Below, in pieces: positions 1 through 64,000 of a DNA stretch of 64,000 bases. The notes under the pieces are model-generated. The model saw nothing but the letters and a program-made list of their open reading frames with translations. It did no database searches and had not been told where the DNA came from. Made by a program: the position numbers and the translations under genes. The stretch covers positions 5,728,001-5,792,000 of the forward strand of contig OZ245365.1 of assembly GCA_965226495.1 (NCBI GenBank), read 5' to 3'. Within the stretch, counting starts at the first letter, position 1. Each line of letters starts with the position of its first letter. The stretch is from Candidatus Marinacidobacterales bacterium. GTDB taxonomy: Bacteria; Acidobacteriota; Vicinamibacteria; Marinacidobacterales; DATDRI01.

Positions 1-149
1 TCTATGCCCGGCTGCGCATGAACGACCGCGAGCCCAAGGGTCGCTTCTGGTTATGGATGTATCCGCGTTTGAACGCTCCGCACTTCGTGCTCTGCGCTGC
101 CTTGATCCTAAGTTTGATTTTCGGGCATCATTTAATTCCTAGGCCATAA
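1..149 (+). CDS. 3' end of a probable membrane protein gene entering from outside the window
   Basis: Open frame from base 3 (YARLRMNDREPKGRFWLWMYPRLNAPHFVLCAALILSLIFGHHLIPRP) ends at TAA 147-149 and is followed by a REP-like hairpin. Confidence 0.5.
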   Translation, partial: YARLRMNDREPKGRFWLWMYPRLNAPHFVLCAALILSLIFGHHLIPRP

Positions 150-171
150 CGAAGACTCTTCGTCCTTTATT

Positions 172-244
172 CCCTCTCCCTCTGGGAGAGGGTGGCGCCG
201 ACAACCGGCTGCCCTTGACAACATTGTCGGACGCCGGGTGAGGG
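172..244. repeat. REP-like palindrome, family A (CCCTCTCCC-n-GGGAGAGGG / CCCTCACCC)
   Basis: ccctctccctctgggagaggg...gggtgaggg; the same motif recurs at 6.5-6.7 kb, 52.46 kb and 63.5-63.66 kb. Confidence 0.75.
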
Positions 245-281
245 TCAGTGCCTACTCCTACCCATACGCTATAGTAATTCT

Positions 282-2600
282 GTGACCCGAGTCTGGTCCT
301 CCTTCCTGGCCCTGACCGTTCTCGCCGCTGGAGCGGTGCTCCTCCATCTGGGTGTCCATGCGGTCACCGTCGAGGGCGAATCATGGGAAACAAAACGCCT
401 CCGTGCGGTGCATTCCCTTCGCGAGGGTGCACCCCTACTTGTCGTCTACGGGACGGCCGCCCCAAAGTGGATAGACCACTATCGTGCTGAAGCCGAGCGA
501 TTCGCCGAGCGTTATCAGTCTTGGGGCCGTCCCGTGAAAGTGATAGCGGATCGCGACCTCTCTTCCTCCGATCGCAGAGAAACAGCCATCGTTTTGATCG
601 GACGGCCCGATGCTAATCGATGGGTCCGTGAGATCGTTGACGAAATGCCGGTTCGTTTTTTGAAACAAGGCTTCTCTTTCGGAGGACGATCTTACGAAAA
701 GACCGACCACGTTCTTCGACTTCTGACGCTTTCACCGTGGAACCCAGAGCGTCCGGTGGTTCTCGTTGCTGGAGCATCCCACGAATCGCCTTTATCGCAG
801 CGAGGCTTTTGGTTCGGGCGGCTGGACTATTCGGTTCTCGAGGGCCGTCGTGCCATTCGCTACGGGCGGCTTGTCGAGGGCAGCATCGATTGGGCTTCCG
901 ACGTCGACGTTTTGGCGGAGCACGAAGTGTGGGCCGAGAGTCTTCGGCGCACTGCTACCGAGCGCCTGGAGCTCTACTATCCCGGGGCGAGCTTCGCGGA
1001 ATCGAAGCATCAGGAGATCCTCGACACACTCGAGGCTCGGCTCGACAAGGCGGCTCAGGAATTGGGCGATCTGCCGGGGGAGTCGATCCGTTTCTATCTC
1101 TATCCGTCGCACGAGACCAAAGGTCGGTTGGTCGATTCGGTGGCTCGGTCTCACGTTGACTCGAGCACGACGACCGTACACGCGATCTACTCGCCGGAGC
1201 GCGATGGCCTGGACGGTGCCGAAGAAGTGGGTTTGCTCCTGGACCGTTTATGGGGAGCTCCCGTCGAGCCGTATCTATGGGCTGGGCTCTCGCGGATGTT
1301 GGCGGGTCTGCCTTTCGAGAAGGAGGCGGCCGGATTCGCCTATCTCGGATTTCCTCCCGAGCTTAGGCGGCTCGCCGCGACAGATAACCGTACCTCGTTG
1401 GCCTTTCCCGAGGCGGTCTACCGAGCCTACGCCGCTAGCTGGGTGTCTTTTCTGCGAACACAGATGACGAGCGAGGAATTCCGTCGGTACTACACCGGAG
1501 CCCGCGAGCACCGGTTAGAGAAACAAGAACAAGCGTGGCGACGGCGGGTGGGGCACGACGCCACGCGTTACGCCGAGGGTTTCGCAGAAGAAGCAGAGCT
1601 CTCGCATGCGTCCTATTCCAGCGCCAAGGTCTTTCACAAGGGCTTCAACTACGCCTATACGAACAGTCGCGACAGTGGATATCCGACCACCCGTTCGTTG
1701 GAATCTCTCGAGGGACTTCGAAACCTAGCTGCCAACTCTGTGGCACTCGTGCCGTACGGCTTTTCTTCACCGGATCACCGAACCGAGATCCGTCGCGCCG
1801 GAAACTCGATTAGTACCGAGAGCGACGAGTCGATCCGGGTTGCGACGGCGGACGCGCGGCGATTGGGTCTTCGGGTCTTGCTGAAACCGCAGATCTGGCT
1901 TAGCTATCGAGAGTGGCCGAGCGACATCGATTTCGGGACCGACCAGGAATGGAACGCGTGGTTCGAGAGCTACGAGAGCTGGATTCTATCGTATGCGCTC
2001 CTGGCCGAGGAGTTACGGGTCGATTTGTTCTGCGTGGGCACGGAGCTCACTCATCCTACGCTCGAGAGGCCCAAGCAGTTCCGAGATCTCATCGCGAAAG
2101 TGAGACGGGTCTATCGCGGTCCCATTACGTACGCCGCGAACTGGTACGAAGAGTTCGAGACGATCACGTTTTGGGATGCGGTCGATATCGTCGGGCTCGA
2201 CAACTACTACCCGTTGGCGAAAAGTTCGGAGACCAACGAAAAGGATCTACGCTCCGCTGCAGCGGAAGTTGCGGATCGGATTGAAGCGGTTGCTCTTCGC
2301 GTTGGCAAGCCGGTGATCTTTACGGAAGTCGGTTTTCCTTCCGTTGGCGCGGCGGGAACCGGTAACCACGAGGGAAGCCCAACCGATCTCGAACGGCAGG
2401 CACTTCTCTACCGGATTACCTTCGAGACCTATTGGTCCCGGCCGTGGTTCCACGGCTTCTATTGGTGGAAATGGTTCTCCGACCCCGGAAACGCCGGTCC
2501 GGGAGGTGACGTCTGGACACCGCGCGGCAAGCCCGCCGAAGGCGTGGTTGCCGATTGGTATGGCAAACCGTCGCCCCGTGCACGGCGTCCTTCTCAATGA
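282..2600 (+). CDS. Exported multidomain protein with C-terminal GH113-like (clan GH-A) glycoside hydrolase domain
   Basis: N-terminal hydrophobic leader; C-terminal motifs VLLKPQIW, FCVGTEL, ITYAANW, FWDAVDIVGLDNYYPL, KPVIFTEVGF, GFYWWKW. Confidence 0.75.
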   Translation: MTRVWSSFLALTVLAAGAVLLHLGVHAVTVEGESWETKRLRAVHSLREGAPLLVVYGTAAPKWIDHYRAEAERFAERYQSWGRPVKVIADRDLSSSDRRETAIVLIGRPDANRWVREIVDEMPVRFLKQGFSFGGRSYEKTDHVLRLLTLSPWNPERPVVLVAGASHESPLSQRGFWFGRLDYSVLEGRRAIRYGRLVEGSIDWASDVDVLAEHEVWAESLRRTATERLELYYPGASFAESKHQEILDTLEARLDKAAQELGDLPGESIRFYLYPSHETKGRLVDSVARSHVDSSTTTVHAIYSPERDGLDGAEEVGLLLDRLWGAPVEPYLWAGLSRMLAGLPFEKEAAGFAYLGFPPELRRLAATDNRTSLAFPEAVYRAYAASWVSFLRTQMTSEEFRRYYTGAREHRLEKQEQAWRRRVGHDATRYAEGFAEEAELSHASYSSAKVFHKGFNYAYTNSRDSGYPTTRSLESLEGLRNLAANSVALVPYGFSSPDHRTEIRRAGNSISTESDESIRVATADARRLGLRVLLKPQIWLSYREWPSDIDFGTDQEWNAWFESYESWILSYALLAEELRVDLFCVGTELTHPTLERPKQFRDLIAKVRRVYRGPITYAANWYEEFETITFWDAVDIVGLDNYYPLAKSSETNEKDLRSAAAEVADRIEAVALRVGKPVIFTEVGFPSVGAAGTGNHEGSPTDLERQALLYRITFETYWSRPWFHGFYWWKWFSDPGNAGPGGDVWTPRGKPAEGVVADWYGKPSPRARRPSQ

Positions 2601-2616
2601 GTGGACGCCGACCGAG

Positions 2617-2907
2617 CTAGCCAGCTGCGGGAGGCTGATCCTCCTTCAGCTTCATGAAGACGAACTCGACAGACTGCGGGGTCCGGTCGTTGTAGCGCTT
2701 GTTGAAGTCGTCGTCACTCATCGTCAAGAGGATGATGCCCTCGACCAGCCCAAGGATCGCGCCACCGATTCCGCAAGTAACCACGGTCGCGGCAATCAAG
2801 ATGAGTCCGGTGCCCATCGAGCCGAGGTAGAACTGGTGGACTCCCAATCCGCCCAGCAAGATTCCCAAAATGCCAGCCGCCGTCTTGTCCTTACCCCTTC
2901 CAGCCAT
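2617..2907 (-). CDS. TM2 domain-containing membrane protein
   Basis: KDKTAAGILGILLGGLGVHQFYLG...LVEGIILL..SDDDF..RY signature. Confidence 0.9.
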   Translation of the reverse strand: MAGRGKDKTAAGILGILLGGLGVHQFYLGSMGTGLILIAATVVTCGIGGAILGLVEGIILLTMSDDDFNKRYNDRTPQSVEFVFMKLKEDQPPAAG

Positions 2908-3139
2908 TCGTTCCCTCCGCGGGCTACACTCGCCGATTCGTAATCAAAGTCAAAGATGAGAAAGGATTGAGTTTCCTCGATCCGCGGCATGGTATCCGGT
3001 TGCGGTCGGGAGAGTCAACCTCAATTGGAAGCAAAGGCTCCGTGCGCGGAGAACCTTGCAGGGAAACCGAATCAGCGGTAGAGTTGCCGTTGCCGGCTCA
3101 AGGCCGCCCGGCCGCGTGGATCCTGGAGGAAAACTGGTT

Positions 3140-3290
3140 ATGAAGCACCCGGCTTGGAGCTGTTAAAGTCTACGTCACCGATGGCAAGTCCTGGGACAAG
3201 CCCACATTCTTGCGTGTCTCGGTCGGGCTGCCCGAGGACAATCAGCGATTTCTCGCTGCATTAGGGGAGGTCTTGACCACGCATTCATAG
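3140..3290 (+). pseudogene. Remnant of a class I/II PLP aminotransferase (HisC-like): start and C-terminus only
   Basis: GGAGG RBS and ATG (MKHPAWSC*), then out of frame KVYVTDGKSWDKPTFLRVSVGLPEDNQRFLAALGEVL*, which resembles the HisC C-terminal LRxSxG motif. Confidence 0.6.
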
Positions 3291-3330
3291 CCGGCATAGC
3301 CGGCATAGCCGCCATAGCCGCCATAGCCGG
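3286..3330. repeat. 9-bp tandem repeat (CATAGCCG[G/C]) x5
   Basis: catagccgg catagccgg catagccgc catagccgc catagccgg. Confidence 0.9.
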
Positions 3331-3341
3331 AGGTCAGGGGA

Positions 3342-4148
3342 ATGGAAGGTAAAAGCGACTCCTTGGTAATCAAGCAACTTAACCCCGGTGCGTGCAGAAC
3401 TTATTTCATAGGCTCGGCGCCGACGAAGGAGGCCGCCCTCATCGATCCCGTATTGGGTCACGTCGACGACTACCTCAAGTTTCTCGAGGACGGGGGATGG
3501 ACGCTCCGCTACGTTCTCGACACGCACACTCACGCCGATCACATTTCTGGAGGCGTCAAATTGATCGAACGCACCGACGCCGAGTACGCGATGCACAAAA
3601 AGGCGGGAGTGCGAGCGGTCGGTCGCCGCCTGGCCGATGGTGACTCCTTGAGGATGGGTGGCGTCGTGATGGACGTGATCGAGACACCCGGGCACACCAA
3701 AGACAGTGTGACGGTTAGTCTCCCAGGGATTTTGTTGACCGGCGATTGGCTTTTCATCGGCGGAGCAGGCCGGACGGATTTACCGGGAGGCGATCCGGCC
3801 GAACATTGGGAGATCTCTGGCGAGGATCTGCGAAGGATGATAGCGGAGGGGGGGCCTCCGCCACTCGTGTTGGACGTCCGGCAGCCGGAGGAGCTTGTGG
3901 GGCCGCCCGGCCGTCTGTCGGGGGCAACGTTCATCCCGTTAGGGGAGCTTCAACAAAGGCTGTCTGAGATTTCCGATCGCCATGAAGGCCCCATCGTATT
4001 GGTTTGTCGGAGCGGCAGTCGATCCATCATTGCCGCGGCGATTCTCATTGAAGCCGGCTTCCAAAATGTTTCTTCGATGGCGGGCGGCATGCAGGCCTGG
4101 AGGCAGAGGGGCTACCCCGACGGTCGAAGAGGACTCCCAAGAGAATAA
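3342..4148 (+). CDS. MBL-fold persulfide dioxygenase (ETHE1-like)-rhodanese fusion; MBL domain appears internally truncated
   Basis: THTHADH, TPGHT, LTGD, GRTD motifs; rhodanese LDVRQPEE...CRSGSRS...GGMQAW; the last MBL motif (PGHDY) is absent. Confidence 0.8.
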   Translation: MEGKSDSLVIKQLNPGACRTYFIGSAPTKEAALIDPVLGHVDDYLKFLEDGGWTLRYVLDTHTHADHISGGVKLIERTDAEYAMHKKAGVRAVGRRLADGDSLRMGGVVMDVIETPGHTKDSVTVSLPGILLTGDWLFIGGAGRTDLPGGDPAEHWEISGEDLRRMIAEGGPPPLVLDVRQPEELVGPPGRLSGATFIPLGELQQRLSEISDRHEGPIVLVCRSGSRSIIAAAILIEAGFQNVSSMAGGMQAWRQRGYPDGRRGLPRE

Positions 4149-4149
4149 A

Positions 4150-5889
4150 ATGCGCGCGCTTCTTTGCTTCACCTCTCTGGCATCGGCTGCTGCCTGCCTT
4201 CTGTCTGGGCCGAAGGCGGACTTCGTGCTCCGCGACGGTAAAATCATCACCCTGTCCGCGGAACGTCCGGTAGCGGAAGCTCTTGCCGTGACCGGCGGGC
4301 GCATCACCGCCGTAGGCACTACGGCCGAGATAAACGACTTCGTGGGGCAAGAGACAAGGGTTCTCGATCTCGACGGTGCGCTGGCCGTCCCGGGCTTCAT
4401 CGATTCCCACGCGCACTTCATGGATCTCGGTTTTGCCGAGCTGCAATTGGATCTCGTGGGCACTCGAAGCTCGAGCGAGATCGCCCGCAAGTTGAAGGAT
4501 GTCGCTGCCACCCTTCCCGCCCCCCCCACCTCCGGAGAAGAAGACGAAGCCGAAGGAGACGAGGAACAAGAAGTTGTCTGGATCCGGGGGCACGGGTGGG
4601 ACCAAAACGACTGGAAGAAAAAGGAGTTTCCCACCGCGGCCATCCTCGATCAAGTGGCTCCCGATCGTCCGGTCTTTCTGACGCGCATCGATATGCACGT
4701 CGGCTGGGCCAATTCCAAGGCGATGGAGCTGGCCGGTGTCGATCACGAAACGCCCGATCTCGATGGCGGTGAGATCATTCGTGACGAGGAAGGGAACCCG
4801 ACCGGCGTCTTCATCGATCTCGCTAGAGATCTGATCACCAATAGCATTCCGGATCGGAGTGACGAGGATCGCCGCAAGGCGTTCCAAGCCGCGCAGGACG
4901 CAGCCCTGCGGGCGGGCATCACCAGCGTTCACGACGCAGGAGTGGGCGCTCGCGACATCGAGCTATACCGCGACACTCTAACCCGAGGTGATCTCAAACT
5001 GCGTCTCTACCTCATGTTGGATGGCAGCAACCCGGATCTTCTGGAGCGGTTCTTCTCGCACAAACCGGAGATCTCGCCATGGCTCACGATCCGCTCGGTG
5101 AAGCTCGTCGCGGACGGTGCGCTCGGCTCACGAGGTGCGGCACTTCTCGACCCCTATGCCGATCGCCCCGACTGGTGGGGTCTCACCATCCTGACCGAAG
5201 AAGACGTCTACAACATTGCAGATCGGGCGCTCAGTGCCGGCTACCAACTCAATGTCCACGCTATCGGTGATCGGGCCAACCGCGAAGTACTGAATGCGTT
5301 CCAAAGAGCTTTCGACGACAACACGGCCGTCGACGATCCGAGATTTCGAATCGAACATGCGCAGATCCTGGATGACATCGACATCCGTCGCTTCGCGCAA
5401 CTGGGAGTCATTGCTTCGATGCAAGGCGTTCATGCTACCTCCGACATGCCGTGGGTGGCCGATCGAATCGGCGAGGAGCGGAGTGCGGAAGGTGCCTACG
5501 TGTGGCAGAAGCTTCTCCTGTCGGGGACCAAGATCGCCAACGGCACCGACGCTCCGGTCGAGAGAATATCGGCGCTGGAGTCCATCTATGCGTCCATCAC
5601 TCGCCAAGATAAGCAGGGGAAACCCGAAGAGGGTTGGTTTCCTGACCAAAAGATGAGCCGGGAACAGGCGCTCCGGTCCTACACGCTCGATGCAGCCTAT
5701 GCTGCCTTCCAGGATCAAGATAAAGGGTCGTTGGAGGCCGGGAAACTAGCGGACATCACCGTCTTGTCCAAGGACATTCTGACGATCCAGCCGCACGAGA
5801 TTTTGGATACCGAAGTGCTCTACACGGTGGTGGGCGGCGAAGTGGTTTACGCCGCCACCCGCGCCAACGACAGCGCCGCCGCGAACTGA
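4150..5889 (+). CDS. Amidohydrolase family 3 (YtcJ-like), exported
   Basis: PGFIDSHAH, KLVADGALGSRGA, HAIGDRA, RIEHAQ, GTDAPV, GKLAD; likely start ATG 4150 with a signal peptide. Confidence 0.9.
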   Translation: MRALLCFTSLASAAACLLSGPKADFVLRDGKIITLSAERPVAEALAVTGGRITAVGTTAEINDFVGQETRVLDLDGALAVPGFIDSHAHFMDLGFAELQLDLVGTRSSSEIARKLKDVAATLPAPPTSGEEDEAEGDEEQEVVWIRGHGWDQNDWKKKEFPTAAILDQVAPDRPVFLTRIDMHVGWANSKAMELAGVDHETPDLDGGEIIRDEEGNPTGVFIDLARDLITNSIPDRSDEDRRKAFQAAQDAALRAGITSVHDAGVGARDIELYRDTLTRGDLKLRLYLMLDGSNPDLLERFFSHKPEISPWLTIRSVKLVADGALGSRGAALLDPYADRPDWWGLTILTEEDVYNIADRALSAGYQLNVHAIGDRANREVLNAFQRAFDDNTAVDDPRFRIEHAQILDDIDIRRFAQLGVIASMQGVHATSDMPWVADRIGEERSAEGAYVWQKLLLSGTKIANGTDAPVERISALESIYASITRQDKQGKPEEGWFPDQKMSREQALRSYTLDAAYAAFQDQDKGSLEAGKLADITVLSKDILTIQPHEILDTEVLYTVVGGEVVYAATRANDSAAAN

Positions 5890-5926
5890 CCCCCGACACG
5901 CGCGGGCCGCCAAAATACGAGAGTGC

Positions 5927-6526
5927 ATGAATCAAAGTCGTCAGGCGCCCCCGCGTCATTACATGGCGTTGGCCTTCGCGCCCGTCATCGTGGCGCTAGT
6001 AACTCTGGTCAGCCTCTACCTTTACCAACAAGGAGCCCGGGAGAGAAGAGACGGTTGGCAGAAACCGGAGGCGGTGCTAGACGCCATCGGCGTCCGAACC
6101 GGGATGCGGGCGGCGGAATCGACACCGTCCGATACTTATTTCCTCGAACGATTGTTACGGCGGGTGGGGGACGACGGTCGCGTCTTCGCCATTGCTCCTC
6201 CGAGTCGTGTCTCGGACGACATCGCCCGTGAGGTACCCCCAGTAGAAATCGTAGCCGAGCCGCCGCCCGGCTTGGATGCCATTCTTTCTGTTCACGTCAC
6301 CATGGCGAAACAAGATTCGAAAGAATTGGAACGCACGCTGGCCGAATGCGGTAAGCGACTCAACAACGGCGGGCGCATCGGCGTAATCGGTGTTCGGACC
6401 GAGGGGTTCAACACGTTCCTCCCCTCGTCCGAAGTCAAGCGGCTCGGGACGGACGCAGGCCTAGAATTAGTTGGTGAGGAGCACCTCGTGGACCGACAGT
6501 TTCTGGTTGTTTTGGAGAAGAACTAG
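5927..6526 (+). CDS. Membrane-anchored degenerate class I SAM-methyltransferase-like protein
   Basis: One TM helix then RDGWQKPEAVLDAIGVRTGMRAAE...VGDDGRVFA; the glycine-rich SAM motif is degenerate. Confidence 0.55.
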   Translation: MNQSRQAPPRHYMALAFAPVIVALVTLVSLYLYQQGARERRDGWQKPEAVLDAIGVRTGMRAAESTPSDTYFLERLLRRVGDDGRVFAIAPPSRVSDDIAREVPPVEIVAEPPPGLDAILSVHVTMAKQDSKELERTLAECGKRLNNGGRIGVIGVRTEGFNTFLPSSEVKRLGTDAGLELVGEEHLVDRQFLVVLEKN

Positions 6527-6527
6527 A

Positions 6528-6752
6528 GCCCTCACCCAGGCCCTCTCCCGGAGGGAGAGGGGTTAGAGGACGAAGAGACATCCACACCCTCACCCGCCGT
6601 CTGGCCACGTTTTTCTTTGGCACTGCGTATTTTGACGGCCCCAGGGTTCCCCCAAAGGGGAGAGGGTTTAAAATAAAAGAGGGAAGCCAGCGTTGACGCC
6701 CTCACCCAGGCCCTCTCCCAGAGGGAGAGGGGTTAGAGGAGGGAAGCCAGCA
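6528..6752. repeat. Cluster of three family-A REP palindromes between convergent genes
   Basis: ccctcacccaggccctctccc.gagggagaggggttagagga twice plus an intervening variant. Confidence 0.85.
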
Positions 6753-6755
6753 TTG

Positions 6756-8327
6756 TTAGAGCCCGATTTGAGATCCAACCGAGAATAACCAACGGCTTCT
6801 GCCGGCAACAGGATGGAGGGCGTAGGCCAGATCGAAACGGACGCCGGGCCGTGTCGCTGACAAACGGTTTCTCCCAATGAGCAAACCGACCCCCACGTCG
6901 GCCCTGAGCTCGCTGAGCGTCAACTTGACCGGGCGCGGCCAAGCGTAGCCGGCGTCGGCGAAGACGCCGAGGGCGAATGACGCGAGGCGAAAGACCTCAT
7001 CGGCAATGAAGAAACGCTTCTCGGCGCTGAAAAGAAGCGAACGGTCACCCGCGAACTGAAAGACCGGATAACCGCGCAGGCCATTTTGCGCGCCGAGAGT
7101 CAGTTGCACTTCCGGATCGAGGTTGCTCCCGTAGAGAAATCTTGCCAGGGCGAGAAACGTTCGGCGAGGCGCCATTTTGTTCACATAGTCTAAACGGAAG
7201 ACCGCGAGACTGTTCTCCCATTCCCCGCGGCGATGTCGGGCCCGCCAGGTGGCGCGACCGCGAACGAAATGCCCGACACCTAGGTCGGCACCGATTTGCT
7301 CCGACAGGAAGAAGAAGTATGTGGTGCCGGGCTCCCCTCCGAGCGAGGGTGTCGAGACGCCGAAGAACGCCGACGCTTGGTTGCCGAGGTTGAAGTCTTC
7401 GGCGACTTCGAAGCGATTCACGTGCGTAAGCTTCAAGAAGCGGTGTTGCTCTGTGCTGATTCCGATTTGTAGGACCCCAAAGTCTCGGAGCCTCCCCTCG
7501 ACTTCATCCTCCTGCTTCCGGTAGCCGAGGTGGAGCCTCACCGCGCTAGTGCTCGACCGCCGCACCGCCCGAGCCGCATCGATTTCACCAAACCGCCGAA
7601 TGTGTCTGAGGTCGATCACTCGTTCGCCATTGAAGTAAAGAGGTGCAAGCTGATCGAACCCTAGCAGGCGAAAGCTGAAGGCCCATTTGGTGTGAAGGGA
7701 GTGGAAGGGTTTCAGGAGGGAAAATTGGCCTCGTCCGCCGTCGGAGAGATCGGAGTACCCTATAGCCGCAGCCACCCGCGATCCGCTCACGCGCGGATCG
7801 CGGTAAAAAAAATTCGTGCTGTCTCGCTCGAGCCCGTGGCGGAATGTGAATTCGAGCTGTTTCCCCCGACCGAGGAGGTTCCTTTCTGAAGCTCCCAATC
7901 CCCAAGTGAACTCGTTGCCAACCTTCGCGAACGAAAGCTCCGGGACGGTGCTCCAGGCGTCAAAGGTTCGGACCCGGATGTCGACGGTGCCGTTGTCCCC
8001 GGGAATCGTTTCGATCTTGGCGTCTCTTATGAAAATGAGATTTCGGAGATTGCGTTCGGTCTCGGCAAGGGTCTTGGGGTCGAGCTTATCTCCCGAAGCA
8101 AAGAGCAACTCTTGACGAATGATGCCTTCCCGGGTCCGCACATGAAGTTTATTGGCGAAACGGTAGACCCAGTGCCCGTCCTCTTCCTCCTCCTCGTGAA
8201 AAACATCGCTGGATACGATCTCGATGTTTCCGATGCGCGGGGGATTTTCCTGTTCATTGGGGATGGCGGAGCCGCTCGCGGCGGCGAGGAGAAAGACCGC
8301 CCCGACGTTGAAGGGAAGACGGAACAT
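6756..8327 (-). CDS. Omp85 (BamA/TamA-like) outer-membrane protein with a POTRA domain
   Basis: Signal peptide, RTREGIIRQELLF...ETERNLR POTRA, NLLGRG, LRGY motif, amphipathic C-terminal strands. Confidence 0.85.
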   Translation of the reverse strand: MFRLPFNVGAVFLLAAASGSAIPNEQENPPRIGNIEIVSSDVFHEEEEEDGHWVYRFANKLHVRTREGIIRQELLFASGDKLDPKTLAETERNLRNLIFIRDAKIETIPGDNGTVDIRVRTFDAWSTVPELSFAKVGNEFTWGLGASERNLLGRGKQLEFTFRHGLERDSTNFFYRDPRVSGSRVAAAIGYSDLSDGGRGQFSLLKPFHSLHTKWAFSFRLLGFDQLAPLYFNGERVIDLRHIRRFGEIDAARAVRRSSTSAVRLHLGYRKQEDEVEGRLRDFGVLQIGISTEQHRFLKLTHVNRFEVAEDFNLGNQASAFFGVSTPSLGGEPGTTYFFFLSEQIGADLGVGHFVRGRATWRARHRRGEWENSLAVFRLDYVNKMAPRRTFLALARFLYGSNLDPEVQLTLGAQNGLRGYPVFQFAGDRSLLFSAEKRFFIADEVFRLASFALGVFADAGYAWPRPVKLTLSELRADVGVGLLIGRNRLSATRPGVRFDLAYALHPVAGRSRWLFSVGSQIGL

Positions 8328-8382
8328 TACTGAACAATGTAGGCTTCCCCATTAGGAGAAGGCAAGTCGGGGGCTCACGGGC

Positions 8383-9495
8383 CTAATTAAGGGGCTGAAC
8401 CTCGGGGACCCGCTTACGGAATTCGTTGGTCAAGGTCTCGACAAGATCGGCTCGGCGATCGTAGAGGCGCTTCAGCTTCCTCGGTTTGTGCCTCTCCAAC
8501 GCATATGCGGTTAGGAGCGGGAGAGCGATCGTCGAGTCGACATAGGTGACGATGGCGTGCGGCAACATTTCCGGATCGACCTTCCCCCAGCTCACCGCCT
8601 CACCGGGGGTAGCGCCCGACAGGCCGCCCGTATCGGGGCGCGCATCGGTAAACTGCATGAAATAGTCGAAGCCCTTCTCGTCGAGGCCGAGGACCTCCTG
8701 AATCTGTGGCTCGGTCTGGAGCAAGAAGTTCTTGGGCGAACCGCCTCCGAGCATGACCGCGGCCGCCTTGCGGCCGTTGAACTTGGCGTCGAACACGATG
8801 GCCGTCGTTTCGTTGACGTCGGCACAGATGTCGAGCTTGAGCTTGTTGTCCTGAAGCGACATGGAGGCGATGTTCATACCGATGGCACTGTCCCCGGGTG
8901 ACGACGTGTAGATTGGGACTCCTAAGCGATGCGCGGCAGCGAGAAAAGAACGGTTCTCTAACCCTAGTGCCTTTTCCCGTTCGCCGACGTACTTACCGCA
9001 AATGTAGTGGAACTCGGCGGTCGACATCTCCCTTTGAAATTCCTCGGAACAGACCAGACGTTGGTAATACTTGTCCAGAGATAAGAGATCTTCGAACTTG
9101 AAGAAGATGTCGTAGATCCGAACCACTCGGTCCTCGTAGACTTTCACGTCGTCGACGAAGGGAGTCCCGCGATGCATGTTGTAGCCGATACCGTAGTGCG
9201 TGTCGTGGTAGAGATTGGCACCAGTGGAAACGATCCAATCGACGAAGCCGGCCTCCATGAGTGGAATGAGCGCGCTCGGCCCGAGACCGGCCGGGGTGAG
9301 CGCTCCGGAGAGGGAGAGCCCTACCGTGACATCCTCGTCGAGGACGCGGTCGACGAAGAGCTGACAAGATTCGCGGAGGCGGCCGCCGTTATAGGCGTTG
9401 AAGCTGTCGTCGATGAGCTGCGCCACCGACCATTTCGGGTCGATGGGGCGTGAGCTGATCTCGGGTCCATGAAGATACTTACTCTTCTTGTGCAT
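8383..9495 (-). CDS. Deoxyhypusine synthase-like protein (possible homospermidine synthase)
   Basis: [40 protein letters not shown] (catalytic Lys). Confidence 0.9.
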
Positions 9496-9597
9496 TCGGC
9501 GACGCCTCCTTTCTCCGACCAGATGAGCGTCAGGTTCGAAGGAGCCGAGTATATCACGGCGATCCCTTGGTCTTTCGCTTCCTCGAGAGGGAGCGCC

Positions 9598-10785
9598 TCA
9601 ACTTTCAGACGGAAAAAAATCGGCGAGAATCTCGTCGAACTGGGCACCCCGCGCCTTGAGGTTGTGTCCTTCGGGGACCTCCAAGTAAGTGAAATCGTAA
9701 CCCCCTTCGACTAAAGCGTCTCGAAGTGCGAAGCCGTCCTTCGCCCAGCGTGTGTCGTAGAGACCAACCATCAAGAAGAACCGGACTGGCCGGGCAGGAT
9801 TCGATGCAATGATTTCGTTGAAGTGGGTGGGCCTGATCGCTGGAGTCAAAGCCGCCGCAAAGCCGAATATCTCCGGATGAGAGTAGGCTAAGTTCGCGGC
9901 CGCAAGTCCTCCGCGTGAGGCGCCCAATATTGCCCTCTCGTTCGGCTCGGGCAGGGTTCGGTAGCTTTCGTCGATGAATGGCACCAGCTCCTCGGTCATA
10001 AACCGACGATAGCCGTCGTGCATCCGGTACTCTTCGCGGCGAATAACTGGATCTACAAAAACCGCAATCAGTGGACGGCAGAGACCCTTTTCGATGGCGT
10101 AGTCAATGAGCGCGGGAAAACCGCGCTCTGCGTATAGAGCTCCATCCCCGATATAGATGCTTGGGTAGCGGCGATCACTTTCTTCATAACCGCTCGGCAA
10201 GTAGACGAGGATCTTGCGTTCGTTGCTCAAGATCCGGCTTTTGAAGATACTCTCCGCCACTTGACCCTTGGCAACCGAAGCATCCGCGGAAAACTCCGGT
10301 GGGGGTAGGTAGGCCGGCATCGCCAACTCCGATAGTTGGTGCTCGAAGCCTGGGGTGGTGGAGGGATTGTTCGGATCGAGCTCTTCGGCTTCACCCCGCA
10401 TGACCGAATACTCGATGCGCGCGTCCTCCTGGAAATCTCTTCGTAGGTAGTACCAATCGGTTCCTCCGATGGGCGTCATCGCTCCCGCCGAGGCGACGGG
10501 TCCGTCGTCGTTTCTCCCCCACGCGTTGAAGTCGTCGAGGATCCGTGGAGGTGTCGAGGGTTCGCCTTGGGCCAGGAAAATCGCTTCGTTGCCTTCGACC
10601 ACCGGGGTTGATCCGTTGGTCGCGATGTAGTGGTCGACCCGCTCTTGGCGTTCTTGCGACGAGAGCCGATCGAAGCCCGTGATCAGCTCGTCGAAATCAG
10701 CTGGCTCGGCGTTTTGAGCCATCTCACAGGCGAGTAAAAAGCAAAGCGGCAGTACGTTATGGAGCAACATCCATCGGTACGTCAT
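9598..10785 (-). CDS. Fes-like alpha/beta hydrolase (putative esterase), probable lipoprotein
   Basis: FKSRILSNERKILVYLP, GASRGG nucleophile elbow, EGHN; leader ending LLAC. Confidence 0.85.
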   Translation of the reverse strand: MTYRWMLLHNVLPLCFLLACEMAQNAEPADFDELITGFDRLSSQERQERVDHYIATNGSTPVVEGNEAIFLAQGEPSTPPRILDDFNAWGRNDDGPVASAGAMTPIGGTDWYYLRRDFQEDARIEYSVMRGEAEELDPNNPSTTPGFEHQLSELAMPAYLPPPEFSADASVAKGQVAESIFKSRILSNERKILVYLPSGYEESDRRYPSIYIGDGALYAERGFPALIDYAIEKGLCRPLIAVFVDPVIRREEYRMHDGYRRFMTEELVPFIDESYRTLPEPNERAILGASRGGLAAANLAYSHPEIFGFAAALTPAIRPTHFNEIIASNPARPVRFFLMVGLYDTRWAKDGFALRDALVEGGYDFTYLEVPEGHNLKARGAQFDEILADFFPSES

Positions 10786-10974
10786 ATTTGCTCATCCTGA
10801 AAAGTTGCTCCCCCCAATCGAGCAAGAATATATTCCCTGTGAAAATTCTAGTCAATGAGTGTGATCGTTCTCACGGTGGTGCGATGGGTAAGCTAATATT
10901 GTTGACTACCCGGTGAAGCCAGATAGTCTGCTGACTCTCACGCCAATACCGGGTGCTCTCATTAGAGGTGAGCG

Positions 10975-11274
10975 ATGCCAGATTTTGGACGAATCATCAA
11001 TCTAGCGTACATGCGCATACTCGGCCGGCCGGCCGATCCGGGCGGCCAGGAGAATTTCGACCAACTCATGAATCAAGGCATGAGCGAGGCCGCGATGCGG
11101 GAGACTCTCGTAAGAAGCGAGGAGTACGCGATCAAGAATCCGGATCAAGCGGCCCAAGCGGCCCAAGCGGCAAAGACTTCCACGAAGGCTTCGGTTAAGA
11201 GCAAACCTTCGAAGCGGAAAAAATCCAAGTGGGCAGGCAGCAAGAAGAAATCTAAAACTCGCAAGAGTCGATAG
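10975..11274 (+). CDS. Small DUF4214-like domain protein with Lys/Ser-rich basic tail
   Basis: AYMRILGRPADPGG...MSEAAMRETLVRSEEY then QAA x3 and KSKPSKRKKSKWAGSKKKSKTRKSR; AGAGG RBS. Confidence 0.8.
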   Translation: MPDFGRIINLAYMRILGRPADPGGQENFDQLMNQGMSEAAMRETLVRSEEYAIKNPDQAAQAAQAAKTSTKASVKSKPSKRKKSKWAGSKKKSKTRKSR

Positions 11275-11304
11275 GCGTTTACCCACCAGACAGAGGCCTA
11301 GCTC

Positions 11305-12381
11305 ATGCCCGATTTTTCGCCCATCATTACCGACGCCTACCAGGAGATTCTGGAACGAAACCCCGATCCGACCGGCCTCGCCAGTTACAACAACCTGATG
11401 AATCAGTTGATGTCGGAGGCTGAAATGCGCGAGTCGCTACTCCGAAGCCCGGAGTATGCGGCCAACAACCCCGATCCCGGCATGCCCACGCGGCTCGGGC
11501 TCAATGCCCACATTCCTACAAACCCCATGCTGCGCGACATTGGCCGGAACCTGGGAATGCAGTGGATTCGGATCGACTTCGATTGGTTCCGAATGGAACC
11601 GCAGCAAGGGGTTTTCAGTTGGGAGGATACCGACCGCGTTGTCGATCAGGCGTTCAAGCTGAACATCGAGCCTTTGGCGACCCTTTCTTTCACGCCGCCT
11701 TGGGCTTCGTCGAACCCTCAGAACCCACAGATCAGCGATCCTCCGGCCCAGACGAGCTATTGGACCACCATCGTCAGGGAGGCGGTCACCCGATATCGAG
11801 ACAAGGTTCGATTCTGGCAATTCTGGAATGAGCCAAACCTCGACCAGTTTTGGCGTGGCTCCATGAGCCAATATCGGACTCAGATCTTGCAACCGGCGGC
11901 CCGCTTGGCCAAGGAGCTCCATCCAGCCAGTCAAGTCGTCTCCCCCGGCCTCGCCAACTTGGGAGATTGGAGGGCTTGGTTCGAAGAGGCGATGAAGGCC
12001 AAGACCCTCATCGACATCATCAATCATCACAATTACCCGAGCCGGGGACGAGACGTCATTCGTGAGCTCGAAGAGGATGAGTTCTTCCGACCTTCTTTGA
12101 GAACCCTGATGGGGGACCTGGGAGTTTCCGATAAGCCGTTTTGGATCACCGAGACCGGGCGAGAGACGAAAGAGGGGGATCAAGTCGAGTATTACCAGGA
12201 GGTCGTCGCGTCGCTCCGGAATAGTGATTGGGTACAACGGATCTTTTTCTTCCACTATTGGGACGGACCGAACCAGGGAAACACCAAGTTCGGGATCGTC
12301 AACGAAGACCTTTCACCCAAAGCGGTCTACCGGTTTCTGCAGTCGGTTCTGAAACCGGTAGCGACCGCGATCCAAGTGTAA
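11305..12381 (+). CDS. DUF4214-like N-terminal module + clan GH-A (GH5/GH39-like) glycoside hydrolase
   Basis: WIRIDFDW, WQFWNEPN (acid/base), HHNY, FWITETG (nucleophile). Confidence 0.85.
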   Translation: MPDFSPIITDAYQEILERNPDPTGLASYNNLMNQLMSEAEMRESLLRSPEYAANNPDPGMPTRLGLNAHIPTNPMLRDIGRNLGMQWIRIDFDWFRMEPQQGVFSWEDTDRVVDQAFKLNIEPLATLSFTPPWASSNPQNPQISDPPAQTSYWTTIVREAVTRYRDKVRFWQFWNEPNLDQFWRGSMSQYRTQILQPAARLAKELHPASQVVSPGLANLGDWRAWFEEAMKAKTLIDIINHHNYPSRGRDVIRELEEDEFFRPSLRTLMGDLGVSDKPFWITETGRETKEGDQVEYYQEVVASLRNSDWVQRIFFFHYWDGPNQGNTKFGIVNEDLSPKAVYRFLQSVLKPVATAIQV

Positions 12382-12384
12382 GAG

Positions 12385-13401
12385 ATGCCTGACTTCACTC
12401 CCATCATTCGCGACGCCTTCCGCGAGATCTTGCAGCGGGAAGTCGATCCCGATGGACAGAATTTCTACAACACCGAAATGAACGCCAGCCTGAGCGAGGC
12501 GGACATGAGGGAGTCGCTTCTTCGGAGTGAAGAGTACGCTCAGAAGAATCAGGGCTTTCAGCCCGCGGTCATCGGCAGGACGTTCAACTTCGACTACATC
12601 GGTTACTCGAGCTTCGGCCTGCTCGGTCGCTCCTTGGAAGACCGTATCGCCTGGGTCGATCGTGGGATCGCCGAGGGAGTCGTCGTATTTCGAGTTTTCT
12701 CCGATACCTCCTTTTGGCCGAGTGATCCGCTCTTGGATCGCGTACCGAAGCACCGCGCCGTGGATGATACGGGGCGACACCCTTCTCGAAAGCACATCCG
12801 GACCGTTAGAGAGACGGTCCGCCAAGCCTTCGTGCCCCGGCGTGCGGTCATGGAGTACGTCATCCTAGTGACACAGTTCGAGGAAAATGGTGGTCCACTC
12901 TTCCGGAGGTTCGAAGCGACCGAGAACTATGTCTACGAAGTGATGGAGGAGCTCAACGATTTGCCGAACATCATTTTCGAGCTGGGGAATGAAGTCGACA
13001 TTCACCGGAAGGGTTGGGATCGTGACCGAGTGAATCGTGTGGTGAAGGAGGTACGCGAGCGGTGGCCACATGTCATCATCTCCTGTTCATCCGGGCGAGA
13101 GCCGGAGCCCGCGTTCGATCGGTACATCTATCCCCAATGCTCCTGGGGAAACATCCATTATCCGCGACAGGACTTCCCGAAGCTCAGTTTCGGCTGGCCG
13201 CGATTCAAGGGGCCCATCGTCGACGATGAGCCGCAGTTCTTTCCCCGTACCAACATCGAGGAATATGTCGCTCACCAGGCACTGATCCTTGAGCAGAAAG
13301 GGTTCATGACCGCCCACACCCGGGAGGGCTTCATTTGTAATCCCAGAATGGAAGGCGATCTCCCCCTTCTGAGAGCCCTCGCCGCTGCCCGGGCGACATA
13401 G
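12385..13401 (+). CDS. DUF4214-like N-terminal module + divergent GH-A-like TIM barrel
   Basis: Same N-terminal module; PNIIFELGNE and PIVDDEP putative catalytic glutamates. Confidence 0.7.
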   Translation: MPDFTPIIRDAFREILQREVDPDGQNFYNTEMNASLSEADMRESLLRSEEYAQKNQGFQPAVIGRTFNFDYIGYSSFGLLGRSLEDRIAWVDRGIAEGVVVFRVFSDTSFWPSDPLLDRVPKHRAVDDTGRHPSRKHIRTVRETVRQAFVPRRAVMEYVILVTQFEENGGPLFRRFEATENYVYEVMEELNDLPNIIFELGNEVDIHRKGWDRDRVNRVVKEVRERWPHVIISCSSGREPEPAFDRYIYPQCSWGNIHYPRQDFPKLSFGWPRFKGPIVDDEPQFFPRTNIEEYVAHQALILEQKGFMTAHTREGFICNPRMEGDLPLLRALAAARAT

Positions 13402-13526
13402 ATTGACCTCGAGATTTCCCCGCGCGTCCTGGCAACCCTTGACAACCACTGCAATTAGGGATAAATATTGGGTTAGACCCCGACCACTTAAAATCGCCCC
13501 TCCCTCGGGAGAGGGTGTGGAGTACG

Positions 13527-14006
13527 ATGGAAGGCAGCCTCCCTCAGAATCGATCCATCCGCCGCCTGACGCCACGGAAGCCCGTTACGGTTGCCGTGCA
13601 GGATGGAGAGACGTCCCTCGCCTACGGCGTGGTGACCAACATCTCGGAGTCGGGTGCGTGCGTGATGACCGATTCGACAGTCGTGCAAGGCCGGATCGTC
13701 ATGCTACGGATGAGCTTTTACCGCCATGCCGACCTCTTCGAGGCACCGGCTCGCATCGTTTGGAGCGGTCCTGAGCTCGACTCCCCGCATGGCGTACCGA
13801 GCGCCGTCCTTCAAGGTGTCCAATTCACGCGTCTCGGCGATCGAGAGGTTTCGAGGCTGAAGGACCTCCTGGACTCGCCGGATTTCGTGCCAGGAGCGGT
13901 GCTTTCCGTGACTCCCGAGTTCGAGGACCTGGTGAGCAACCTGCGGCAGGACCTCGGCAAGCTAGGGTCCAAACTGCGGCGGGACACGCAACGCGACACC
14001 GACTAG
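13527..14006 (+). CDS. PilZ domain protein (c-di-GMP receptor)
   Basis: RRLTPR (RxxxR) and NISESG (D/NxSxxG) motifs. Confidence 0.85.
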   Translation: MEGSLPQNRSIRRLTPRKPVTVAVQDGETSLAYGVVTNISESGACVMTDSTVVQGRIVMLRMSFYRHADLFEAPARIVWSGPELDSPHGVPSAVLQGVQFTRLGDREVSRLKDLLDSPDFVPGAVLSVTPEFEDLVSNLRQDLGKLGSKLRRDTQRDTD

Positions 14007-14037
14007 TAGTCGGTCAGAAAATCTCCCGTCCATTCTC

Positions 14038-14808
14038 GTGAAGTTACCCCAGGGTCTCCTGGTCGACCTCGATGGCGTCCTCTATGTAGAGGACACTGTC
14101 ATACCCGGGGCGGTGGAGGCAATGGATTGGCTACGAGAACGCGAGTACCCCCTTCGTTTTCTCACGAACACAACCATGCGTTCTCGCCTCTCGTTGGCAG
14201 AGAAGTTGCGGGGCCTTGGCATACGTGCCGAGCCTCAGGAGGTTTTCAGCACTTGCGTCGTTGCCGCACATTGGTTGAGAGCACAGAGCATACATAGGGT
14301 GCACCTACTGCTGCCGCGCCCGGCGCACGAGGATTTTTCCGATTTCCAGAACACCAACGATCGACCGGAGGCGGTGATCGTGGGCGACCTCGGTCGTGAC
14401 TTCGACTTCGACGTTCTGAATCTAGCGTTCCGGCTGATCCGGAGTGGAGCGCGACTGATCGCCCTTCAGAAGAACCGGTTCTGGCAACGACTCGATGGCG
14501 TGGCCATGGACGTTGGCGCTTTCGTGGCGGCGCTAGAGTACGCCGCGGACGTGGAAGCCACGGTGATTGGAAAGCCCAACCGCGCCTATTTCGAAATGGC
14601 TCTAGAAGATCTAGGTTTGCCCGCGGACCAAGTTGCCATGATCGGCGACGACGTTCATACCGATATCTTGGGCGGGCACGCGGCGGGTCTAAAGACCATT
14701 CTGGTTAAGACGGGCAAGTACGCCCTCGACGGTCCGGGTTCCATCGACTGCCAGCCCGACTGGACCCTCGATTCTATTGCCAATTTGCCGACCCTTCTCG
14801 AGTCGTAG
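14038..14808 (+). CDS. HAD-IIA hydrolase (LHPP/HDHD2-like)
   Basis: DLDGVL, LTNTT, GKP, MIGDD, VKTGKY. Confidence 0.9.
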   Translation: MKLPQGLLVDLDGVLYVEDTVIPGAVEAMDWLREREYPLRFLTNTTMRSRLSLAEKLRGLGIRAEPQEVFSTCVVAAHWLRAQSIHRVHLLLPRPAHEDFSDFQNTNDRPEAVIVGDLGRDFDFDVLNLAFRLIRSGARLIALQKNRFWQRLDGVAMDVGAFVAALEYAADVEATVIGKPNRAYFEMALEDLGLPADQVAMIGDDVHTDILGGHAAGLKTILVKTGKYALDGPGSIDCQPDWTLDSIANLPTLLES

Positions 14809-14809
14809 A

Positions 14810-14920
14810 GCGCCTCAATGCGCGCTCACTCCTCGTTCGCGCGCTCGGCGCCTCGCTCCTCGCTCGGCTTCCTGTCATCGGCCCATCCGGGCCGGGCTCG
14901 CTCCGCTCGCGCAGGGTGCC
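14810..14920. repeat. GC-rich imperfect repeat (GCTCGCTCCGCTCGC-type), REP-like
   Basis: Reiterated gctc/ctcgc motifs directly after the HAD stop codon. Confidence 0.4.
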
Positions 14921-15067
14921 GAGAAATCCTTCAGCACCCTGCCAGTCAAACTTCCCAAAGAGTCAGCCAGGCGGTACAATTGGATCAATCCGTCTTCTTT
15001 CTACTGCAATCAAAAACCTAACTACCGTTGGCCGAGAGACTTACGTCTGGCTCGAGGAGGGCGAAGA

Positions 15068-15196
15068 ATGGCTCAGAAAAGAGAATTGATCCATGTCCCT
15101 TGGTGGGGGTGGCTGGTGCTCCTGTTCGTGGTCGGTGGCTGCCTGACCTACTTCATTGTCGGTTTGATTGGCTGGGGAATTCCACTTCCCAGTTAA
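15068..15196 (+). CDS. Small single-pass membrane protein (42 aa)
   Basis: GAGGAGG RBS; MAQKRELIHVPWWGWLVLLFVVGGCLTYFIVGLIGWGIPLPS. Confidence 0.6.
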   Translation: MAQKRELIHVPWWGWLVLLFVVGGCLTYFIVGLIGWGIPLPS

Positions 15197-15787
15197 GCCT
15201 CATCTCTCCCCCACCCACGCGCCCGCTCGACTAGGCCCGGTATCGCCGCCCTTCGGGACTCTTGTAGGGATTGTTTGGTTGTTCGTTCGTCCTAAGGACG
15301 GCTCCATCGGAAGAGACGCATCCAAATCATCTTTGTCATAGTAGAGGTCCATGAATCCTTTCGGCTGGTGGTCTCCTCTAATCAGTCTCTTGATGTAACC
15401 GACACGAAAAACAAGAAGAAGCGGCTGATAGGTAACCACGTCTTTAGCTGGCAAGAGGCTGAACCAATTCATCAGAACCTTTCCCTAGAACGACGATTTG
15501 AAAAGTTCAGCGGCAGACCCCTATAATCCGCCGAACGAGCCACGTGGGTATATCTACATATCCAGACCCCCCCAGACGCGGCATACCCCGGGCGGGAAAC
15601 ACTGAATCATGTCCAGTATGAGTAGGCTCAGTTACATGAACAAGGACACCCACGCCGCGTTATCCAATACACAGGCCGGCTTGGTTGTGCTATCGAATGA
15701 CCCAGATCTAGATACTTACTGTTAGGTCGTCTTGTGGAACGCCGTAACCGGTCGAGTGCTTTGCACACGTAAAAAGGAGGGTTTCTG

Positions 15788-17203
15788 ATGACAGACCTGA
15801 AAATTGTTGACGCTCATGGCGATGAGCGGATCGTTCCGAACGCGGAAGTCGAGCACTTCACTGGGAAGTTTAACGGCGAAGTCCTTCGTCCTGCCGATCC
15901 GGGGTACGACGATGCCCGAACAGTCTGGAACGGCATGATCGATAAGTACCCCGGCCTTATTGCCCGCTGCACTGGCACAGACGATGTCGTGGCCTGCGTG
16001 AACTTCGCAAGAGACAACGAGCTATTAGTGTCTGTGCGAGGGGGAGGACACAACTACGCAGGCAAGGCCGTTTGCGACGGCGGTCTCATGATTGACCTGT
16101 CTCCAATGAAGGACACTCAGGTGGATAGCGAGAAACGGACGGTGCGAGCACAGGCCGGGTTGAGACTCGGAGAGCTCGATCGCGAAACGCAGAAGTTCGG
16201 CCTGGCGACAACACTTGGGATCAATACCGACACCGGAATCGCAGGCCTGACTCTCGGCGGCGGCGGTGGCTGGTTGTCTGGCAAGTTTGGGCTGGCATGC
16301 GACAACGTGCTCTCGGCCGAGGTGGTGACCGCAGGCGGGCAAACCCTCACCGCGAGCCCCGAGCAGAACGAAGATCTCTTCTGGGGGCTCCGTGGTGCCG
16401 GGGCCAATCTCGGCGTGGTCACATCTTTTGAGTATCAGCTGCATCCTGTGGGGCCGGTGTTGGGCGGGATGGTGATTCATCCTCTGAGCAAGGCCAAGGA
16501 AGTTCTGCCCTTCTTCCACGAGTTTTCGAGCACGGCGCCTGATGAGGTAGGGACCGTGGGGCTGTTGATGACGACGCCCGACGGGAGTCCCGCTGTGGGG
16601 ATGGTGGCGTGCTACTCCGGGCCCCCCGACGAAGGCGAAAAAGTGTTGAAGCCGCTCAGGACGTTTTCTTCCCCAATAGCCGATATGATCGCGGAGCAGT
16701 CCTACGTGGAGATGCAGAGCATGTTTGATGAGATTTGGCCGCCGGGTCGTCTCTATTATCACAAAGCGAGCAACCTGCGCGAACTGAGCGACTCCGCGAT
16801 TGAAACCCTCGTGGCCTGCGCCCAGCACTTCCCGACCGCTGTCTCGTCCATCTACCTCATGCAGTACATGCATGGTGCTGCCATCCGGGTGGGTGAAAGC
16901 GAAACGGCGTTTCCGCATCGCTATTATCACTACATTTGCGGCGTCCAATCCGGGACGGACGACCCAGATGATTCCGAGAAGATCATCCGCTGGACACGAG
17001 AGTCCTGGGACGCGATACAGCCGTTTTTCGAAGCGGGTGTGAGCCTCAACGCCGTGGAGGACACTGTGGAGGAGGGCGAACACCGGGTGCGTGAAGCCTA
17101 CGGCGTGAACTACGATCGACTCGTAGCCCTCAAGAGTAAGTACGACCCGACGAATATGTTTCGACTGAATGTAAACATCATCCCGAGCGGCGTTGAAGCT
17201 TAA
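15788..17203 (+). CDS. FAD-linked oxidoreductase (berberine-bridge-enzyme / 6-hydroxy-D-nicotine oxidase family)
   Basis: RGGGHN, GLTLGGG, DLFWGLRG.GANLGVVT, LKSKYDPTNMF; strong AAGGAGG RBS. Confidence 0.92.
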   Translation: MTDLKIVDAHGDERIVPNAEVEHFTGKFNGEVLRPADPGYDDARTVWNGMIDKYPGLIARCTGTDDVVACVNFARDNELLVSVRGGGHNYAGKAVCDGGLMIDLSPMKDTQVDSEKRTVRAQAGLRLGELDRETQKFGLATTLGINTDTGIAGLTLGGGGGWLSGKFGLACDNVLSAEVVTAGGQTLTASPEQNEDLFWGLRGAGANLGVVTSFEYQLHPVGPVLGGMVIHPLSKAKEVLPFFHEFSSTAPDEVGTVGLLMTTPDGSPAVGMVACYSGPPDEGEKVLKPLRTFSSPIADMIAEQSYVEMQSMFDEIWPPGRLYYHKASNLRELSDSAIETLVACAQHFPTAVSSIYLMQYMHGAAIRVGESETAFPHRYYHYICGVQSGTDDPDDSEKIIRWTRESWDAIQPFFEAGVSLNAVEDTVEEGEHRVREAYGVNYDRLVALKSKYDPTNMFRLNVNIIPSGVEA

Positions 17204-17301
17204 AAAAGCCGCTGCCCAATTGAAGAACGGGATGTCGCTGATTTTGTGGAATTACAACAGGAACTGGGCCGCATGTGAACGTGCCTCTGTTGGAGGGACC
17301 G

Positions 17302-17432
17302 GCCTAACTTGTGGATCGAGCGGACGTGGCCTTACTCTTCGGTAGGAATTGAGCTTGGAAGAAGCTGCGGAGTCTTCGGGATGGATCGTGCTTTGTTGAC
17401 CATTGGCCACGCCGCTCATCCACCTATTAGAT
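17302..17432 (+). mobile_element. Integron attC site 1
   Basis: GCCTAAC...gtggatcgagcggacgtggcc / ggccacgccgctcatccac...ATTAGAT imperfect palindrome; R' box has G to A change. Confidence 0.75.
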
Positions 17433-17457
17433 TGACTTGATGCTTACCTAGAGCGGG

Positions 17458-18327
17458 ATGATTTGGCTTGGCGAGAAGCGAGGCTATCTTACCGACTGGT
17501 CTACGCAGCTCTGGGTGCGTGCGACGGGGAAGAAGCTGGATGTTCGAGAATATCCATGGCTCGAGGGTCCGGTTGGTCCCGCCCGGGGCATAGGTGCCGA
17601 CTTTTTTCGGGAACTAGCCCGCAGAGAGAAGCTGGATGTCCGCACGGGAGGCCCACCGCTTGGGATCATTCCGGACTTTGGTGTCCTCCGGAGCGAATCG
17701 TTTGATCCTAGTGAGGTTAGTGGGGGAGTCATCGCCTTCTACGAGCAAACCTCAGCGTTCGAGCTCGAGGCATGGTCGCAGTGGTGCGGGGCGTTTCGTC
17801 CCTTTGGAGGTCTGTTAAGGACTTTGTTCAGTCGCCGACTCCAGCAGCTCAATGTGCCGTTGTCAGGCCTTGAAACAAGTCGAGGAGTTACAAACGAGGT
17901 TTCGCATCTGGTGGAGCCCGCGTCAGGCCTGCGCAAGTATGCCGTGTGGATACGACATATGGTCGGCAGCAAGGACGTTCTCTACGCAGGCAGTTACACT
18001 CCGTGCCGGGTCCCCGGGTTCGACCGCGTTTGTTTGAAAGTCGTGTTCCCGCTACCCAATGGAAAGGCGCTTGTCATCATGCGTCCGGAAGCGCATCCAG
18101 ACGGATCGCTGTCCCTGGTTTCGCGCGGCGATTCATTCGGTTCTCCGGGCTTCTACTTCGTGGTTCATGGAAAGGATAACTCGATATGGGCACGATACGT
18201 CCGGACTATGCGCGAAAGTATTCGCGTCTACGAGTGCGACGGTAGGGAGGCTCGGGCGGACCATACTCTCAGGATATGGGGATTGGTCTTTCTACGCCTC
18301 CACTATCGTTTGCGGTGGCGGAACTAG
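17458..18327 (+). CDS. Gene-cassette hypothetical protein (289 aa)
   Basis: Single ORF filling the space between attC1 and attC2. Confidence 0.75.
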   Translation: MIWLGEKRGYLTDWSTQLWVRATGKKLDVREYPWLEGPVGPARGIGADFFRELARREKLDVRTGGPPLGIIPDFGVLRSESFDPSEVSGGVIAFYEQTSAFELEAWSQWCGAFRPFGGLLRTLFSRRLQQLNVPLSGLETSRGVTNEVSHLVEPASGLRKYAVWIRHMVGSKDVLYAGSYTPCRVPGFDRVCLKVVFPLPNGKALVIMRPEAHPDGSLSLVSRGDSFGSPGFYFVVHGKDNSIWARYVRTMRESIRVYECDGREARADHTLRIWGLVFLRLHYRLRWRN

Positions 18328-18345
18328 CCTTAGTATGAGGGCGCA

Positions 18346-18420
18346 ATCTAACGTCTCGCTGGAGCAGACGGCGCCTGCTGTAATGCGCGGTGGCGCCGCA
18401 GCTCAGCGAGTCTGTTAGAC
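18346..18420 (+). mobile_element. Integron attC site 2
   Basis: ATCTAAC...ctcgctggagc..ggcgcc / ggcgcc..gctcagcgag...GTTAGAC. Confidence 0.85.
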
Positions 18421-18428
18421 GGAGGGAG

Positions 18429-18671
18429 ATGCAGTTGTTGAAATGCCCATCCTGTGCTGTGGAATTGGGGCGTGGGTTTATTTACGTTAGGGGTTTTGCA
18501 GGATCGCTCTTCTGGTCTGAGAGTGGGGATACAAGGTTTTACTCTCGGAAGGGTTTGGAGCAAATTGATCTGAGCAAGATTAGCGAACTACCTACAGGGG
18601 GCCAGGCAGTTGTTCCGGCGTTGCGGTGCTCGGCCTGTGGCATGGTGACCTTCAAGTCGGGGTTGGTTTGA
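18429..18671 (+). CDS. Cassette-encoded small zinc-ribbon protein (DUF6487/PF20097-like)
   Basis: GGAGG RBS right after attC2; KCPSC...GFI...LFW...ALRCSACG. Confidence 0.7.
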   Translation: MQLLKCPSCAVELGRGFIYVRGFAGSLFWSESGDTRFYSRKGLEQIDLSKISELPTGGQAVVPALRCSACGMVTFKSGLV

Positions 18672-18697
18672 GCTCGGAAGATTATGTGCACCCCGTG

Positions 18698-19575
18698 TGA
18701 CTTCAAGTTTGAAGCGCACCATTCGTTAGAGCCATGGAAACGTTCCTCCGGTGTGCGGTAGCCGAGCCTCTTGCGGGGCCGTGTGTTGAGCTTCTTTGCG
18801 ATACGATCGCAGTGGCGTTGCGTGAGCGCTGCTTGGCTGGTGCGCTTCGGCAGGTATTGTCGTAGCAGGCCATTGAAGTTCTCGTTGCTGCCTCTCTCCC
18901 ATGAGTGATAGGGAGTTGCGAAGTAGAACTTGACGCCGGTCGTTTCCTCGACGGATTCGTAGTCGTGGAACTCGGTGCCATTGTCCGCGGTGATCGTCTT
19001 GACCTGCTCCGGCACCCGCCGGAGCAACATCTTCGTTCGCTGGCTAGTGCCGAACATGCTGCGGTCGGACAGCTTGCCGATCAGCGCATAGCCCGTCTTT
19101 CGTTCCACGAGCGTGGTGACGCAGTCCGGCGCGCCTTTTCCTACCACGGTGTCGATCTCCCAGTGGCCAACGGCACGGCGCTTCTCGACACAAGACGGCC
19201 GCTCGGAGATGTGACGCTTCCCGGCCAGGTGGCCTCGGCTGTCGTAGCTGTTGTGGCGCTTGCGTCTAAGTTTGGGCGAGCATCGAAGGTGGCGGTATAG
19301 ATGTCCTCCGGCCTCCTTGTCCCGCCAAACGTGGGTGTAGATCGTCTCGTGGCTGATCGAGAGCTCGCCGTGAAGGCGCAGGTGGCCGGAGATCTGCTCT
19401 GGGCTCCAGTCGGCCTTAAGCTTCTTCTCCACCAGGGCAAAGTCGGCCTTTGTGAAGTACTGGTTCCGGCGAGACCGCGAGCGTCGTCCGTTCGTTCTCT
19501 CGATGGCCTTGCTCGGCCGGTAGCATCCATCACTACGTGAGCTGTTCCTCCTGACCTCTCTCGAGATGGTGCTCG
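18698..19575 (-). mobile_element. IS30-family element, 5'-truncated transposase
   Basis: STISRE.RRN, WSPEQI, SHETIY, GHWEIDTV, TITADNGTEF, WERGSNENFNGLLRQYLPK; IS30-like terminus near 18698-18722; N-terminus and left end missing. Confidence 0.88.
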
Positions 19576-20111
19576 CGGCCGCGGCCCTGGGTGGCTGTGG
19601 TGCGGAGGAGTCCACCCAAGGGGTGTCTGTATTGCAGGCGCCAGCAGCAGCGTACAGATTGCCCGCGCCGCCAGGTCAATCCACTTGGCCCGAGGCCCTT
19701 GGCGGAGACTGGCGAGTGATTGAGTGGCTGCCGAACCGAATCGGAACGTGGTCTTTCGAAGAGGGCAACGCACTCGTCGGACAGGTTGCAAAGCTCCACA
19801 CGAGCGAGCTTGAAGTTCCGGGATATTCGTGTGAGCGCCCGAACTTTGCGGTTTCCGACACCGGCAGGTTCTGGGAAAGGTTCGCGCAGTGCATGGGCCC
19901 GGAGCCACGCGGGGATTGTCGGGACATTGGGTGGGTTGGCAAGGCGATGCTCAAGTGCGCCGATTCGGATTCTGACCCGACGGTATTGGCCGAAGTCAGC
20001 GCTAGGTGTCCCGACGGTCTCCCCTTTACGTTTTCGCAGCTGTCGGGCTCAAGAGCCTTTCTAGGATTGCCGGATGGTCGGGGTTCCCTCTGCCTGAAGC
20101 TGATGAAATAG
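19566..20111 (+). CDS. Cys-rich putative lipoprotein cassette gene, 5' end probably clipped by the IS30 junction
   Basis: LAAAALGGC lipobox-like segment, several Cys, stop codon 14 bp before attC3. Confidence 0.55.
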   Translation: MVLAAAALGGCGAEESTQGVSVLQAPAAAYRLPAPPGQSTWPEALGGDWRVIEWLPNRIGTWSFEEGNALVGQVAKLHTSELEVPGYSCERPNFAVSDTGRFWERFAQCMGPEPRGDCRDIGWVGKAMLKCADSDSDPTVLAEVSARCPDGLPFTFSQLSGSRAFLGLPDGRGSLCLKLMK

Positions 20112-20124
20112 TGGCGTGGCAGCC

Positions 20125-20247
20125 GCAGAACACGCCGTTGCAGCGGGCGATCGGCGAAGGAGGGTTGCACCGTGGCAGCGCGAAGCGCTGTCCCTTCGCG
20201 CTCCCGCGTCATTGAGCGGGGCTCGCCGCTTGTCCGCAGTGTTATAC
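20125..20247 (+). mobile_element. Integron attC site 3
   Basis: GCAGAAC...gcagcgggcga / tcgccgcttg...GTTATAC. Confidence 0.7.
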
Positions 20248-20307
20248 GGCGCTGATGTCTTCGACGTTAATGTTGGTTTTGTGGCATCACTTCTGAGTGT
20301 AAACGCA

Positions 20308-20706
20308 ATGAATCAACTCTTTCGGTTCTCCAGTTCGGTTAAACGGGATCCTGCCGTCGATGCCTGGATGGCGGAACATTCGGGTGACTTGGGGGCAATT
20401 GCGCATCACTGGTTTGAGGCCATGCGCAAGTGTGGAGACGATGTCCGAGAACTTTTGCATGACGGCATGCCGACCGCATGTGTAACTGACGCGGCATTCG
20501 CATACGTCAACGCATTCACCGCGCACGTCAATGTCGGGTTTTTTCGCGGCGCCGAGCTTGCGGATCCGGCGGGCCTGTTGGAAGGCACTGGCAAGTATAT
20601 GCGGCATGTTAAGGTCAGGCCGGATGGTGACATCGACGCTAAGGCCCTCATGGGACTTATCGATACTGCATACACGGACATGAAGGACCGCCTTAAGGCG
20701 GAGTAG
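20308..20706 (+). CDS. DUF1801 (YdhG-like) domain protein, gene cassette
   Basis: HVNVGFFRGAELADPAGLLEGTGKYMRHVKV signature. Confidence 0.88.
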   Translation: MNQLFRFSSSVKRDPAVDAWMAEHSGDLGAIAHHWFEAMRKCGDDVRELLHDGMPTACVTDAAFAYVNAFTAHVNVGFFRGAELADPAGLLEGTGKYMRHVKVRPDGDIDAKALMGLIDTAYTDMKDRLKAE

Positions 20707-20757
20707 ATCGTGCCGGCTATCCGTAGATTTGGCCTTTTGGAGGGAATCGAGGCGCCC

Positions 20758-20862
20758 GTATAACAATGGCATGGAGCTGACAGTCCAAAATCGCACCGTC
20801 CTTGCAAAGAGAAGACCAGGGCCGGCGCCATTTTGCCCTCCAGCTCATACCCGACGTTATGC
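20758..20862 (+). mobile_element. Integron attC site 4
   Basis: GTATAAC...atggagctg..caaaat / attttg..cagctcat...GTTATGC. Confidence 0.85.
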
Positions 20863-20901
20863 AGACAGGCGTGCGATCCTCTTGCGGCGCTCCCAGTCCG
20901 C

Positions 20902-21381
20902 TCACCGTGACTCTACCCCTTCGGTGTAAACGTAGCGCCGCGCGCGGCTCATGACCGCATGCCGCTCATAGCCGACGGGTTCGATCGTCCTGCCGTCTGT
21001 GCGGTAGGTCGAGATGTCACGCGTGGTATTGCCTCCTGTGGATAGCGTGAGTTCCCACGTCCCGCCATCGATCCGCGTTGCTCGAAGCGACTGACTGTAG
21101 TCACCCTCGCTTGCGGCGGCGACGGTCTCGACAAGGGAGTCGATCGCGGACTCCGGGGGAAGGAAGATCACTCCAGGATCCGCGGCGGCGATGTCCTCCG
21201 CCTGCCGGAGTCGCATGATCTCAGCCGAGGGTATCCCGCTCTCGGGGTCGGGAACTAGAGCCACGACCTCGAAAACATGATTGTATGCTTCCAATCGAGA
21301 AACACGTTCCGGGGGGCCGCCGTAGGCCAAGCAACCAGCAAGGAACCCGGCTGCGATGAATCCAGCAGGCCGAAAGGACAT
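20902..21381 (-). CDS. Hypothetical lipoprotein in a reverse-oriented cassette
   Basis: MSFRPAGFIAAGFLAGC lipobox; lies between attC4 and attC5 on the opposite strand. Confidence 0.6.
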   Translation of the reverse strand: MSFRPAGFIAAGFLAGCLAYGGPPERVSRLEAYNHVFEVVALVPDPESGIPSAEIMRLRQAEDIAAADPGVIFLPPESAIDSLVETVAAASEGDYSQSLRATRIDGGTWELTLSTGGNTTRDISTYRTDGRTIEPVGYERHAVMSRARRYVYTEGVESR

Positions 21382-21516
21382 GGCGGGGAAAGTCTACCAG
21401 ACTTCATGGACGAAGAGCCGGTTCGCATCACGCTGACGAGAGCCTCGGAAAAATGAGCGGGGTTTCAGAGACGATCGCCGGAGCAGGAAAGCTATCGAGC
21501 GTAGGCGCGAATAGCT

Positions 21517-21588
21517 GCATGACAAGACGCTGAACCTGACGGCCGGCACGCGTTGTTGGCCAGCCGCAGGTTAGCGACAACGTTAGAC
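21517..21588 (+). mobile_element. Integron attC site 5
   Basis: GCATGAC...cgctgaacctg..ggcc / ggcc..caggttagcg...GTTAGAC. Confidence 0.8.
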
Positions 21589-21631
21589 AGTTCTGAATGG
21601 GAGCCAACCGAATGGGTTGCGCTGCGCGTAC

Positions 21632-21689
21632 TTGAAGGAGTTGGCTCCCCGGGTAGGACTCGAACCTACAGCCATCGGATTAACAGTCC
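21632..21689 (-). repeat. att site: duplicated 3' part of tRNA-Asn (outer copy)
   Basis: ttgaaggagttggctccccgggtaggactcgaacctacagccatcggattaacagtcc is identical to 30393-30450. Confidence 0.95.
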
Positions 21690-24206
21690 CAATCAGGACC
21701 AAACTGACAGCACCCAAGAAGACCTAACCGACACCAAGAACGACGACTTAGACGAGAAGTAGGCGTTCGTGGATCGTCTTGGTTTGGGTTGTTCTGGTAG
21801 CAGCGTGGTAGCAGAACTTACGGCCGAGGAAAACCGGAATGAAACGACTAGGTTGCGCTCAAAGGGAGCGTTGAGTCAAAAGCCCATTTCCGGCCGCGAA
21901 GGCGAACAAACACTGACAAGGGAACCCAATAAGATCAGGCCTCCTCCCGCCAGCAGTTGCCTCAAGTTGTCAGGTTCTGTACGATATTCAAGGACAAAAC
22001 GCGCACAAAATCCTTTCACAGTTGTAAGGCTCGTAATCCTTCCGGGATGACTGGCTGATTCGATTGCCTCCGAGAAAGAGGACCCAGCTTCGTGAGCAAG
22101 GTGGTCGGCATCGACCTGGGCACGACAAACTCGTGCATTGCGGTGTTGGAGGGAGGCACGGCACAGGTCATCCCCAATCAGGAGGGTGCGCGGACGACTC
22201 CTTCCATCGTGGCCTTTACCAACAAGGGCGAGCGGCTAGTGGGACAGATCGCTAAGCGGCAAGCCCTGACCAATCCCCAAAACACCGTCTACGGCATCAA
22301 GAGGCTGATCGGACGGCGATTCGACTCTCCAGAAATCGAGGGCGTCAAGAACGTTCTCCCCTACGAGATGGTCCAGTCCGCCAACGGAGACGCCCACATC
22401 AAGATCGACGATAAGGTCTATAGCCCCCCTGAGCTCTTGGCCATCGTCCTTCAAAAGCTCAAAGCGGCGGCGGAAGACTATCTCGGTGAGCCGGTGGAAG
22501 ATGCCATCATCACTGCTCCGGCGTATTTCAATGAAGCTCAGCGACAAGCTATCAAAGATGCCGGGGCGATCGCGGGACTGAAGGTGCTGCGTATCCTGAA
22601 TGCGCCTACAACCGCCGCGCTGGCCTACGGGCCCCAACATACGCAAGCCGCTACGGTCGCGGTTTACGACCTCGGTGGAGGCACTTTCGACATCTCGATC
22701 CTAGAGCTCACGGACGGGCTTTACCAGGTACTCTCCACCGGTGGCGACACCTATCTCGGGGGCGAGGACATCGATCAGCTCATCATCAATTGGCTTGTCG
22801 ATGAGTTCAAGAAGGAGACCGAGATCGATCTCACCGGGGATCGCATGGCGCTCCAGAGGCTAAAGGAAGCCGCAGAGAAGGCCAAGTGCGAGCTCTCGAC
22901 GTCTGCTCAGTCGGAGATCGTTCTTCCCTTTATCTCCGTAAACCAGTCCGGCCCTAAACATCTCAACACCGTCCTCACGAAAGGAAAGTTCGAGGAGATG
23001 ATCGATCCGCTGCTCGAACGGACTGTCGAGCCGTGCATGAAAGCCTTGAAGGACGCCGGCCTTACGAAAGACGAGATCGACGACGTCGTTATGGTGGGCG
23101 GCCAGACCCGTACGCCCAAGGTCCTCGAGACCGTACGGAAGGTCTTTGGCCGCGAGCCCAACCGAAGTGTGAACCCCGACGAAGTCGTGTCGATGGGGGC
23201 CGCGATCCAGACCGGCATCACATCGGGAGAGGTCACCGACCTCGTTCTGCTCGACATCACGCCGCACACGTTCGGTATCGAAACCAAGGATGGGACGTTT
23301 ACACCGCTCATCGATCGTCAGGCTACCGTTCCCACCAAGAAGAGCCGCATCTTCACGACAGACGCTGACAACCAGACCACGTTCGAGGTTCACGTACTAC
23401 AGGGAGAGAACGAGCAGGCCGCCTACAACACGTCTTTGGGTCGATTCTCATTGGCGCACATTGCTCCCGCCCCAAAGGGTAATCCCAAAATCGAGGTAAG
23501 CTTCGAAATCGACATAAACGGGATTCTATACGTCACCGCCCTCGACCTGGCGACGGGCCACGAGGAGAACTTTGTTCCCCGCGCCACGGGCGGACTCACA
23601 ATGTCTGAGGTCGATCGCCTTCGTGATGAGTTCCGATCCAGGGCCGAAGAGTGGCAAAAAGAAACAGAGCGACAACGAGGAAAAGAACAGCTCCTAGTAC
23701 TGATCGCCAACACGAAGAAGAAATTGTCCGCGGTTTCGGGCAAGCTCACCGAAGACGAGCGTGCTCGCGCACAGGAGGCCCTCGAAGCCGCCGAACAGGC
23801 CACGAGTGGAGACAACCGGGAGGTTAGTGCCGATCCGTCCCGTCTCCAGGCGCTCGCCGAGCGGCTCTCGCAGGTTTCGAATGCTGTTGTGGCGAGAGTC
23901 ATTGAGGAGGCAAAAGCGCACGGTTGGCAGATACAGGTCACCTGCCCTGCCTGCGATACGCAGTTGAAGGTCTCTCCAAAGGCCACGGACCCCGGCAAGC
24001 GCATTAGATGCCCTAGCTGCCGCAACGTCTTTGACTTCTAGCGCCTTGACATCTCCCTGGATGAATACCGAGTTCGCATAGCCACTTCTTTACTGATTGC
24101 TCTTCTTGGCTGACAGCCACAAAAGCCGTCACAAATAGTAGTAGCGAAAAAGTGGTAGCAAAGGCCGGAAACGGGAGGACCCGAAGCCCGCAAGAGTTTG
24201 AAGGAG
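21690..24206. mobile_element. Island A: 2.5-kb integrase-less element integrated at tRNA-Asn
   Basis: Flanked by tRNA-Asn 3' repeats; TGGTAGCA arm-like repeats at 21795/21806 and 24153. Confidence 0.8.
22092..24041 (+). CDS. dnaK: Divergent Hsp70/DnaK paralog with C-terminal zinc ribbon (MJ0042-like)
   Basis: GIDLGTTNS, YDLGGGTFDIS, LGGED, VGGQTR, NPDE, linker DLVLLD; tail CPAC-x17-CPSC. Confidence 0.9.
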   Translation: MSKVVGIDLGTTNSCIAVLEGGTAQVIPNQEGARTTPSIVAFTNKGERLVGQIAKRQALTNPQNTVYGIKRLIGRRFDSPEIEGVKNVLPYEMVQSANGDAHIKIDDKVYSPPELLAIVLQKLKAAAEDYLGEPVEDAIITAPAYFNEAQRQAIKDAGAIAGLKVLRILNAPTTAALAYGPQHTQAATVAVYDLGGGTFDISILELTDGLYQVLSTGGDTYLGGEDIDQLIINWLVDEFKKETEIDLTGDRMALQRLKEAAEKAKCELSTSAQSEIVLPFISVNQSGPKHLNTVLTKGKFEEMIDPLLERTVEPCMKALKDAGLTKDEIDDVVMVGGQTRTPKVLETVRKVFGREPNRSVNPDEVVSMGAAIQTGITSGEVTDLVLLDITPHTFGIETKDGTFTPLIDRQATVPTKKSRIFTTDADNQTTFEVHVLQGENEQAAYNTSLGRFSLAHIAPAPKGNPKIEVSFEIDINGILYVTALDLATGHEENFVPRATGGLTMSEVDRLRDEFRSRAEEWQKETERQRGKEQLLVLIANTKKKLSAVSGKLTEDERARAQEALEAAEQATSGDNREVSADPSRLQALAERLSQVSNAVVARVIEEAKAHGWQIQVTCPACDTQLKVSPKATDPGKRIRCPSCRNVFDF

Positions 24207-24253
24207 TGGCTCCCCGGGTAGGACTCGAACCTACAGCCATCGGATTAACAGTC
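24196..24253 (-). repeat. att site: duplicated 3' part of tRNA-Asn (middle copy)
   Basis: tggctccccgggtaggactcgaacctacagccatcggattaacagtc matches the tRNA-Asn 3' 47 nt. Confidence 0.95.
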
Positions 24254-24720
24254 GTGCTCAGCTGAACACCAACGAGCACCAACCGAGTCCAACTGGCACG
24301 AAAGGCTCGAAGAAGCGATGACGGTCGTCTCCGTTGTTTCGGCTAGCCCAGAGCACTTTTGGCACCAACGCGGCACCAAAAGGCGCGGTCAACCAGCCGT
24401 GTTGGTCCTACGTTTCTCGTATCTCGTCGAGACCAAGACTTTGTGCGCGGTCAGACGAAATCTCAGCACTGTGTACCCTTCTCCCAAGGGTGATGCCGAT
24501 CCTTCCTCCATTCGACACGACGAGGAAACGACGCGACGCGCACACCGCGCTGCAAGTTTCATGACGGAAGCATCGTGGGCCGCGTCCGCCGACAGGCGCT
24601 CTTAGCTAGAAATGAAACGCGACGCCGAAAACGGGTCCTTGGTAGGTGACGTCCAAGCCGAACTTCTTGCTCGCGCCACACTGCGGGGTGCGCTCTCCAT
24701 CGATCCAACTCCTTCGTGCC

Positions 24721-24757
24721 AATGAAAATGGCTGCCCGCGGTTGGCCGCGGGCAGCC
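24721..24757 (-). terminator. Probable intrinsic terminator of the sulfatase gene
   Basis: ggctgcccgcgg-ttgg-ccgcgggcagcc perfect hairpin followed by attttcatt on the minus strand. Confidence 0.6.
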
Positions 24758-24827
24758 GATCAACAAACGCTCTTACGAATGCGATTCGTCGATCAACAGA
24801 GTGTCTCGCAGAGCAAGTCCGAAGTAG

Positions 24828-26546
24828 CTACTTTTTGATGCCCCAATCGGCCTCGAATTTCTCGTATTCCCGAGAGCGTTTTAGCACTTCGTCGACATCG
24901 AAAGGAACGTCGCCTTTATTGAAACGAGATTTTGACGCCTTGATGGTTTCGGGCCGCGCGTTGGCAATGCCGGTCAGGGGAAACCCTTTTGCCTCATCAA
25001 CGTTGGGATACTTTTCCATCCAGATCTCATGACGCGCTTTCATAGTGTTAAACATCCCCTTGGTGGGAAACATGGGGAGCATCATGCCTTGCACTTCCCG
25101 CGGGTCGTTGTAGAGGTCGTAGAAAGATGCACCACTGAGTCCCGGGAGCTCGCCCACCCAATGCCGCTTGAATCGGCCTTTGACCGACGCCGCGTAGATT
25201 TCCCCAGTGTAAATATGAACATAATCGCGTCGACTATGGCTGTCACCGTTCAAAAACAGAGACGTTTGGTCTATCCCATCAATAATGCGATCGGTAGGAA
25301 TATGCCTGGTCGCTCCACCGAGACGGGCGAAGGTGGTAAACAAGTCGGTAATGTGAATGATATCCCCAACGGTCTGACCTGGTTCGATCATCCCTGGCCA
25401 CATTGCCATGGCGGCGACCCGGACACCGCCTTCAAGATAGTCACCTTTTCCACCACGATAAAGCGTTTCAACCATTCCCGGCGGGCCGTTATGGGTCATC
25501 GGGCCGTTGTCCGCCATAAAAATGACCAGGGTATTCTCGGCGATGCCTAGCTCTTTCAGCCGTTTCATTAGATTACCCACAAAGGGATCGAACCTCGCAA
25601 GCCCCTCCTGCAGGAATCCACGCGATAGAGTATTTATATCCGGGTGTGGTCCAAAGGCAATAAGGCTGGGCCACAAGGAAACATAGAACGGTTTGTTCGC
25701 GGCGGCGTTCTTCTCAATAAAGGCCATGGTCCGCACTTCTTCCTGTTCCAGCGCCGCGTACCAGTTCTTGAGGTCTGTTGATGGAAGAAACTCTCTGACT
25801 TCTCCACCCTTTATTCCCTCGAGGTGCCACACGGCACCCTTAGGGCGCCAACCTTTATCCAAATCGTAAGGATCGGCCGGGAAAATCTCGGGGTGTAAGC
25901 TAGTTGGTGCTAATGCACCGGCGGCTTCGAGTTGCGGCAGGTACATACTTGGCACCTGGTTATACGGGGTCCACAATGCCTCATCAAAACCCTGCTTGGT
26001 GGCATAACTTTCTTCAACATCACCCAGGTGCCATTTACCGAAGAACCCGGTCGCATAACCGGCCTCACTAAGCACCTCACCCATGGTGACTTCATCTTTC
26101 GCCAGTCCCCCGTATTCGTACGGGAAGCCAACGTTGAACATGCCGTTTCGGCTCGGCATACGCCCCGTCATGGCGGCGGATCGACTTTGGGTACACGCTA
26201 TCTCGGTGTACATCCGCATAAAGATGATGCCTTCACTCGCCAACTGGTTCAGATTAGGGGTTGAAAAACCGCGAATCTTTTGAATCGCAGGCACACCGAC
26301 TTCGCCAACTGCTGTGTCATCTACCATCAAGTGGACGATATTCGGCGGCGTTCCGTGCTTCTCTCGGAGCGCGGCGAGCCTCGCGTCTAGCTCTTCATCC
26401 TCGGCTGCCCACTTGTCGCCGTGCTGGGCCTTTAGGACATAAAACTCGGCGTCGTGTACGATTTCCATATTCTCGGGCTGAGCCCAAGCGAAGCTGCTCG
26501 TCACAAGCAGCAAACAGACTGTCATTCCCGTAACACTTTTCATCAT
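24828..26546 (-). CDS. Exported arylsulfatase (formylglycine-dependent family)
   Basis: PNIVHLMVDD, CTQSRSAAMTGR, GKWHLG, NTLVIFMADNG, GGKG...EGGVRV, YDLYNDPRE; RBS GAAGGAG before MMKSV. Confidence 0.9.
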   Translation of the reverse strand: MMKSVTGMTVCLLLVTSSFAWAQPENMEIVHDAEFYVLKAQHGDKWAAEDEELDARLAALREKHGTPPNIVHLMVDDTAVGEVGVPAIQKIRGFSTPNLNQLASEGIIFMRMYTEIACTQSRSAAMTGRMPSRNGMFNVGFPYEYGGLAKDEVTMGEVLSEAGYATGFFGKWHLGDVEESYATKQGFDEALWTPYNQVPSMYLPQLEAAGALAPTSLHPEIFPADPYDLDKGWRPKGAVWHLEGIKGGEVREFLPSTDLKNWYAALEQEEVRTMAFIEKNAAANKPFYVSLWPSLIAFGPHPDINTLSRGFLQEGLARFDPFVGNLMKRLKELGIAENTLVIFMADNGPMTHNGPPGMVETLYRGGKGDYLEGGVRVAAMAMWPGMIEPGQTVGDIIHITDLFTTFARLGGATRHIPTDRIIDGIDQTSLFLNGDSHSRRDYVHIYTGEIYAASVKGRFKRHWVGELPGLSGASFYDLYNDPREVQGMMLPMFPTKGMFNTMKARHEIWMEKYPNVDEAKGFPLTGIANARPETIKASKSRFNKGDVPFDVDEVLKRSREYEKFEADWGIKK

Positions 26547-27252
26547 CGTGGTACTCCTTCGGTAAAAAGAGGAAGTGGTTGTGTATTGGTTCAGCGTGAA
26601 GATGACAGCGAGGTTGGAGGTTAACGCAACGCCGGGCGGCAGGAAGTCCCCTCTCACCCCAGGGATCGTATCATGGTTCTCGGGCGCTCTCTGGTGCTCA
26701 TTGCTTGTGGGCGAGAGGGAACGGAGTGGGCTTCCTGGGATCAGAGTGTTCATGCTGCTCATACGCTGCTCTCACGCGGCGCCTCCCGAGCCTGCTCGAG
26801 TTTCCGGTCGCGCTCCGACCAGATCTCTGTGGCCTTGCCATCCATCAAGTCCGGCGGCGCTAGGTAGCCGAATCGCGCTGTGCAGGCGAACCCCTAGAAT
26901 TTCAAAGGCGTGAACGCGCTTTCCAACCTACGGATTACGCATAGGATCGCGGCCACGTGAGCGCGACACCTCGGGTCCGATATTTCGTGGCAGCGCGAGT
27001 GTGGTAGACAGGGGTTACGCTCATCTCCGCGCCTCTGATCGACACAGACACTCCTCAACCGCCTTGCCCTGTTTGCTTGAGTTCTGCTACCCTCACCAGG
27101 ACTCACTCGGACTGCACAGCCCTATCCTGGTGGGGGAAATTCGAGCGGACCGGGGCCGGACACGTATGAAATTTCCTATCCTTCTCCAGTACCAAGGGCA
27201 ATACTTGGGATAGGGGAAAGCAAATTCCTTCCTGTATCCTGGGGGACATCCA

Positions 27253-27768
27253 ATGAGGCAATTATCGAGTTTTGGGGTTGTGATCTTTCTAGTCAGTATG
27301 TCTTTGCAAGGCTGTGCGCCGGAGCCGGGGCGTGCCGTCGAAGAAGCTCCCACCACCGAGGCAGACGTGGAGGCGGTCAAGAGGGTGCGAGAGCAAGCCG
27401 TGGCCGCGATCAACGCAGGCGACGCGGACGCTGTCGCTGCTCTGGCTACCGACGACATAGTGTGGATGCCGCAGGACAAACCGACCAGCATTGGCAAAGA
27501 GGCGTTTCGATTGTACTGGGTCGCGCTCTTCGAGCAGTTCGTCTTCGACAGAACCCTCTCCCACGATGAGGTCATCGTGGCTGGCGACTGGGCGATTCAT
27601 CGGAGCACACTGGAAGGCACGCTGACCCCAAAATCCGGGGGTGAGTCGAGGTCCCATAGCGCGAAGGCCATCGACATTCTAAGACGCCAGCCGGACGGCT
27701 CTTGGAAGCACGCACGCATCATCTTCAACAGCAATAGCCCGGATGTTGCCGCTCATCCAAACTTGTAA
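27253..27768 (+). CDS. NTF2-like/SnoaL (DUF4440/YybH) lipoprotein
   Basis: LQGC lipobox; INAGDADAVAAL..DD, AGDWA, LRRQPDGSWK. Confidence 0.85.
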   Translation: MRQLSSFGVVIFLVSMSLQGCAPEPGRAVEEAPTTEADVEAVKRVREQAVAAINAGDADAVAALATDDIVWMPQDKPTSIGKEAFRLYWVALFEQFVFDRTLSHDEVIVAGDWAIHRSTLEGTLTPKSGGESRSHSAKAIDILRRQPDGSWKHARIIFNSNSPDVAAHPNL

Positions 27769-27799
27769 TTCAATATTGGGTTCTGGCCATCCACGCCCC

Positions 27800-27897
27800 A
27801 CTCATCGCGAGCGCGATCCCAAAATCGGTCACCATCGCCTCGCCCTCGTGCAACAGGATGTTCTCCGGCTTGATGTCCCGGTGGATCACATCGTGCC
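27800..27897 (-). pseudogene. Ser/Thr kinase catalytic-loop fragment
   Basis: Translates to HDVIHRDIKPENILLHEGEAMVTDFGIALAMS. Confidence 0.75.
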
Positions 27898-28147
27898 GCA
27901 GGACAGGCTCATCCCTGCCCCGATCATCCATTCGGCCCGCGCTACGCTGACCCCGAGCCTCAACTAACGGTGAACACCCTTATCACGACCGTAAATTCCC
28001 TCGTCCCGACACTGAGGCTCCGGCACCGTAGAAGACGGCGTTCTGCGGTCGTTATCGGGACCGTGGATCGATCCCAGTTGCGCCAATCCGATGGCAACCA
28101 CGGGGCCTTTCCTTGATTCCTCCATCACGTGGACCGACCTAGCAGGG

Positions 28148-28387
28148 TCAGGTTCGATCTAGCGCGGCAGGATGAGCGCGTTTTGGTCGAACACCGAACG
28201 CGCCGATGTAAATGACATTCCCGTCGCGCACGACGGCAGCGGTCAGTCCCGGTATCCCGCTCGTCCGCACCTGCTCCACCAGGTAACTGTCGATGCGCGC
28301 GCGAAGATCCTGTGCGCTCGCGCCCGCTGCCGCGCCTACGATCGACAGAACAACCAGGTAGTTCAATCGAACATTGGCACCCACCAT
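28148..28387 (-). pseudogene. Serine hydrolase (beta-lactamase family) N-terminal fragment
   Basis: Signal peptide + IDSYL...GIPGLTAAVVRDG.VIY..AFGV, truncated before SxxK. Confidence 0.7.
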
Positions 28388-28575
28388 GGCTCGCCCTCCC
28401 GACAGCATGGTCCGTCTAACGGCTTCCGCATAACCGGCCCAAAGCACACGGGCCTACTTCCCAAAATCTAGCGATAGCGGACACGTGGAGCAACAGTTTT
28501 TTAAGCTAGCACTGGCGCGCTTTGGGTCCGCGTTGATGCGCTGGTTATGCGCCACACTTCGAGCTGTATTAAGTT

Positions 28576-28880
28576 CTAATAACCGCTCGTTTGATCGGGC
28601 AGAATCACGTTGTTGCGCTCAACATAGTCTTCCCAAAGTACGATCATTTCAGCGAGCTTCTCCGGATGAGACGCAGATAAATCGTGTATCTCGGCCGGAT
28701 CGTCAGAGAGGTTATACAACGGCCATTTATCTGGCATCACCACGGGTACCACCCCATCACGAATCTCATGCTGCGGTAGATATATAATTGTCCAGTCGCC
28801 CTGGCGGATTGCACGCTTGCCGAACAATTCCCAACCCATGTAGTCGCCAGGCTGTCTAATCGTGTCACTTGCCCCGGTCA
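28576..28880 (-). pseudogene. Arylsulfatase C-terminal fragment
   Basis: GWELFGKRAIRQGDW...LYNLSDDPAEIHDLSASHPEKL..M...WEDY. Confidence 0.75.
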
Positions 28881-28972
28881 GCAACGGCACCGTACCAAGG
28901 AGCTTCGGAGCTTCAGGATCGGCAAACACATTCGAGTTCAGCGCACCGCGCTCGATGACTACCTTCGCAAGG

Positions 28973-29001
28973 TTGACAGGTCACTATACGGAGAGTATAG
29001 T
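28973..29001 (+). promoter_or_regulatory. Sigma70-type promoter with overlapping palindromic operator
   Basis: TTGACA-17 bp-TATAGT; inverted repeat ACTATAC-ggaga-GTATAGT at 28983-29001. Confidence 0.75.
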
Positions 29002-29008
29002 CCGCCTC

Positions 29009-29209
29009 GTGCAAGGAAAAGAGCTGCGCGCCGTCCGACAAAAACTCGGCCTGACTCAAGAAGGATTCGCCGAACGCCTGGGCGTCACAGCGAACAGCGT
29101 GGCGCGGTGGGAGCGGGGCGAAATGCCGATCAACCGGCTCGTCGATAACTTCGCCCGGCTACTGAAGCGGACTGACGCGCCGACGCTGAGAGCAAAAAGG
29201 AAAAAGTAA
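29009..29209 (+). CDS. XRE-family HTH regulator (probably leaderless)
   Basis: ELRAVRQKLGLTQEGFAERLGVTANSVARWERGE; GTG 7 nt after the -10 box. Confidence 0.85.
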   Translation: MQGKELRAVRQKLGLTQEGFAERLGVTANSVARWERGEMPINRLVDNFARLLKRTDAPTLRAKRKK

Positions 29210-29215
29210 GGATCC

Positions 29216-30330
29216 ATGTCGAAAGTCTACAAGAGAAAGGACCGGGATAAGTGGATCGCGGACTTCCGCGATCACCGTGGCAAGCGTAAGCGCCAGACGG
29301 CGAAGACCCGAGGCGAAGCCGAGGATCTTCTGGCCGCTGGAATCAAAGCCGCGAAAGAGAAATCCGGCGACGCCCGCCTCGATGAGAAGAAAAACCTGGA
29401 GGAGTATGCTGCGGAGTAGCTGGAAGGCGTCAAAGCTGAGGGCGAGCTGGCACCTAGAACGCTCTATGACTACGAGAGCCACTTAACCAAGCACGTGCTA
29501 CCCGAGCTTGGGCACCTGAAGCTCAAAGACATCCCCCCCTCGGGCCGTGAAGGCTTTCCTTCGAGAGAAGAAGGCGGCGGGCTACGCCAAGAACACGGTG
29601 CGGCTCATGCGGGCAGCTCTATCGGTCGTGCTCTCCGATGCAGTTGAAGACGGTTTCATAAACACCAACCCGGCCCTCGCAACCAAAGGTGGCAGGCGGA
29701 AGCGGCCCGGCGCAATGTCAAAGGCCGAGAGACTGCAAAAGATCCGGCCCATGACGTGGGAGCAGCTTGAGAAGTTCCTCGACGCGGCCCACGGCTTCGA
29801 TCCCTTCTATGGAGTGCTCTTCGAGGTCATGGCGAAGACTGGCTTGCGACCTGGCGAGGCCCTAGCGCTCCAAGTAGACGATCTTGATCTTCCAGCTCGC
29901 AAGGCGCGGATACAGCGTGCGGTGAGCATGGGCCATGTGAAGGACACCAAGACCTCGGAGGCGAGAGACGTTGACCTGAGCACCGACCTGGTGGAGTTGC
30001 TTCGGGGCTACGTGGCTCAGCTTCAGGGAGAAGCGCTACGGAATAGCTGGGAGTTGACTTGGCTCTTTCCGAGCGCAACGAACACCCCTAGAGACCACTC
30101 CCACGTCTCGAAAGCATACCGCCGAATCCTTCGGCGTGCGGCGATCCCCAACTTTCGGCTCTACGATTTGAGGCACACCGCCGCGTCGTTGCTGCTGGCT
30201 CGGTGCGCCCCCATCACCTACGTGGCCGCGCAGCTCGGACATGCCAAGCCCACAACCACACTCACCTACTACGCCCACCACATTCCGACCGAAGGAGTGT
30301 CTTTCGCCGACTTCTCGACTCGGTACCGGA
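29216..30330 (+). pseudogene. Phage/island-type tyrosine integrase with internal TAG (29417) and frameshift in a C7 run (about 29534-29540)
   Basis: Arm-binding N-terminus, TGLRPGE, KDTK, YDLRH, LGH, YYAH; homology continues in frame past the TAG (LEGV...HVLPELGHLKLKDI); 3' end approximate. Confidence 0.85.
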
Positions 30331-30402
30331 AAAAGTTGGCACCAAAGTTGGCACCAAAACGGGTACTGAGGGGGATGAGTTACCGGAAGTGTTTGAAGGA
30401 GT

Positions 30403-30477
30403 TGGCTCCCCGGGTAGGACTCGAACCTACAGCCATCGGATTAACAGTCCGCCGCTCCACCATTGAGCTACCGGGGA
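30403..30477 (-). tRNA. tRNA-Asn(GTT)
   Basis: TCCCCGGTAGCTCAATGG...GGACTGTTAATCC...GGTTCGAGTCC...GGGAGCCA. Confidence 0.97.
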
Positions 30478-30531
30478 ATAGGGTCAGCGGGAAAAGAAGT
30501 ATAACACGACGCCTCAGGCGGGTCAGGACCG

Positions 30532-31128
30532 CTAAGTTCCTGATTTAGTCAGGTCCTGCAGCACCAGCTTGGCCACCGCTTTCAACGTATCGAAAACACC
30601 CACCCCGTTTTGGGATTTGGCGATGGCCTCCAAGACGGGCTCGGTCCTGACGGAGAGCGCTTGCTTCATCTCTTCGACCGGAACCGCGCTCGGCAGATCG
30701 CGTTTGTTGAGTTGGAGGACGTAGGGAATGATCTGAAGATCGTAACCTTGCGATTTGAGATTCCCGTCTAGATTCTGAAGGCTTTCGATATTGGCATCCA
30801 TACGCTCACGCTGTGAGTCCGCGACGAAGATGACACCGTCTACGCCCTTGAGGATGAGCTTCCGCGAGGCGTCGTAGAATACCTGTCCCGGAACGGTGTA
30901 CAAATGAAAGCGCGTCTTAAAGCCGCGGACGTTGCCGAGCTCGAGTGGGAGAAAATCGAAGAACAAAGTCCGGTCCGTCTCGGTGGCGAGAGAGATGAGC
31001 TTGCCTTTGGCACTGGGATTGGTCTTATCGTAGATGAACTGCAGGTTGGTGGTCTTCCCGCATAGCCCCGGCCCGTAGTAGACGATCTTGCAGTTGATCT
31101 CCCGCGAGGCGTAGTTGATGAAGGTCAT
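30532..31128 (-). CDS. mglA: MglA small Ras-like GTPase
   Basis: [48 protein letters not shown]. Confidence 0.97.
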
Positions 31129-31149
31129 CCGTTCGTTCCTAGCTTCAGA

Positions 31150-31638
31150 TTATTCGCTAAAGAGGCTGTCGATATCCTCGTCCGTGATTTCTGCAAAGGG
31201 CGAGTCCACGCTGGAGCCGTAGGTACTTTTTTCCGTTTCGACTTTCTCCATGATCCGGACGAAGATGTCGTTTAGCACCGTGGAAGCCTTCTTTACGCGA
31301 AGTCTGACCAAGCCGAGGGATGAACGCTCATCGAAGATGACCACCAAAATGACCCGAAGCCCCACTATCGAGATGTGGATATTGTCCCGCTCACCCTCGT
31401 GGAAGAGGATCGAGAACTCCTTCTCGCCAAGGAGCTTTGCGAGGGCGTCCGTCGCCGCGACATTCCCGGCGGTCAAGGAGGCCAGGGAAGTAGTGTCCAG
31501 GCTCTCGACATCGCCGTGCGCAGCGATCTGTTGACCGTTTTTGTCAACTAGGAAAACAAGTTTTGCATTGGCGTCGACTCGGAGTTTACTGATGATGGTC
31601 TTGATCTGGTTGAACTCCTCGATGACCACGTTCGCCAT
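31150..31638 (-). CDS. mglB: MglB roadblock-domain GTPase-activating protein; 5' end of this copy looks corrupted
   Basis: FLVDKNGQ, DTTSLASLTAGNVAA, SLGLVRLRVKKA, SPFAEITDEDIDSLFSE. Confidence 0.93.
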   Translation of the reverse strand: MANVVIEEFNQIKTIISKLRVDANAKLVFLVDKNGQQIAAHGDVESLDTTSLASLTAGNVAATDALAKLLGEKEFSILFHEGERDNIHISIVGLRVILVVIFDERSSLGLVRLRVKKASTVLNDIFVRIMEKVETEKSTYGSSVDSPFAEITDEDIDSLFSE

Positions 31639-31879
31639 GACTTTGTTACCCTCCGTCCGGCTTAGGCACTCTTAATGGGGATGCCGTACAGGAAAGTCCC
31701 CGCGACGTTCCTCTAACCCGGCTCAGTACGGTGATGTCTTAAGTCAAGAAAAACGATGTATGGGCCAGGGAAGCTAGTGTCCAAAGGAGCTCATGGGAAA
31801 GGTCGACCGAGTCAGCGATTGCTCGCAAGCGTCGAGGAACAACTGGCATTTGGGGAGATGAATCTCTCGGCGATCTGTT

Positions 31880-32002
31880 GGGAGCCGACTTTTTGTCAAC
31901 TAGGAAAACAAGTTTTGCATTGGCGTCGACTCGGAGTTTACTGATGATGGTCTTGATCTGGTTGAACTCCTCGTCATACATGACCACGTCAGCGGTCGCC
32001 AT
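31880..32002 (-). other. mglB: Second copy of the mglB 5' end (MATADVVMYDEEFNQIK...), probably the true N-terminus
   Basis: Duplicates 31539-31680 but without its small deletions. Confidence 0.7.
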
Positions 32003-32140
32003 GACTTTGTTACCCTCCGTCCGGCTTAGGCACTCTTAATGGGGATGCAACTGCGGGCGTTTAATATTTATACAGGAAAGTCCCACGGAGTGCAAGCGCC
32101 GTTCCTCTAACCCATAGAGAAAAAAAGGCCAAGACCCCCC

Positions 32141-32814
32141 TCAGTACTCCCGACGTCCCTCTAGGGCCTTTAGAATCGTGACCTCGTCCGCGTAGTCTAA
32201 CTCACTGCCCACCGGGATTCCCATGGCGATTCGGGTGACCCGGATCCCGAACGGTTTGATGAGTTTCGAGAGGTAAATGGCGGTAGCCTCACCCTCGACG
32301 TTGGGGTTGGTGGCCAGGATGACCTCCTCGAACTCTCCGGCCCGTAGCCGTTCCAGGAGCCCTGAGATCTTAAGACTTGACCCTCAGTACTCCCGACGTC
32401 CCTCTAGGGCCTTTAGAATCGTGAGCTGTTCCGGGCCAACATCTTGAGCTGTTCCGGGCCAACACCTTGGAGGGGCGAAAGGGCTCCCATCAGTACGTGG
32501 TAGCGCCCCTTGAACTCGTGGGTCTTCTCGATGGCCACGACGTTGGGGGGCTCCTCAACCACGCAGAGGAGTTTGGAGCTACGATCGGCTCTGGTGCAGA
32601 AGTTACACGGGTCGACATCGGTGACGTTGTTGCAGATCTGGCACGTGGTGATCTTGTCCTTCAGGTCGCGGATGGCCTGAGAGAGGACCTGTGACTCCTC
32701 CTTATTACCACGGAGAAGGTGGAAAGCGATCCGCTGGGCGGACTTCAACCCCACGCCCGGAAGACGCTTTAGCTCCGCGATCAATTTCGATACGGGCTCC
32801 GGATAATCTTTCAC
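32141..32814 (-). CDS. recR: Recombination mediator RecR, interrupted by a mosaic duplication at about 32370-32445
   Basis: [17 protein letters not shown]...CNFC, YHVL.G.LSP; C-terminus [14 protein letters not shown]...[20 protein letters not shown] at 32141-32370. Confidence 0.9.
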
Positions 32815-33120
32815 TTAGAAGAGGCCCGGGATTTTGAGTCCGCCCGCCATGTCGCCTAGCTGGCGCTGCGTCTCCTCATCGACCTTGCGCGCGGTCTCGT
32901 TGACAGCGGCGGTAATAAGGTCCTGCAACATCTCCACGTCGTCTTTGTTGACCACTTCCGGGTCGATGGTGAAGCTGGTGATGACCTTGTTGCCGTTCAT
33001 CTGAACCGTGACCATGCCGCCGCCCGAACTTCCTTCTACTGACATGTCACCGAGCTGCTGCTTGAGTTTCTCCTGCATGACCTGTGCTTGTTTGAGTATT
33101 TGATCCATGTTCTTGAACAT
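32815..33120 (-). CDS. ybaB: YbaB/EbfC nucleoid-associated protein
   Basis: KQAQVMQ, GSSGGGMV, EMLQDLITAAVN; between dnaX and recR. Confidence 0.95.
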   Translation of the reverse strand: MFKNMDQILKQAQVMQEKLKQQLGDMSVEGSSGGGMVTVQMNGNKVITSFTIDPEVVNKDDVEMLQDLITAAVNETARKVDEETQRQLGDMAGGLKIPGLF

Positions 33121-33125
33121 CGGCT

Positions 33126-34952
33126 TTACCTCTTATTAGTGCGATCGGACCGTCGGTCGTTTCCTTCCGGCTCGGAAGGCGCTCGGCCGAGCGGTTTGAT
33201 CTCTTCGACCTCGCCCTGGAACGTCTCCAAGAAAGAGCGGACCAGTGGCTCCTTGAGCACCTTTTCTCGAAGTGCCTCCTCGGACGGCGGGGGTGGCTCG
33301 GGCGGAGACTCCTTCTTCCGATCCAATAGAGCGACCTCGACCCGCAGCGGTCGCCCAGCGCATGCGGACGCTGTTTTCTCGAGCACTTGCCTCAGCTCCT
33401 CGCTCTCGAGCTGTTCCTTGAAGAACTTCTGGTCCCCTTCGAAGCCGATATGGAGGCATTCGTCGTCTAGGCTTACGCCGTTGTGATGGGAGAGGAGCGC
33501 AGCAAGCTTTGGGTTAGCGGAACGGATGCTCTCCATAACGCGGTCGACGAGCTCGTGCGGTGCATCCTTTGGTGGGGTTGGGGGCCCTGCAGGACTGGTA
33601 GGCGCCGGGGTCGGCGGAATGTCTGCCTTCGGAGCCTCCGGCGTTGCCGCCTCCGGAACCGTTGAGGGTGAGGCCAGGGACTTCGACTGCGGCTTAGGCA
33701 CGGTGGTCCCTGTGGTCGACGTCGGTCGCGATGATGCCCGTGCAGAAGCCTTCTTTGGTATAGGGCTCGGTGCCGCGCGCTTGGGAGCACCACCCGTTCC
33801 CGGGGGGGGTGTGCCCCCCGTTGCCAGCGCTTCGAAGCGGGCTAGTAAATCCTCGAAAGAAACGAGCTCTCGAAGTTGCGCCAACTTCAAGAGCGCGACT
33901 TCCAGATGAAAGCGTGGCTCGGGAGCCCAGCGCAGTGCACCTTCGACTTGCGTGAGAAGATCGATGCTACGAATCAAATCATCTTCGGAAAGCCGACTCG
34001 AGAGCTCGGCGAGCTCCTGCGGATCCCCGGCCAGCTCGACGAGCTCTGGCGAATCCGGTGCGGCGCGAACTACCAAGAGGTCACGGAAGTATTGAATGAG
34101 CCCTCGCGCGAAACTCCTGAGATCTCGTCCCCCGCGAACCAGTTCATCGACGATGGAAAGGATGGCACCAGTCTGGCGGTCCATGATGGCCCGAGCGGTG
34201 TCGGCCAGGACCTGGTGATCGATGAGTCCCAGCAGTTCGGCTACATCTTTCTCTTCGATCTTCGTTCCCACCGCGGCGAGAACCTGATCGAGCGCCGAGA
34301 GAGCATCCCGTAGGCTGCCTTCCGCCGCCCGAGCAATTTGAGCAACTGCGGCGTCTCCGATCTCTATCCCCTCATGCTGAGCAATTTTGCGCAGCTGATC
34401 GGAGATAATTGCGCTGGGCACGGTGCGGAATTCGAATTGCTGGCACCGCGACAAAATCGTGTCCGGAATCTTGTGATACTCGGTGGTGGCGAAAATAAAC
34501 TTCACTCGGGGTGGCGGTTCCTCGAGCGTTTTGAGCAAGGCGTTGAACGCGGGCGTCGTCAACATGTGGACTTCATCGATGATGTAGATCTTGAAGCGGT
34601 CACGCGATGGAGCGTAGCGGGAGGCTTCGATGATCTCTCGCACCTGTTCGACACCATTGTTGGAGGCGCCATCGATCTCCAAGACGTCGAGACTCGTGCT
34701 GGAGGCGATCTCCAAACAAGCCGGACACTCGCCGCAGGGATTGGCGGTGGGGCCGGTGGCGCAGTTCAGTGCTTTGGCGAGAATTCTTGCGGTCGTCGTC
34801 TTGCCCACGCCGCGAACACCCGAGAAAAGGAAGGCGTGGGCCGCGCGGTCTTGCTCGATAGCGTTTCGAAGCGTGCGTGTGACGATATCTTGGCCTACGA
34901 CCTCGTTGAAAACCTTGGGGCGCCACTTGAGGGCCAGCACTTGATAGGACAT
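33126..34952 (-). CDS. dnaX: DNA polymerase III subunit gamma/tau
   Basis: YQVLALKWRP, GVRGVGKTT, CGECPAC, IIDEVHML, TILSRC. Confidence 0.97.
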   Translation of the reverse strand: MSYQVLALKWRPKVFNEVVGQDIVTRTLRNAIEQDRAAHAFLFSGVRGVGKTTTARILAKALNCATGPTANPCGECPACLEIASSTSLDVLEIDGASNNGVEQVREIIEASRYAPSRDRFKIYIIDEVHMLTTPAFNALLKTLEEPPPRVKFIFATTEYHKIPDTILSRCQQFEFRTVPSAIISDQLRKIAQHEGIEIGDAAVAQIARAAEGSLRDALSALDQVLAAVGTKIEEKDVAELLGLIDHQVLADTARAIMDRQTGAILSIVDELVRGGRDLRSFARGLIQYFRDLLVVRAAPDSPELVELAGDPQELAELSSRLSEDDLIRSIDLLTQVEGALRWAPEPRFHLEVALLKLAQLRELVSFEDLLARFEALATGGTPPPGTGGAPKRAAPSPIPKKASARASSRPTSTTGTTVPKPQSKSLASPSTVPEAATPEAPKADIPPTPAPTSPAGPPTPPKDAPHELVDRVMESIRSANPKLAALLSHHNGVSLDDECLHIGFEGDQKFFKEQLESEELRQVLEKTASACAGRPLRVEVALLDRKKESPPEPPPPSEEALREKVLKEPLVRSFLETFQGEVEEIKPLGRAPSEPEGNDRRSDRTNKR

Positions 34953-34988
34953 TTTGTCTTCGCTCGCTCTTACGGTGTTCGTTATAAA

Positions 34989-35101
34989 GCCCTGCGGTCC
35001 AGGTTCTCCTGCGGCACAGTCGAGGATCTGCTTACCGCTGCTCCCTTCCGGGTCTGACGGGGTTCACAGGTTCGGCTCGCACAGGACCTGAACCGCAGGG
35101 C
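34989..35101 (-). ncRNA. ffs: Signal recognition particle 4.5S RNA
   Basis: Long hairpin containing CAGACCCGGAAGGGAGCAGC domain IV, directly upstream of dnaX. Confidence 0.92.
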
Positions 35102-35149
35102 AGCTCAACGTCCGTTCAAAATCTTTAAAGCGCAAAAGTTCAGCGCGCA

Positions 35150-35239
35150 TGGCGGAGGGGGTGGGATTCGAACCCACGGTACGGTTGCCCGTACACGAGC
35201 TTTCCGGGCTCGCCAGATAAGCCACTCTTGCACCCCTCC
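35150..35239 (-). tRNA. tRNA-Ser(GGA), long variable arm, C at position 33
   Basis: GGAGGGGTG...CGAGC-CCGGAAA-GCTCG...GTACGGGCAACCGTAC...GGTTCGAATCCC...CCGCCA. Confidence 0.92.
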
Positions 35240-35509
35240 GTTTTCCCTAGATCTTCCCCCTCATCACTTTGCCAGCGCCGCCTCGGGCCGCCTGGGCCCG
35301 GGGAAGAAGAGCAGCATCTAACTATTGAGGAGCGACTTCGCAGGGCCGGCCGCCATTCTAGAAGCCGCACCCGGCGCTCCGACCCCGGCCAACGAGGCTA
35401 CTCTCGTCTTAACGATGGACCCGGGTTGTCGGAGGAGTGAATTATAGCCGGCGCAACGAGGGCCATCAATAGCTACCCGTCGACCCCCGTAGTTTCGCGC
35501 TTTTCGGTG

Positions 35510-38500
35510 CTAAGCTCCTCGTCGGCCGGGCGATTTGCGGGAATTCCGCCACCGGTCCGGTAGTCGCTGCATCGAGCCAGAAAACTCTTCCAAGGTGTGG
35601 TACGTGACCGGCACGACGATCAGGGTCAACGCGGTCGCGATGGTCAGACCGAAGATGACGGCGACCCCCATTGAGCTCCACCATTGAGAGGACTCACCGC
35701 CCATCGTGATAGTCCACTCGAAGAAATCGATGTTCAAGCCGACAGTTAGCGGAATGAGTCCTAGCACTGTCGTCACCGCGGTCAGGAGTACCGGCCGCAG
35801 GCGGATGACGCCCGCCTCGATGACTGCCTCCGTCCTCGGGAGGCCGGTCTTTTCGAGCTGACGAATGAAGTCGCATAGAACGATGGCGTTGTTAACCACG
35901 ACGCCTGCCAACGAGATGACACCGATGCCGGTCATGATGATTCCGAAGGGTGTCGCAGTGACGATGAGCCCCCACAACACGCCGATGAGAGACAAGACAA
36001 CCGATACCATGATGGTCAGCGGCAGTACCAAGCTGTCGAACTGAGTGACGAGAACGAGCATGATGAGCAAGACTGCAATCACAAAGGCCTTCTGAAGGAA
36101 TGCACGGGACTCCTGCTCGTCCTCATTCGATCCTGCGAATTCCCAACGGTAGCCAACCGGCCAGTTCATCGTCTGAAGGCGGTCCGCGACGTCTTGTCTT
36201 ACCGAATCCTCGGTGCGGTCTGATGCACGGACGACATCGCCATCCACGGTGACCACCCTCTTGAGATCGACGCGACGAATCGAAGCCGGGCCAACACCGG
36301 GCTCGATGCTTGCCACGGTGCGAATGGGAATGGGAATGCCGTCTTCATCGGGAACGGTGAGCTCGGCAAGATCATCGAGTGAGGCGCGGGCTTCCGGCGA
36401 TAGCCGCACGACGATGTCGTACTCGTCTTCTCCGATCCGGTACTTGGAAGCCTCGGTCCCCATGATCGCGGTCTGCACGGTGGTCGCGATGTCGCGCGTG
36501 TTCAATCCGGCAAGAGCCGCCTCGACTCGGTCGACCTTGATTCGTATTTCGGGCTTACCACGATCGAGATCGTCATCCAGATTGACTAGACCTTGCACAT
36601 CGCGGATCGTGTCTTGGACCTCGCGGGCAAGCCGCTCCAAAACCAGAAAGTCGTTTCCCGAGAGCCGGATTGTTACCGGCTTGCCCGTTTGTACTCCTTC
36701 TTGAGGCTTATCGACCTTGATGTCGGCACCGTCGATTTCGCCGAGCGCTTGTCGGGTCTCCTCCATCGTTAGAAGGGAATTTTTCCACTGGCGATCTTCG
36801 CGGTCGGGAAGATCGAGGGTCACCCGGCTCAAGTTGGAGACTGAGCTGCCCGAACCGAAGTCCTGAAGGCTCACACCGGTAGAACCCACGTTGGCGATGC
36901 GGTAGCGCAGGTCCTTGGTGCCTTTCGTGAGCTCTTCGATGCGTCTCACGATGGAATCCGAAGTCTCGAGGGTGGCGCCGCTCGGTGACTCTACGTCGAT
37001 GAGAATCTGCCGCGGCTCGATTTCGGGAAAGAATTCGAGTCCTTTCCCAAGGACGCCATAGGCAACCATCGTGCCCGCGAGGATCGCCCCCACGCTCCAA
37101 ATGACTCCGGAGCGACGATCGGTCACATAGGGTGGCCAATCTCGCAGGCGGCGGAAGAGGCTCCATCCCAGCCAGATGATCCCTTGGACGATGAAGGCAA
37201 CACCTCCCGCTGCGAAGAGCAACATCGTGAGGGGGAAGAGCAGCGGGGCCAGGGCTTCCACGACGAAGCTCACAAGAACGAAACCCGCGGCAACAACGAC
37301 GCATGCGACGAAGATCAGCAGGAGAGCCCAATTGCGATAGAACCATCCACGTTCGGTGGTGTCCGTAGCCTCGAGCACCCAGCCCAGCAATTGCCGGTAG
37401 CGAGTGAGAACCACTCCCTGCTTCCAGGATCCGCCCTGGTTCGAGGATGGCGGTTTCATGAAATAGGCAGTGAGCGTGGGGTTGAAGATCAAGGCCACGA
37501 CGAGTGAAGCGGTGAGGCCGATGATGAGTGTCACCGGCAGATAAGACATGAAGTCGCCCACGATCCCAGGCCAGAACAACATAGGCCCGAACGCGCAGAG
37601 AGTTGTGATGGTGGAAGCGATGACAGGGATCGCAACCTCATCGGTTCCCACGGAAGCCGCGGTCGGTCCGTCTTTTCCCTCCTCGCGGTGACGATAGATG
37701 TTCTCCACGATGACGACGGCGTTATCGACCAGCATTCCGAGGACAAGGATCAGGCTGAACAGGACAATCATGTTCAGCGTATAGCCCAGCATCTGGATGA
37801 CCGAGAACGACAACAGCATGGAAAGTGGGATTGCCACCGCGACGAAGACGGAGTTTCGGAACCCAAGGAAAGCCATGAGTACCAGTACGACCAGAATGAG
37901 GCCGGAAATAATGTTGTTCTCGAGCTCCGATACCATCATGCGGATGTCATGCGACACGTCGCCCACCACCGTGACCTCTGTGCCGGGAGGCCACGTCGCC
38001 TCTACCCGTTCCAGCTCCTCTTTGACGGTGTCCGCGACTTCAATGATGTTCGCACCGGTTCGCTTTTCGATGGTCAGGGTGACCGAGGGCGTGCCGTCGA
38101 GACGAGAGCGCGTCGTTTCGTCTTCGAACCCGAAGACGACACGAGCCACGTCTCGCACGTAGATGGGGCCACCGTCCCGCACCTCCACAACGAAGTCCTC
38201 GATCTCGGCGGGGCGCTCCACCTCGGCGGGGAGCCGCACCAAATACTTCAAACTGCCCACGTCGATTTCGCCGCCGGGCACGGTCAGGTTATCTTGGGAA
38301 ACCGCCGTCACGAGATCCACCAAGCTGAGCTCGTAGAAGCTCAACCGCCGGGGATCCGCGTATACATGAACCTCTCGCTCGCGTCCGCCGATGACTTGAA
38401 CTCGATTGACACCCGGGATCGCTTCCAACTCGTCCTTCAGGTCGTCGGCGATTTCCTTCAGTTGGGCCAGTCCCACCTGACCGGAGAGGCTCACCACGAG

Positions 38501-38914
38501 GATCGGGAACTGAGAGACGTCGACGTCTTGGATTCTGGAGTCTTCCGCCTCCTGGGGAAGCTCTGGCTTAGCGAGGTCTACTTTCTCGCGGACTTTCTGT
38601 ATGGCGGTGTCGAGATCGACCTCGGGGTTGAACTCCACCTCTATGACCGAAATGCCTTCACTGCTCGTTGAGCGGATTTCCTTGATCCCGGAAATGGCTT
38701 TGAGCTCGGTCTCGATGGGGCGGGTGAGGAGCGTCTCGATGTCCTCGGGACTCACCCCTCCGTAAATCGTGTACACCAAGATGAGAGGGATCTTCACTTC
38801 AGGAAAGGACTCTCGAGGAAGGGAGATGTAGGAGCCCATTCCGGCCACGACGATGAGGGCGATGAGCACGTAGACCGTCAGGCGTCGGCGGATTGCGATG
38901 TTGGTGATGCGCAT
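35510..38914 (-). CDS. RND efflux permease (AcrB/AcrD/AcrF family)
   Basis: GMLVDNAVVIVENI, GVVVNNAIVL, RLRPVLLTA.TT. Confidence 0.95.
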   Translation of the reverse strand: MRITNIAIRRRLTVYVLIALIVVAGMGSYISLPRESFPEVKIPLILVYTIYGGVSPEDIETLLTRPIETELKAISGIKEIRSTSSEGISVIEVEFNPEVDLDTAIQKVREKVDLAKPELPQEAEDSRIQDVDVSQFPILVVSLSGQVGLAQLKEIADDLKDELEAIPGVNRVQVIGGREREVHVYADPRRLSFYELSLVDLVTAVSQDNLTVPGGEIDVGSLKYLVRLPAEVERPAEIEDFVVEVRDGGPIYVRDVARVVFGFEDETTRSRLDGTPSVTLTIEKRTGANIIEVADTVKEELERVEATWPPGTEVTVVGDVSHDIRMMVSELENNIISGLILVVLVLMAFLGFRNSVFVAVAIPLSMLLSFSVIQMLGYTLNMIVLFSLILVLGMLVDNAVVIVENIYRHREEGKDGPTAASVGTDEVAIPVIASTITTLCAFGPMLFWPGIVGDFMSYLPVTLIIGLTASLVVALIFNPTLTAYFMKPPSSNQGGSWKQGVVLTRYRQLLGWVLEATDTTERGWFYRNWALLLIFVACVVVAAGFVLVSFVVEALAPLLFPLTMLLFAAGGVAFIVQGIIWLGWSLFRRLRDWPPYVTDRRSGVIWSVGAILAGTMVAYGVLGKGLEFFPEIEPRQILIDVESPSGATLETSDSIVRRIEELTKGTKDLRYRIANVGSTGVSLQDFGSGSSVSNLSRVTLDLPDREDRQWKNSLLTMEETRQALGEIDGADIKVDKPQEGVQTGKPVTIRLSGNDFLVLERLAREVQDTIRDVQGLVNLDDDLDRGKPEIRIKVDRVEAALAGLNTRDIATTVQTAIMGTEASKYRIGEDEYDIVVRLSPEARASLDDLAELTVPDEDGIPIPIRTVASIEPGVGPASIRRVDLKRVVTVDGDVVRASDRTEDSVRQDVADRLQTMNWPVGYRWEFAGSNEDEQESRAFLQKAFVIAVLLIMLVLVTQFDSLVLPLTIMVSVVLSLIGVLWGLIVTATPFGIIMTGIGVISLAGVVVNNAIVLCDFIRQLEKTGLPRTEAVIEAGVIRLRPVLLTAVTTVLGLIPLTVGLNIDFFEWTITMGGESSQWWSSMGVAVIFGLTIATALTLIVVPVTYHTLEEFSGSMQRLPDRWRNSRKSPGRRGA

Positions 38915-38976
38915 GATTAGTTAATGCTCGCGAGCTTTTGGCTCGCACGCTGGCCCTCGGACATTATTAGTGCGAC

Positions 38977-39315
38977 GGGGCCCCACCCCCGTCGCGGGCC
39001 CTCGCTCTTCAATAACGGCGTTGGGGCCCCACCCCCAACGCTTGATGCTCCGTCGCCTTCGCGACTGCGCATCGGCTCATGGCTGTGCTCGGGCCTAAAA
39101 CCACGGCCAGGTTCCCTTGAGCACCGCTATTCACTTGCTCAATTCCTCCTGGCCGACGGGCCTGACGGCCCGTTAATGCGCGTGGGGCCCCACCCCCGTC
39201 GCTGGCCCTCGCTCTTCAATAACGGCGTTGGGGCCCCACCCCCAACGCTTGATGCTCCGTCGCCTTCGCGACTGCGCATCGGCTCATGGCTGTGCTCGGG
39301 CCTAAAACCACGGCC
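38977..39315. repeat. Two 132-bp direct repeats of a GGGGCCCCACCCCC-containing element (family B)
   Basis: 38977-39108 and 39184-39315 are near-identical; related sequence is inverted at 63.2-63.43 kb. Confidence 0.9.
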
Positions 39316-39391
39316 GCTTCCCTTGCGCACTTCGTTTCGTTGTCGCAATTCCTCGCGGCCGGCGGCCCTGACGGGCCGCAGTCGTCCGGGC

Positions 39392-40447
39392 TCAGTTCCT
39401 TTGGACGACCTTTACGGGTTGGCCGTCTACCAAACGACGCTGCCCGGTGACGATAAGCCAATCACCCGCGGCCAAACCTTCTTTCACCACGACGTAATCT
39501 GCCTCGCTCGGTCCCAAGACGACGGGCTTCGCTCGAGCCCTATCATCTTGGAGAACGAAGGCAACACTCCCCTCATCTCGTTCCAGGAGCGCGTCGCGGG
39601 GCACAACCAGCGCATCCGGGTAACGCTCCTTAACGAGGGAGACGCGCCCGATCATGCCAGGGCGAAGTTCCGCGTCGGTGTTAATCAGCTCGATCTCAGC
39701 CGGGAAGGTACGGTTCTTGCTTGATGCGGCCCACCCCACGTAGTGGATGCGACCTTCGAAGTCTCGGTCGGGATAGGCGTCGACCTGGATGGTAGCCTCA
39801 CCACCGACCGAAAAGTAGGGAATGTCGTTGTCCGGGATACCGACCGCCACCTTGAGGCGATCCAATTGGTGCAACGTGGTGATGGGTGCTCCCGGCGGCA
39901 AAACCTCTCCAGGCTCGACGTGACGATCGAGGGCCACACCGGTGATCGGTGCCTTGATGATCGACCGTTCCAGAAGGATCTGGGTCTGTTGTTGACGTGC
40001 CTGGGCCATTTTGTGGCGGGACGTCGCCGCAATCAGCTCTTGGCGGGGCACCGCTTGGCGTTCCAGAAGCTTGCTGGTCTTTTGGTAATGCGCCTCGGCG
40101 GCAAGAAGCTCGGCATCCGCCCCATCGAGCTCCGCGGCACGCAGGTCGGAGCCAATTCGAGTGAGGACACGTCCCTTTCGGACGCGTTGTCCTTTTTGGA
40201 AACTCACCTCCTCAACGGTGCCTCCAAGCTCCGTGGAGACTTGGACCTCCACCCACGGCTCGAAGCGGCCAGTCAAAACGACTCGTTCGGTGAGGTCCGT
40301 AGGCTTGAGCTCGAGAACCGATACGTTTATTGACGGCAGCTCGGCGGCATTTTCGCCGGGCGGCTCTTCGACGGACGGGCTCGACCCACATCCAGCGGTC
40401 ACGACGACAGACACGGCCAGCAGAAGTTTGATAAAGAATGTTTTCAC
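39392..40447 (-). CDS. RND periplasmic adaptor (membrane fusion lipoprotein)
   Basis: TAGC lipobox, IKAPITG, LRPGM, GLAAGD..IVTGQ. Confidence 0.93.
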   Translation of the reverse strand: MKTFFIKLLLAVSVVVTAGCGSSPSVEEPPGENAAELPSINVSVLELKPTDLTERVVLTGRFEPWVEVQVSTELGGTVEEVSFQKGQRVRKGRVLTRIGSDLRAAELDGADAELLAAEAHYQKTSKLLERQAVPRQELIAATSRHKMAQARQQQTQILLERSIIKAPITGVALDRHVEPGEVLPPGAPITTLHQLDRLKVAVGIPDNDIPYFSVGGEATIQVDAYPDRDFEGRIHYVGWAASSKNRTFPAEIELINTDAELRPGMIGRVSLVKERYPDALVVPRDALLERDEGSVAFVLQDDRARAKPVVLGPSEADYVVVKEGLAAGDWLIVTGQRRLVDGQPVKVVQRN

Positions 40448-41886
40448 CGGGCGTCTCCAGCAGGTCCAGCAGGTCCATCAGATTGCGCGGTCGCGGCCGA
40501 TGTTGCCAACACCGAATCGGGAGCATCGGCCCGGAACCCGATGAGATATTTCATTTCTGCCAACGTTACGAGCGCCTCGTGCGCAGCGAGAGCTTGGTTG
40601 AGCTCGGCATCTCGCAGCGAGCGCGTCGACTCGAGAACGTCGAGCGTGGTGGCCGCTCCCCATCGAAAAGACTCCTCGGCGACGCGTTCCGCTTCCCGTG
40701 CTTGCTCAACGGCAAACTCCCCGACCTCGACCGCCTCGAGAGCCCGCTTCCACGTGCCGGTCGTGCGCTCCAGCTCAAGAGCGACCGTTGAGCGAAAGGT
40801 CGACTCCTCGTACTGTTTCTGGTTGATCTGAGACCGGAGCACGTTCATGGCTGCCGAGGTGCCCATGCCGTCGAAGATCGTCCAGTTCATGGAGACACCG
40901 ACCGCCCAGGAGCGGAATCCGGTATTCGCAAACTGTTCCAGGCCGAACGTGTTGACGCCGATCGTTGCGTTGGCGTCGAACTGAGGCAGCGTATCGGAGC
41001 GAACGACACCCACCCGGTTTTCGAGTACCCGACGATCCACGGCGAAGCGAATGAGCGCCGGCCGATTTGCGGTCGCCACATGGATCAGCTCCTGAGCACT
41101 CGGCACTTTCGGCAATGGATCCGGGAGCTCGAGGACGGCATCTATTTCGATGGGTGCCATCACCGGCCTGCCCAGAGTGTCGTTGATCAAAGTCAGGGCG
41201 ATCCGGCGTTCGTTGTCTGCGGCGAGGATCTCGGGACCCAAGTTAGCGAGGGCCACGCGGGCCCTAAGAAGGTCGAGTCGTGTAGCATCTTCGAGCTCGT
41301 AGTGGGCCTCGACCTGTTCCAGCTGTCGCTCTCGGGCTTTCCGTTCCGACTTCAGCACTTCCAGCCGCTGCCCGGCCAACAAGAACGCGTAGCAAGCGCG
41401 GGCCACGTCGCGCGAAATACGGTTTTCCTCTTCTCGCACGTCCTCGTGGATGCCCCCGAGCTCGTGATCCGCCGCCTTGATCGCGTTTTGCACCTTTCCG
41501 AAGGAGTAGATCGGTTGGCGGACACTGAAGTTCCATATGAAGTTCTCGAATCGCAGAGGCTCCGTGGCCTCGGGCGGAAGCGGATCGGGTCCTTCGAGAA
41601 GTTGAGAGAAGAAAGGACTGTTGAGTAGCCCGGGGTCTCGGTTCGCAACAAGCGAGACGAGGGCCTCGACCTGGGGCAAGGCTTCGCTCCGGGCTTGTCG
41701 GACCAGTTGATCGAACTCGTTGATTTGCTCGCGTGCCTCCAAGACCTGCGGATTCACGCCCAGAGCGAACTCGATGGCCTGATTCACATTGAAGCGAACC
41801 GCCGGCTCATTTTGGCGAGCCAACGAGAAGGCAGGCAATGCCAGGCAAGTCAGAATCGCTAGGAATCTATTCGTCATTGAGCTCAT
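40444..41886 (-). CDS. TolC-family outer-membrane efflux protein
   Basis: Signal peptide, two OEP repeats (TRLDLLRA, TTLDVLES); overlaps the MFP start. Confidence 0.92.
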   Translation of the reverse strand: MSSMTNRFLAILTCLALPAFSLARQNEPAVRFNVNQAIEFALGVNPQVLEAREQINEFDQLVRQARSEALPQVEALVSLVANRDPGLLNSPFFSQLLEGPDPLPPEATEPLRFENFIWNFSVRQPIYSFGKVQNAIKAADHELGGIHEDVREEENRISRDVARACYAFLLAGQRLEVLKSERKARERQLEQVEAHYELEDATRLDLLRARVALANLGPEILAADNERRIALTLINDTLGRPVMAPIEIDAVLELPDPLPKVPSAQELIHVATANRPALIRFAVDRRVLENRVGVVRSDTLPQFDANATIGVNTFGLEQFANTGFRSWAVGVSMNWTIFDGMGTSAAMNVLRSQINQKQYEESTFRSTVALELERTTGTWKRALEAVEVGEFAVEQAREAERVAEESFRWGAATTLDVLESTRSLRDAELNQALAAHEALVTLAEMKYLIGFRADAPDSVLATSAATAQSDGPAGPAGDAR

Positions 41887-42164
41887 GTCCGATCCCTATT
41901 TGGAGTAGCGGAAACATTTTCGCCTCTTCGCCTGTCCGCGTGTTGCCAGCCATACTCGGCGATGGGGCCTACCCCGCGCACGGCAACTTACTGAGGGATT
42001 TCCCTGGTCGGAAACCTGCACTCGACACGAGGGAGGAACGTCCCAACGCGGAGTCAAACCGCTCTGAAGGGGAGCTGACGACCGACCATTTTATCACGGA
42101 TGAAGTTGGTGCGAGCGGGCCAAAACCGTTAGACTTAGAGCCCGGCCGCTGGCCGGATGTTGCT

Positions 42165-43259
42165 ATGAGTAAAGACCCTACGTTTAGGCTCCTTGGAGAA
42201 GCTCCCACTCGCAGCCAGCGTTACAAGGAGTACCGCGGGGAATGGGATCGTCGGGGCGAAGAGCTCGACGAGTCCGACCACCCCGTTCACGTGGACCTGG
42301 AGTCGGTGGCGGTCTGTGACCTCCGCTGCGGGAGCTCCGAGGAGGACCCACAGGGTTTTTGCCAGATCTGGACTCATGAGCATATCCGGACCCAGGGGTT
42401 CGAAGATCACACCTACATGCGCGGCTATATGGACCCGCACCTGTACAACGACTTGCTTCGTCAATGCGCGGACATCGGAGTGAGCTCCGTCAAGCTGAAC
42501 TACCGGGGTGAACCATCGCTACACCCCGAGATCGCCGACTTCGTGGCGCGCGCCGCCGAGCTGGAGTTTCCGGACATTATGATGAACTCCAACGGAAACG
42601 GCCTCGGTCGCAAGAACCCGGATCTATTCGCCGAGATCGTCGAAGCGGGGATTACGGATCTGATGTTCTCGGTGGACGCCTGTGATGAAGAAACCTACCG
42701 TCTTCAGAGGGTAGGCGGGGACTGGGAAGTTCTACTGAACTCGGTACGCCGGGCGGTCGAGACGCGTGCAAGCGGCAAGGCCGCGCCGGATTGTCGGATC
42801 CGCGCCTCTGTCGTCCGGACTCACTTGAACGCGCAAGCCGTGGATAGCGGACGCATGGAAGAATTCTGGAAGGACAAGATGGGGGTCGACTGGATGTCGA
42901 TCAGCGAGTGCTACTTCCCGGCCGGCTCTGAGCATCATTGGAAAGCGGCGCATTGGCGTCAGCTGACCGCCGAAGAGTTCCAATGTACGGATTCCTTTCG
43001 CCGGATGGTGGTGACCTGGGACGGCAAGCACACGATGCCTTGCTGTCAGGGATTCACCCTGGAGATCGACGGTGGCCCAGTGGTCGAAGGAGCCGCGAGC
43101 CCTCATCTAAGCGTCCGCGAAGCCTGGGCGAGTCAGAATTTCGATCGCATGCGCACGGCGCATAGGGAGCGAACATGGGATAAGCCTGGTGCCGAGGGCG
43201 AGTCCATCTGTCGCTCCTGCGCGGTTACCAAAGTCCCGACTCCGATCGAGCTCGATTAA
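42165..43259 (+). CDS. Radical SAM/SPASM-twitch protein with expanded cysteine motif
   Basis: CDLRC-x10-C, RGEPSLHP, NSNG, FSVDA; C-terminal C...VTWDG...PCC...ICRSC. Confidence 0.85.
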   Translation: MSKDPTFRLLGEAPTRSQRYKEYRGEWDRRGEELDESDHPVHVDLESVAVCDLRCGSSEEDPQGFCQIWTHEHIRTQGFEDHTYMRGYMDPHLYNDLLRQCADIGVSSVKLNYRGEPSLHPEIADFVARAAELEFPDIMMNSNGNGLGRKNPDLFAEIVEAGITDLMFSVDACDEETYRLQRVGGDWEVLLNSVRRAVETRASGKAAPDCRIRASVVRTHLNAQAVDSGRMEEFWKDKMGVDWMSISECYFPAGSEHHWKAAHWRQLTAEEFQCTDSFRRMVVTWDGKHTMPCCQGFTLEIDGGPVVEGAASPHLSVREAWASQNFDRMRTAHRERTWDKPGAEGESICRSCAVTKVPTPIELD

Positions 43260-43316
43260 AACCTCGGCCAAACTTCCCGCCGCTCCACACCTCATCGTGA
43301 AGAGGAGTAAATAAAC

Positions 43317-44579
43317 ATGAAACTGCGTTTATCGATGCTGTTGGTTTTTCTGTTCCTTGTCGGATCTGTCTACGCGCAAGCCCCATCGGGCGTCACCGTC
43401 TTGCGAGCGGCCCGAATGTTGGACGTCGTCGCGGGCGAGATCGTGACAGATGCCGTTATCGTGATCGAGGGGGAGAGGATTGTCTCCGTCAATCCCTCTT
43501 CGCCACCGACAGGAGCGAAGCTCGTCGACCTTGGTGACGTGACGCTTCTTCCGGGGCTGATGGATTTGCACACCCACCTTGGATATGGCCTCGAGCCGGG
43601 TTTTTGGATGCTCGAAGTTATCGAGGGGCCGGCCGACGTGGCGTACCGAAGTATCGGCAATGCGCGCAAGACGTTGATGGCGGGATTCACCACGGTGCGG
43701 GACTTCGGTGGACAGGTCACGGTGGCTTTGAGCCGGGCGGAAGAAAAAGGCTGGGTCGAGAGTCCTCGGGTCATTCCCTCGCGGAACTCTCTCGGAATTA
43801 CCGGTGGGCATTGCGATGCCACCGGCTTTGCGCCGGGGATTCGCGAGCTGGGACCCGAGGAAGGGATCGCCGACGGTGTCGACGAGGTGGTCGAGGCGGT
43901 TCGCTATCAGATCAAGCACGGAGCGAAGTGGATCAAGACGTGTGCAACGGCGGGCGTCTTGTCCTTCGAGGGACCGGTGGGTGCCCAACAATATTCCTAC
44001 GAGGAGCTCCGGGCGATGGTGGAGGAAGCCGGACGCCACGGGGTCAAAGTGGCAGCGCACGCGCACGGAACGGAAGGCATCATCGCCGCCGTCCGAGCCG
44101 GCGTGGCCTCCATCGAACATGGGTCGATGCTCGACGATGAGGCGATCCTGTTGATGAAGGAGAACGGAACCTACCTCGTGCCGACGACCTACTTGGCCGA
44201 TTCCATCGATCTGGATGCGCTGCCACCCCCCATTCGCGCCAAAGCGGAATATGTGATGCCCATCGCCAAGGAAAGCGTCAGGCGGGCGATTCGATCCGGC
44301 GTCAAAATCGCCTTCGGAACCGACTCAGCAGTCTATCCACACGGCGAGAACCCCCGGGAGTTCATCTCCTTGGTCGATCGCGGGATGAGTCCGCTGGAGG
44401 CGCTCCGCACAGCCACACTCTATGCTGCCGATCTTCTGGGCCTCGAGGACCGAGGTGTCATCGAGGCCGGACGCCTGGCGGATCTGGTGGCGGTGCCTGG
44501 CGACCCCACGCAGCGGATCGAGGTGATGGAAGACGTGCGGTTCGTGATGAAGGGTGGCGAGGTTCATAAGAGCCCCTGA
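43317..44579 (+). CDS. Exported amidohydrolase (Xaa-Pro dipeptidase-like)
   Basis: PGLMDLHTH, GFTTVRD, AAHAHG, SIEHG, FGTDS, GRLAD. Confidence 0.92.
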   Translation: MKLRLSMLLVFLFLVGSVYAQAPSGVTVLRAARMLDVVAGEIVTDAVIVIEGERIVSVNPSSPPTGAKLVDLGDVTLLPGLMDLHTHLGYGLEPGFWMLEVIEGPADVAYRSIGNARKTLMAGFTTVRDFGGQVTVALSRAEEKGWVESPRVIPSRNSLGITGGHCDATGFAPGIRELGPEEGIADGVDEVVEAVRYQIKHGAKWIKTCATAGVLSFEGPVGAQQYSYEELRAMVEEAGRHGVKVAAHAHGTEGIIAAVRAGVASIEHGSMLDDEAILLMKENGTYLVPTTYLADSIDLDALPPPIRAKAEYVMPIAKESVRRAIRSGVKIAFGTDSAVYPHGENPREFISLVDRGMSPLEALRTATLYAADLLGLEDRGVIEAGRLADLVAVPGDPTQRIEVMEDVRFVMKGGEVHKSP

Positions 44580-44884
44580 GCGAGGCCCCAACTTTATTCG
44601 ACCGGACGGCGATTTTGCCTGAGAAGCAGCCGCTCTACGGCCCGTATTTTCCACATATCCTAATCTGGGCCCATCCGGCAAAGTTCAATCCAGACAGGCA
44701 CTTGCCCGGTCAAATCGGAACCCCCTAAAGTTTTCCACAGAGATTTCCACAGGGCGCTGGAACCACGCAATTTTGGAGGGTTTAGCGCCTCTGGTGGCCC
44801 CGGAAGCAATATGGTATAGCAGGTGACAGGACGGGCTTCACGAGCTGTAGGGCAGTAGGCGGTGAGGTGAGGAGGCAACGGCAA

Positions 44885-47032
44885 ATGAAACCAGCGGTAC
44901 TTTTCGCAGCCGTGCTTTATGTTTCTGGCGCTAGTGGTATAGCGTTCGCACAATCTTCGACACTTATTGACGACCGGTCGTTCAAGGCGCTCATCGACGA
45001 GAGTTCGGGCGAGATGGGGCTGGTTCACTTCGGGAAATTGCTCGCGTTTTCGGGTTACGCCCCGTCGCGAGGAGCCGAACAAATCGCGGAATACCTGGCT
45101 GAGCAGGCAAGAGCCTCCGGGCTATCCAACGTCCACATCGAGAAGTTTCCGTCAGATGGGAAGCTCTTCTATTGGGCGTTTCGGTCGGAACCATGGTGGG
45201 AAGCCAAGAGGGCAGAGCTTTGGCTCGTCGAGCCGGAACGAAAGAGGGTCGCGAGCTTCGATGCATATCGGGGCTACTTAGCCCGGTTTAGTCGCAGTGC
45301 GGACGTCACCACCGAGCTCGTGGATGTGGGAGCCGGCACCTCCTCGTCGGACTACGAGGGCAAGGCGGTGGCAGGCAGAATTGTTCTCGCCTCTGGCAGC
45401 GCCGGCGAGGTTCACCGCCGCGCGGTTTGGGAGAACAAAGCGGCGGGCGTTTTGGTTTACCGCGTTCAGAACCACTACGATGAGCCGGACCTGATCCGCT
45501 CGGCCTCTCTCGATCACCGGGATGGACCGAACGGCGAGCCTCCCGCTTTCGCGTTCTCCATTTCTTATCGTGCCGGCCGGGGGCTTTCCGAGCGGCTACG
45601 AGCAGGAGAACGGCTCGTCGTGCGCGCCGAGGTGGACACCGAGACGCGACTAGACGGTTACTACCCGCAGGTCCACGCGACGATTCCAGGCACCGAGCCA
45701 GGTCTACCCGCGGTTTGGATCCAAGCTCACAACAACTATCGAAGCTCAGCGGGAGGCAACAACCTGACCGGCGTGGGGGCGACGGTAGATTTGGCCCGGA
45801 CTCTCGCTTCTCTCATTGCCGATGGCAAACTCCCGAGGCCTCGCCGCAACATCCATTTCATTTGGGGTGCGGAGCACAAGGCCATCATCTATTACTTTTA
45901 TCAGAACCCGGATGCGATTCCGTCGGTGCTAGCGCTTCTCAACTTAGACATGGTGGGTGACCACCAGGAGCTCAGCAAGTCGATACTCCGACTCTACCGG
46001 ACCCCTTATTCCACGCCTTCGTTCGTCAACGATGTCGTCCAGGAGATGTTCGAAACCGTGGCGGCTGGCAATACGACCTCACTCCCGCATCGGGGAGTCC
46101 AGTTCCTTCTGCCAATACTGGAACCATCCGGGAGTCGCGATCAGTTTTTCTACAAGATCGAAGAGTTCTGGGGACCGAGCGATCACGAGGACGTCACGCC
46201 ACTCGGTATTCATGCGGTGTTGCTCAACACCTGGCCCGATCCGTACATCGGGACGAATAAGGATACGAAAGAGCGCGCCGACGCAACGCAAATGAAGCGC
46301 GCCACCGTTATCGCCGGTGCGTCTGCGTACATTCTCGCCAACGCGGGCCCCCGGGAAATACCCGTGCTTGTTCAAAACGCACTGGGCAAAGCCCGGACGC
46401 GCCTCGCGGAGGAGGAACGCCGTGCCATGGATCTCCTGTGGCAATCGTCCTCTAAGGATCCCCAAGAGGATCTCCGGGAGGCGGCCAACATTGTCGCTCG
46501 AGGCTACGAGCGCGAGGTCAAGGCGCTCGAGAGTCTCGACGCCTTCGCTGTCGGAGACGAACGTGCCCGCGACTACATTAACGACAACCTGAACGAGCTA
46601 TCGGGAGGGGAGCCGGCTGCGCAGGATCGGCTCCAGAGACATGGCCGCGCGGTTGCTCGTTCCCGGGGAGTCGTTTTCCAAGAGCCCGGGACGCGCCATG
46701 TTCAAGGGGTGGCACTTCTCGTCCCGGTTCGAAATCCCGAAATCAAAGGGCCGGTAAGCGTCACCAGCGCGCAATACGGGCGAGATTGGCTAGCTGAGAA
46801 GCTCTCCGATCCTACGGTCTTGGACGAAGTGCAGTTGGCAGAACGAGGGCGCTACTACGCCTTCGAGACCCTCAACTTGGCCGACGGGAAAAGGAATCTT
46901 CAGGAGATTCGGGACGCGGTGGCGGCAGAGTACGGGCCGGCTCCTCTGGACGAAGTGGAGCAGTATTTTCGCGTGCTCGAACAGGCAGGCGTTGTCGAGC
47001 TTCGGGAGCCTGGTCGAGGAACTTCGAGATAG
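44885..47032 (+). CDS. M28-like peptidase / DUF4910-like protein with PA domain
   Basis: Signal peptide, DYEGKAVAGRIVL (PA), PRPRRNIHFIWGAE, LNLDMVG, SDH. Confidence 0.75.
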   Translation: MKPAVLFAAVLYVSGASGIAFAQSSTLIDDRSFKALIDESSGEMGLVHFGKLLAFSGYAPSRGAEQIAEYLAEQARASGLSNVHIEKFPSDGKLFYWAFRSEPWWEAKRAELWLVEPERKRVASFDAYRGYLARFSRSADVTTELVDVGAGTSSSDYEGKAVAGRIVLASGSAGEVHRRAVWENKAAGVLVYRVQNHYDEPDLIRSASLDHRDGPNGEPPAFAFSISYRAGRGLSERLRAGERLVVRAEVDTETRLDGYYPQVHATIPGTEPGLPAVWIQAHNNYRSSAGGNNLTGVGATVDLARTLASLIADGKLPRPRRNIHFIWGAEHKAIIYYFYQNPDAIPSVLALLNLDMVGDHQELSKSILRLYRTPYSTPSFVNDVVQEMFETVAAGNTTSLPHRGVQFLLPILEPSGSRDQFFYKIEEFWGPSDHEDVTPLGIHAVLLNTWPDPYIGTNKDTKERADATQMKRATVIAGASAYILANAGPREIPVLVQNALGKARTRLAEEERRAMDLLWQSSSKDPQEDLREAANIVARGYEREVKALESLDAFAVGDERARDYINDNLNELSGGEPAAQDRLQRHGRAVARSRGVVFQEPGTRHVQGVALLVPVRNPEIKGPVSVTSAQYGRDWLAEKLSDPTVLDEVQLAERGRYYAFETLNLADGKRNLQEIRDAVAAEYGPAPLDEVEQYFRVLEQAGVVELREPGRGTSR

Positions 47033-47040
47033 GCGTGTGC

Positions 47041-48102
47041 CTAGAGCCGGATTCCCAAGAGCGAAACGACGTTCGAGATCTTGTTGGCGATGGTGACACC
47101 GTCGCCGCCAGCGAAGAGTAGCCCTCCCATCACATTGTCTTCGGTCACGATCGCCGAGCCGGAATCGCCTCCAGCGGAAAAATCTCCGGTATCGGCTCTG
47201 ATGACAAGCTGATCGTTGAAAGTGGCGTTGCCCTTTCCCGCACCGTAATTGACGATACTCTCCGCTCCCACCACCTCCACCATGCCGGTGGTGTGCTCCG
47301 TGGTTCGCCCCGTCTTCTGGACGCGGTCGCCGAGCTGCAAGTCTGCGATCCCCTGGATCTCGCCGATAACCGGCATGTCGAGGTCCACGTTGCTCTCTAG
47401 CATGACCTGAGCAATTGCCGCGTCGACCAAATTGGGGTGAGGCTGGTCGATCAGATTCGGTCGTGCCACCACCAAGCGGTAAGGACAATCCATCAAACGT
47501 GCCAGGAAGTTGGCGGGCCACTTCCATGCCCTCCACGCGAACGAAGAGCTCGACTTTTTACCGCCGTTTCCGTTCCCTTCGTCGTCGAAGCGGATCCGGA
47601 CGTACTCAGTCAACCGAGCGATGCGATCGTCATCGGTACCACCGTCGGCGCGGCCCGGCTGTCGGATGAGGACGCCGAGGGTCGTGTCATTCGAATTGGC
47701 GATAACGTGGTTGTTGGAAAGAATGTAGTGCTCGTCACCGGTGCCGCGTTTGACCCATGCACCCAGCGTGCCTGCGGTCACCTCGGGGTGTCCGACGGAA
47801 TAACCGGGAGGGCAAGGACGCCGCCTTTGGGTAAGCGACAACGTCGTTTGGTGCGGTTTTAGCTCGCCGTATTCGATGACGTCGGTGGCGACACCGTTCA
47901 CGGACTCCGGGACCAATTGCCCAGCCGGGACTTCCTCCGCGGAGAGCTTCTTCCTCACCCCAACGACAATGCAAACCTCGTCGGTGCGCTTACCGCTGCG
48001 GTAGCGATAGCCGACCCCAACCGAGACGACTCCCGGATTTCCCTTGAGTGCTTTCTGTGCGGTATCGCACGCTTCTTTTTGATGCTTCGTGATCTGTGGC
48101 AT
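47041..48102 (-). CDS. Trypsin-like (S1, NAL1-like) serine protease without signal peptide
   Basis: GTLG, LSNNHV, VDAA, KTGRTT, GGDSGS; N-terminal NPGVVSVGVG...IVVGVRKK. Confidence 0.85.
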   Translation of the reverse strand: MPQITKHQKEACDTAQKALKGNPGVVSVGVGYRYRSGKRTDEVCIVVGVRKKLSAEEVPAGQLVPESVNGVATDVIEYGELKPHQTTLSLTQRRRPCPPGYSVGHPEVTAGTLGAWVKRGTGDEHYILSNNHVIANSNDTTLGVLIRQPGRADGGTDDDRIARLTEYVRIRFDDEGNGNGGKKSSSSFAWRAWKWPANFLARLMDCPYRLVVARPNLIDQPHPNLVDAAIAQVMLESNVDLDMPVIGEIQGIADLQLGDRVQKTGRTTEHTTGMVEVVGAESIVNYGAGKGNATFNDQLVIRADTGDFSAGGDSGSAIVTEDNVMGGLLFAGGDGVTIANKISNVVSLLGIRL

Positions 48103-48220
48103 TCCTACCTCCCTTGGCGCACGGGCATGCCTTCAGCAAGAACGATCGGGCAGTGGACTAACCTACTCGAAGGTCCGCGTTCACAGATAGGATAAGGATC
48201 ACACTTAGTCGTCACCCGTT

Positions 48221-48832
48221 CTATTTCAAAGACTTGATGTAGTCCTTGGTGGCGTCGGCGTTGGTGGTTTGGCCGCTTGTTTTCAGCTTGGACATCGCGT
48301 CGTCGCTCATGTCGAGGCCTAGGTAGTTGATCTGGTTCTTCAAGTCGGTGAGAAATTTATTGTAATGTTCACCGGCTTTGCCGGCGGCGGCGGTAATCTC
48401 GCCGAAACGGGAACGGGTCTTATCGAGGTTCTCTTTCGCAGCGGCTTGCAACTGAGGGTCCGTGATCCTCGCAAGACCCGTCGACCACTCGCTGAAGAAC
48501 TTGCTCGCTTCCTTCCGCATCTCGTCGTTGCGCCTGCTGAGCTCGCCAACGTTCTTTTCTGTTTTTTTCAGCTCATCGTTAAGCTTCTTGTATTCTTTTT
48601 GACGGTCCTTGACGTTCTTCTTTTTGAGGAGGTCGTTGTACTTCTTAACCGTTTTGTCCAGCTGCTTTTCCGTTTTTTTGATCTCTTCGACTGTCTTTTC
48701 TGCTCGCTTGATGAGATTCTTGCTGATCTTCTGTGCTTTGGCCTGAGCCCAGAGCGCCTGCGGCTGGGATGCTAGCGCGAACGGTAGCACTAGGACGAAT
48801 GCCAATTGCCGTGCGGTCATAATTATCTCCAT
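48221..48832 (-). CDS. Exported coiled-coil protein (DUF2959-like)
   Basis: Signal peptide, Lys-rich helices, FFSEW...I.DPQL...YLGLD. Confidence 0.6.
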   Translation of the reverse strand: MEIIMTARQLAFVLVLPFALASQPQALWAQAKAQKISKNLIKRAEKTVEEIKKTEKQLDKTVKKYNDLLKKKNVKDRQKEYKKLNDELKKTEKNVGELSRRNDEMRKEASKFFSEWSTGLARITDPQLQAAAKENLDKTRSRFGEITAAAGKAGEHYNKFLTDLKNQINYLGLDMSDDAMSKLKTSGQTTNADATKDYIKSLK

Positions 48833-48959
48833 GTCTTGTTAGCCGGGGAGGAACGATCCCCGAGAAGATCCCCAAGCTAATACCAACGAAAGACGGGGAA
48901 AACAAGTGAGAGCGTGGTGTCCTCTCCAGGGTGGCACGGATCCGGCGGCGGGAGTAAGA

Positions 48960-50534
48960 ATGGTCGGGAACGTGAAGCCGTCAAAGCTAGATCCACGAAT
49001 CGACGACACCAAGGAGTCAGAAGCATATCTCTCCCGACCGGTCGACAAGCGGGATGCTCTGATCATCTTTGCCTTGTTGGGTTTGTCGATACTCGCCACG
49101 CTTAGCGTCGGCGACAAGACTTACGATGACGCCTTCATCACCTTTCGTTACGCAAGAAACCTGGCCTCGGGTGAGGGTTTCGTTTACAACCCCGGCGAGG
49201 GCTTCCTAGGCACGACCACCCCTCTTTTCACCATGGCGTTGGCGCTATCCGGGCGCCTACTTCCGGGAGTGGCCATTCCACAGATGGGGCAGTGGCTGAG
49301 TGGAGCATCACTCTTTTTCTGCGGCTTGTTCGTTTATCTACTAGGGCGGGACGACGGCATTCCAGCGGCCGGTTCGGTGGCGGCGTTGTTGACTGTGACC
49401 CATCCCCTTTTTCTCGACGTTTGGGGAGGCGAGGCGCTTCTTCTCCTCGCCGCTGTGTTGGCGGGGTTTTTCTTCTATTTTCGAGAACAGCAAGTGCTTT
49501 GCGGTGCGGTGCTCGGGCTGGCCTTCCTGACGCGGGGAGAAGGCGTGCTTCCGGCCCTTGTGCTTTCCACGCACTTCTTCATCGTAAACAAGAGATTCCC
49601 TTGGCGGGCCGCGCTTGCTTGGGGAGCGATCGTTATCCCTTGGGTCGCGTTCTCGATCGTTTCCTTCGGCTCTCCCCTTCCCGCTACTTTACAAGCAAAG
49701 CTGGCCCAAATGGACTCCGGCTACTTCGCACCTTTTCTGACCACATCACTGCGGTGGCTTTTGGCATACGCTATCCCCAATCCCGATCTGCCTCTGAGCT
49801 CGAGCCATACCAATCTGGTCGTTTTCGTGTTCGCCGCATTGGGTGGTATATACCTGATGGTCCATCCCCGGTTTCGATGGTGGGGCATCATGGCCTGGCT
49901 GGGGTCGTATGTGGTTGGGTATTCGTTGCTAGGGGTTCCCTTCTATCACTGGTACGCAGCACCCTTGGCGCTCGGGGGGGCGATTCTGGCAGGGCTGGGC
50001 GCTCAGCTGCTTCTCGATTTGATAGAGCGGTTCCTGCGTCCCTTGGGACGCGGAATCGGAGTGACAGCACGAGTCCTCTTCGTTCTCATATTGGCCCTAC
50101 CTGTGGCGAGTGCAATGATGCGTCTCAGGGATTACCGCATTCGTCCCATTTCCCAGGTGCAACGCTTATACACGAACGCCGGACTTTGGCTGCAGGAACA
50201 TACCCCACCCACGACGACGGTCGGTTACTTCGAAATTGGGTTCGTTGGGTACTATTCCCAGCGGCCGTTGGTTGACGCGGTTGGCCTGATTAACCGAGGC
50301 GTCCCAGAACGAGTAGCCGACGGTAACTTCAAGTGGGCGTATCTGCATTATCGGCCCGATTACCTCATCATCAATCCCGTGCGTTGGTACGATCGTATCG
50401 GGAACATCCGGGATGAGGCGTGGTTCGCTGACGCTTACCGCCAAGTAGCAACCATCGAGGAACCAGGTTATTTCGACGCTCCCCTAACGATTTATGAAAA
50501 GGTGAACGACACAGCCATTCCTCATGCCCGCTAA
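48960..50534 (+). CDS. GT-C fold membrane glycosyltransferase
   Basis: DDAFITFRYARNLASGEGFVYNPGE...GTT.PL, LTRGEG, many TM helices. Confidence 0.85.
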   Translation: MVGNVKPSKLDPRIDDTKESEAYLSRPVDKRDALIIFALLGLSILATLSVGDKTYDDAFITFRYARNLASGEGFVYNPGEGFLGTTTPLFTMALALSGRLLPGVAIPQMGQWLSGASLFFCGLFVYLLGRDDGIPAAGSVAALLTVTHPLFLDVWGGEALLLLAAVLAGFFFYFREQQVLCGAVLGLAFLTRGEGVLPALVLSTHFFIVNKRFPWRAALAWGAIVIPWVAFSIVSFGSPLPATLQAKLAQMDSGYFAPFLTTSLRWLLAYAIPNPDLPLSSSHTNLVVFVFAALGGIYLMVHPRFRWWGIMAWLGSYVVGYSLLGVPFYHWYAAPLALGGAILAGLGAQLLLDLIERFLRPLGRGIGVTARVLFVLILALPVASAMMRLRDYRIRPISQVQRLYTNAGLWLQEHTPPTTTVGYFEIGFVGYYSQRPLVDAVGLINRGVPERVADGNFKWAYLHYRPDYLIINPVRWYDRIGNIRDEAWFADAYRQVATIEEPGYFDAPLTIYEKVNDTAIPHAR

Positions 50535-50678
50535 CAAACTCCGCTATTCGTCCTGCCAGCGCGGGACCTCCGCTTCGCAAATGGAGCTTTTTGCATCTGA
50601 GCAATAGTATATGGAGAGCAGATTCGCATGACGAGGAGTGGCTGAAGGAAGTAGGACCGGCGACTTTGCCGAGTCCAG

Positions 50679-52274
50679 ATGAGAACAGGAGATCGCACGA
50701 TGCAAGAACTGAGATGGCGGACGGCTAGAAGTTTACCTTTTCTGTGGGTCTTGGCCAGTGGCCTCTTTCTGCCCGCCGGGCTCAGCGCGCAAACGGCGAG
50801 CCAACCTGGCGTCGCGTTGGGTCCTCAGGAGCCGCCCTTTAGACCCGAACGACCGATCGTCATCCAGGGAGGGATGCTCATCGACGCTACCGGCGCCCCT
50901 CCCAAGCTGGACCATGCTGTTGTCATCGAGGGCGAGCGCATCTCCTGGGTGGGACCGATGGATGAAGCCAAAATCCCCGATGGAGCCCAGGTGATCGACG
51001 CCCAAGGCATGACCATCATGCCCGGCCTCATCAACTCCAATCAGCACATCCAGCTCAACCCCATTTACCCCGCGCCCACCGCCGATCTGCCGATGAACGA
51101 GCTCCGAGCTCGTTGGGAAGAGACCTTCGCGCGAATGCCCCAACGAGCGTTCGTTTACCTCATGCAGGGCGTGACCAGCCAACGGCAGACGAGCGGGCCG
51201 TCGAAGAGATTACTACCCGTCAAACAGGCCATCGACCGCGGAGAGATCCCGGGTCCCCGGATCTTCCTGGGAGGAGCCCTTCTCATGAGCCCCGAGCATT
51301 TCGAGTCGTACACCAAGGGCGCCCGCACGCCGGCTGACGCCATCGACTGGATGAGGACGGACTTTGCCTACCACGTGATCGACGATCTCGAGAAAGATAC
51401 CGACCGGCTTCTCGGTCCCGAGTTCAACTACTGGAAGCTCTACATGTCGCGTGAGATCTACGATGGTCAGAACGATTTCAGCGACGAGGACCTCCGGTTC
51501 ATCATCGACAAGGCGCACAAGAACGGAAAGATCATCGACGTCCACTGCGGAGGCCACAACGACGGACTGCGCCGAATGCTCGCGTTCGACGTCGATACCT
51601 TGGAGCACCCGTTCCTCCGGCACCAGATCGTCGAAGAGGACATCATCGAGGGCTACGTCAAGAAAGGCGTCATCGTCGATTCGCTGCTCGTGCAGTCGAC
51701 GTCGTTAGCCAACCGAGCGGCCGATCCGCATCGTTTCGACGAGACGATTTACGTGATGTCAATGGAGCCTAAAGAGTACCGGATTCTGATGCGCTATCGA
51801 GATAAGATGCTCTACAACCAGAGGAATCCCGATAAAGGCGGTCTCGCTATTTATGAGCCCCGGAACCGGCCCTCCCTAGGGCCGCGGGGGGGCGACAGCT
51901 TTGGCCTTCTGGGCCCTTCTTACAACGAGCTCATGAAGCGACGTGAGACGTCTCGCGAGAACATGCGGCGGTTCATCCGAGCCGGAGCCAAGTTCTCGAC
52001 TGGAACCGACACACCAGCCTTCGTCAACTTCCAACAAGAAAACGCCAACGCCGTTGAGATGCGCTACATGGTGGAGCTGGGCATGAGTCCCATGCAGGCG
52101 ATCGAAGCGTCGACCCGGATCGGCGCCGAGGCGCTCGGGCTGACCGATGAGCTCGGAACCATCGAGGTAGGGAAGCTCGCCGACGTCATCGTGGTGGCCG
52201 GAAATCCTCTTCTCGATATGAAGACCATGGAGAGAGTCTACGCCGTCATCAAGGGCGGGGTTCGGTACAAGTAA
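50679..52274 (+). CDS. Exported amidohydrolase-family protein with atypical metal motif
   Basis: PGLINSNQH, IPGPRI, DVHC, TLEH, TGTD, GKLAD. Confidence 0.85.
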   Translation: MRTGDRTMQELRWRTARSLPFLWVLASGLFLPAGLSAQTASQPGVALGPQEPPFRPERPIVIQGGMLIDATGAPPKLDHAVVIEGERISWVGPMDEAKIPDGAQVIDAQGMTIMPGLINSNQHIQLNPIYPAPTADLPMNELRARWEETFARMPQRAFVYLMQGVTSQRQTSGPSKRLLPVKQAIDRGEIPGPRIFLGGALLMSPEHFESYTKGARTPADAIDWMRTDFAYHVIDDLEKDTDRLLGPEFNYWKLYMSREIYDGQNDFSDEDLRFIIDKAHKNGKIIDVHCGGHNDGLRRMLAFDVDTLEHPFLRHQIVEEDIIEGYVKKGVIVDSLLVQSTSLANRAADPHRFDETIYVMSMEPKEYRILMRYRDKMLYNQRNPDKGGLAIYEPRNRPSLGPRGGDSFGLLGPSYNELMKRRETSRENMRRFIRAGAKFSTGTDTPAFVNFQQENANAVEMRYMVELGMSPMQAIEASTRIGAEALGLTDELGTIEVGKLADVIVVAGNPLLDMKTMERVYAVIKGGVRYK

Positions 52275-52358
52275 AGGCCGGCTTTTGGAGGACTGGTAGC
52301 GAAACGGTAACAGCGGAAGAAGCGCCGCCAAAGGAAACGGCGGAAGTGCGGATCCGTT

Positions 52359-52434
<76 letters not shown>

Positions 52435-52454
52435 ACCGCTTTGAAGGGGGACGA

Positions 52455-52545
52455 CATCCCCCTCACCCAATCCCTCTCCCCAGGGGGGAGAGGGGTAATT
52501 CGTGCGACGAGGAACTGCGGTTCGTTTCCTCGTCGGTCCATTAGT
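52455..52545. repeat. Composite of a family-A REP and a CGACGAGGAAC hairpin directly 3' of tRNA-Arg(CCG)
   Basis: Near-identical to 63620-63710. Confidence 0.8.
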
Positions 52546-52548
52546 AGT

Positions 52549-52625
52549 TGGTACGCCTGAGAGGATTCGAACCTCTGGCCTTCTGCTCCGGAGGCAGACG
52601 CTCTATCCAGCTGAGCTACAGGCGC
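52549..52625 (-). tRNA. tRNA-Arg(CCG)
   Basis: GCGCCTGTAGCTCAGCTGG...TCTGCCTCCGGAGCAGA...GTACCA. Confidence 0.97.
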
Positions 52626-52757
52626 CCATCACGCTGGAAACGACACGCTCGGTAGGCGAACCGAAGTTCATCCCAGGAGCACCGACAAGGATACTCGACG
52701 GGAGAGACGCTCGCAAGTAGCGGGAGAGACGGAAGTCGCGGCGATGGAGCCGCGGGC

Positions 52758-53315
52758 TTACCAGAGCGCCGAAATGCGTTTGGTGATGGTATCGACGACG
52801 TAGGAGTCGAGCTTTTCCATGGCCGCTTGAGGGAAGTCCACGAATTGGATGCCCATCCCGCGAGGAAGATCGGCCTCCGGGACGCCTCGCTTGGTGCACC
52901 AGACGACCTCTCCCGTGGCTTCGAGGAGGTCTTCATCGTCGCTGCCGATTCCGGCTAGGTAGAGCGTGAGCAAGGAACCGGTATCCACCAGAATCTCTGA
53001 GGCCACGAACACGCCGCCGCGGCTCAGATTGACGACTCGTGCGGTATGGAAGCGATTCTGGTGCTCGAAAACGATCGGCGTTTCTACCGGCACCCGGATC
53101 CGTTCCCGATTACCCAACCGTTCTCGGACCTCGCCGGCCGAGAAGCGCGGGGTTTCCTGAGGGAGAGGGAGCCCTTCTCGAGACATCATGAGCTCGTAAA
53201 AGGTCTTGAGCTCTGTCCAACGTCCCTCGTCTTTGGGTGGTAGGCTTCCACCGGAGCGAAGTTTGGAGTCGTTAAGCGCTCCAAACTCGCTGATAAGATC
53301 GAGAACCGTCTTCAT
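52758..53315 (-). CDS. PilZ domain protein (TIGR02266-like)
   Basis: RERIRVP, NLSRGGVFV, GEVVW, GMGIQF. Confidence 0.85.
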   Translation of the reverse strand: MKTVLDLISEFGALNDSKLRSGGSLPPKDEGRWTELKTFYELMMSREGLPLPQETPRFSAGEVRERLGNRERIRVPVETPIVFEHQNRFHTARVVNLSRGGVFVASEILVDTGSLLTLYLAGIGSDDEDLLEATGEVVWCTKRGVPEADLPRGMGIQFVDFPQAAMEKLDSYVVDTITKRISALW

Positions 53316-53383
53316 GGGTGCTCCCTTTCCCTCTTTCAACTCTGCCAGGGTTCGGGGGCCCGGCTTCGTTTTACCGTTCTAAC

Positions 53384-55378
53384 TCAAACTCGATTTTCCG
53401 AGACCGATGTCGGTCGGTCTTGGAAAAGAAAAGATGCGAGTGCTTCGTCCGTCATCGAATAGGACCCGCTCACCGCGGTCGCGTTCTCGAACATCGTCCG
53501 GGCTCGCAATCGGAGACCTTCGCGTTCGTAAAGTGTTCCGAGGGAGCTCAAGTATTCCGGGTTGCCGGGGTCGAGAACGGTCGCCATCTTGAGATTCTGC
53601 TCGGCCTCGAGTCGCCATTTGCGATTGTGGGCAAGAGCCAGACCGAGCACGTGGTAATACTCGGCCTGATCGCTAGCGAGATCGATTGCCTCCCGGCAGA
53701 GCACGATCGCTTGCCAATAATCCTCTGCGCCGAATGCGTCACAGGCACTCTCGAAGATGGACTTCGCCCGCGCCCTGTCATGGGCGTCGCTCGAGGTGGA
53801 CGCTGTCTTCTCCGCAGGCACGCTCTTTTCGTTGGCGTGAATTTGAGTCGAAAGTGTGGCAAACGCTTCGCTTACTCGAGTGAAAAGGAAAGATAGCTTC
53901 TTGTGAAACTGGGGGTCGTCGCTGCCGGAATAGCGGTCCGGGTGAAATTGAAACGTTTTCCTTTGAAACGCTTTCTTGATTTCGGCGGGCGTCGCTCCCT
54001 GGTCCACCCCCAGCACCTGCCAGTCATCTTGTTGCTGAAACAGCTGAAAGAGCTGCTCGACTTCTTGGCGGACCGGCTCGGCAGCTTCGGCAGGCTGTGT
54101 TTCTTTGTCAGTCTTCTTGGTGGTCGGCTCCCCATCGAGCTCGGTGATTCCGGCGCGAAGCAGGCCTAGGAGCGTGCGTGCGGTGTCCTTCTCGGAAAGT
54201 GCGCTCACCTTGAAGACGTCACGCGGCGTCACCGTGCCGTCGATTCGCGAAAGGATGAAAGCCTCTTGCGGAGTCAGGTTCACGTTGTGGAAGTGAAGCA
54301 ATGGGGACGAAACGAGACGCAGCCGGCGATCTTCCCTGAGGAGGACACGAAGGTGCGGCTCGATTTGCGTGGTCCGTCGTGCTTCTTTCATCAGGCTGTC
54401 GGCCACCGAGTCGTCGAGGGTTGGCGTCGTTTCCTTGGTCGAGAGCTTTCTCTCGGATTCTTCCGCGCTCTCCAAATCGAAGAAGACCTTGCCCGGCTCG
54501 GCTGACTCGATTCCGGGGATCGACCGTAGAGCTAGTCCGAACTCGCGTCCAGAAGCGAATCGCTTCAGGGGATCTTTGGCTAGAGCGTTTTTCAAGACCG
54601 CCTGAACGGCTATCGGCAATCCTAGCTTCTCGCAGTCGAGAGGTTCGGGCTCCTCGTTGACGATCTGGAGGAGCACGCCGGTCAAGCTGTCGCCCCGGAA
54701 CGGTTTCCTGCCCGACAAACATTCGTAAAGGATGCAGCCGAGTGAGAAGAGGTCCGATCGACCGTCCATGTGACCGGCCCGCGCTTGCTCGGGCGACATG
54801 TAGTCGGGCGTTCCAAGTATGCTTCCGCTGGCGGTGAGGTTGGTGGAAGTCTCGGTTTTAGCGATTCCGAAATCTGTTACCTTTACGTCGCCAGAGCGAG
54901 AAACCATCACGTTGGCCGGCTTCACATCACGGTGAACAACCTTGTGCTGGTGGGCGTGATCTAAAGCTCCCGCCACTTGAGACAAGATCTTGACGGTGTC
55001 TCGAAGGCCAAGGCGACCGTGCTTCTCGAGAATCGCCTCCAGGGTTACTCCATCGACGAACTCCATGACAATGACGCACCGCTCGTCGGTCAAGATGATG
55101 TCGTGTGTGGTTACGATATTGGCGTGGTGCAGCTGGGCTGCCACCTGTGCCTCCCTCAAGATCCGCTTCTTGAGGTCCTCTATCTTGCTGGGATAGGCGA
55201 AGCTGTCGAGACGAAACTGCTTGATGGCTACCGTGCGGTCCAAGACGGCGTCGTGAGCTTCGTAGACGTCGGCGAAGGCACCGGTGCCTACCTTGGACTG
55301 AATGTGATAGCGGCTTCCGACTGCAGCCACTACAGCATGACGGCCGGTCTTCGGGTCAGTTGCTCCAGAATCGCTCAT
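53384..55378 (-). CDS. Ser/Thr protein kinase fused to a J-domain and TPR repeats
   Basis: VAIK, HRDVKPAN, DFG, YMSPEQ; WQVLGV...EIKKAF...FHPDRY; C-terminal TPR-like helices. Confidence 0.9.
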   Translation of the reverse strand: MSDSGATDPKTGRHAVVAAVGSRYHIQSKVGTGAFADVYEAHDAVLDRTVAIKQFRLDSFAYPSKIEDLKKRILREAQVAAQLHHANIVTTHDIILTDERCVIVMEFVDGVTLEAILEKHGRLGLRDTVKILSQVAGALDHAHQHKVVHRDVKPANVMVSRSGDVKVTDFGIAKTETSTNLTASGSILGTPDYMSPEQARAGHMDGRSDLFSLGCILYECLSGRKPFRGDSLTGVLLQIVNEEPEPLDCEKLGLPIAVQAVLKNALAKDPLKRFASGREFGLALRSIPGIESAEPGKVFFDLESAEESERKLSTKETTPTLDDSVADSLMKEARRTTQIEPHLRVLLREDRRLRLVSSPLLHFHNVNLTPQEAFILSRIDGTVTPRDVFKVSALSEKDTARTLLGLLRAGITELDGEPTTKKTDKETQPAEAAEPVRQEVEQLFQLFQQQDDWQVLGVDQGATPAEIKKAFQRKTFQFHPDRYSGSDDPQFHKKLSFLFTRVSEAFATLSTQIHANEKSVPAEKTASTSSDAHDRARAKSIFESACDAFGAEDYWQAIVLCREAIDLASDQAEYYHVLGLALAHNRKWRLEAEQNLKMATVLDPGNPEYLSSLGTLYEREGLRLRARTMFENATAVSGSYSMTDEALASFLFQDRPTSVSENRV

Positions 55379-55681
55379 GGTTCCTTTGTCTTCTGGAGGC
55401 ACGAGGCTGGGGGAACGACGCCTCAACCGGTACTTAGAGCAAAAACTGTGCCCACCCCTTGGGGACTTTCCCGGTCCCTAGAACTGACTTCTCTCGCGTG
55501 GGTTAGAGGAAAAGCACCTGGGTCCGCATTGCAAAAAAGAGAGGGTAAACGGCAACGAGCCTGTGGGGAAACTCCCGTAACAAGAAACTAAAGTCGACGG
55601 GGTGTTGCCCTACGTTCGGCTTCGAAAACACGACTAGAGAGGTGTATCTCTTTGTGGAGCACGTGGTTGGCGGGACGAAGC

Positions 55682-57412
55682 CTATTTCGTCGAGAGCCTT
55701 CTCCCGGTCCGCAATTTCGCGGTGGCGGCGAGGTCGAGACCGCGTTCGTCGATAGCGACCTTGTAGACTTCGCGGGCCGCCTTCCGTGAAACGTAGCCAT
55801 CGAGGACATCGGTCAAAACCTTTTCTGGATCGCGTTCGGCGGGTTTGCCGAATCCTCCACCACCGGCCGTGATGCTGCGGATCCGGTCTCCGGTAGAGAC
55901 CTTCAGACGATAGGTGCCCACCCGCTTTTCACGCGATGTTCCGGGAAACAGAATCATCCCGTGGGGCTCTGGCTCGGTGCCGCCCGCAAGCGCCCAAGGG
56001 CGGGTCTTGGACTTCTTCGTCACCGATAGAAAATCGCCGTCAAAAAGGAAACGGGCGTCCAGCCCGATGCCGAGCCCTCCTCGGAACTTGCCGGCGCCGC
56101 CGCTATCATCCCTGAGCTCGAAACGCTCGATGAACATCCCGGTTTTGGTTTCGAGAACCTCGACCGGCGTATTGCGCACCACGCTCTGAAGGGGGTGGCT
56201 GAGGCCATTCGGGCCATCATGGTCGATCGTCGCACCCCAACCCATCGGATCATTATTGCTGACCGCGAACAACTGTTTCGTGTCCGGGTGAATCCCAACC
56301 ATCATGAAACCGACGACGTCGCCTCCAGAAGAAGCAGGCACGCGGTCCGGCATCCCCTGAGCTAGTGCTTTGGCGACCAGCTCCATGGCGACGGTTACGG
56401 TCCACAGCGTGAACGTCGCGGCGGGGTAAACGGCGTGGAAGATATTGCCGGGGGGAGCGACCACCTCGAGAGGCCGGAAGTTCCCGGCGTTGGCCGGTGA
56501 GTGAGGAGTGGTCAGCGCCTTGAAGAGCGCTCTGCAGAGCGTCACGGTCGCTCCAAACGGAACGTTCACCGGTCCCGGAACCGCTCCTGAAGACTCGGTG
56601 AAATCCACCTTGAAGCGCTCGCCGTCGATGGTCACGGTGACCCGTATGGGTAACATCTCGTCCGTCACGCCGTCGTCGTCGAGGAAGCCCTCGGCACTCC
56701 AAGAGCCCTGAGGAAGTTCCTTCAAAGCCTTGCGAGAAAGTTGTTCTCCATGATCTAGTAGCTGGGCCACCGCGGTGTCGAGAGTTTCTCGACCGAATTT
56801 CTCCAGGATCTCGACGAGTCTTCGCTCGCCGGTTCGTACGGACGCGACCTGAGCGTGCAGATCTCCCAACACCAAGTCCGGCATGCGTGAGTTGAAACGG
56901 ATGAGATCGATAATTTGCGGATCGGGTTTACCCTTCTTATAGACCTTGGTTCCCGGAAAAATGAGTCCTTCCTGATGCATGTCGGTGGAGTCGAGGACGT
57001 AACCTGCATCTTTCGCGCCGAGGTCCATCCAATGCGCGCGTATGCAAGTGTAGGCGAAGGGTCGATCGGCGCCCGGGAGGAACACTGGGGCGAAGAGGGT
57101 GACGTCCGAGGCGTGAGCGGAGTTCCAGTAGGGGTAGTTCAGGATGACGATGTCGCCGGCGTCGAGGTTCTCCTCACCGATGTACTCAACACCTTTGCGG
57201 ATCGCGTAGTCGTTGCTGCCCAGAAACGTGAGCATGCTGGGAGCTTCGGCGATGGGCTCGAGCTGGCTATCGTAGATGGAAATACCGAAATCGAGGATTT
57301 CGTAGATGACAGGGTTGAACGCGGTTCGTATGAGAGTGCGCCGCATCTCATTGGCGGCGGAAAAAAGATAGCTTCGGATGACCTCGACGGTAGCGCCGTC
57401 CAGTTGCTTCAT
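55682..57412 (-). CDS. Hydantoinase B / 5-oxoprolinase family subunit
   Basis: EM...L.RTAFNPVIYE..DF, HWMDLG, QEG, NTPVE..E, DSGGAGKFRGGLG, GGGGFG.P.ERD. Confidence 0.92.
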   Translation of the reverse strand: MKQLDGATVEVIRSYLFSAANEMRRTLIRTAFNPVIYEILDFGISIYDSQLEPIAEAPSMLTFLGSNDYAIRKGVEYIGEENLDAGDIVILNYPYWNSAHASDVTLFAPVFLPGADRPFAYTCIRAHWMDLGAKDAGYVLDSTDMHQEGLIFPGTKVYKKGKPDPQIIDLIRFNSRMPDLVLGDLHAQVASVRTGERRLVEILEKFGRETLDTAVAQLLDHGEQLSRKALKELPQGSWSAEGFLDDDGVTDEMLPIRVTVTIDGERFKVDFTESSGAVPGPVNVPFGATVTLCRALFKALTTPHSPANAGNFRPLEVVAPPGNIFHAVYPAATFTLWTVTVAMELVAKALAQGMPDRVPASSGGDVVGFMMVGIHPDTKQLFAVSNNDPMGWGATIDHDGPNGLSHPLQSVVRNTPVEVLETKTGMFIERFELRDDSGGAGKFRGGLGIGLDARFLFDGDFLSVTKKSKTRPWALAGGTEPEPHGMILFPGTSREKRVGTYRLKVSTGDRIRSITAGGGGFGKPAERDPEKVLTDVLDGYVSRKAAREVYKVAIDERGLDLAATAKLRTGRRLSTK

Positions 57413-57436
57413 ACTCCGCGATCTATCAGCGGCGCG

Positions 57437-58213
57437 CTATTTTCTGGCGCGAAAGTTGACGCCCAGGGTACCGAAGTTTTGTGCGCTCGACTTCTGCGGT
57501 GCGTCCTCATAGATGGGAGCCCGCCATGTCACCTCGAAGTCTTTGAATCCGGCCGCCAAGACCGTGGCCTCGAGCTCTGCTTCCAGCAGAGCGCCGGCAA
57601 TTCAGCCGGTCCAGAGATCGATGCTCTCCTTGGCATTTTCGGAGACCGCTTTTTGGACCACGATGTCGGCGATCTGCAATCGGCCTTCTGGTTTGAGGAC
57701 ACGCGCCATTTCCGAAAGGGCCGTGAGCTTGTCCGGCATCAGGTTGAGTACCCCGTTCGAGATCACGACATCCGCCCAACCATCGTCGACGGGCAGTTTC
57801 TCGCCATAGCCCTGCCGGAACTCCGCGTTCTTGACTCCGGCTTCGCCCGCGCTGTTTCGTGCCTTCTTCACCATGCCTTCGGTAATGTCGATGCCAATCA
57901 CTTGTCCTTCGACACCGACCATCCGTGCAGCGATGAGGCTGTCGATGCCGGCTCCGCAACCGACGTCTACGACTTGCTCTCCCGGCCGAAGCTCGCCGAG
58001 GCTGAATGGGTTTCCCGTTCCCGCGAAAGATGCGATCGACCCCTCGGGAACGCCCTTCAGCCAGTCCTCGTTGTACCCGACACGCTGGGTGTGAGAGTGG
58101 CCGGTATGAAAGTGAAAGCCCTTTTGGGGCTCGCTCGCGACCGTTTCGTACTCCTCTTGAATAGCGTCTCGAAGCGCGTCGATATCAACTGCTGGTTTGC
58201 TCGGTACTTTCAT
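57437..58213 (-). CDS. ArsM-like SAM methyltransferase, predicted selenoprotein (UGA at 57602-57604 read as Sec)
   Basis: SFAGTGNP, VDVGCGAGID, DVVISNGVLNL; LWTG-U-IAGAL matches the ArsM W.GCIAGAL motif; frame stays open 54 more codons to TAG. Confidence 0.88.
57574..57592 (-). promoter_or_regulatory. Putative bacterial SECIS hairpin
   Basis: GCTCTGCT-GGA-AGCAGAGC perfect stem beginning 9 nt after the in-frame UGA, G in the apical loop. Confidence 0.75.
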
Positions 58214-58342
58214 GTATTCGCTCCTCGGATATTCTGCCCTTGGGGGAGCACGAACGCAACAGCGGTGGAAGCCTGCGGATCGAGGCGGAACGAACTATTG
58301 CCCGCCTCGTCGGCAGGATTTCGTCGACTAGACCGGCGCTCG

Positions 58343-59467
58343 TTAGGACTCCGGCGCCTCCCACACCGCCTCTTGGTGCGTCAGAATCAGAGAGAAATAA
58401 GGTAGGACTCTAGTCTCCATCCACTCACGCACCATCTCGCCATGAAAGGCACTATCCTGCTCGAACTCGTGAGGAATTCCGGCCTTGGTTAGCGCCTGCG
58501 AGAAGGCCCGGTTTCCCGCCGGGATGTGCTGCAGGTGGTCGGACATACCGGTAGCGAAACGGATCCCTTTCAGCTTTAGAAGGTTCGAACGATATTTGTC
58601 GATCATGTGGACCGGAAAATTCTCTAACCATTTGTTGTAAGCGCTTTCATTGCGCTGGACCTTCCCATTCACGATCTCGAAAGGATAATCGACGAAAAGG
58701 GGAGGTTTGTCGGGGTTGGGAGACAGGCCTGCCGCCAATGCGGTGAGTGCGTGGGGGTAGTTTCCGTGGGTCGCGGTGGTCAAATGAGTTTGGACCAGGC
58801 CTTTCCTGTCTTTGGCTTCTATGGTAGGAATCCACTCCGGATTACCCGCTTCGACGTCTTTCACTATATCCAAACAGCAGGCACTGAGCCCGTAAACGGC
58901 GCTAAAGACGTCCGCATTTCTGATCGCGATATAGAGAGCGGAATATCCTCCCATCGATTGACCAACAATAGCGCGGCTACTTGCGTCGGGGAGCGTTCGA
59001 TACGTTTCATCGACGTACTTGACCAGGTCGCGGGCAACAAAGTCCTCCCAATTGCCGATGACCGGCGAGTTGACGAAATAGGAGCCGCCGTAGCCATTGC
59101 GGCCGTCTGGCACGACCACGATCATCTCTTGGATCCTACCCTCGCCGATGAGCTGGTTCATGGCGGTTTGAATATTGAAGCCCTGATAGCTCCCATCTCG
59201 CCATGAGGTATTGGTTCCGTTATACCCGTGAAGGAGATAAACGGCTGGGTAGCGCTTGTCGGAGTTGGTGTAGCTGGGAGGCAAGTAGACCATGACCTGT
59301 CGGTTCGCCGAGTCCCCGAGGAGGTTCCCTTCCAGCCCAGGGCTGTGGACCGTCTGATAGGTCAGGAAACCTTGAGCCATGGCCGCCGAGGGCGCCGTTA
59401 CCAGCATGACTAGCGTCACAACGAGACACGCGTCTACTAGTACTCTCATCGATTGATTCTTGAGCAT
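58343..59467 (-). CDS. Exported alpha/beta hydrolase (putative esterase)
   Basis: VYLPPSY...YPAVYLLHG, GQSMGG, signal peptide. Confidence 0.88.
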   Translation of the reverse strand: MLKNQSMRVLVDACLVVTLVMLVTAPSAAMAQGFLTYQTVHSPGLEGNLLGDSANRQVMVYLPPSYTNSDKRYPAVYLLHGYNGTNTSWRDGSYQGFNIQTAMNQLIGEGRIQEMIVVVPDGRNGYGGSYFVNSPVIGNWEDFVARDLVKYVDETYRTLPDASSRAIVGQSMGGYSALYIAIRNADVFSAVYGLSACCLDIVKDVEAGNPEWIPTIEAKDRKGLVQTHLTTATHGNYPHALTALAAGLSPNPDKPPLFVDYPFEIVNGKVQRNESAYNKWLENFPVHMIDKYRSNLLKLKGIRFATGMSDHLQHIPAGNRAFSQALTKAGIPHEFEQDSAFHGEMVREWMETRVLPYFSLILTHQEAVWEAPES

Positions 59468-59580
59468 GACTTCTTCCTCCAGAGGGTATGATCGCCAGTG
59501 CTTTCAGAAGAAACAGGAGTCTTCTATAGGGTATTTTGAAGTCGGAGTCAACGACACACATTGAGCATTGGAGGAGAACA

Positions 59581-60962
59581 ATGATCCTTCGCAGCCCGCT
59601 CGGCCTGATTGGAATGGCCCACGTTTCGCTACTCGGCCTCATCCTCTGGTCGTCACCGGTCGAAGCAAAGTCCAGTGAGGAATCTCCAAAGCTCCTCTCC
59701 TGGACCGAGCAGATCGCGGTTCGCGAGGCTTGGCTACCGAAGCGCTACGAGATGCTCTTGACCATGATGCGCAGGCATGAAATCGACATGTGGATCGTTG
59801 TCAATGAAGAGTTTCACGATGATCCGTTGACCGAGTACGTGGCACCCCCGAGACCGTACGCGGGAAACAGGGACACGTTCGTCTTCGTCGATGCCGGCGA
59901 AGAGGGTCTGCGGAAAATAGTCCTAGCCGGGTATGAAGAGGAGCATCTCACACGTTTTTTCGAACTACCCCAGTTTGCTCCGGACCCGGACCAACCCCGG
60001 CCTGCGGAGGAAGTTCTGGCTGAGCTCTATGAAACTCACAAGCCGGAGAAGATAGGTCTCGGAATCGGCGGCGGCCGGGGCATGACTCGTAGCCTCACTC
60101 ACGACGGCTACTTGTTTCTGAGTGAGGCCATGGGAAAGGAAGCGACGGCGCGATTTGTCAGCGCGCAAGACTTGATCGAAGAGTTCCTGGATACCCGTAT
60201 TCCGGAGGAGCTTCCCCATTACGAGAACCTCGTGCATCTCACAGAAGTCATAGCTAGACGCGCCCTATCGAACGAGGTCATTACGCCAGGGGTAACAACG
60301 GTGGGGGACATTCGACGGTGGCTCTATGGCGCGCTATGGGAAAACAGTGTCACGACTTGGTTTCAACCCGACTTACGTGTGCAACGAATGGGACTCGAGG
60401 AAAAACGTCTCGGGGGTTTCTGGCGGTGGCCGAGGAAAGTGTCGTGATTCGACGGGGTGACGTCGTTCACCTGGATTTCGGAATCAGCTACATGGGTTTC
60501 GATAGCGACTGGCAGAAACACGTTTACGTCTTACGAGACGGCGAACAGGACGTTCCCCTGGGGCTCAAGAGGGCGATGGCCAACACCAACGCTCTTCAGG
60601 ACGCTCTTACCTTGCGGGCCTCGAGGCCTGGGCGCACCGCGGGTGAAGTGCACGACGCCACGATGGCGGAAATGGCTGAGAAGGGCATTGAGGCACAGAT
60701 CTACTCTCACCCTTTGGGCAACCACGGTCACGGGCTCGGTGCTGGTATCACTTTCTGGGCGGCTCGAGGTGATCAAGATGAGCTGCTCTCAAAGCGCCTC
60801 CGCGAAGGCTCCTACATCTCCATCGAGCTGAATACCCGCACGGCGGTTCCGGAGTGGGGCGGTGAGAAGGTCTACATCATGATGGAGGACCCGGCCTACC
60901 TTACCGACGAAGGTTGGAGATTCTTCCGGCCGAGGCAGGAAGAATTCTACTTGGTTGAGTGA
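59581..60962 (+). pseudogene. M24 (Xaa-Pro aminopeptidase-like) gene with a single-base frameshift at about 60401-60405, possibly a sequencing error
   Basis: Frame 1 runs to RMGLEEK, frame 2 continues TSRGFLAV...GDVVHLDFG...SDWQ...HPLGNHGH...SIE...MED; one A missing in an A run. Confidence 0.85.
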
Positions 60963-61087
60963 GCCGGACGGTGGCCGAAAGCGTTTATCGGTTGGCGGCC
61001 TGCGTGGGGAGCCAGCGTGGATTGCCAAGATCGCGAGTTGGGCTGCGAGGGTAACAACCACGTGGGCAAGGCGTATGATAGGCGAAG

Positions 61088-62932
61088 ATGCATCGTTTTC
61101 GATTCACCCTCTTGGCCCTCACCTTCGTCTCCTGCGCCTCGGAGAAGGCCGGGACGCTATCGCCGGATGCGAAGACTTCGACACACGAAGCACTACGCGA
61201 GGACCTCGAGAGGGTGCGTCATGAGTCGGACGGCGGGGGCCGGGCGTATCTCGCCGAAGAGCTGTCCGGACCCATCGTGGTGGGGAGCCGGCAGCGTTTC
61301 GAGATCGTCTACGAAGCCGGCCCCCACGGGATCGCGGAAGGAGGCACGCTTTTCCTTCAGCCTTCGCCGTTTTGGGGCTGGGATCTGCCGCAGAACCGAG
61401 CCAGCGATGCGCCCGGCTACACCGAGGTCGAGACCGACGCTACCGGGGTCGAGCTCGAGTCCACGGCGTCGGGCGGTGATCTTCTCGCAATAGCGATTCG
61501 CGGGCGAGCTCTCGCAGAAGGCGAGCGCGTCCGGATGGTTTACGGCGCGGGACCCGCCGGTGCTCGAGTGGATCGCTACGCGGAGTCGAGCGCCCCCATC
61601 TGGCTTGCCGTGGACGGCGACGGTGATGGAGTGCGTTCATTAATAAGGGAATTCCCGTCGGTGGATGTCTCGGCGGGACCGGCGGCGCAACTCGTGCTCA
61701 CGTTGCCGAGCACGGCGCGTCCAGGTGGTCGAGTCCGATTGACTATCGCCATCCTCGACGGACTCGGAAACGCCGGGGTCGCCTTCGAAGGGCAGGTGGA
61801 GCTGGCCGGTCCATCCACCCTTGAGTTGCCGGGGCCGCTCGCGCTCTCCGATCGGGGAGTGACTCACGTGGACTTCACGGTCGAAGAGCCGGGAGTGTAT
61901 CGCGTCATCGGTGCAGCGGGTGAAATGGTTTCCGAGAGCAATCCGTTGGTTGTGCGCGAAGGCATTCCCCGTATCTTGTGGGGAGATCTTCACGGGCACT
62001 CACAGCTTTCGGACGGCACCGGAACTCCAGACGACTACTTCTGGTATGCCCGCGACGTTGCTGCGCTCGACGTCGTCTCCCTCACCGACCACGATCATTG
62101 GGGGATGCGGTTTCTCGATCAAAACCCGGACTTGTGGGAAGCGATCCGTGAGGTGGGACGCCGTTACGACGAGCCGGGCCGTCTCATTGTGATCGAGGGC
62201 TACGAATGGACCAACTGGCTTCACGGCCATCGCCACGTGCTCTATTTCGAGGAGGGTGGGGAGATCCTGAGCTCGCTCGATCCCGCCTACGAGACGCCGG
62301 CCCAGCTATGGGAGGCCCTTTCAGGAAGTGCGGCGATTACCATCGCGCACCACTCGGCGGGCGGTCCGGTCTCAACCAATTGGGATTTCGTACCGGATCC
62401 GGAGTTGGAGCCGGTGACCGAAGTCGTGTCGGTGCACGGAAGCAGCGAAGCGTCGGACTCTCCGGGAAAGATCTACGGCGCTGTTCCGGGGAATTTCGTA
62501 CGGGACGTTCTCGACCGGGGCGTTCAGTTCGGCTTTATCGGTAGCGGCGACAGCCACGACGGTCATCCCGGGCTCGCTCATCTCGCTTCACCGAGTGGCG
62601 GCCTTGCCGCTATCTTCTCCGAGGACCTCACGCGCGAAAGTGTTCTCGAAGCGCTGCGAGCGCGACGCGTCTATGCGACGAACGGGCCCCGCATCTGGCT
62701 TCGCTTCTGGCTCGACGAAACACCTCGCTTTGCCGTCGCCGGCACCGCGCCCATCGAACGCGTGGATGTGATTCGGAGCGGTGCAGTCGTCCAAAGCCTG
62801 CCCGGTGAAGGACGGCGCGATTGGGGTGAGCCTCTGGTACTCGAGGGGCTCAGGCCGGGCGAGTACGTCTACGTGCGCGTCATTCAAGAAGACGGGGGCG
62901 TCGCCTGGTCGAGCCCGGCCTTCGTGGAGTAG
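61088..62932 (+). CDS. PHP-like metallohydrolase lipoprotein (DUF3604/CehA-McbA-like)
   Basis: VSC lipobox, WGDLHGHS, TDHD, GYEWT, GHRH, GSGDSHDG, RRVYATNG. Confidence 0.85.
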   Translation: MHRFRFTLLALTFVSCASEKAGTLSPDAKTSTHEALREDLERVRHESDGGGRAYLAEELSGPIVVGSRQRFEIVYEAGPHGIAEGGTLFLQPSPFWGWDLPQNRASDAPGYTEVETDATGVELESTASGGDLLAIAIRGRALAEGERVRMVYGAGPAGARVDRYAESSAPIWLAVDGDGDGVRSLIREFPSVDVSAGPAAQLVLTLPSTARPGGRVRLTIAILDGLGNAGVAFEGQVELAGPSTLELPGPLALSDRGVTHVDFTVEEPGVYRVIGAAGEMVSESNPLVVREGIPRILWGDLHGHSQLSDGTGTPDDYFWYARDVAALDVVSLTDHDHWGMRFLDQNPDLWEAIREVGRRYDEPGRLIVIEGYEWTNWLHGHRHVLYFEEGGEILSSLDPAYETPAQLWEALSGSAAITIAHHSAGGPVSTNWDFVPDPELEPVTEVVSVHGSSEASDSPGKIYGAVPGNFVRDVLDRGVQFGFIGSGDSHDGHPGLAHLASPSGGLAAIFSEDLTRESVLEALRARRVYATNGPRIWLRFWLDETPRFAVAGTAPIERVDVIRSGAVVQSLPGEGRRDWGEPLVLEGLRPGEYVYVRVIQEDGGVAWSSPAFVE

Positions 62933-62969
62933 TTGGATGCGTGTGGTGGGGCTCGCCGGGGAAAAATTT

Positions 62970-63046
62970 TGGTACGCCCGGTAGGATTCGAACCTACGAC
63001 CCACTGATTCGAAGTCAGTTACTCTATCCAGCTGAGCTACGGGCGC
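62970..63046 (-). tRNA. tRNA-Arg(TCG)
   Basis: GCGCCCGTAGCTCAGCTGG...ACTGA-CTTCGAA-TCAGT...GTACCA. Confidence 0.95.
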
Positions 63047-63209
63047 ACCTAGGGGAAACTATATGCCGGCCCGCGCTGCCGGGCAACTATCCAAGCGGGG
63101 CGGAGGCCCGCCGGCCCGGAGGAATTGAGCCAGGGGGAGTAGCTTCGAAGTGATACTGGCTCATCTGATTCCTTCGAAGGAGCCCCAAAGCGGACGATTC
63201 GACGGAGCA

Positions 63210-63430
63210 TCAAGGCTTGGGGGTGGGGCCCCGCGCGCACTATCAAAGTTCGAGGGCCAGCGCGTGGGGGTGGGCCCCCGCGCGACCTAGTCATACGACC
63301 CGAGAGGGTCGTCGGCCGGGAGGAATTGGCTCATGAAGTGCGGACGCCAAGGGAACCCGGCCGTGCTTTTAGGCCCGAGCGAAGAGCGAGGGCCAGCGCG
63401 TGGGGGTGGGGCCCCGCGCGCACTAATAAA
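63210..63430. repeat. Family-B composite repeat (three GGGGGTGGGGCCCC units) 3' of tRNA-His
   Basis: Inverted homology to 38977-39150, e.g. caagggaacc.ggccgtg.ttttaggcccgagc. Confidence 0.8.
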
Positions 63431-63507
63431 TGGGGTGAGTGACGGGGCTCGAACCCGCGACCACCGGAACCACAATCCGGTGCTCTACCAACTGAGCTAC
63501 ACTCACC
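63431..63507 (-). tRNA. tRNA-His(GTG)
   Basis: G-1 GTGAGTGTAGCTCAG...CCGGATTGTGGTTCCGG...CCCCA. Confidence 0.97.
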
Positions 63508-63525
63508 ACAAGACCCTTCAGCTAT

Positions 63526-63710
63526 CCCCCTCACCGGCGTCTGGCCACGTACCGGGGGGCACGTCCTTTTTTGACGCCCGCCACCTCCCCGGAGGGGAGA
63601 GGGAACAAAAGAAATGACGTCATCCCCCTCACCCAATCCCTCTCCCCGAAGGGGAGAGGGGTAGTTCGAGCGACGAGGAACTGTGGTTCGTTCCCTCGTC
63701 GCTCCATTAA
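63526..63710. repeat. Family-A REP pair plus CGACGAGGAAC hairpin between tRNA-Arg(TCT) and tRNA-His
   Basis: ccctcaccggcgtctggccacgt matches 6587-6610; ccctcacccaatccctctcccc matches 52460. Confidence 0.8.
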
Positions 63711-63714
63711 ATAG

Positions 63715-63791
63715 TGGCACGCCTGAGAGGACTCGAACCTCTGACCCGCGGCTTAGAAGGCCGCTGCTCTATCCAGCTGAGCTACAGGCGC
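63715..63791 (-). tRNA. tRNA-Arg(TCT)
   Basis: GCGGC-CTTCTAA-GCCGC anticodon arm, CCA end. Confidence 0.97.
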
Positions 63792-63853
63792 AACACGTGG
63801 TCCGCGGGCTTCCTCTCCTGTTGCTTTTTGCCTGGGCGCCCGCGCGGAATACA

Positions 63854-63931
<78 letters not shown>

Positions 63932-64000
63932 CGCAAACCAGTCATTATAGGGCCGGTTCGCTCGATCGGTCAAGGTACTCGCAGACGCGGGCCATGGTCT

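Follow-up and report, generated by a model that had tools for sequence, protein, structure and literature searches.

Why would three adjacent genes encode proteins that begin with the same 56-residue module and then diverge? The cassette that raises this question lies in a 64-kb window (the whole stretch of DNA analysed) and consists of three consecutive ORFs of 99, 358 and 338 aa, all on the + strand as described in the first-pass annotation. Its features are as follows.

10786..10974, no strand: divergent intergenic region between an esterase gene (- strand) and p1, from sequence inspection
10975..11274, + strand: p1, 99 aa, one DUF4214-type unit (1-56) followed by a linker of Ala/Gln/Ser/Thr and by a tail rich in Lys/Arg
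10975..11142, + strand: module copy 1 (p1 type, R14), HMM E 3.7e-37
11305..12381, + strand: p2, 358 aa, module (1-56) and a GH39-type catalytic barrel of clan GH-A
11305..11472, + strand: module copy 2 (enzyme type, E14), HMM E 2.7e-36
12385..13401, + strand: p3, 338 aa, module (1-56) and a divergent (beta/alpha)8 barrel predicted to belong to clan GH-A but to none of its defined families
12385..12552, + strand: module copy 3 (enzyme type, E14), HMM E 5.2e-37

The cassette promoter presumably lies within 10786..10974, where promoter-like matches were found on the - strand only and none on the + strand, and a Shine-Dalgarno-like GAGGTG stands ahead of the p1 ATG. Terminator-like or promoter-like sites are absent from the + strand within the trio, and the intergenic gaps measure 30 nt between p1 and p2 and 3 nt between p2 and p3, the latter suggesting translational coupling. 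The trio is neighboured by the esterase gene, a deoxyhypusine-synthase-like gene, a PilZ gene and a HAD gene. Searches of NCBIfam, PHROGs and PADLOC returned no meaningful matches for the cassette, so that nothing points to a phage-related or defensive function.

The sharing of an N-terminal module by the three genes, claimed on first inspection, is borne out by a gap-free alignment of residues 1-56 of p1, p2 and p3, in which 28 columns are invariant and pairwise identity is 55-62%. So is the divergence that follows, since the p2 and p3 families, when their profiles are compared, align over nothing but the module and about 50 low-confidence columns. When an HMM built from the three modules is searched against the six-frame translation of the window, it retrieves these three ORFs only, the next best match having an E value of 1 as against 3e-36 to 4e-37; the similarity is therefore far beyond chance, and the same search rules out further module copies in the window. 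The module starts exactly at residue 1 in 40/40 p1, 110/120 p2 and 30/34 p3 relatives, with MPDF nearly fixed at its start. In the AF2 model of p3, it is predicted to form four helices (5-16, 22-33, 38-46 and 49-54), with a pLDDT of 85-94 over residues 1-40 and of 68-74 in the module-barrel linker (residues 41-70).

The kinship with DUF4214 and phycobilisome (PBS) linkers suggested in the first-pass annotation turned out to be weak against the Pfam model and strong in the reverse search. Scores against PF13946 (DUF4214) are 24.4 bits for p2, 21.2 for p1 and 16.3 for p3, for a gathering threshold of 23.2, and all three modules match profile positions ~24-71 of 72. On the other hand, searching with the module profile recovers 7229 50%-identity representatives at E<=0.001. 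Among the best 150 matches, 125 hold 2-14 copies of the unit; PF13946 (E<=1e-6) is present in all 60 of these 125 multi-repeat matches that were scanned, and the Pfam PBS_linker model covers two adjoining units in many of them. These multi-copy relatives include Glucosaminidase, YkuD, GHL10, FG-GAP, PKD, cadherin/Ig and DUF11 proteins, and several DUF4214 proteins begin with a DUF4214 unit and have no leader. Direct comparison with the PBS linker (PF00427) gives p1 14.0 bits against a cutoff of 28.7, at profile positions 68-114 only, and in PDB profile searches the module finds ApcE and LCM with no more than weak E values, from 3e-4 (ApcE) to 0.1, and matches 3osj/2l06 at residues 87-134, the second half of the PBS linker domain. 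Each ApcE REP domain harbours two copies of the motif about 60 residues apart. PBS-linker domains are protein-protein assembly domains; in contrast to them, the module corresponds to half a domain only, scores below threshold, and occurs in a non-photosynthetic organism with no phycobiliprotein context. In the available portions of the sources concerned, the DUF4214 fold is likened to the PBS linker 2KY4 (PMC3371716), work on SFB describes DUF4214 as a 'likely surface-anchoring domain' (PMC12780176; PMC3371716), many DUF4214 proteins are described as secreted (bioRxiv 10.64898/2026.09.02.748959; PMC3371716), and Psh, an RTX-DUF4214 protein of P. putida, is reported to bind the LPS O-antigen through a domain that was inferred and not mapped (bioRxiv 10.64898/2026.09.02.748959). 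The literature searched assigns no mechanism to DUF4214. To our knowledge, DUF4214 is not among the recognised CBM families.

The three copies of the module are not recent. Indeed, the module tree groups them by protein family (11 label changes, as compared with a mean of 42.1 after shuffling, 0/200 shuffles being as low), and their nucleotide identity of 56-62% falls to only 39-46% at third codon positions, so that they must be old copies that have been kept separately; recent duplication or concerted evolution is excluded on the same grounds. Mean pairwise identity in the module and in the catalytic domain amounts to 65% and 62% for p2 and to 67% and 70% for p3, and in the module and the tail of p1 to 83% and 43%. 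The constraint on the module thus matches that on the catalytic domains of p2 and p3, and in p1 most of the conservation resides in the module. The columns common to all three modules mostly belong to the generic DUF4214/PBS-linker fold motif and not to a lineage-specific interface. At position 14, R occurs in 100% of p1, E in 96% of the 29 aligned p2 sequences and E/D in 100% of p3, while among 527 DUF4214 repeats a minority of 10% have a basic residue there. Furthermore, 11 positions of helices 1-2 are conserved in p1 only (G5, R6, N9, L10, M13, R14, P19, A20, Q25, E26 and D29).

The assignment of the second protein as a GH39-like enzyme proved right: p2 reaches 42.0 bits against Pfam Glyco_hydro_39 (cutoff 26, residues 87-250), and its top PDB matches are PslG and GH39 beta-xylosidases. 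Among solved structures, its closest relative is PslG 5bx9 (E 2.4e-13 over p2 residues 81-351), the GH39 endoglycosidase of Psl exopolysaccharide from Pseudomonas aeruginosa (5bx9/4zn2). Both enzymes display the same catalytic motifs, the WNEPN and ITETG of p2 aligning on the WNEPN and STEWG of PslG, and W174-N175-E176-P177-N and T-E283-T-G are invariant in 29 sequences of the p2 family. The NEP and TE glutamates of PslG are the acid/base and the nucleophile typical of clan GH-A, and p2 carries this catalytic pair as E176/E283. The family numbers 129 proteins at E<=0.001, several of which are named PslG or GH39 by their sources, and p2 defines a PslG-like subfamily of GH39 that is leaderless. 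The two enzymes also differ: identity is low, p2 possesses an N-terminal DUF4214 unit and no hydrophobic anchor or signal, and it ends about 85 residues short of the PslG C-terminus (chain of 416 aa, aligned to 331). Furthermore, while PslG has a membrane anchor and is located in an exopolysaccharide biosynthesis operon, no glycosyltransferase or polysaccharide-export gene was found adjoining the cassette in the window or in the related loci.

The third protein, seen beforehand as a divergent GH-A barrel, retains that description. Its AF2 model (pLDDT 76.4, pTM 0.75) finds the GH140 apiosidase 8t9w (E 5e-6, TM 0.53) and GH5 mannanases as top Foldseek matches and also matches GH79 and GH35 barrels, with 51 matches at E<=0.001 and a best TM of 0.53; the predicted fold is a (beta/alpha)8 barrel of clan GH-A. 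Both motifs on which the earlier assignment relied, GNE (here GNEV) and DDEP, are invariant in the family. G201-N202-E203 directly follows strand 196-200 and is invariant in 21/21 sequences, aligning with the GNE of a further group of GH-A-like proteins (class 4) and with the NEP of a protein designated P0101; D281-E282-P283, also invariant in the 21 sequences, aligns on the N-E-T of P0101, the NEP/NET motifs of which thus fall on the two p3 Glu (E203 and E282). The model is poor near the candidate nucleophile, with pLDDT below 50 at 262-277 and a mean of 60 at 281-290. No Pfam GH family is above threshold in p3 (Cellulase comes at 11.3 bits against 23.5, E 0.24) and the NCBIfam search of p3 gave no match; p3 represents at least one undescribed clan GH-A family, with P0101 and class 4 as distant relatives. 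The ESM Atlas gave leads only, to GH5-like and apiosidase-like clusters, as did a viral fold search, to uncharacterised phage proteins with high rmsd.

The very basic tail attributed to p1 is there: residues 57-99 contain 16 K+R and 1 D+E in 43 residues, and form a disordered, Lys/Arg-rich segment. Among 40 p1 relatives of 66-106 aa, the tail is basic in all, with a mean identity of 43%.

None of the three proteins carries a Sec or Tat signal as far as their sequences tell, which upholds the initial reading. An in-frame stop one codon 5' of each ATG rules out that an upstream start adds a hidden signal peptide, an eventuality raised at the outset as a possible refutation. No TM segment or twin-arginine (RR) motif was detected in p1, p2 or p3 by hydropathy and motif scan; the maximal 19-residue hydropathy does not exceed 1.09 (0.91 for p2), and that of the N-terminal 10 residues is 0.59-1.55 as against 2.74 in the neighbouring signal-bearing esterase. 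The family members examined also lack signal peptides, TM segments and known export signals. Pfam gave no HemolysinCabind or other RTX match in the trio, C-terminal secretion signals being unrecognisable from sequence. Likewise, neither shell-protein nor compartment families occur in the window or in nine related loci, none of them has secretion-system genes linked to the cassette, and the sole HlyD/OEP genes of the window are part of an RND (AcrB) operon 22 kb away. Since no such genes accompany the cassette, there is no support for the versions of the first-pass annotation that invoked a compartment, a granule coat or a special export route.

The conservation of the trio was examined in nine related loci (L001-L009, +/-7 kb each) of Vicinamibacteria, a lineage of Acidobacteriota. 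Loss of the trio in relatives had been named as an outcome that would speak against a common function; the cassette is in fact complete in six of the nine, in the order p1-p2-p3 and with p1 first in all six. The flanks are common to the closest relatives only, a PilZ gene lying 3' of the trio in L001-L004 only and a gene for a giant GH140/CBM9 protein in L008 and L009 only. As the order is kept while the flanks change, the three genes travel as a unit, and beyond the flanks of the closest relatives no conserved neighbour hints at a pathway or a secretion system. A tblastn match hinted at a divergent GH-like neighbour in L005, but the ORF taken from it was an Arg/Pro-rich wrong-frame artefact with no Pfam match. 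L006 contains p3 without p1 and p2, and two p3 relatives (P0030 and P0031) are devoid of the module. In addition, p2 is disrupted in three loci, by frameshifts in L004 and by an in-frame TGA in each of L008 and L009. Both TGA codons fall on invariant positions, one occupied by Gly and the other by Trp in the rest of the family, and recoding of TGA was rejected on this ground. Either the three assemblies are in error, or the complete trio may be dispensable.

A search for other cargo fusions, proposed together with the first description, found further ones, all GH-A-like. A single N-terminal unit is also borne by at least two further GH-A-like barrels, class 4 and P0101. Class-4 cargo has one unit in P0128 and three units in cis in P0043; its model is weak (pLDDT 61.6), with GH5 matches that are consistent with, and not proof of, a GH-A barrel, and neither P0128 nor P0101 has sequence relatives among solved structures. 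In P0066, a p1-type (R14) unit lies directly upstream of a class-4-type (E14) unit, and in P0345, a p2 homolog with 62% identity, a CBM9 occupies residues 31-199 instead of the module, with the same junction to the catalytic domain. A cis three-unit pattern of one basic and two acidic units was considered as support for a heterotrimer and dropped, 3 of the 13 three-repeat proteins listed against about 24% expected being at chance level.

The arrangement is conserved but unstudied, and its probable effect is to gather the three proteins on a common target. As to how, we tentatively favour, from sequence comparisons, a reading in which the shared unit is a co-localisation tag pairing in trans, with p1 as a basic adaptor. 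DUF4214/PBS-linker units normally adjoin one another in cis, and the single units of the trio would instead pair in trans, so that p1 and two hydrolases of different specificity would form one assembly on one complex polysaccharide. The substrate would most likely be an exopolysaccharide- or envelope-type glycan because of the kinship of p2 with PslG. As an adaptor, p1 would use its private conserved face (L10/M13/R14), the charge of which is opposite to that of E14 in the enzymes. Through its polybasic tail, p1 would hold the assembly on a polyanion, for instance polyphosphate, nucleic acid, the surface of a membrane or a polysaccharide of acidic character. All this could occur inside the cytoplasm or follow export by a route not yet recognised. 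We count in favour of co-localisation the conserved order of the cassette, the old and separate paralogs, the apparent constraint on the module and the positions conserved in p1 only, and likewise the habit of these units to adjoin others, the architectures of P0128/P0043 and P0066, and the assembly role of PBS linkers. Against it count the occurrence of p3 alone, the module-less P0030 and P0031, the disrupted p2 genes, and the largely fold-defining nature of the columns common to all modules. The literature also casts DUF4214 as a surface-anchoring or O-antigen-associated domain and not as an oligomerisation domain.

The replacement of the module by CBM9 in P0345 fits substrate binding better than protein pairing, and leads to the main rival, a reading absent from the first-pass annotation, which has no less support than co-assembly and which we regard as somewhat doubtful: that the module is an independent CBM-like or anchoring binder of glycans or surfaces, that p1 is non-catalytic and grips an anionic component with its tail, and that no pairing takes place. 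One binding module across several catalytic families is the usual logic of CBMs, an ancillary non-catalytic module being likewise fused to a GH-A barrel in CBM-bearing glycoside hydrolases; three units in cis in P0043 would suit avidity, and the multi-copy relatives are surface proteins and enzymes that act on the envelope or on glycans, in keeping with what is said above of Psh and of the SFB proteins. However, the trio is leaderless, unlike such hydrolases, and with no export signal on it or on the relatives examined, access to a surface glycan is unexplained. So are the conserved face peculiar to the p1 module and its reversed charge at position 14. Moreover, the CBM9 swap is a single case in which the N-terminus of P0345 may be mis-called, and no DUF4214 unit is known to bind a sugar.

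Returning to co-localisation, its most elaborate form seems to us unlikely: a trans-assembling 'velcro', that is, a dockerin-free, cellulosome-like complex of leaderless enzymes nucleated by the 99-aa polybasic adaptor, possibly with an unrecognised export or a granule- or membrane-tethering route. If true, it would be a new principle of glycosidase assembly in Acidobacteriota and the first molecular function assigned to DUF4214.

More improbable is that the unit serves as a structural N-terminal cap spread by domain shuffling, p1 being a separate small regulator (an inhibitor, or a nucleic-acid- or polyphosphate-binder). The generic character of the common columns, the confidence of the linker, compatible with packing on the barrel, and the p3 forms found alone or without a module would agree with such a cap. 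However, p2 and p3 possess the same unit while their catalytic domains are not detectably related in profile comparison, it is the barrel-less p1 that keeps the module best and stands first in every complete locus, and a cap would be neither replaceable by CBM9 nor triplicated. PslG, GH5 mannanases and the GH140 apiosidase act mostly outside the cytoplasm. This extracytoplasmic tendency of the nearest enzyme relatives, the strict placement of the module at residue 1 behind a nearly fixed MPDF, and the secreted or leaderless DUF4214 proteins mentioned above could be taken to mean that the module is a recognition signal for non-Sec, non-Tat export of a co-secreted set, a very improbable reading given the lack of linked secretion-system genes in the window or the nine loci, the internal and C-terminal units of 125 of the best 150 matches, the variants with no module or with CBM9, and a folded four-helix domain unlike known N-terminal secretion signals.

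Compared with the DUF4214 repeat proteins (Psh and the SFB surface proteins), the trio uses the same helical unit in a different manner. While the former have 2-14 tandem units, usually internal or C-terminal, in secreted or surface proteins, the latter has one leaderless unit at residue 1, on GH-A barrels and a small basic protein encoded by three genes in one cassette; in a family as widespread as DUF4214, it amounts to a minimal and genetically compact system in which each of three proteins has a single unit. The favoured reading would work in the manner of a cellulosome, the likeness residing in a small module on different catalytic domains, with a non-catalytic partner encoded alongside. 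On the other hand, the module of the trio is helical and N-terminal, signal peptides are absent, no dockerin or cohesin Pfam domain occurs in the trio or in the whole window, and the partner is a 99-aa basic protein and not a multi-cohesin scaffold. Should the unit be a self-assembling tag, enzymes could be co-localised by a small helical device instead of dockerin/cohesin. PslG-type enzymes are of applied interest as biofilm-matrix hydrolases, and polysaccharide turnover by Vicinamibacteria, an abundant and poorly cultured soil and marine group, matters for carbon cycling. The cargo of encapsulins and microcompartments is marked by a short targeting peptide at one terminus, whereas the module is a folded domain of 56 residues.

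The cassette comprises three consecutive open reading frames (ORFs), named p1, p2 and p3 in gene order:

10975-11274, + strand, p1, ORF of 99 aa
11305-12381, + strand, p2, ORF of 358 aa
12385-13401, + strand, p3, ORF of 338 aa

The gaps amount to 30 nt (p1-p2) and 3 nt (p2-p3), every ATG is preceded by a Shine-Dalgarno-like motif, and neither terminator-like nor promoter-like sites were found on the + strand within the trio. Residues 1-56 of p1, p2 and p3 form a gap-free alignment with 28 invariant columns. An HMM of this module, run against the six-frame translation of the whole 64 kb, retrieves the trio ORFs only (E about 1e-36; next match E = 1). When the p2 and p3 families are compared profile to profile, nothing aligns beyond the module and about 50 low-confidence columns, the remainder having diverged. 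ORFs, alignment, HMM and profiles agree with the first-pass annotation, which had described a shared N-terminal module followed by divergent cargo in three tightly spaced genes.

The module matches Pfam DUF4214 weakly: p2 alone scores above the 23.2-bit cutoff, and p1, p2 and p3 all cover profile positions ~24-71 of 72. The reverse search is clear-cut: among 1.84 billion proteins, 7229 representatives match the module profile at E<=0.001, and PF13946 is present in 60/60 multi-repeat matches scanned (of 125). Among solved structures, the module matches only phycobilisome-linker (PBS-linker)/ApcE REP domains; the match is weak (E 3e-4 to 0.1) and confined to the latter half of the domain. Every ApcE REP domain carries the motif twice, about 60 residues apart. 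In excerpts of the literature, DUF4214 is likened to the PBS linker 2KY4 and found on secreted SFB proteins (PMC3371716), is termed a "likely surface-anchoring domain" (PMC12780176) and constitutes the helix-rich half of Psh, an RTX protein that is exported by a T1SS and binds LPS O-antigen (bioRxiv 10.64898/2026.09.02.748959). The earlier proposal of a DUF4214-like module, related to PBS linkers and surface anchoring and usually exported, therefore stands as far as these excerpts describe the domain. Among the best 150 module matches, 125 carry 2-14 tandem units, often internal or C-terminal, and their partner domains are FG-GAP, PKD, cadherin/Ig, DUF11, Kelch, Glucosaminidase, YkuD, GHL10, peptidase and kinase. 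In the other 25, the unit is single (double in P0066) and almost always begins at residue 1; these proteins are the families of this cassette and its relatives. We class the trio module as a DUF4214 unit, atypical in its architecture.

The cargo of p2 scores 42 bits with the Pfam GH39 model, above the threshold of 26. Its best solved relative is PslG, the GH39 Psl-exopolysaccharide endoglycosidase of Pseudomonas aeruginosa (E 2.4e-13, over p2 residues 81-351), followed by GH39 beta-xylosidases. The p2 motifs WNEPN and ITETG align with WNEPN and STEWG of PslG and are invariant across 29 aligned family members. This family comprises 129 proteins at E<=0.001; the named ones all belong to Acidobacteriota/Vicinamibacteria, and several proteins carry the source labels "PslG" or "GH39". 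By sequence and motifs, p2 is a GH39 member. In context it is not a PslG equivalent: unlike PslG, it has neither an anchor nor an EPS operon, and its C-terminus is shorter.

No Pfam or NCBIfam family accommodates p3 (Cellulase only at E 0.24). Its AF2 model, built from 21 sequences (pLDDT 76.4, pTM 0.75), shows N-terminal helices at 5-16, 22-33, 38-46 and 49-54, then a beta/alpha barrel. A Foldseek search returned 51 matches at E<=0.001, with GH140 apiosidase at the top (E 5e-6, TM 0.53), then GH5 mannanases, GH79 and GH35. As modelled, p3 is a clan GH-A barrel outside the defined families. The invariant G-N-E203 directly follows strand 196-200; D281-E282-P283 is also invariant, yet lies within a poorly modelled stretch. 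Because these motifs are invariant and the canonical NEP and NET motifs of P0101, a distant p3 relative, fall exactly on E203 and E282, we read E203 as the predicted acid/base and infer E282 to be the predicted nucleophile. Among viral structures, the p3 model best matches uncharacterised Caudovirales proteins (E 6e-9, 4e-6; rmsd >15) and, from a mimivirus-like virus, a DUF4214 protein; the ESM Atlas lists a virus-dominated cluster (score 0.92). An additional GH-A-clan glycosidase, 772 aa long and ending in a GH113 domain (E 5e-55), is encoded at 282-2597, about 8 kb 5' of the trio.

In p1, the module is followed by an Ala/Gln/Ser/Thr linker and a basic tail with 16 K+R vs 1 D+E in 43 residues. 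Its 40 relatives (66-106 aa) all begin with the module; averaged over pairs, they are 83% identical in the module and 43% in the tail, which keeps its composition but not its sequence. Eleven module positions on helices 1-2 are conserved in p1 only; among them are L10, M13 and R14, at which the enzymes are variable or acidic. At position 14, p1 proteins have R throughout (100%), p2 proteins mostly E (96%) and p3 proteins always E or D (100%), a basic residue there being the minority state (10% of 527 DUF4214 repeats). By helical periodicity, the p1-specific positions would sit outside the hydrophobic face (F4, I8, A11, Y12, I15 and L16).

One genome scan yielded nine related loci (L001-L009), all from Vicinamibacteria/'Ca. 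Marinacidobacterales' MAGs. The full p1-p2-p3 is kept in order in L001, L003, L004, L005, L008 and L009. The 1.5-kb contig L002 holds the p2 tail and p3; L007 the C-terminal part of p2 and p3, beside an ISL3 transposase and a peptidase fragment; and L006 p3 without p1 and p2. Flanking BamA-like, deoxyhypusine-synthase-like, esterase, PilZ and HAD genes are common only to the closest relatives L001 and L004 (PilZ also L002 and L003), and L008 and L009 instead encode a giant GH140-apiosidase/CBM9 protein 3' of the trio. Order is kept while flanks differ; the three genes thus act as one unit whose surroundings vary. The giant protein, encoded immediately 3' of the trio (L008:8164-13053, L009:8084-9943), combines Ig_Rha78A_N, DUF5060 and CBM9 with a GH140 apiosidase-like catalytic domain and a domain resembling collagen-binding ones; 5' of the trio, L008 encodes a 1622-aa PQQ-propeller/DUF11 protein. 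The PilZ-domain gene of the window (c-di-GMP receptor type, 13515-14006) lies 113 nt 3' of p3, a position kept in L001-L004 and lost from view in loci further removed; the window has another PilZ gene at 52761-53339.

A single in-frame TGA codon interrupts each of the p2 orthologs of L008 (5912-6988, codon of invariant G215) and L009 (5925-6992, codon of invariant W171), and p2 and p3 are both frameshifted in L004 (5897-8012). Consistent TGA recoding was rejected, since the codon falls at different invariant residues, Gly vs Trp. These disruptions are either (long-read) assembly errors or cassette decay in some lineages, and count against all strong claims on the cassette.

A tree of 82 modules, poorly resolved with 56 columns only, groups them by protein family and not by genome (11 label changes vs a shuffled mean of 42.1; 0/200 shuffles as low). 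The trio modules in the window share 56-62% nucleotide identity, and 39-46% at third codon positions. On this evidence the copies are old paralogs.

The unit starts at residue 1 in 40/40 p1, 110/120 p2 and 30/34 p3 proteins, the exceptions being mostly fragments, and no signal peptide or TM segment replaces it in these families. It is also found N-terminally on P0101 and on a further cargo class (class 4: P0128, P0135, P0153, P0089), whose GNE motif aligns with that of p3 and whose weak model (pLDDT 61.6) matches GH5 enzymes throughout; thus, all catalytic cargos tested are GH-A-like. P0043, with class 4 cargo, is leaderless and carries three units in cis, and in P0066 a p1-type unit directly precedes a class-4-type one. 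The p3 relatives P0030 and P0031 have no unit, and the p2 homolog P0345 (502 aa, 62% identical, 2.49-Mb contig) has a CBM9-type domain at 31-199 in its place, ahead of the GH39 domain. On the same contig, P0351 is a fragment without the module.

An in-frame stop lies one codon 5' of each ATG of the trio. No hydrophobic segment (every 19-residue window <=1.09 hydropathy) or twin-arginine motif occurs in p1, p2 or p3, and their N-terminal 10-residue hydropathy maxima are 0.59-1.55 vs 2.74 in the leader of the adjoining esterase. No linked secretion-system or shell genes were found in the window or the nine loci. Because the proteins are leaderless and secretion genes are not linked, they are either cytoplasmic or exported by a route not recognisable here.

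Anatomy, conservation, catalytic motifs, folds and the leaderless state of the cassette proteins are results of the analysis, whereas the role of the module is an interpretation. We tentatively favour, as possible though short of probable, a role of the module as a co-localisation tag: the units of p1, p2 and p3 would pair in trans, p1 would be the adaptor of the assembly, and its polybasic tail would tether it to a polyanion. This reading is preferred because a unit usually adjoins another, both where units are arrayed in cis and within the PBS-linker domain, which has two; because enzyme-free p1 keeps the unit best and always comes first in the cassette; and because the p1 unit has its private conserved positions, with R14 vs acidic residues in the enzymes. 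The main rival has the unit bind an envelope or matrix glycan on its own, much as a CBM or an anchor would. In its favour are the CBM9 swap in P0345, the envelope- and glycan-acting enzymes with which DUF4214 keeps company and the excerpted Psh and SFB literature. We consider it somewhat less likely than the tag; the lack of any export signal in the trio and the private conserved surface of p1 weaken it. Both readings are compatible, since trans-paired units could form a glycan-binding array. A purely structural cap is improbable, leaving p1, the triplication and the CBM9 replacement unexplained, and an export signal, with no linked machinery and a poor fit to the usual internal positions of the unit, is very improbable.

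As a co-localising assembly, the cassette would work like modular or cellulosomal glycosidases, yet it contains no dockerin or cohesin. Its layout was not found in a literature search, including that on DUF4214/PF13946; glycosidase cargos may be listed in the supplement of the Psh preprint. Searches combining phycobilisome linker and glycoside hydrolase in Acidobacteria, or glycoside hydrolase and exopolysaccharide in Vicinamibacteria, returned no publication and nothing related, respectively.

Elsewhere in the window, an rve-type integrase/transposase (18542-19615) and a phage-integrase-family recombinase (29547-30545) bracket a lower-G+C stretch (0.543 at 24-26 kb), possibly mobile or acquired, in which a sulfatase (24831-26762) and an Hsp70 ending in a zinc ribbon (22092-24038) are encoded. 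On the - strand, a small Arf/Ras-like GTPase gene adjoins a Roadblock/LC7 gene (30535-31638), presumably an MglA/MglB-like pair. Within the usual dnaX-ybaB-recR arrangement (other genes at 33129-34952 and 32818-33120), the RecR ORF (32416-32814, - strand) has 133 aa only, its Toprim match covers profile positions 2-44 of 85, and it may be truncated or frameshifted. Finally, a Ser/Thr protein kinase (53387-55426, - strand) shows an unusual combination with an internal DnaJ (J-domain) match at residues 469-527.

Follow-up and report, generated by a model that had tools for sequence, protein, structure and literature searches.

A strain-specific gene for a zinc-ribbon-tailed Hsp70 on a decayed integrative element of an acidobacterium

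The hsp70 unit at tRNA-Asn

We analyzed a 64,000-nt stretch of an acidobacterial genome (the window) that contains an hsp70 gene enclosed by copies of the 3' part of a tRNA-Asn gene. The features of the region are as follows (strand in brackets where assigned).

15400–21631: strain-specific segment adjoining the repeat-bounded units
18539–19615 (−): IS30-like transposase, in the segment 15400–21631
21632–21689: att-like copy 1, 58 nt identical to the tRNA-Asn 3' part plus 10 nt downstream
21702–21813: conserved element-end arm, 80.5% identity over 113 nt to G000:C1:4197551-4197662
22075–22083 (+): Shine-Dalgarno-like GAAAGAGGA, 9 nt before the hsp70 GTG, read from the sequence
22092–24041 (+): Hsp70 gene with C-terminal zinc ribbon (P0001), intact, 649 codons, from ORF and Pfam analysis
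24197–24254: att-like copy 2, 57/58 nt with one indel
24255–30392: second repeat-bounded unit
24828–26762 (−): sulfatase, second unit, Pfam
27253–27768: SnoaL-like protein, second unit, Pfam
28576–28929 (−): 117-aa ORF without a Pfam match, by eye a sulfatase C-terminal fragment
28862–29209: HTH protein, second unit
29547 onward (+): tyrosine integrase, reading into the tRNA
30403–30477 (−): tRNA-Asn (GTT), integration target

The frame was open throughout, as the initial annotation had stated, and its start codon is GTG. A promoter and terminator scan of 21400–24400 gave nothing exceeding shuffled sequences. The product, hereafter island Hsp70, matched PF00012 (HSP70) at residues 4–593 of 649 and profile positions 1–594 of 599 (E 5e-222), and its PDB matches were DnaK and mortalin (E about 1e-190 or better). 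It scored 806.7 against a cut-off of 648 with the NCBIfam DnaK equivalog (NF001413/PRK00290) and 785.4 with TIGR02350 (prok_dnaK), under the cut-off of 822.55. The AF2 model (pLDDT 88.5, pTM 0.80) superposed on ATP-open DnaK (4B9Q and 5NRO) with a TM of 0.88 and on ADP-state 2KHO with 0.56. Hsp70 models commonly emerge in the ATP-open form, and the conformation of this model was therefore given no weight.

Contigs of four sequencing runs from four studies covered 23168–24233 with 0 differences, a span that includes F399, D429, F436 and the ribbon; the codons of E171A and A174T (22602–22613) lie outside it and outside every long contig listed. The contigs end within the repeats, and thus the order of the units is without independent confirmation from them.

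A third copy of the 58-nt tRNA-Asn segment lies at 30393–30450. A 27-mer of this segment gave three matches, compared with 0 in 100 shuffles, and has only three copies genome-wide. The 2.5-kb hsp70 unit is flanked by the attL and attR copies and holds no integration or transfer genes. The hsp70 gene is its sole ORF with a family match, a 93-aa upstream ORF being without a Pfam match, and neither dnaJ nor grpE was present among the unit ORFs. The repeats and the ORF content confirm the earlier description of the gene as the sole cargo of a tRNA-integrated mini-island. The genomic region matching the conserved arm adjoins a partial tRNA-Thr copy. The integrase of the neighboring unit may be truncated at its N-terminus.

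Also encoded in the segment 15400–21631 are an FAD/BBE oxidase, a protein of the DUF1801 family and an ORF of 159 aa that matched no family. A search of the whole genome found no att copy at its left end, and the flanks of both repeat-bounded units showed no similarity past chance matches of 7–13 nt. In G002, a relative of the same genus, some 230 bp separate tRNA-Asn from the homologue of window position ~15395. No joint between att copies occurred in the contigs of the four runs, which are blind to rare circles. A weak joint 15195->30398 (X2, depth 2, side 30) was rejected as a product of excision, as it fits a relative without the whole 15-kb insert.

The hsp70 unit is a decayed, CIME-like integrative element at tRNA-Asn. 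It shares with CIMEs its position between two tRNA-derived att copies, the lack of an integrase, the tandem arrangement with an integrase-bearing unit, and a distal arm that has a homologue at the end of a further tRNA-integrated element of this genome. The definition of CIMEs, by contrast, comes from Streptococcus ICE families.

An extra, mosaic copy of a 599-aa Hsp70 type

Relatives encode a 599-aa type of Hsp70 (par3) within a grpE-hsp70-dnaJ operon, and the island gene is an additional, third copy of this type that is specific to the strain. The resident operon copy lies at G000:C1:2176191-2177969, and each of six relatives (G001–G006) has one orthologue. No published description of the grpE-par3-dnaJ operon was met in the literature looked at. 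The acidobacterial order with this operon is named Vicinamibacteria by database sources.

In the tree, island Hsp70 was sister to its own operon copy within the genus clade, with branches of 0.27 and 0.016, respectively. The two proteins are 81.8% identical over 599 columns and 94% identical in the nucleotide-binding domain (NBD), and they share K404, H397, the absence of a disordered tail, and the lid fold. The resident protein keeps D148, T154, E171, A174, L399, V429, V436, V469 and Q471, none of which is present in island Hsp70. It also has its own GrpE and DnaJ, whereas island Hsp70 is without these and carries the ribbon in addition. Along the gene, the likeness to the resident copy, as read in sliding windows, is uneven, with the following segments.

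22512–22631 (+): codons 141–180, old divergent patch in NBD subdomain IA, with D148E, T154I, E171A and A174T
22633–23203 (+): CDS nt 542–1112, codons 181–371, gene-conversion tract, 8 differences in 571 nt
23292–23597 (+): codons 401–502, divergent beta-sandwich of the substrate-binding domain (SBD)
23598–23873 (+): codons 503–594, helical lid, 37% protein identity to the resident copy, synonymous sites saturated
23934–24038 (+): residues 615–649, MJ0042-type zinc ribbon CPAC-x18-CPSC, from profiles and the AF2 model

The DNA identity of nt 542–1112 to the resident copy is 98.6%, indicating recent gene conversion, and the encoded lobe II is 97.9% identical at the protein level. At the sites in nt 541–1080 where the resident copy and that of G002 differ, the island gene agrees with the resident copy in 53 of 59. 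Codons 141–180 are 80–82% identical in nucleotides to all par3 genes (55–62% at third positions) and have 16 target-unique sites in 120 nt. The changes unique to the beta-sandwich are I418V, V429D, V436F, V469N, Q471K, V480I, V484L, Q491L, R495H and Q497E. L399F, at codon 394 (23271–23273), is located just 5' of this segment, and the family-wide K404 is at codon 399 (23286–23288). Every odd residue is held by codons 141–180 and 400–594, which are 47–82% identical to all par3 genes. dS rose from 0.20 in the NBD to 1.0 in the SBD beta-sandwich; the high synonymous divergence of the patches indicates that they are old and not fresh damage. For the divergent half (residues 381–649), the best relative was 63% identical and no nearer than the resident copy, and hence no donor can be named.

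Residue changes, selection and the zinc ribbon

Residues were numbered by alignment with E. coli K-12 DnaK, which shares with island Hsp70 the three-part architecture, the ATP-binding residues and 48.5% identity over 623 columns. The differences include E171A and A174T in RILNAPTTAA, A429D and V436F in TTDADNQTTFEVHV, and D148E, T154I, L399F, M404K and M469N. DnaK ends in an acidic disordered tail where island Hsp70 has the ribbon, and the island gene has no adjacent dnaJ. All four substitutions emphasized previously (E171A, A174T, A429D and V436F) were reproduced. The lysine at 404 was also read correctly but is not peculiar to this copy, as it occurs in 109 of 109 members of the 599-aa family. 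Position 429 is V in all 109, and thus the true lineage changes are V429D and V436F. Further island-only changes at family-invariant positions are D148E, T154I, L399F, V469N, Q471K and V484L. A171, T174, F399, D429 and F436 were found in 0 of the 109 members, with E171 in 99% and V436 in 100%.

The catalytic and coupling glutamate of the N170-E171-P172-T173 loop is missing, with A171 in its place; codon 171 is GCG, compared with GAG in three relatives of the genus. The canonical central pocket is hydrophobic, V436 being part of it, and its arch at 404 and 429 is uncharged; island Hsp70 has F436, F399, D429 and K404. For most odd residues, a single base change separates the codon from that of the genus; V469N requires three and V484L two. 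The residues D8, T11-N13, K70, P143, R151, K155, R167, N170, D194, T199, D201, E267, K270, S274 and the linker D393 are kept, as is every member of the ATP-contact and phosphate-loop set, including G196-T199, so that the reported retention of the ATP-binding loops, K70, T199 and the linker is correct.

E171 is listed among the catalytic residues in the portion of PMC4595643 available to us, and V436F is in use as a substrate-binding-defective DnaK mutant according to the accessible text of PMC11804706. E171D and E171Q, as described in the available part of PMC12406271, keep ATP-induced release and the stimulation by DnaJ and substrate, which makes "classic loss-of-function" too strong a label for position 171. 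The same part of that source reports that D148 bonds the backbone of L484 in DnaK. Both partners of this contact are altered in island Hsp70, D148E occurring with V484L.

The pN/pS on the target lineage was 0.14 for codons 1–140, 0.16 for 141–180, 0.15 for 181–371, 0.21 for 401–500 and 0.54 for the lid; these are counting-based values averaged along one long branch. Such averaging would mask a function lost recently, and the branch may in part predate the odd residues. Each segment was under the neutral expectation (p ≤ 0.0011), except for the 27 codons of 372–400, which were non-significant. Selection is read here from the branch of a single sequence, not from orthologues. The values of 0.14–0.21 in the NBD and the SBD beta-sandwich argue against long-term neutral decay. 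The initial annotation had named close homologues with E171 and V436, together with a dN/dS near 1, as what would count against its reading. The nearest homologue (82% identity) does keep both residues; a ratio near 1 was not observed.

The ribbon cysteines are arranged as C618..C621-x18-C640..C643, in keeping with the CxxC-x(~19)-CxxC pattern of the family. The tail is thus MJ0042-like as annotated, with a spacer of 18 residues and not 17. The 53-aa tail alone scored 23.5 with TIGR02098 (cut-off 20.9). With Pfam Zn_ribbon_4 (PF13717, cut-off 30.3), the genome scan scored 31.0, whereas the whole protein scored 26.1. In the AF2 model, the tail forms four short strands with a pLDDT of about 80. 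The nearest relatives are without a disordered tail, and hence the ribbon was added and did not replace one. The MJ0042-type ribbon usually sits N-terminally in its protein, and several other copies in the phylum lie near frame starts (e.g. L067 and L070), in contrast to its place in the last 35 residues of island Hsp70. Its best match in the own genome was 43% identical over 35 residues, ruling out a recent capture from a resident gene, and querying the ESM Atlas with the tail returned nothing of use.

Island Hsp70 with its ribbon is known from one genome only, that of this soil acidobacterium. No orthologue was found in 40 relatives, 7 family genomes and 400 phylum genomes. Protein searches gave none either, the best match having 63% identity at a coverage of at most 81%, with zinc-ribbon Pfam families in 0 of 120. 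Among phylum frames of 575–730 aa with a ribbon match, 0 of 9 were Hsp70; six others (570 and 1285–1818 aa) were outside this inspection. The combination of substitutions and ribbon, for which a recurrence search had been suggested, was found nowhere else searched. A C-terminal ribbon on Hsp70 does recur by itself, in archaea and with E171 kept. These DnaKs, named Thermoplasmata or Thermoplasmatota archaeon in their sources, have an Hsp70 followed directly by 1–3 CxxC...CxxC ribbons; several carry PF13717. They differ from island Hsp70 in being archaeal, in their length (688–956 aa, barring fragments) and in having, mostly, 2–3 ribbons with charged linkers between them. Of 26 such proteins, the motif was found in 21, all of which keep E171, and V436 is kept where seen; a working Hsp70 can thus carry such a tail. 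Their ribbon sequences are not close to that of island Hsp70, and the two fusions look independent.

Possible roles of island Hsp70

We suggest, as the most likely reading and with about even confidence, that the island gene encodes a working but non-canonical Hsp70. Its origin is read from the sequence: an old divergent lineage persists in codons 141–180, the beta-sandwich and the lid, the resident copy has recently overwritten lobe II of the ATPase domain, and the ribbon was gained at the C-terminus. Because all nucleotide-contact residues are kept, the protein probably still binds ATP. Hydrolysis may be slow or coupling altered, as A171 lacks the carboxylate by which E171 would help to position K70 and the waters bound to Mg. 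Residues E148, I154 and T174 are neighbors of A171, and L484 is a change at the other end of the D148 contact. The peptide cleft appears to be remodelled, F436 and F399 being placed inside the central pocket or close to it. A charged arch could arise from K404 and D429, and N469 and K471 would alter loop L5,6. A narrower or different client is expected from such a cleft. The ribbon may tether the protein to a partner or site. GrpE and DnaJ would have to be borrowed from the resident operon, whose lobe II is nearly copied by island Hsp70. The nearest J domain is at 53846–54022 of the window, the GrpE genes map to 2.18 and 5.11 Mb, and the genome has 2 GrpE and 10 J-domain genes in all, including grpE-par3-dnaJ.

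E171 and V436 are textbook laboratory handles on the Hsp70 cycle. Here, these and nearby allosteric residues have changed naturally in a gene under purifying selection. If active, the protein would reveal which changes compensate for the loss of the catalytic glutamate and for an aromatic residue in the central pocket; if it is a non-cycling binder, it would show that Hsp70 has been repurposed in bacteria as well. The mosaic, read from one gene of one strain, also clearly illustrates how gene conversion between paralogous chaperones can end at patches with lineage-specific functional residues.

The initial annotation had given early neutral decay as the alternative to repurposing. The pN/pS favors repurposing; a recently inactivated duplicate turning into a pseudogene on a dead element, with its frame open merely for lack of time, is a rival that we consider unlikely. 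It would explain the occurrence in a single genome, a branch 17 times that of the resident copy, and a unit without integrase, dnaJ or grpE. The prevalence of one-base changes among the odd residues and the functional importance of E171 and V436 in DnaK, as far as the available text of PMC4595643 and PMC11804706 shows, point the same way. However, all 649 codons are still open, the low pN/pS extends to the patches that hold the odd residues, and these patches are old by synonymous divergence. The multiple base changes behind V469N and V484L and the complete set of ATP-contact residues also speak against it.

It is improbable, to a somewhat greater degree, that the product is a pseudo-chaperone acting in trans, ATP-bound and poorly hydrolyzing, that serves as a sink for the DnaJ or GrpE of the resident operon system, with a dominant-negative or regulatory effect, or else as a decoy for, or sensor of, a phage protein that hijacks Hsp70. 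The near identity of lobe II to the resident copy and the retention of R167 and N170 are consistent with it, since the contact surfaces for GrpE and the J domain are then likely shared. The changes at E171 and A174 fall within a single loop, E171K and A174T are reported to be dominant-negative dnaK alleles, and the gene is carried on a mobile-element remnant. Against this, the hsp70 unit contains no partner gene, and a pure co-chaperone sink needs no remodelled SBD under purifying selection. PADLOC matched 0 families, and no defence genes lie nearby, the neighbors being metabolic and element genes (sulfatases, the SnoaL-like protein and the integrase). HSP70-containing conflict systems require GTPase and tubulin neighbors, according to the accessible part of PMC7159879; none occurred among the neighbors scanned. 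Nothing specific thus favors the decoy, co-chaperone sink and phage sensor roles proposed in the initial annotation.

Similarly doubtful is a selected trans-modulator of the third Hsp70 system of the host, which would bind ATP, barely hydrolyze it and have a closed pocket. Equally tentatively, its near-identical lobe II would compete for DnaJ and GrpE and the ribbon would set its target. If true, gene conversion would renew the co-chaperone surfaces while selection guards the divergent allosteric patches, a bacterial parallel of the repurposing of Hsp70 to Hsp110. The available part of PMC13580251 describes Hsp110/Grp170 as a precedent of an Hsp70 duplicate that kept ATP binding and abandoned the hydrolysis-driven cycle; those proteins differ in being eukaryotic, with long SBD insertions and another lid, and the likeness is an analogy of mechanism only.

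An ordinary, fully active DnaK, in which other lineage changes compensate for the odd residues and the ribbon is neutral, is very unlikely: the PRK00290 score and the ribbon tails of archaeal DnaKs agree with it, but the near-invariance of E171 and V436 in the 599-aa family, the TIGR02350 score below its cut-off, and an A171 without any carboxylate, unlike the tested E171D and E171Q, do not.

The Hsp70 protein and its substitutions

The observation on this gene in the initial annotation is real. The gene (22092-24041, + strand) is an intact open frame of 649 codons, as described, with a GTG start and GAAAGAGGA, read from the sequence, 9 nt 5' of it. At least 76% of the sampled words of the Hsp70 unit were present in 20 runs from 7 studies, and contigs of 4 runs, from as many studies, covered 23168-24233 with zero differences; the long contigs listed do not reach the codons of E171A and A174T, and the supporting runs may share their origin with the assembly source.

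Residues 4-593 of the product match Pfam HSP70 (E 5e-222), and among solved structures it is closest to mortalin and DnaK (E <= 1e-189). Alignment to E. coli K-12 DnaK, whose numbering is used for substitutions, contained all five changes annotated initially (E171A, A174T, M404K, A429D, and V436F) and also D148E, T154I, L399F, and M469N. The ATP-binding loops, K70, and T199 are retained, as had been claimed; kept residues are D8, T11-N13, K70, P143, Y145, F146, R151, K155, R167, N170, P172, T173, D194, G196-T199, D201, E267, K270, S274, D393, I401, and F426. The tail reads C618-P-A-C621, 18 residues (annotated as 17), and C640-P-S-C643. Residues 615-648 match Pfam Zn_ribbon_4/5 weakly, and the tail scored alone passed TIGR02098 (23.5 against a cut-off of 20.9), in agreement with the annotated MJ0042-like zinc finger. 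The AlphaFold2 model (74 sequences; pLDDT 88.5, pTM 0.80) places four short strands at 614-648 (pLDDT about 80) directly behind the last lid helix.

We compared the protein with 109 full-length family members (120 matches listed, those below 560 aa dropped). At sites conserved in at least 95% of members, it stood alone in the ATPase domain with D148E, T154I, E171A, A174T, and A288V, among others, and elsewhere with L399F, I418V, V429D, V436F, V469N, Q471K, V480I, Q491L, R495H, and Q497E, among others. Of eight such changes in the ATPase domain, four are in residues 148-174. PMC12406271 assigns D148, E171, and the N170-T173 loop to the interface of the linker and the substrate-binding beta-sandwich (SBD-beta), where D148 bonds the L484 backbone. 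Position 484 is V in the family and L in this protein, a change needing two base substitutions; we read D148E with V484L, a single pair, as a possible co-adaptation of the interface. According to the same source, E171D and E171Q retain allostery, so the initial description of E171 as a needed residue stands for its importance but not for an absolute requirement. V436F serves as a substrate-binding-defective DnaK in PMC11804706.

Mosaic relation to the resident copy and selective constraint

The genome has five Hsp70 genes: two canonical DnaKs, the 599-aa par3 in a grpE-par3-dnaJ operon, the lidless 516-aa par5, and the island-borne gene. Each of six family relatives (6/6) had a single full-length par3-type gene, with 72-80% identity to the island-borne protein. 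In the seventh, the unpublished G007, the gene is partial at a contig end; G007 enters the analysis only as that fragment, as a single row of the tree, and as a genome counted among these seven relatives and among the 40 searched below. No second par3-type copy was found in these seven relatives. Close relatives are named Vicinamibacteria or Acidobacteria DnaK by the database sources. In a maximum likelihood tree (quick search, LG+G4, 21 rows), it was sister to the resident par3 (SH-aLRT 86) within the genus clade (99), with a branch of 0.27 versus 0.016 for par3.

Outside the window, par5 (G000:C1:2570079-2571629, - strand) is a second strain-specific derivative of the par3 type, with E171D, P172A, T199S, D393E, and A at position 404. 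In the tree it has a branch of 0.32, and its pairwise omega to par3 is 0.23. The E171 loop is altered in both extra copies.

Protein identity to the resident par3 was 94.2% in the ATPase domain, 80.3% in SBD-beta, and 37.0% in the lid, and dS was 0.20, 1.0, and saturated, respectively; among three genus orthologues, dS was 0.3-0.4 in the first two domains and 0.34-0.64 in the lid. Four kinds of segment emerged from sliding windows and site lists. CDS nt 542-1112 has 8 differences from par3, and at nt 541-1080 the gene agrees with par3 at 53 of the 59 sites where par3 and the same-genus relative G002 differ. Identity to each of the three genus copies is about 92% over codons 41-120 and 80-82% over codons 141-180, where 16 sites in 120 nt are unique to this gene. 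From codon 400 to 600, identity drops from about 82% to about 50%. DNA homology with par3 begins at base 2 of the start codon, with none further upstream. In our reading, an old divergent Hsp70 lineage had part of its sequence replaced by that of the resident copy through gene conversion; the old patches that survived hold all of the odd residues.

The reference for polarising codon changes was the codon shared by two or all of the three par3 genes of the genus.

pN/pS on the lineage of the island-borne gene
Codons 1-140: 0.14
Codons 141-180: 0.16
Codons 181-371: 0.15
Codons 401-500: 0.21
Codons 501-594: 0.54 (pS saturated)
Overall: 0.31

All ranges tested were below the neutral expectation (binomial p 1e-3 to 3e-20) except codons 372-400 (p 0.15). 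In the comparison with the nearest DnaK that the initial annotation had proposed, pairwise omega to par3 was 0.26, not near 1, and was 0.08-0.16 among orthologues. Together with the sub-neutral pN/pS, this indicates that constraint is clearly present and relaxed about two- to four-fold. The reading we favour, with middling confidence, is that the gene encodes a non-canonical but functional Hsp70, specific to this strain and carried on a decayed integrative element. Decay of the gene itself is disfavoured, as pN/pS is clearly sub-neutral over most codon ranges, although an average of this kind is compatible with a recent loss of function and could conceal it. The decoy role suggested in the initial annotation is hypothetical.

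The tRNA-Asn repeats and the adjoining elements

A 58-nt segment of the 3' part of tRNA-Asn occurs in three copies, with no further copy elsewhere in the 6.34-Mb genome.

21632-21689, copy 1
24197-24254, copy 2
24255-30392, second unit: sulfatase genes, a SnoaL-like gene, an HTH gene, and a tyrosine integrase reading into the tRNA
30393-30450, copy 3
30403-30477 (- strand), true tRNA-Asn, containing copy 3

No ORF between copies 1 and 2 other than the Hsp70 gene had a family match, which bears out the annotated tRNA-linked mini-island with Hsp70 as its only cargo. In G002, about 230 bp separate tRNA-Asn from the counterpart of window position ~15395; therefore, the whole 15.4-30.4 kb stretch is absent there. 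The 113 nt just inside copy 1 (21702-21813) share 80.5% identity with the sequence next to a partial copy of tRNA-Thr (47 nt) at 4.1975 Mb; an integrase fragment precedes that copy, and the tRNA-Thr gene is 3 kb away. One end of the Hsp70 unit is therefore that of a real element, from a family found twice in the genome. The unit fits what PMC5704250 defines as a CIME: a decayed element with retained att sites, in tandem with an incoming element. Mobility itself is putative.

The tRNA-Thr locus, outside the window, is a second small tRNA-bounded unit (G000:C1:4197159-4200682). Besides kinase-like fragments and an ORF resembling a transposase, it has the integrase fragment, a C-terminal part that runs into the partial copy (about 4197491-4197537); this copy is about 3.07 kb from tRNA-Thr (CGT; 4200608-4200682).

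The tyrosine-integrase frame (29547-30548, + strand) spans the entire tRNA-Asn gene, and its catalytic domain begins only 68 residues after the start. It may be truncated at the N-terminus; two small ORFs directly 5' had no Pfam match. An IS30-like transposase (18539-19615, - strand; rve and HTH_32 matches) had a depth 10-50 times that of its flanks in metagenome contigs, in one deep contig per run, each with a fixed set of differences; related IS30-like copies are therefore abundant in those samples. The stretch 26571-27121, a sulfatase gene 5' end with upstream sequence, had a summed contig depth of 477-781 versus about 5-15 in the flanks (four runs), with 12-16 contigs at one site, and is repeated or widely shared sequence. 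Immediately beside tRNA-Asn are mglA-like GTPase and roadblock/MglB-like genes (30532-31638, - strand), named by eye from translations; 30393-31700 had a DNA match at 76-90% identity in 5/5 relatives searched. The sole J-domain gene of the window is a 697-aa frame whose J domain (53846-54022, - strand) is 30 kb away from Hsp70.

Recurrence of the ribbon-tailed architecture

No full-length counterpart of the C-terminal 149 residues was found in 40 relatives, and none of the last 70 residues in 400 genomes of the phylum. Among ribbon-matching frames of 575-730 aa in the phylum, 0/9 inspected were Hsp70, with six other frames outside the inspection. A protein search with residues 570-649 gave no counterpart among 113 candidates. 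Residues 381-649 gave a best identity of 63% and coverage of at most 81%, with the ribbon domain in 0/120 matches listed. The 150 cluster representatives (50% identity) included P0147, an Hsp70 that carries three ribbons at its C-terminus, and its tail retrieved 26 Hsp70 proteins with C-terminal ribbons, three of them named Thermoplasmata or Thermoplasmatota archaeon by the sources. The E171 motif was located in 21 of the 26 and is E in all 21. The architecture therefore exists independently, without the substitutions; of the recurrence raised initially, the former part held and the latter did not. Literature searches aimed at Hsp70 variants gave no description of the archaeal ribbon-tailed lineage. 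Its members (P0147 and P0272-P0296) are DnaKs with one to three C-terminal zinc ribbons and charged linkers between them.
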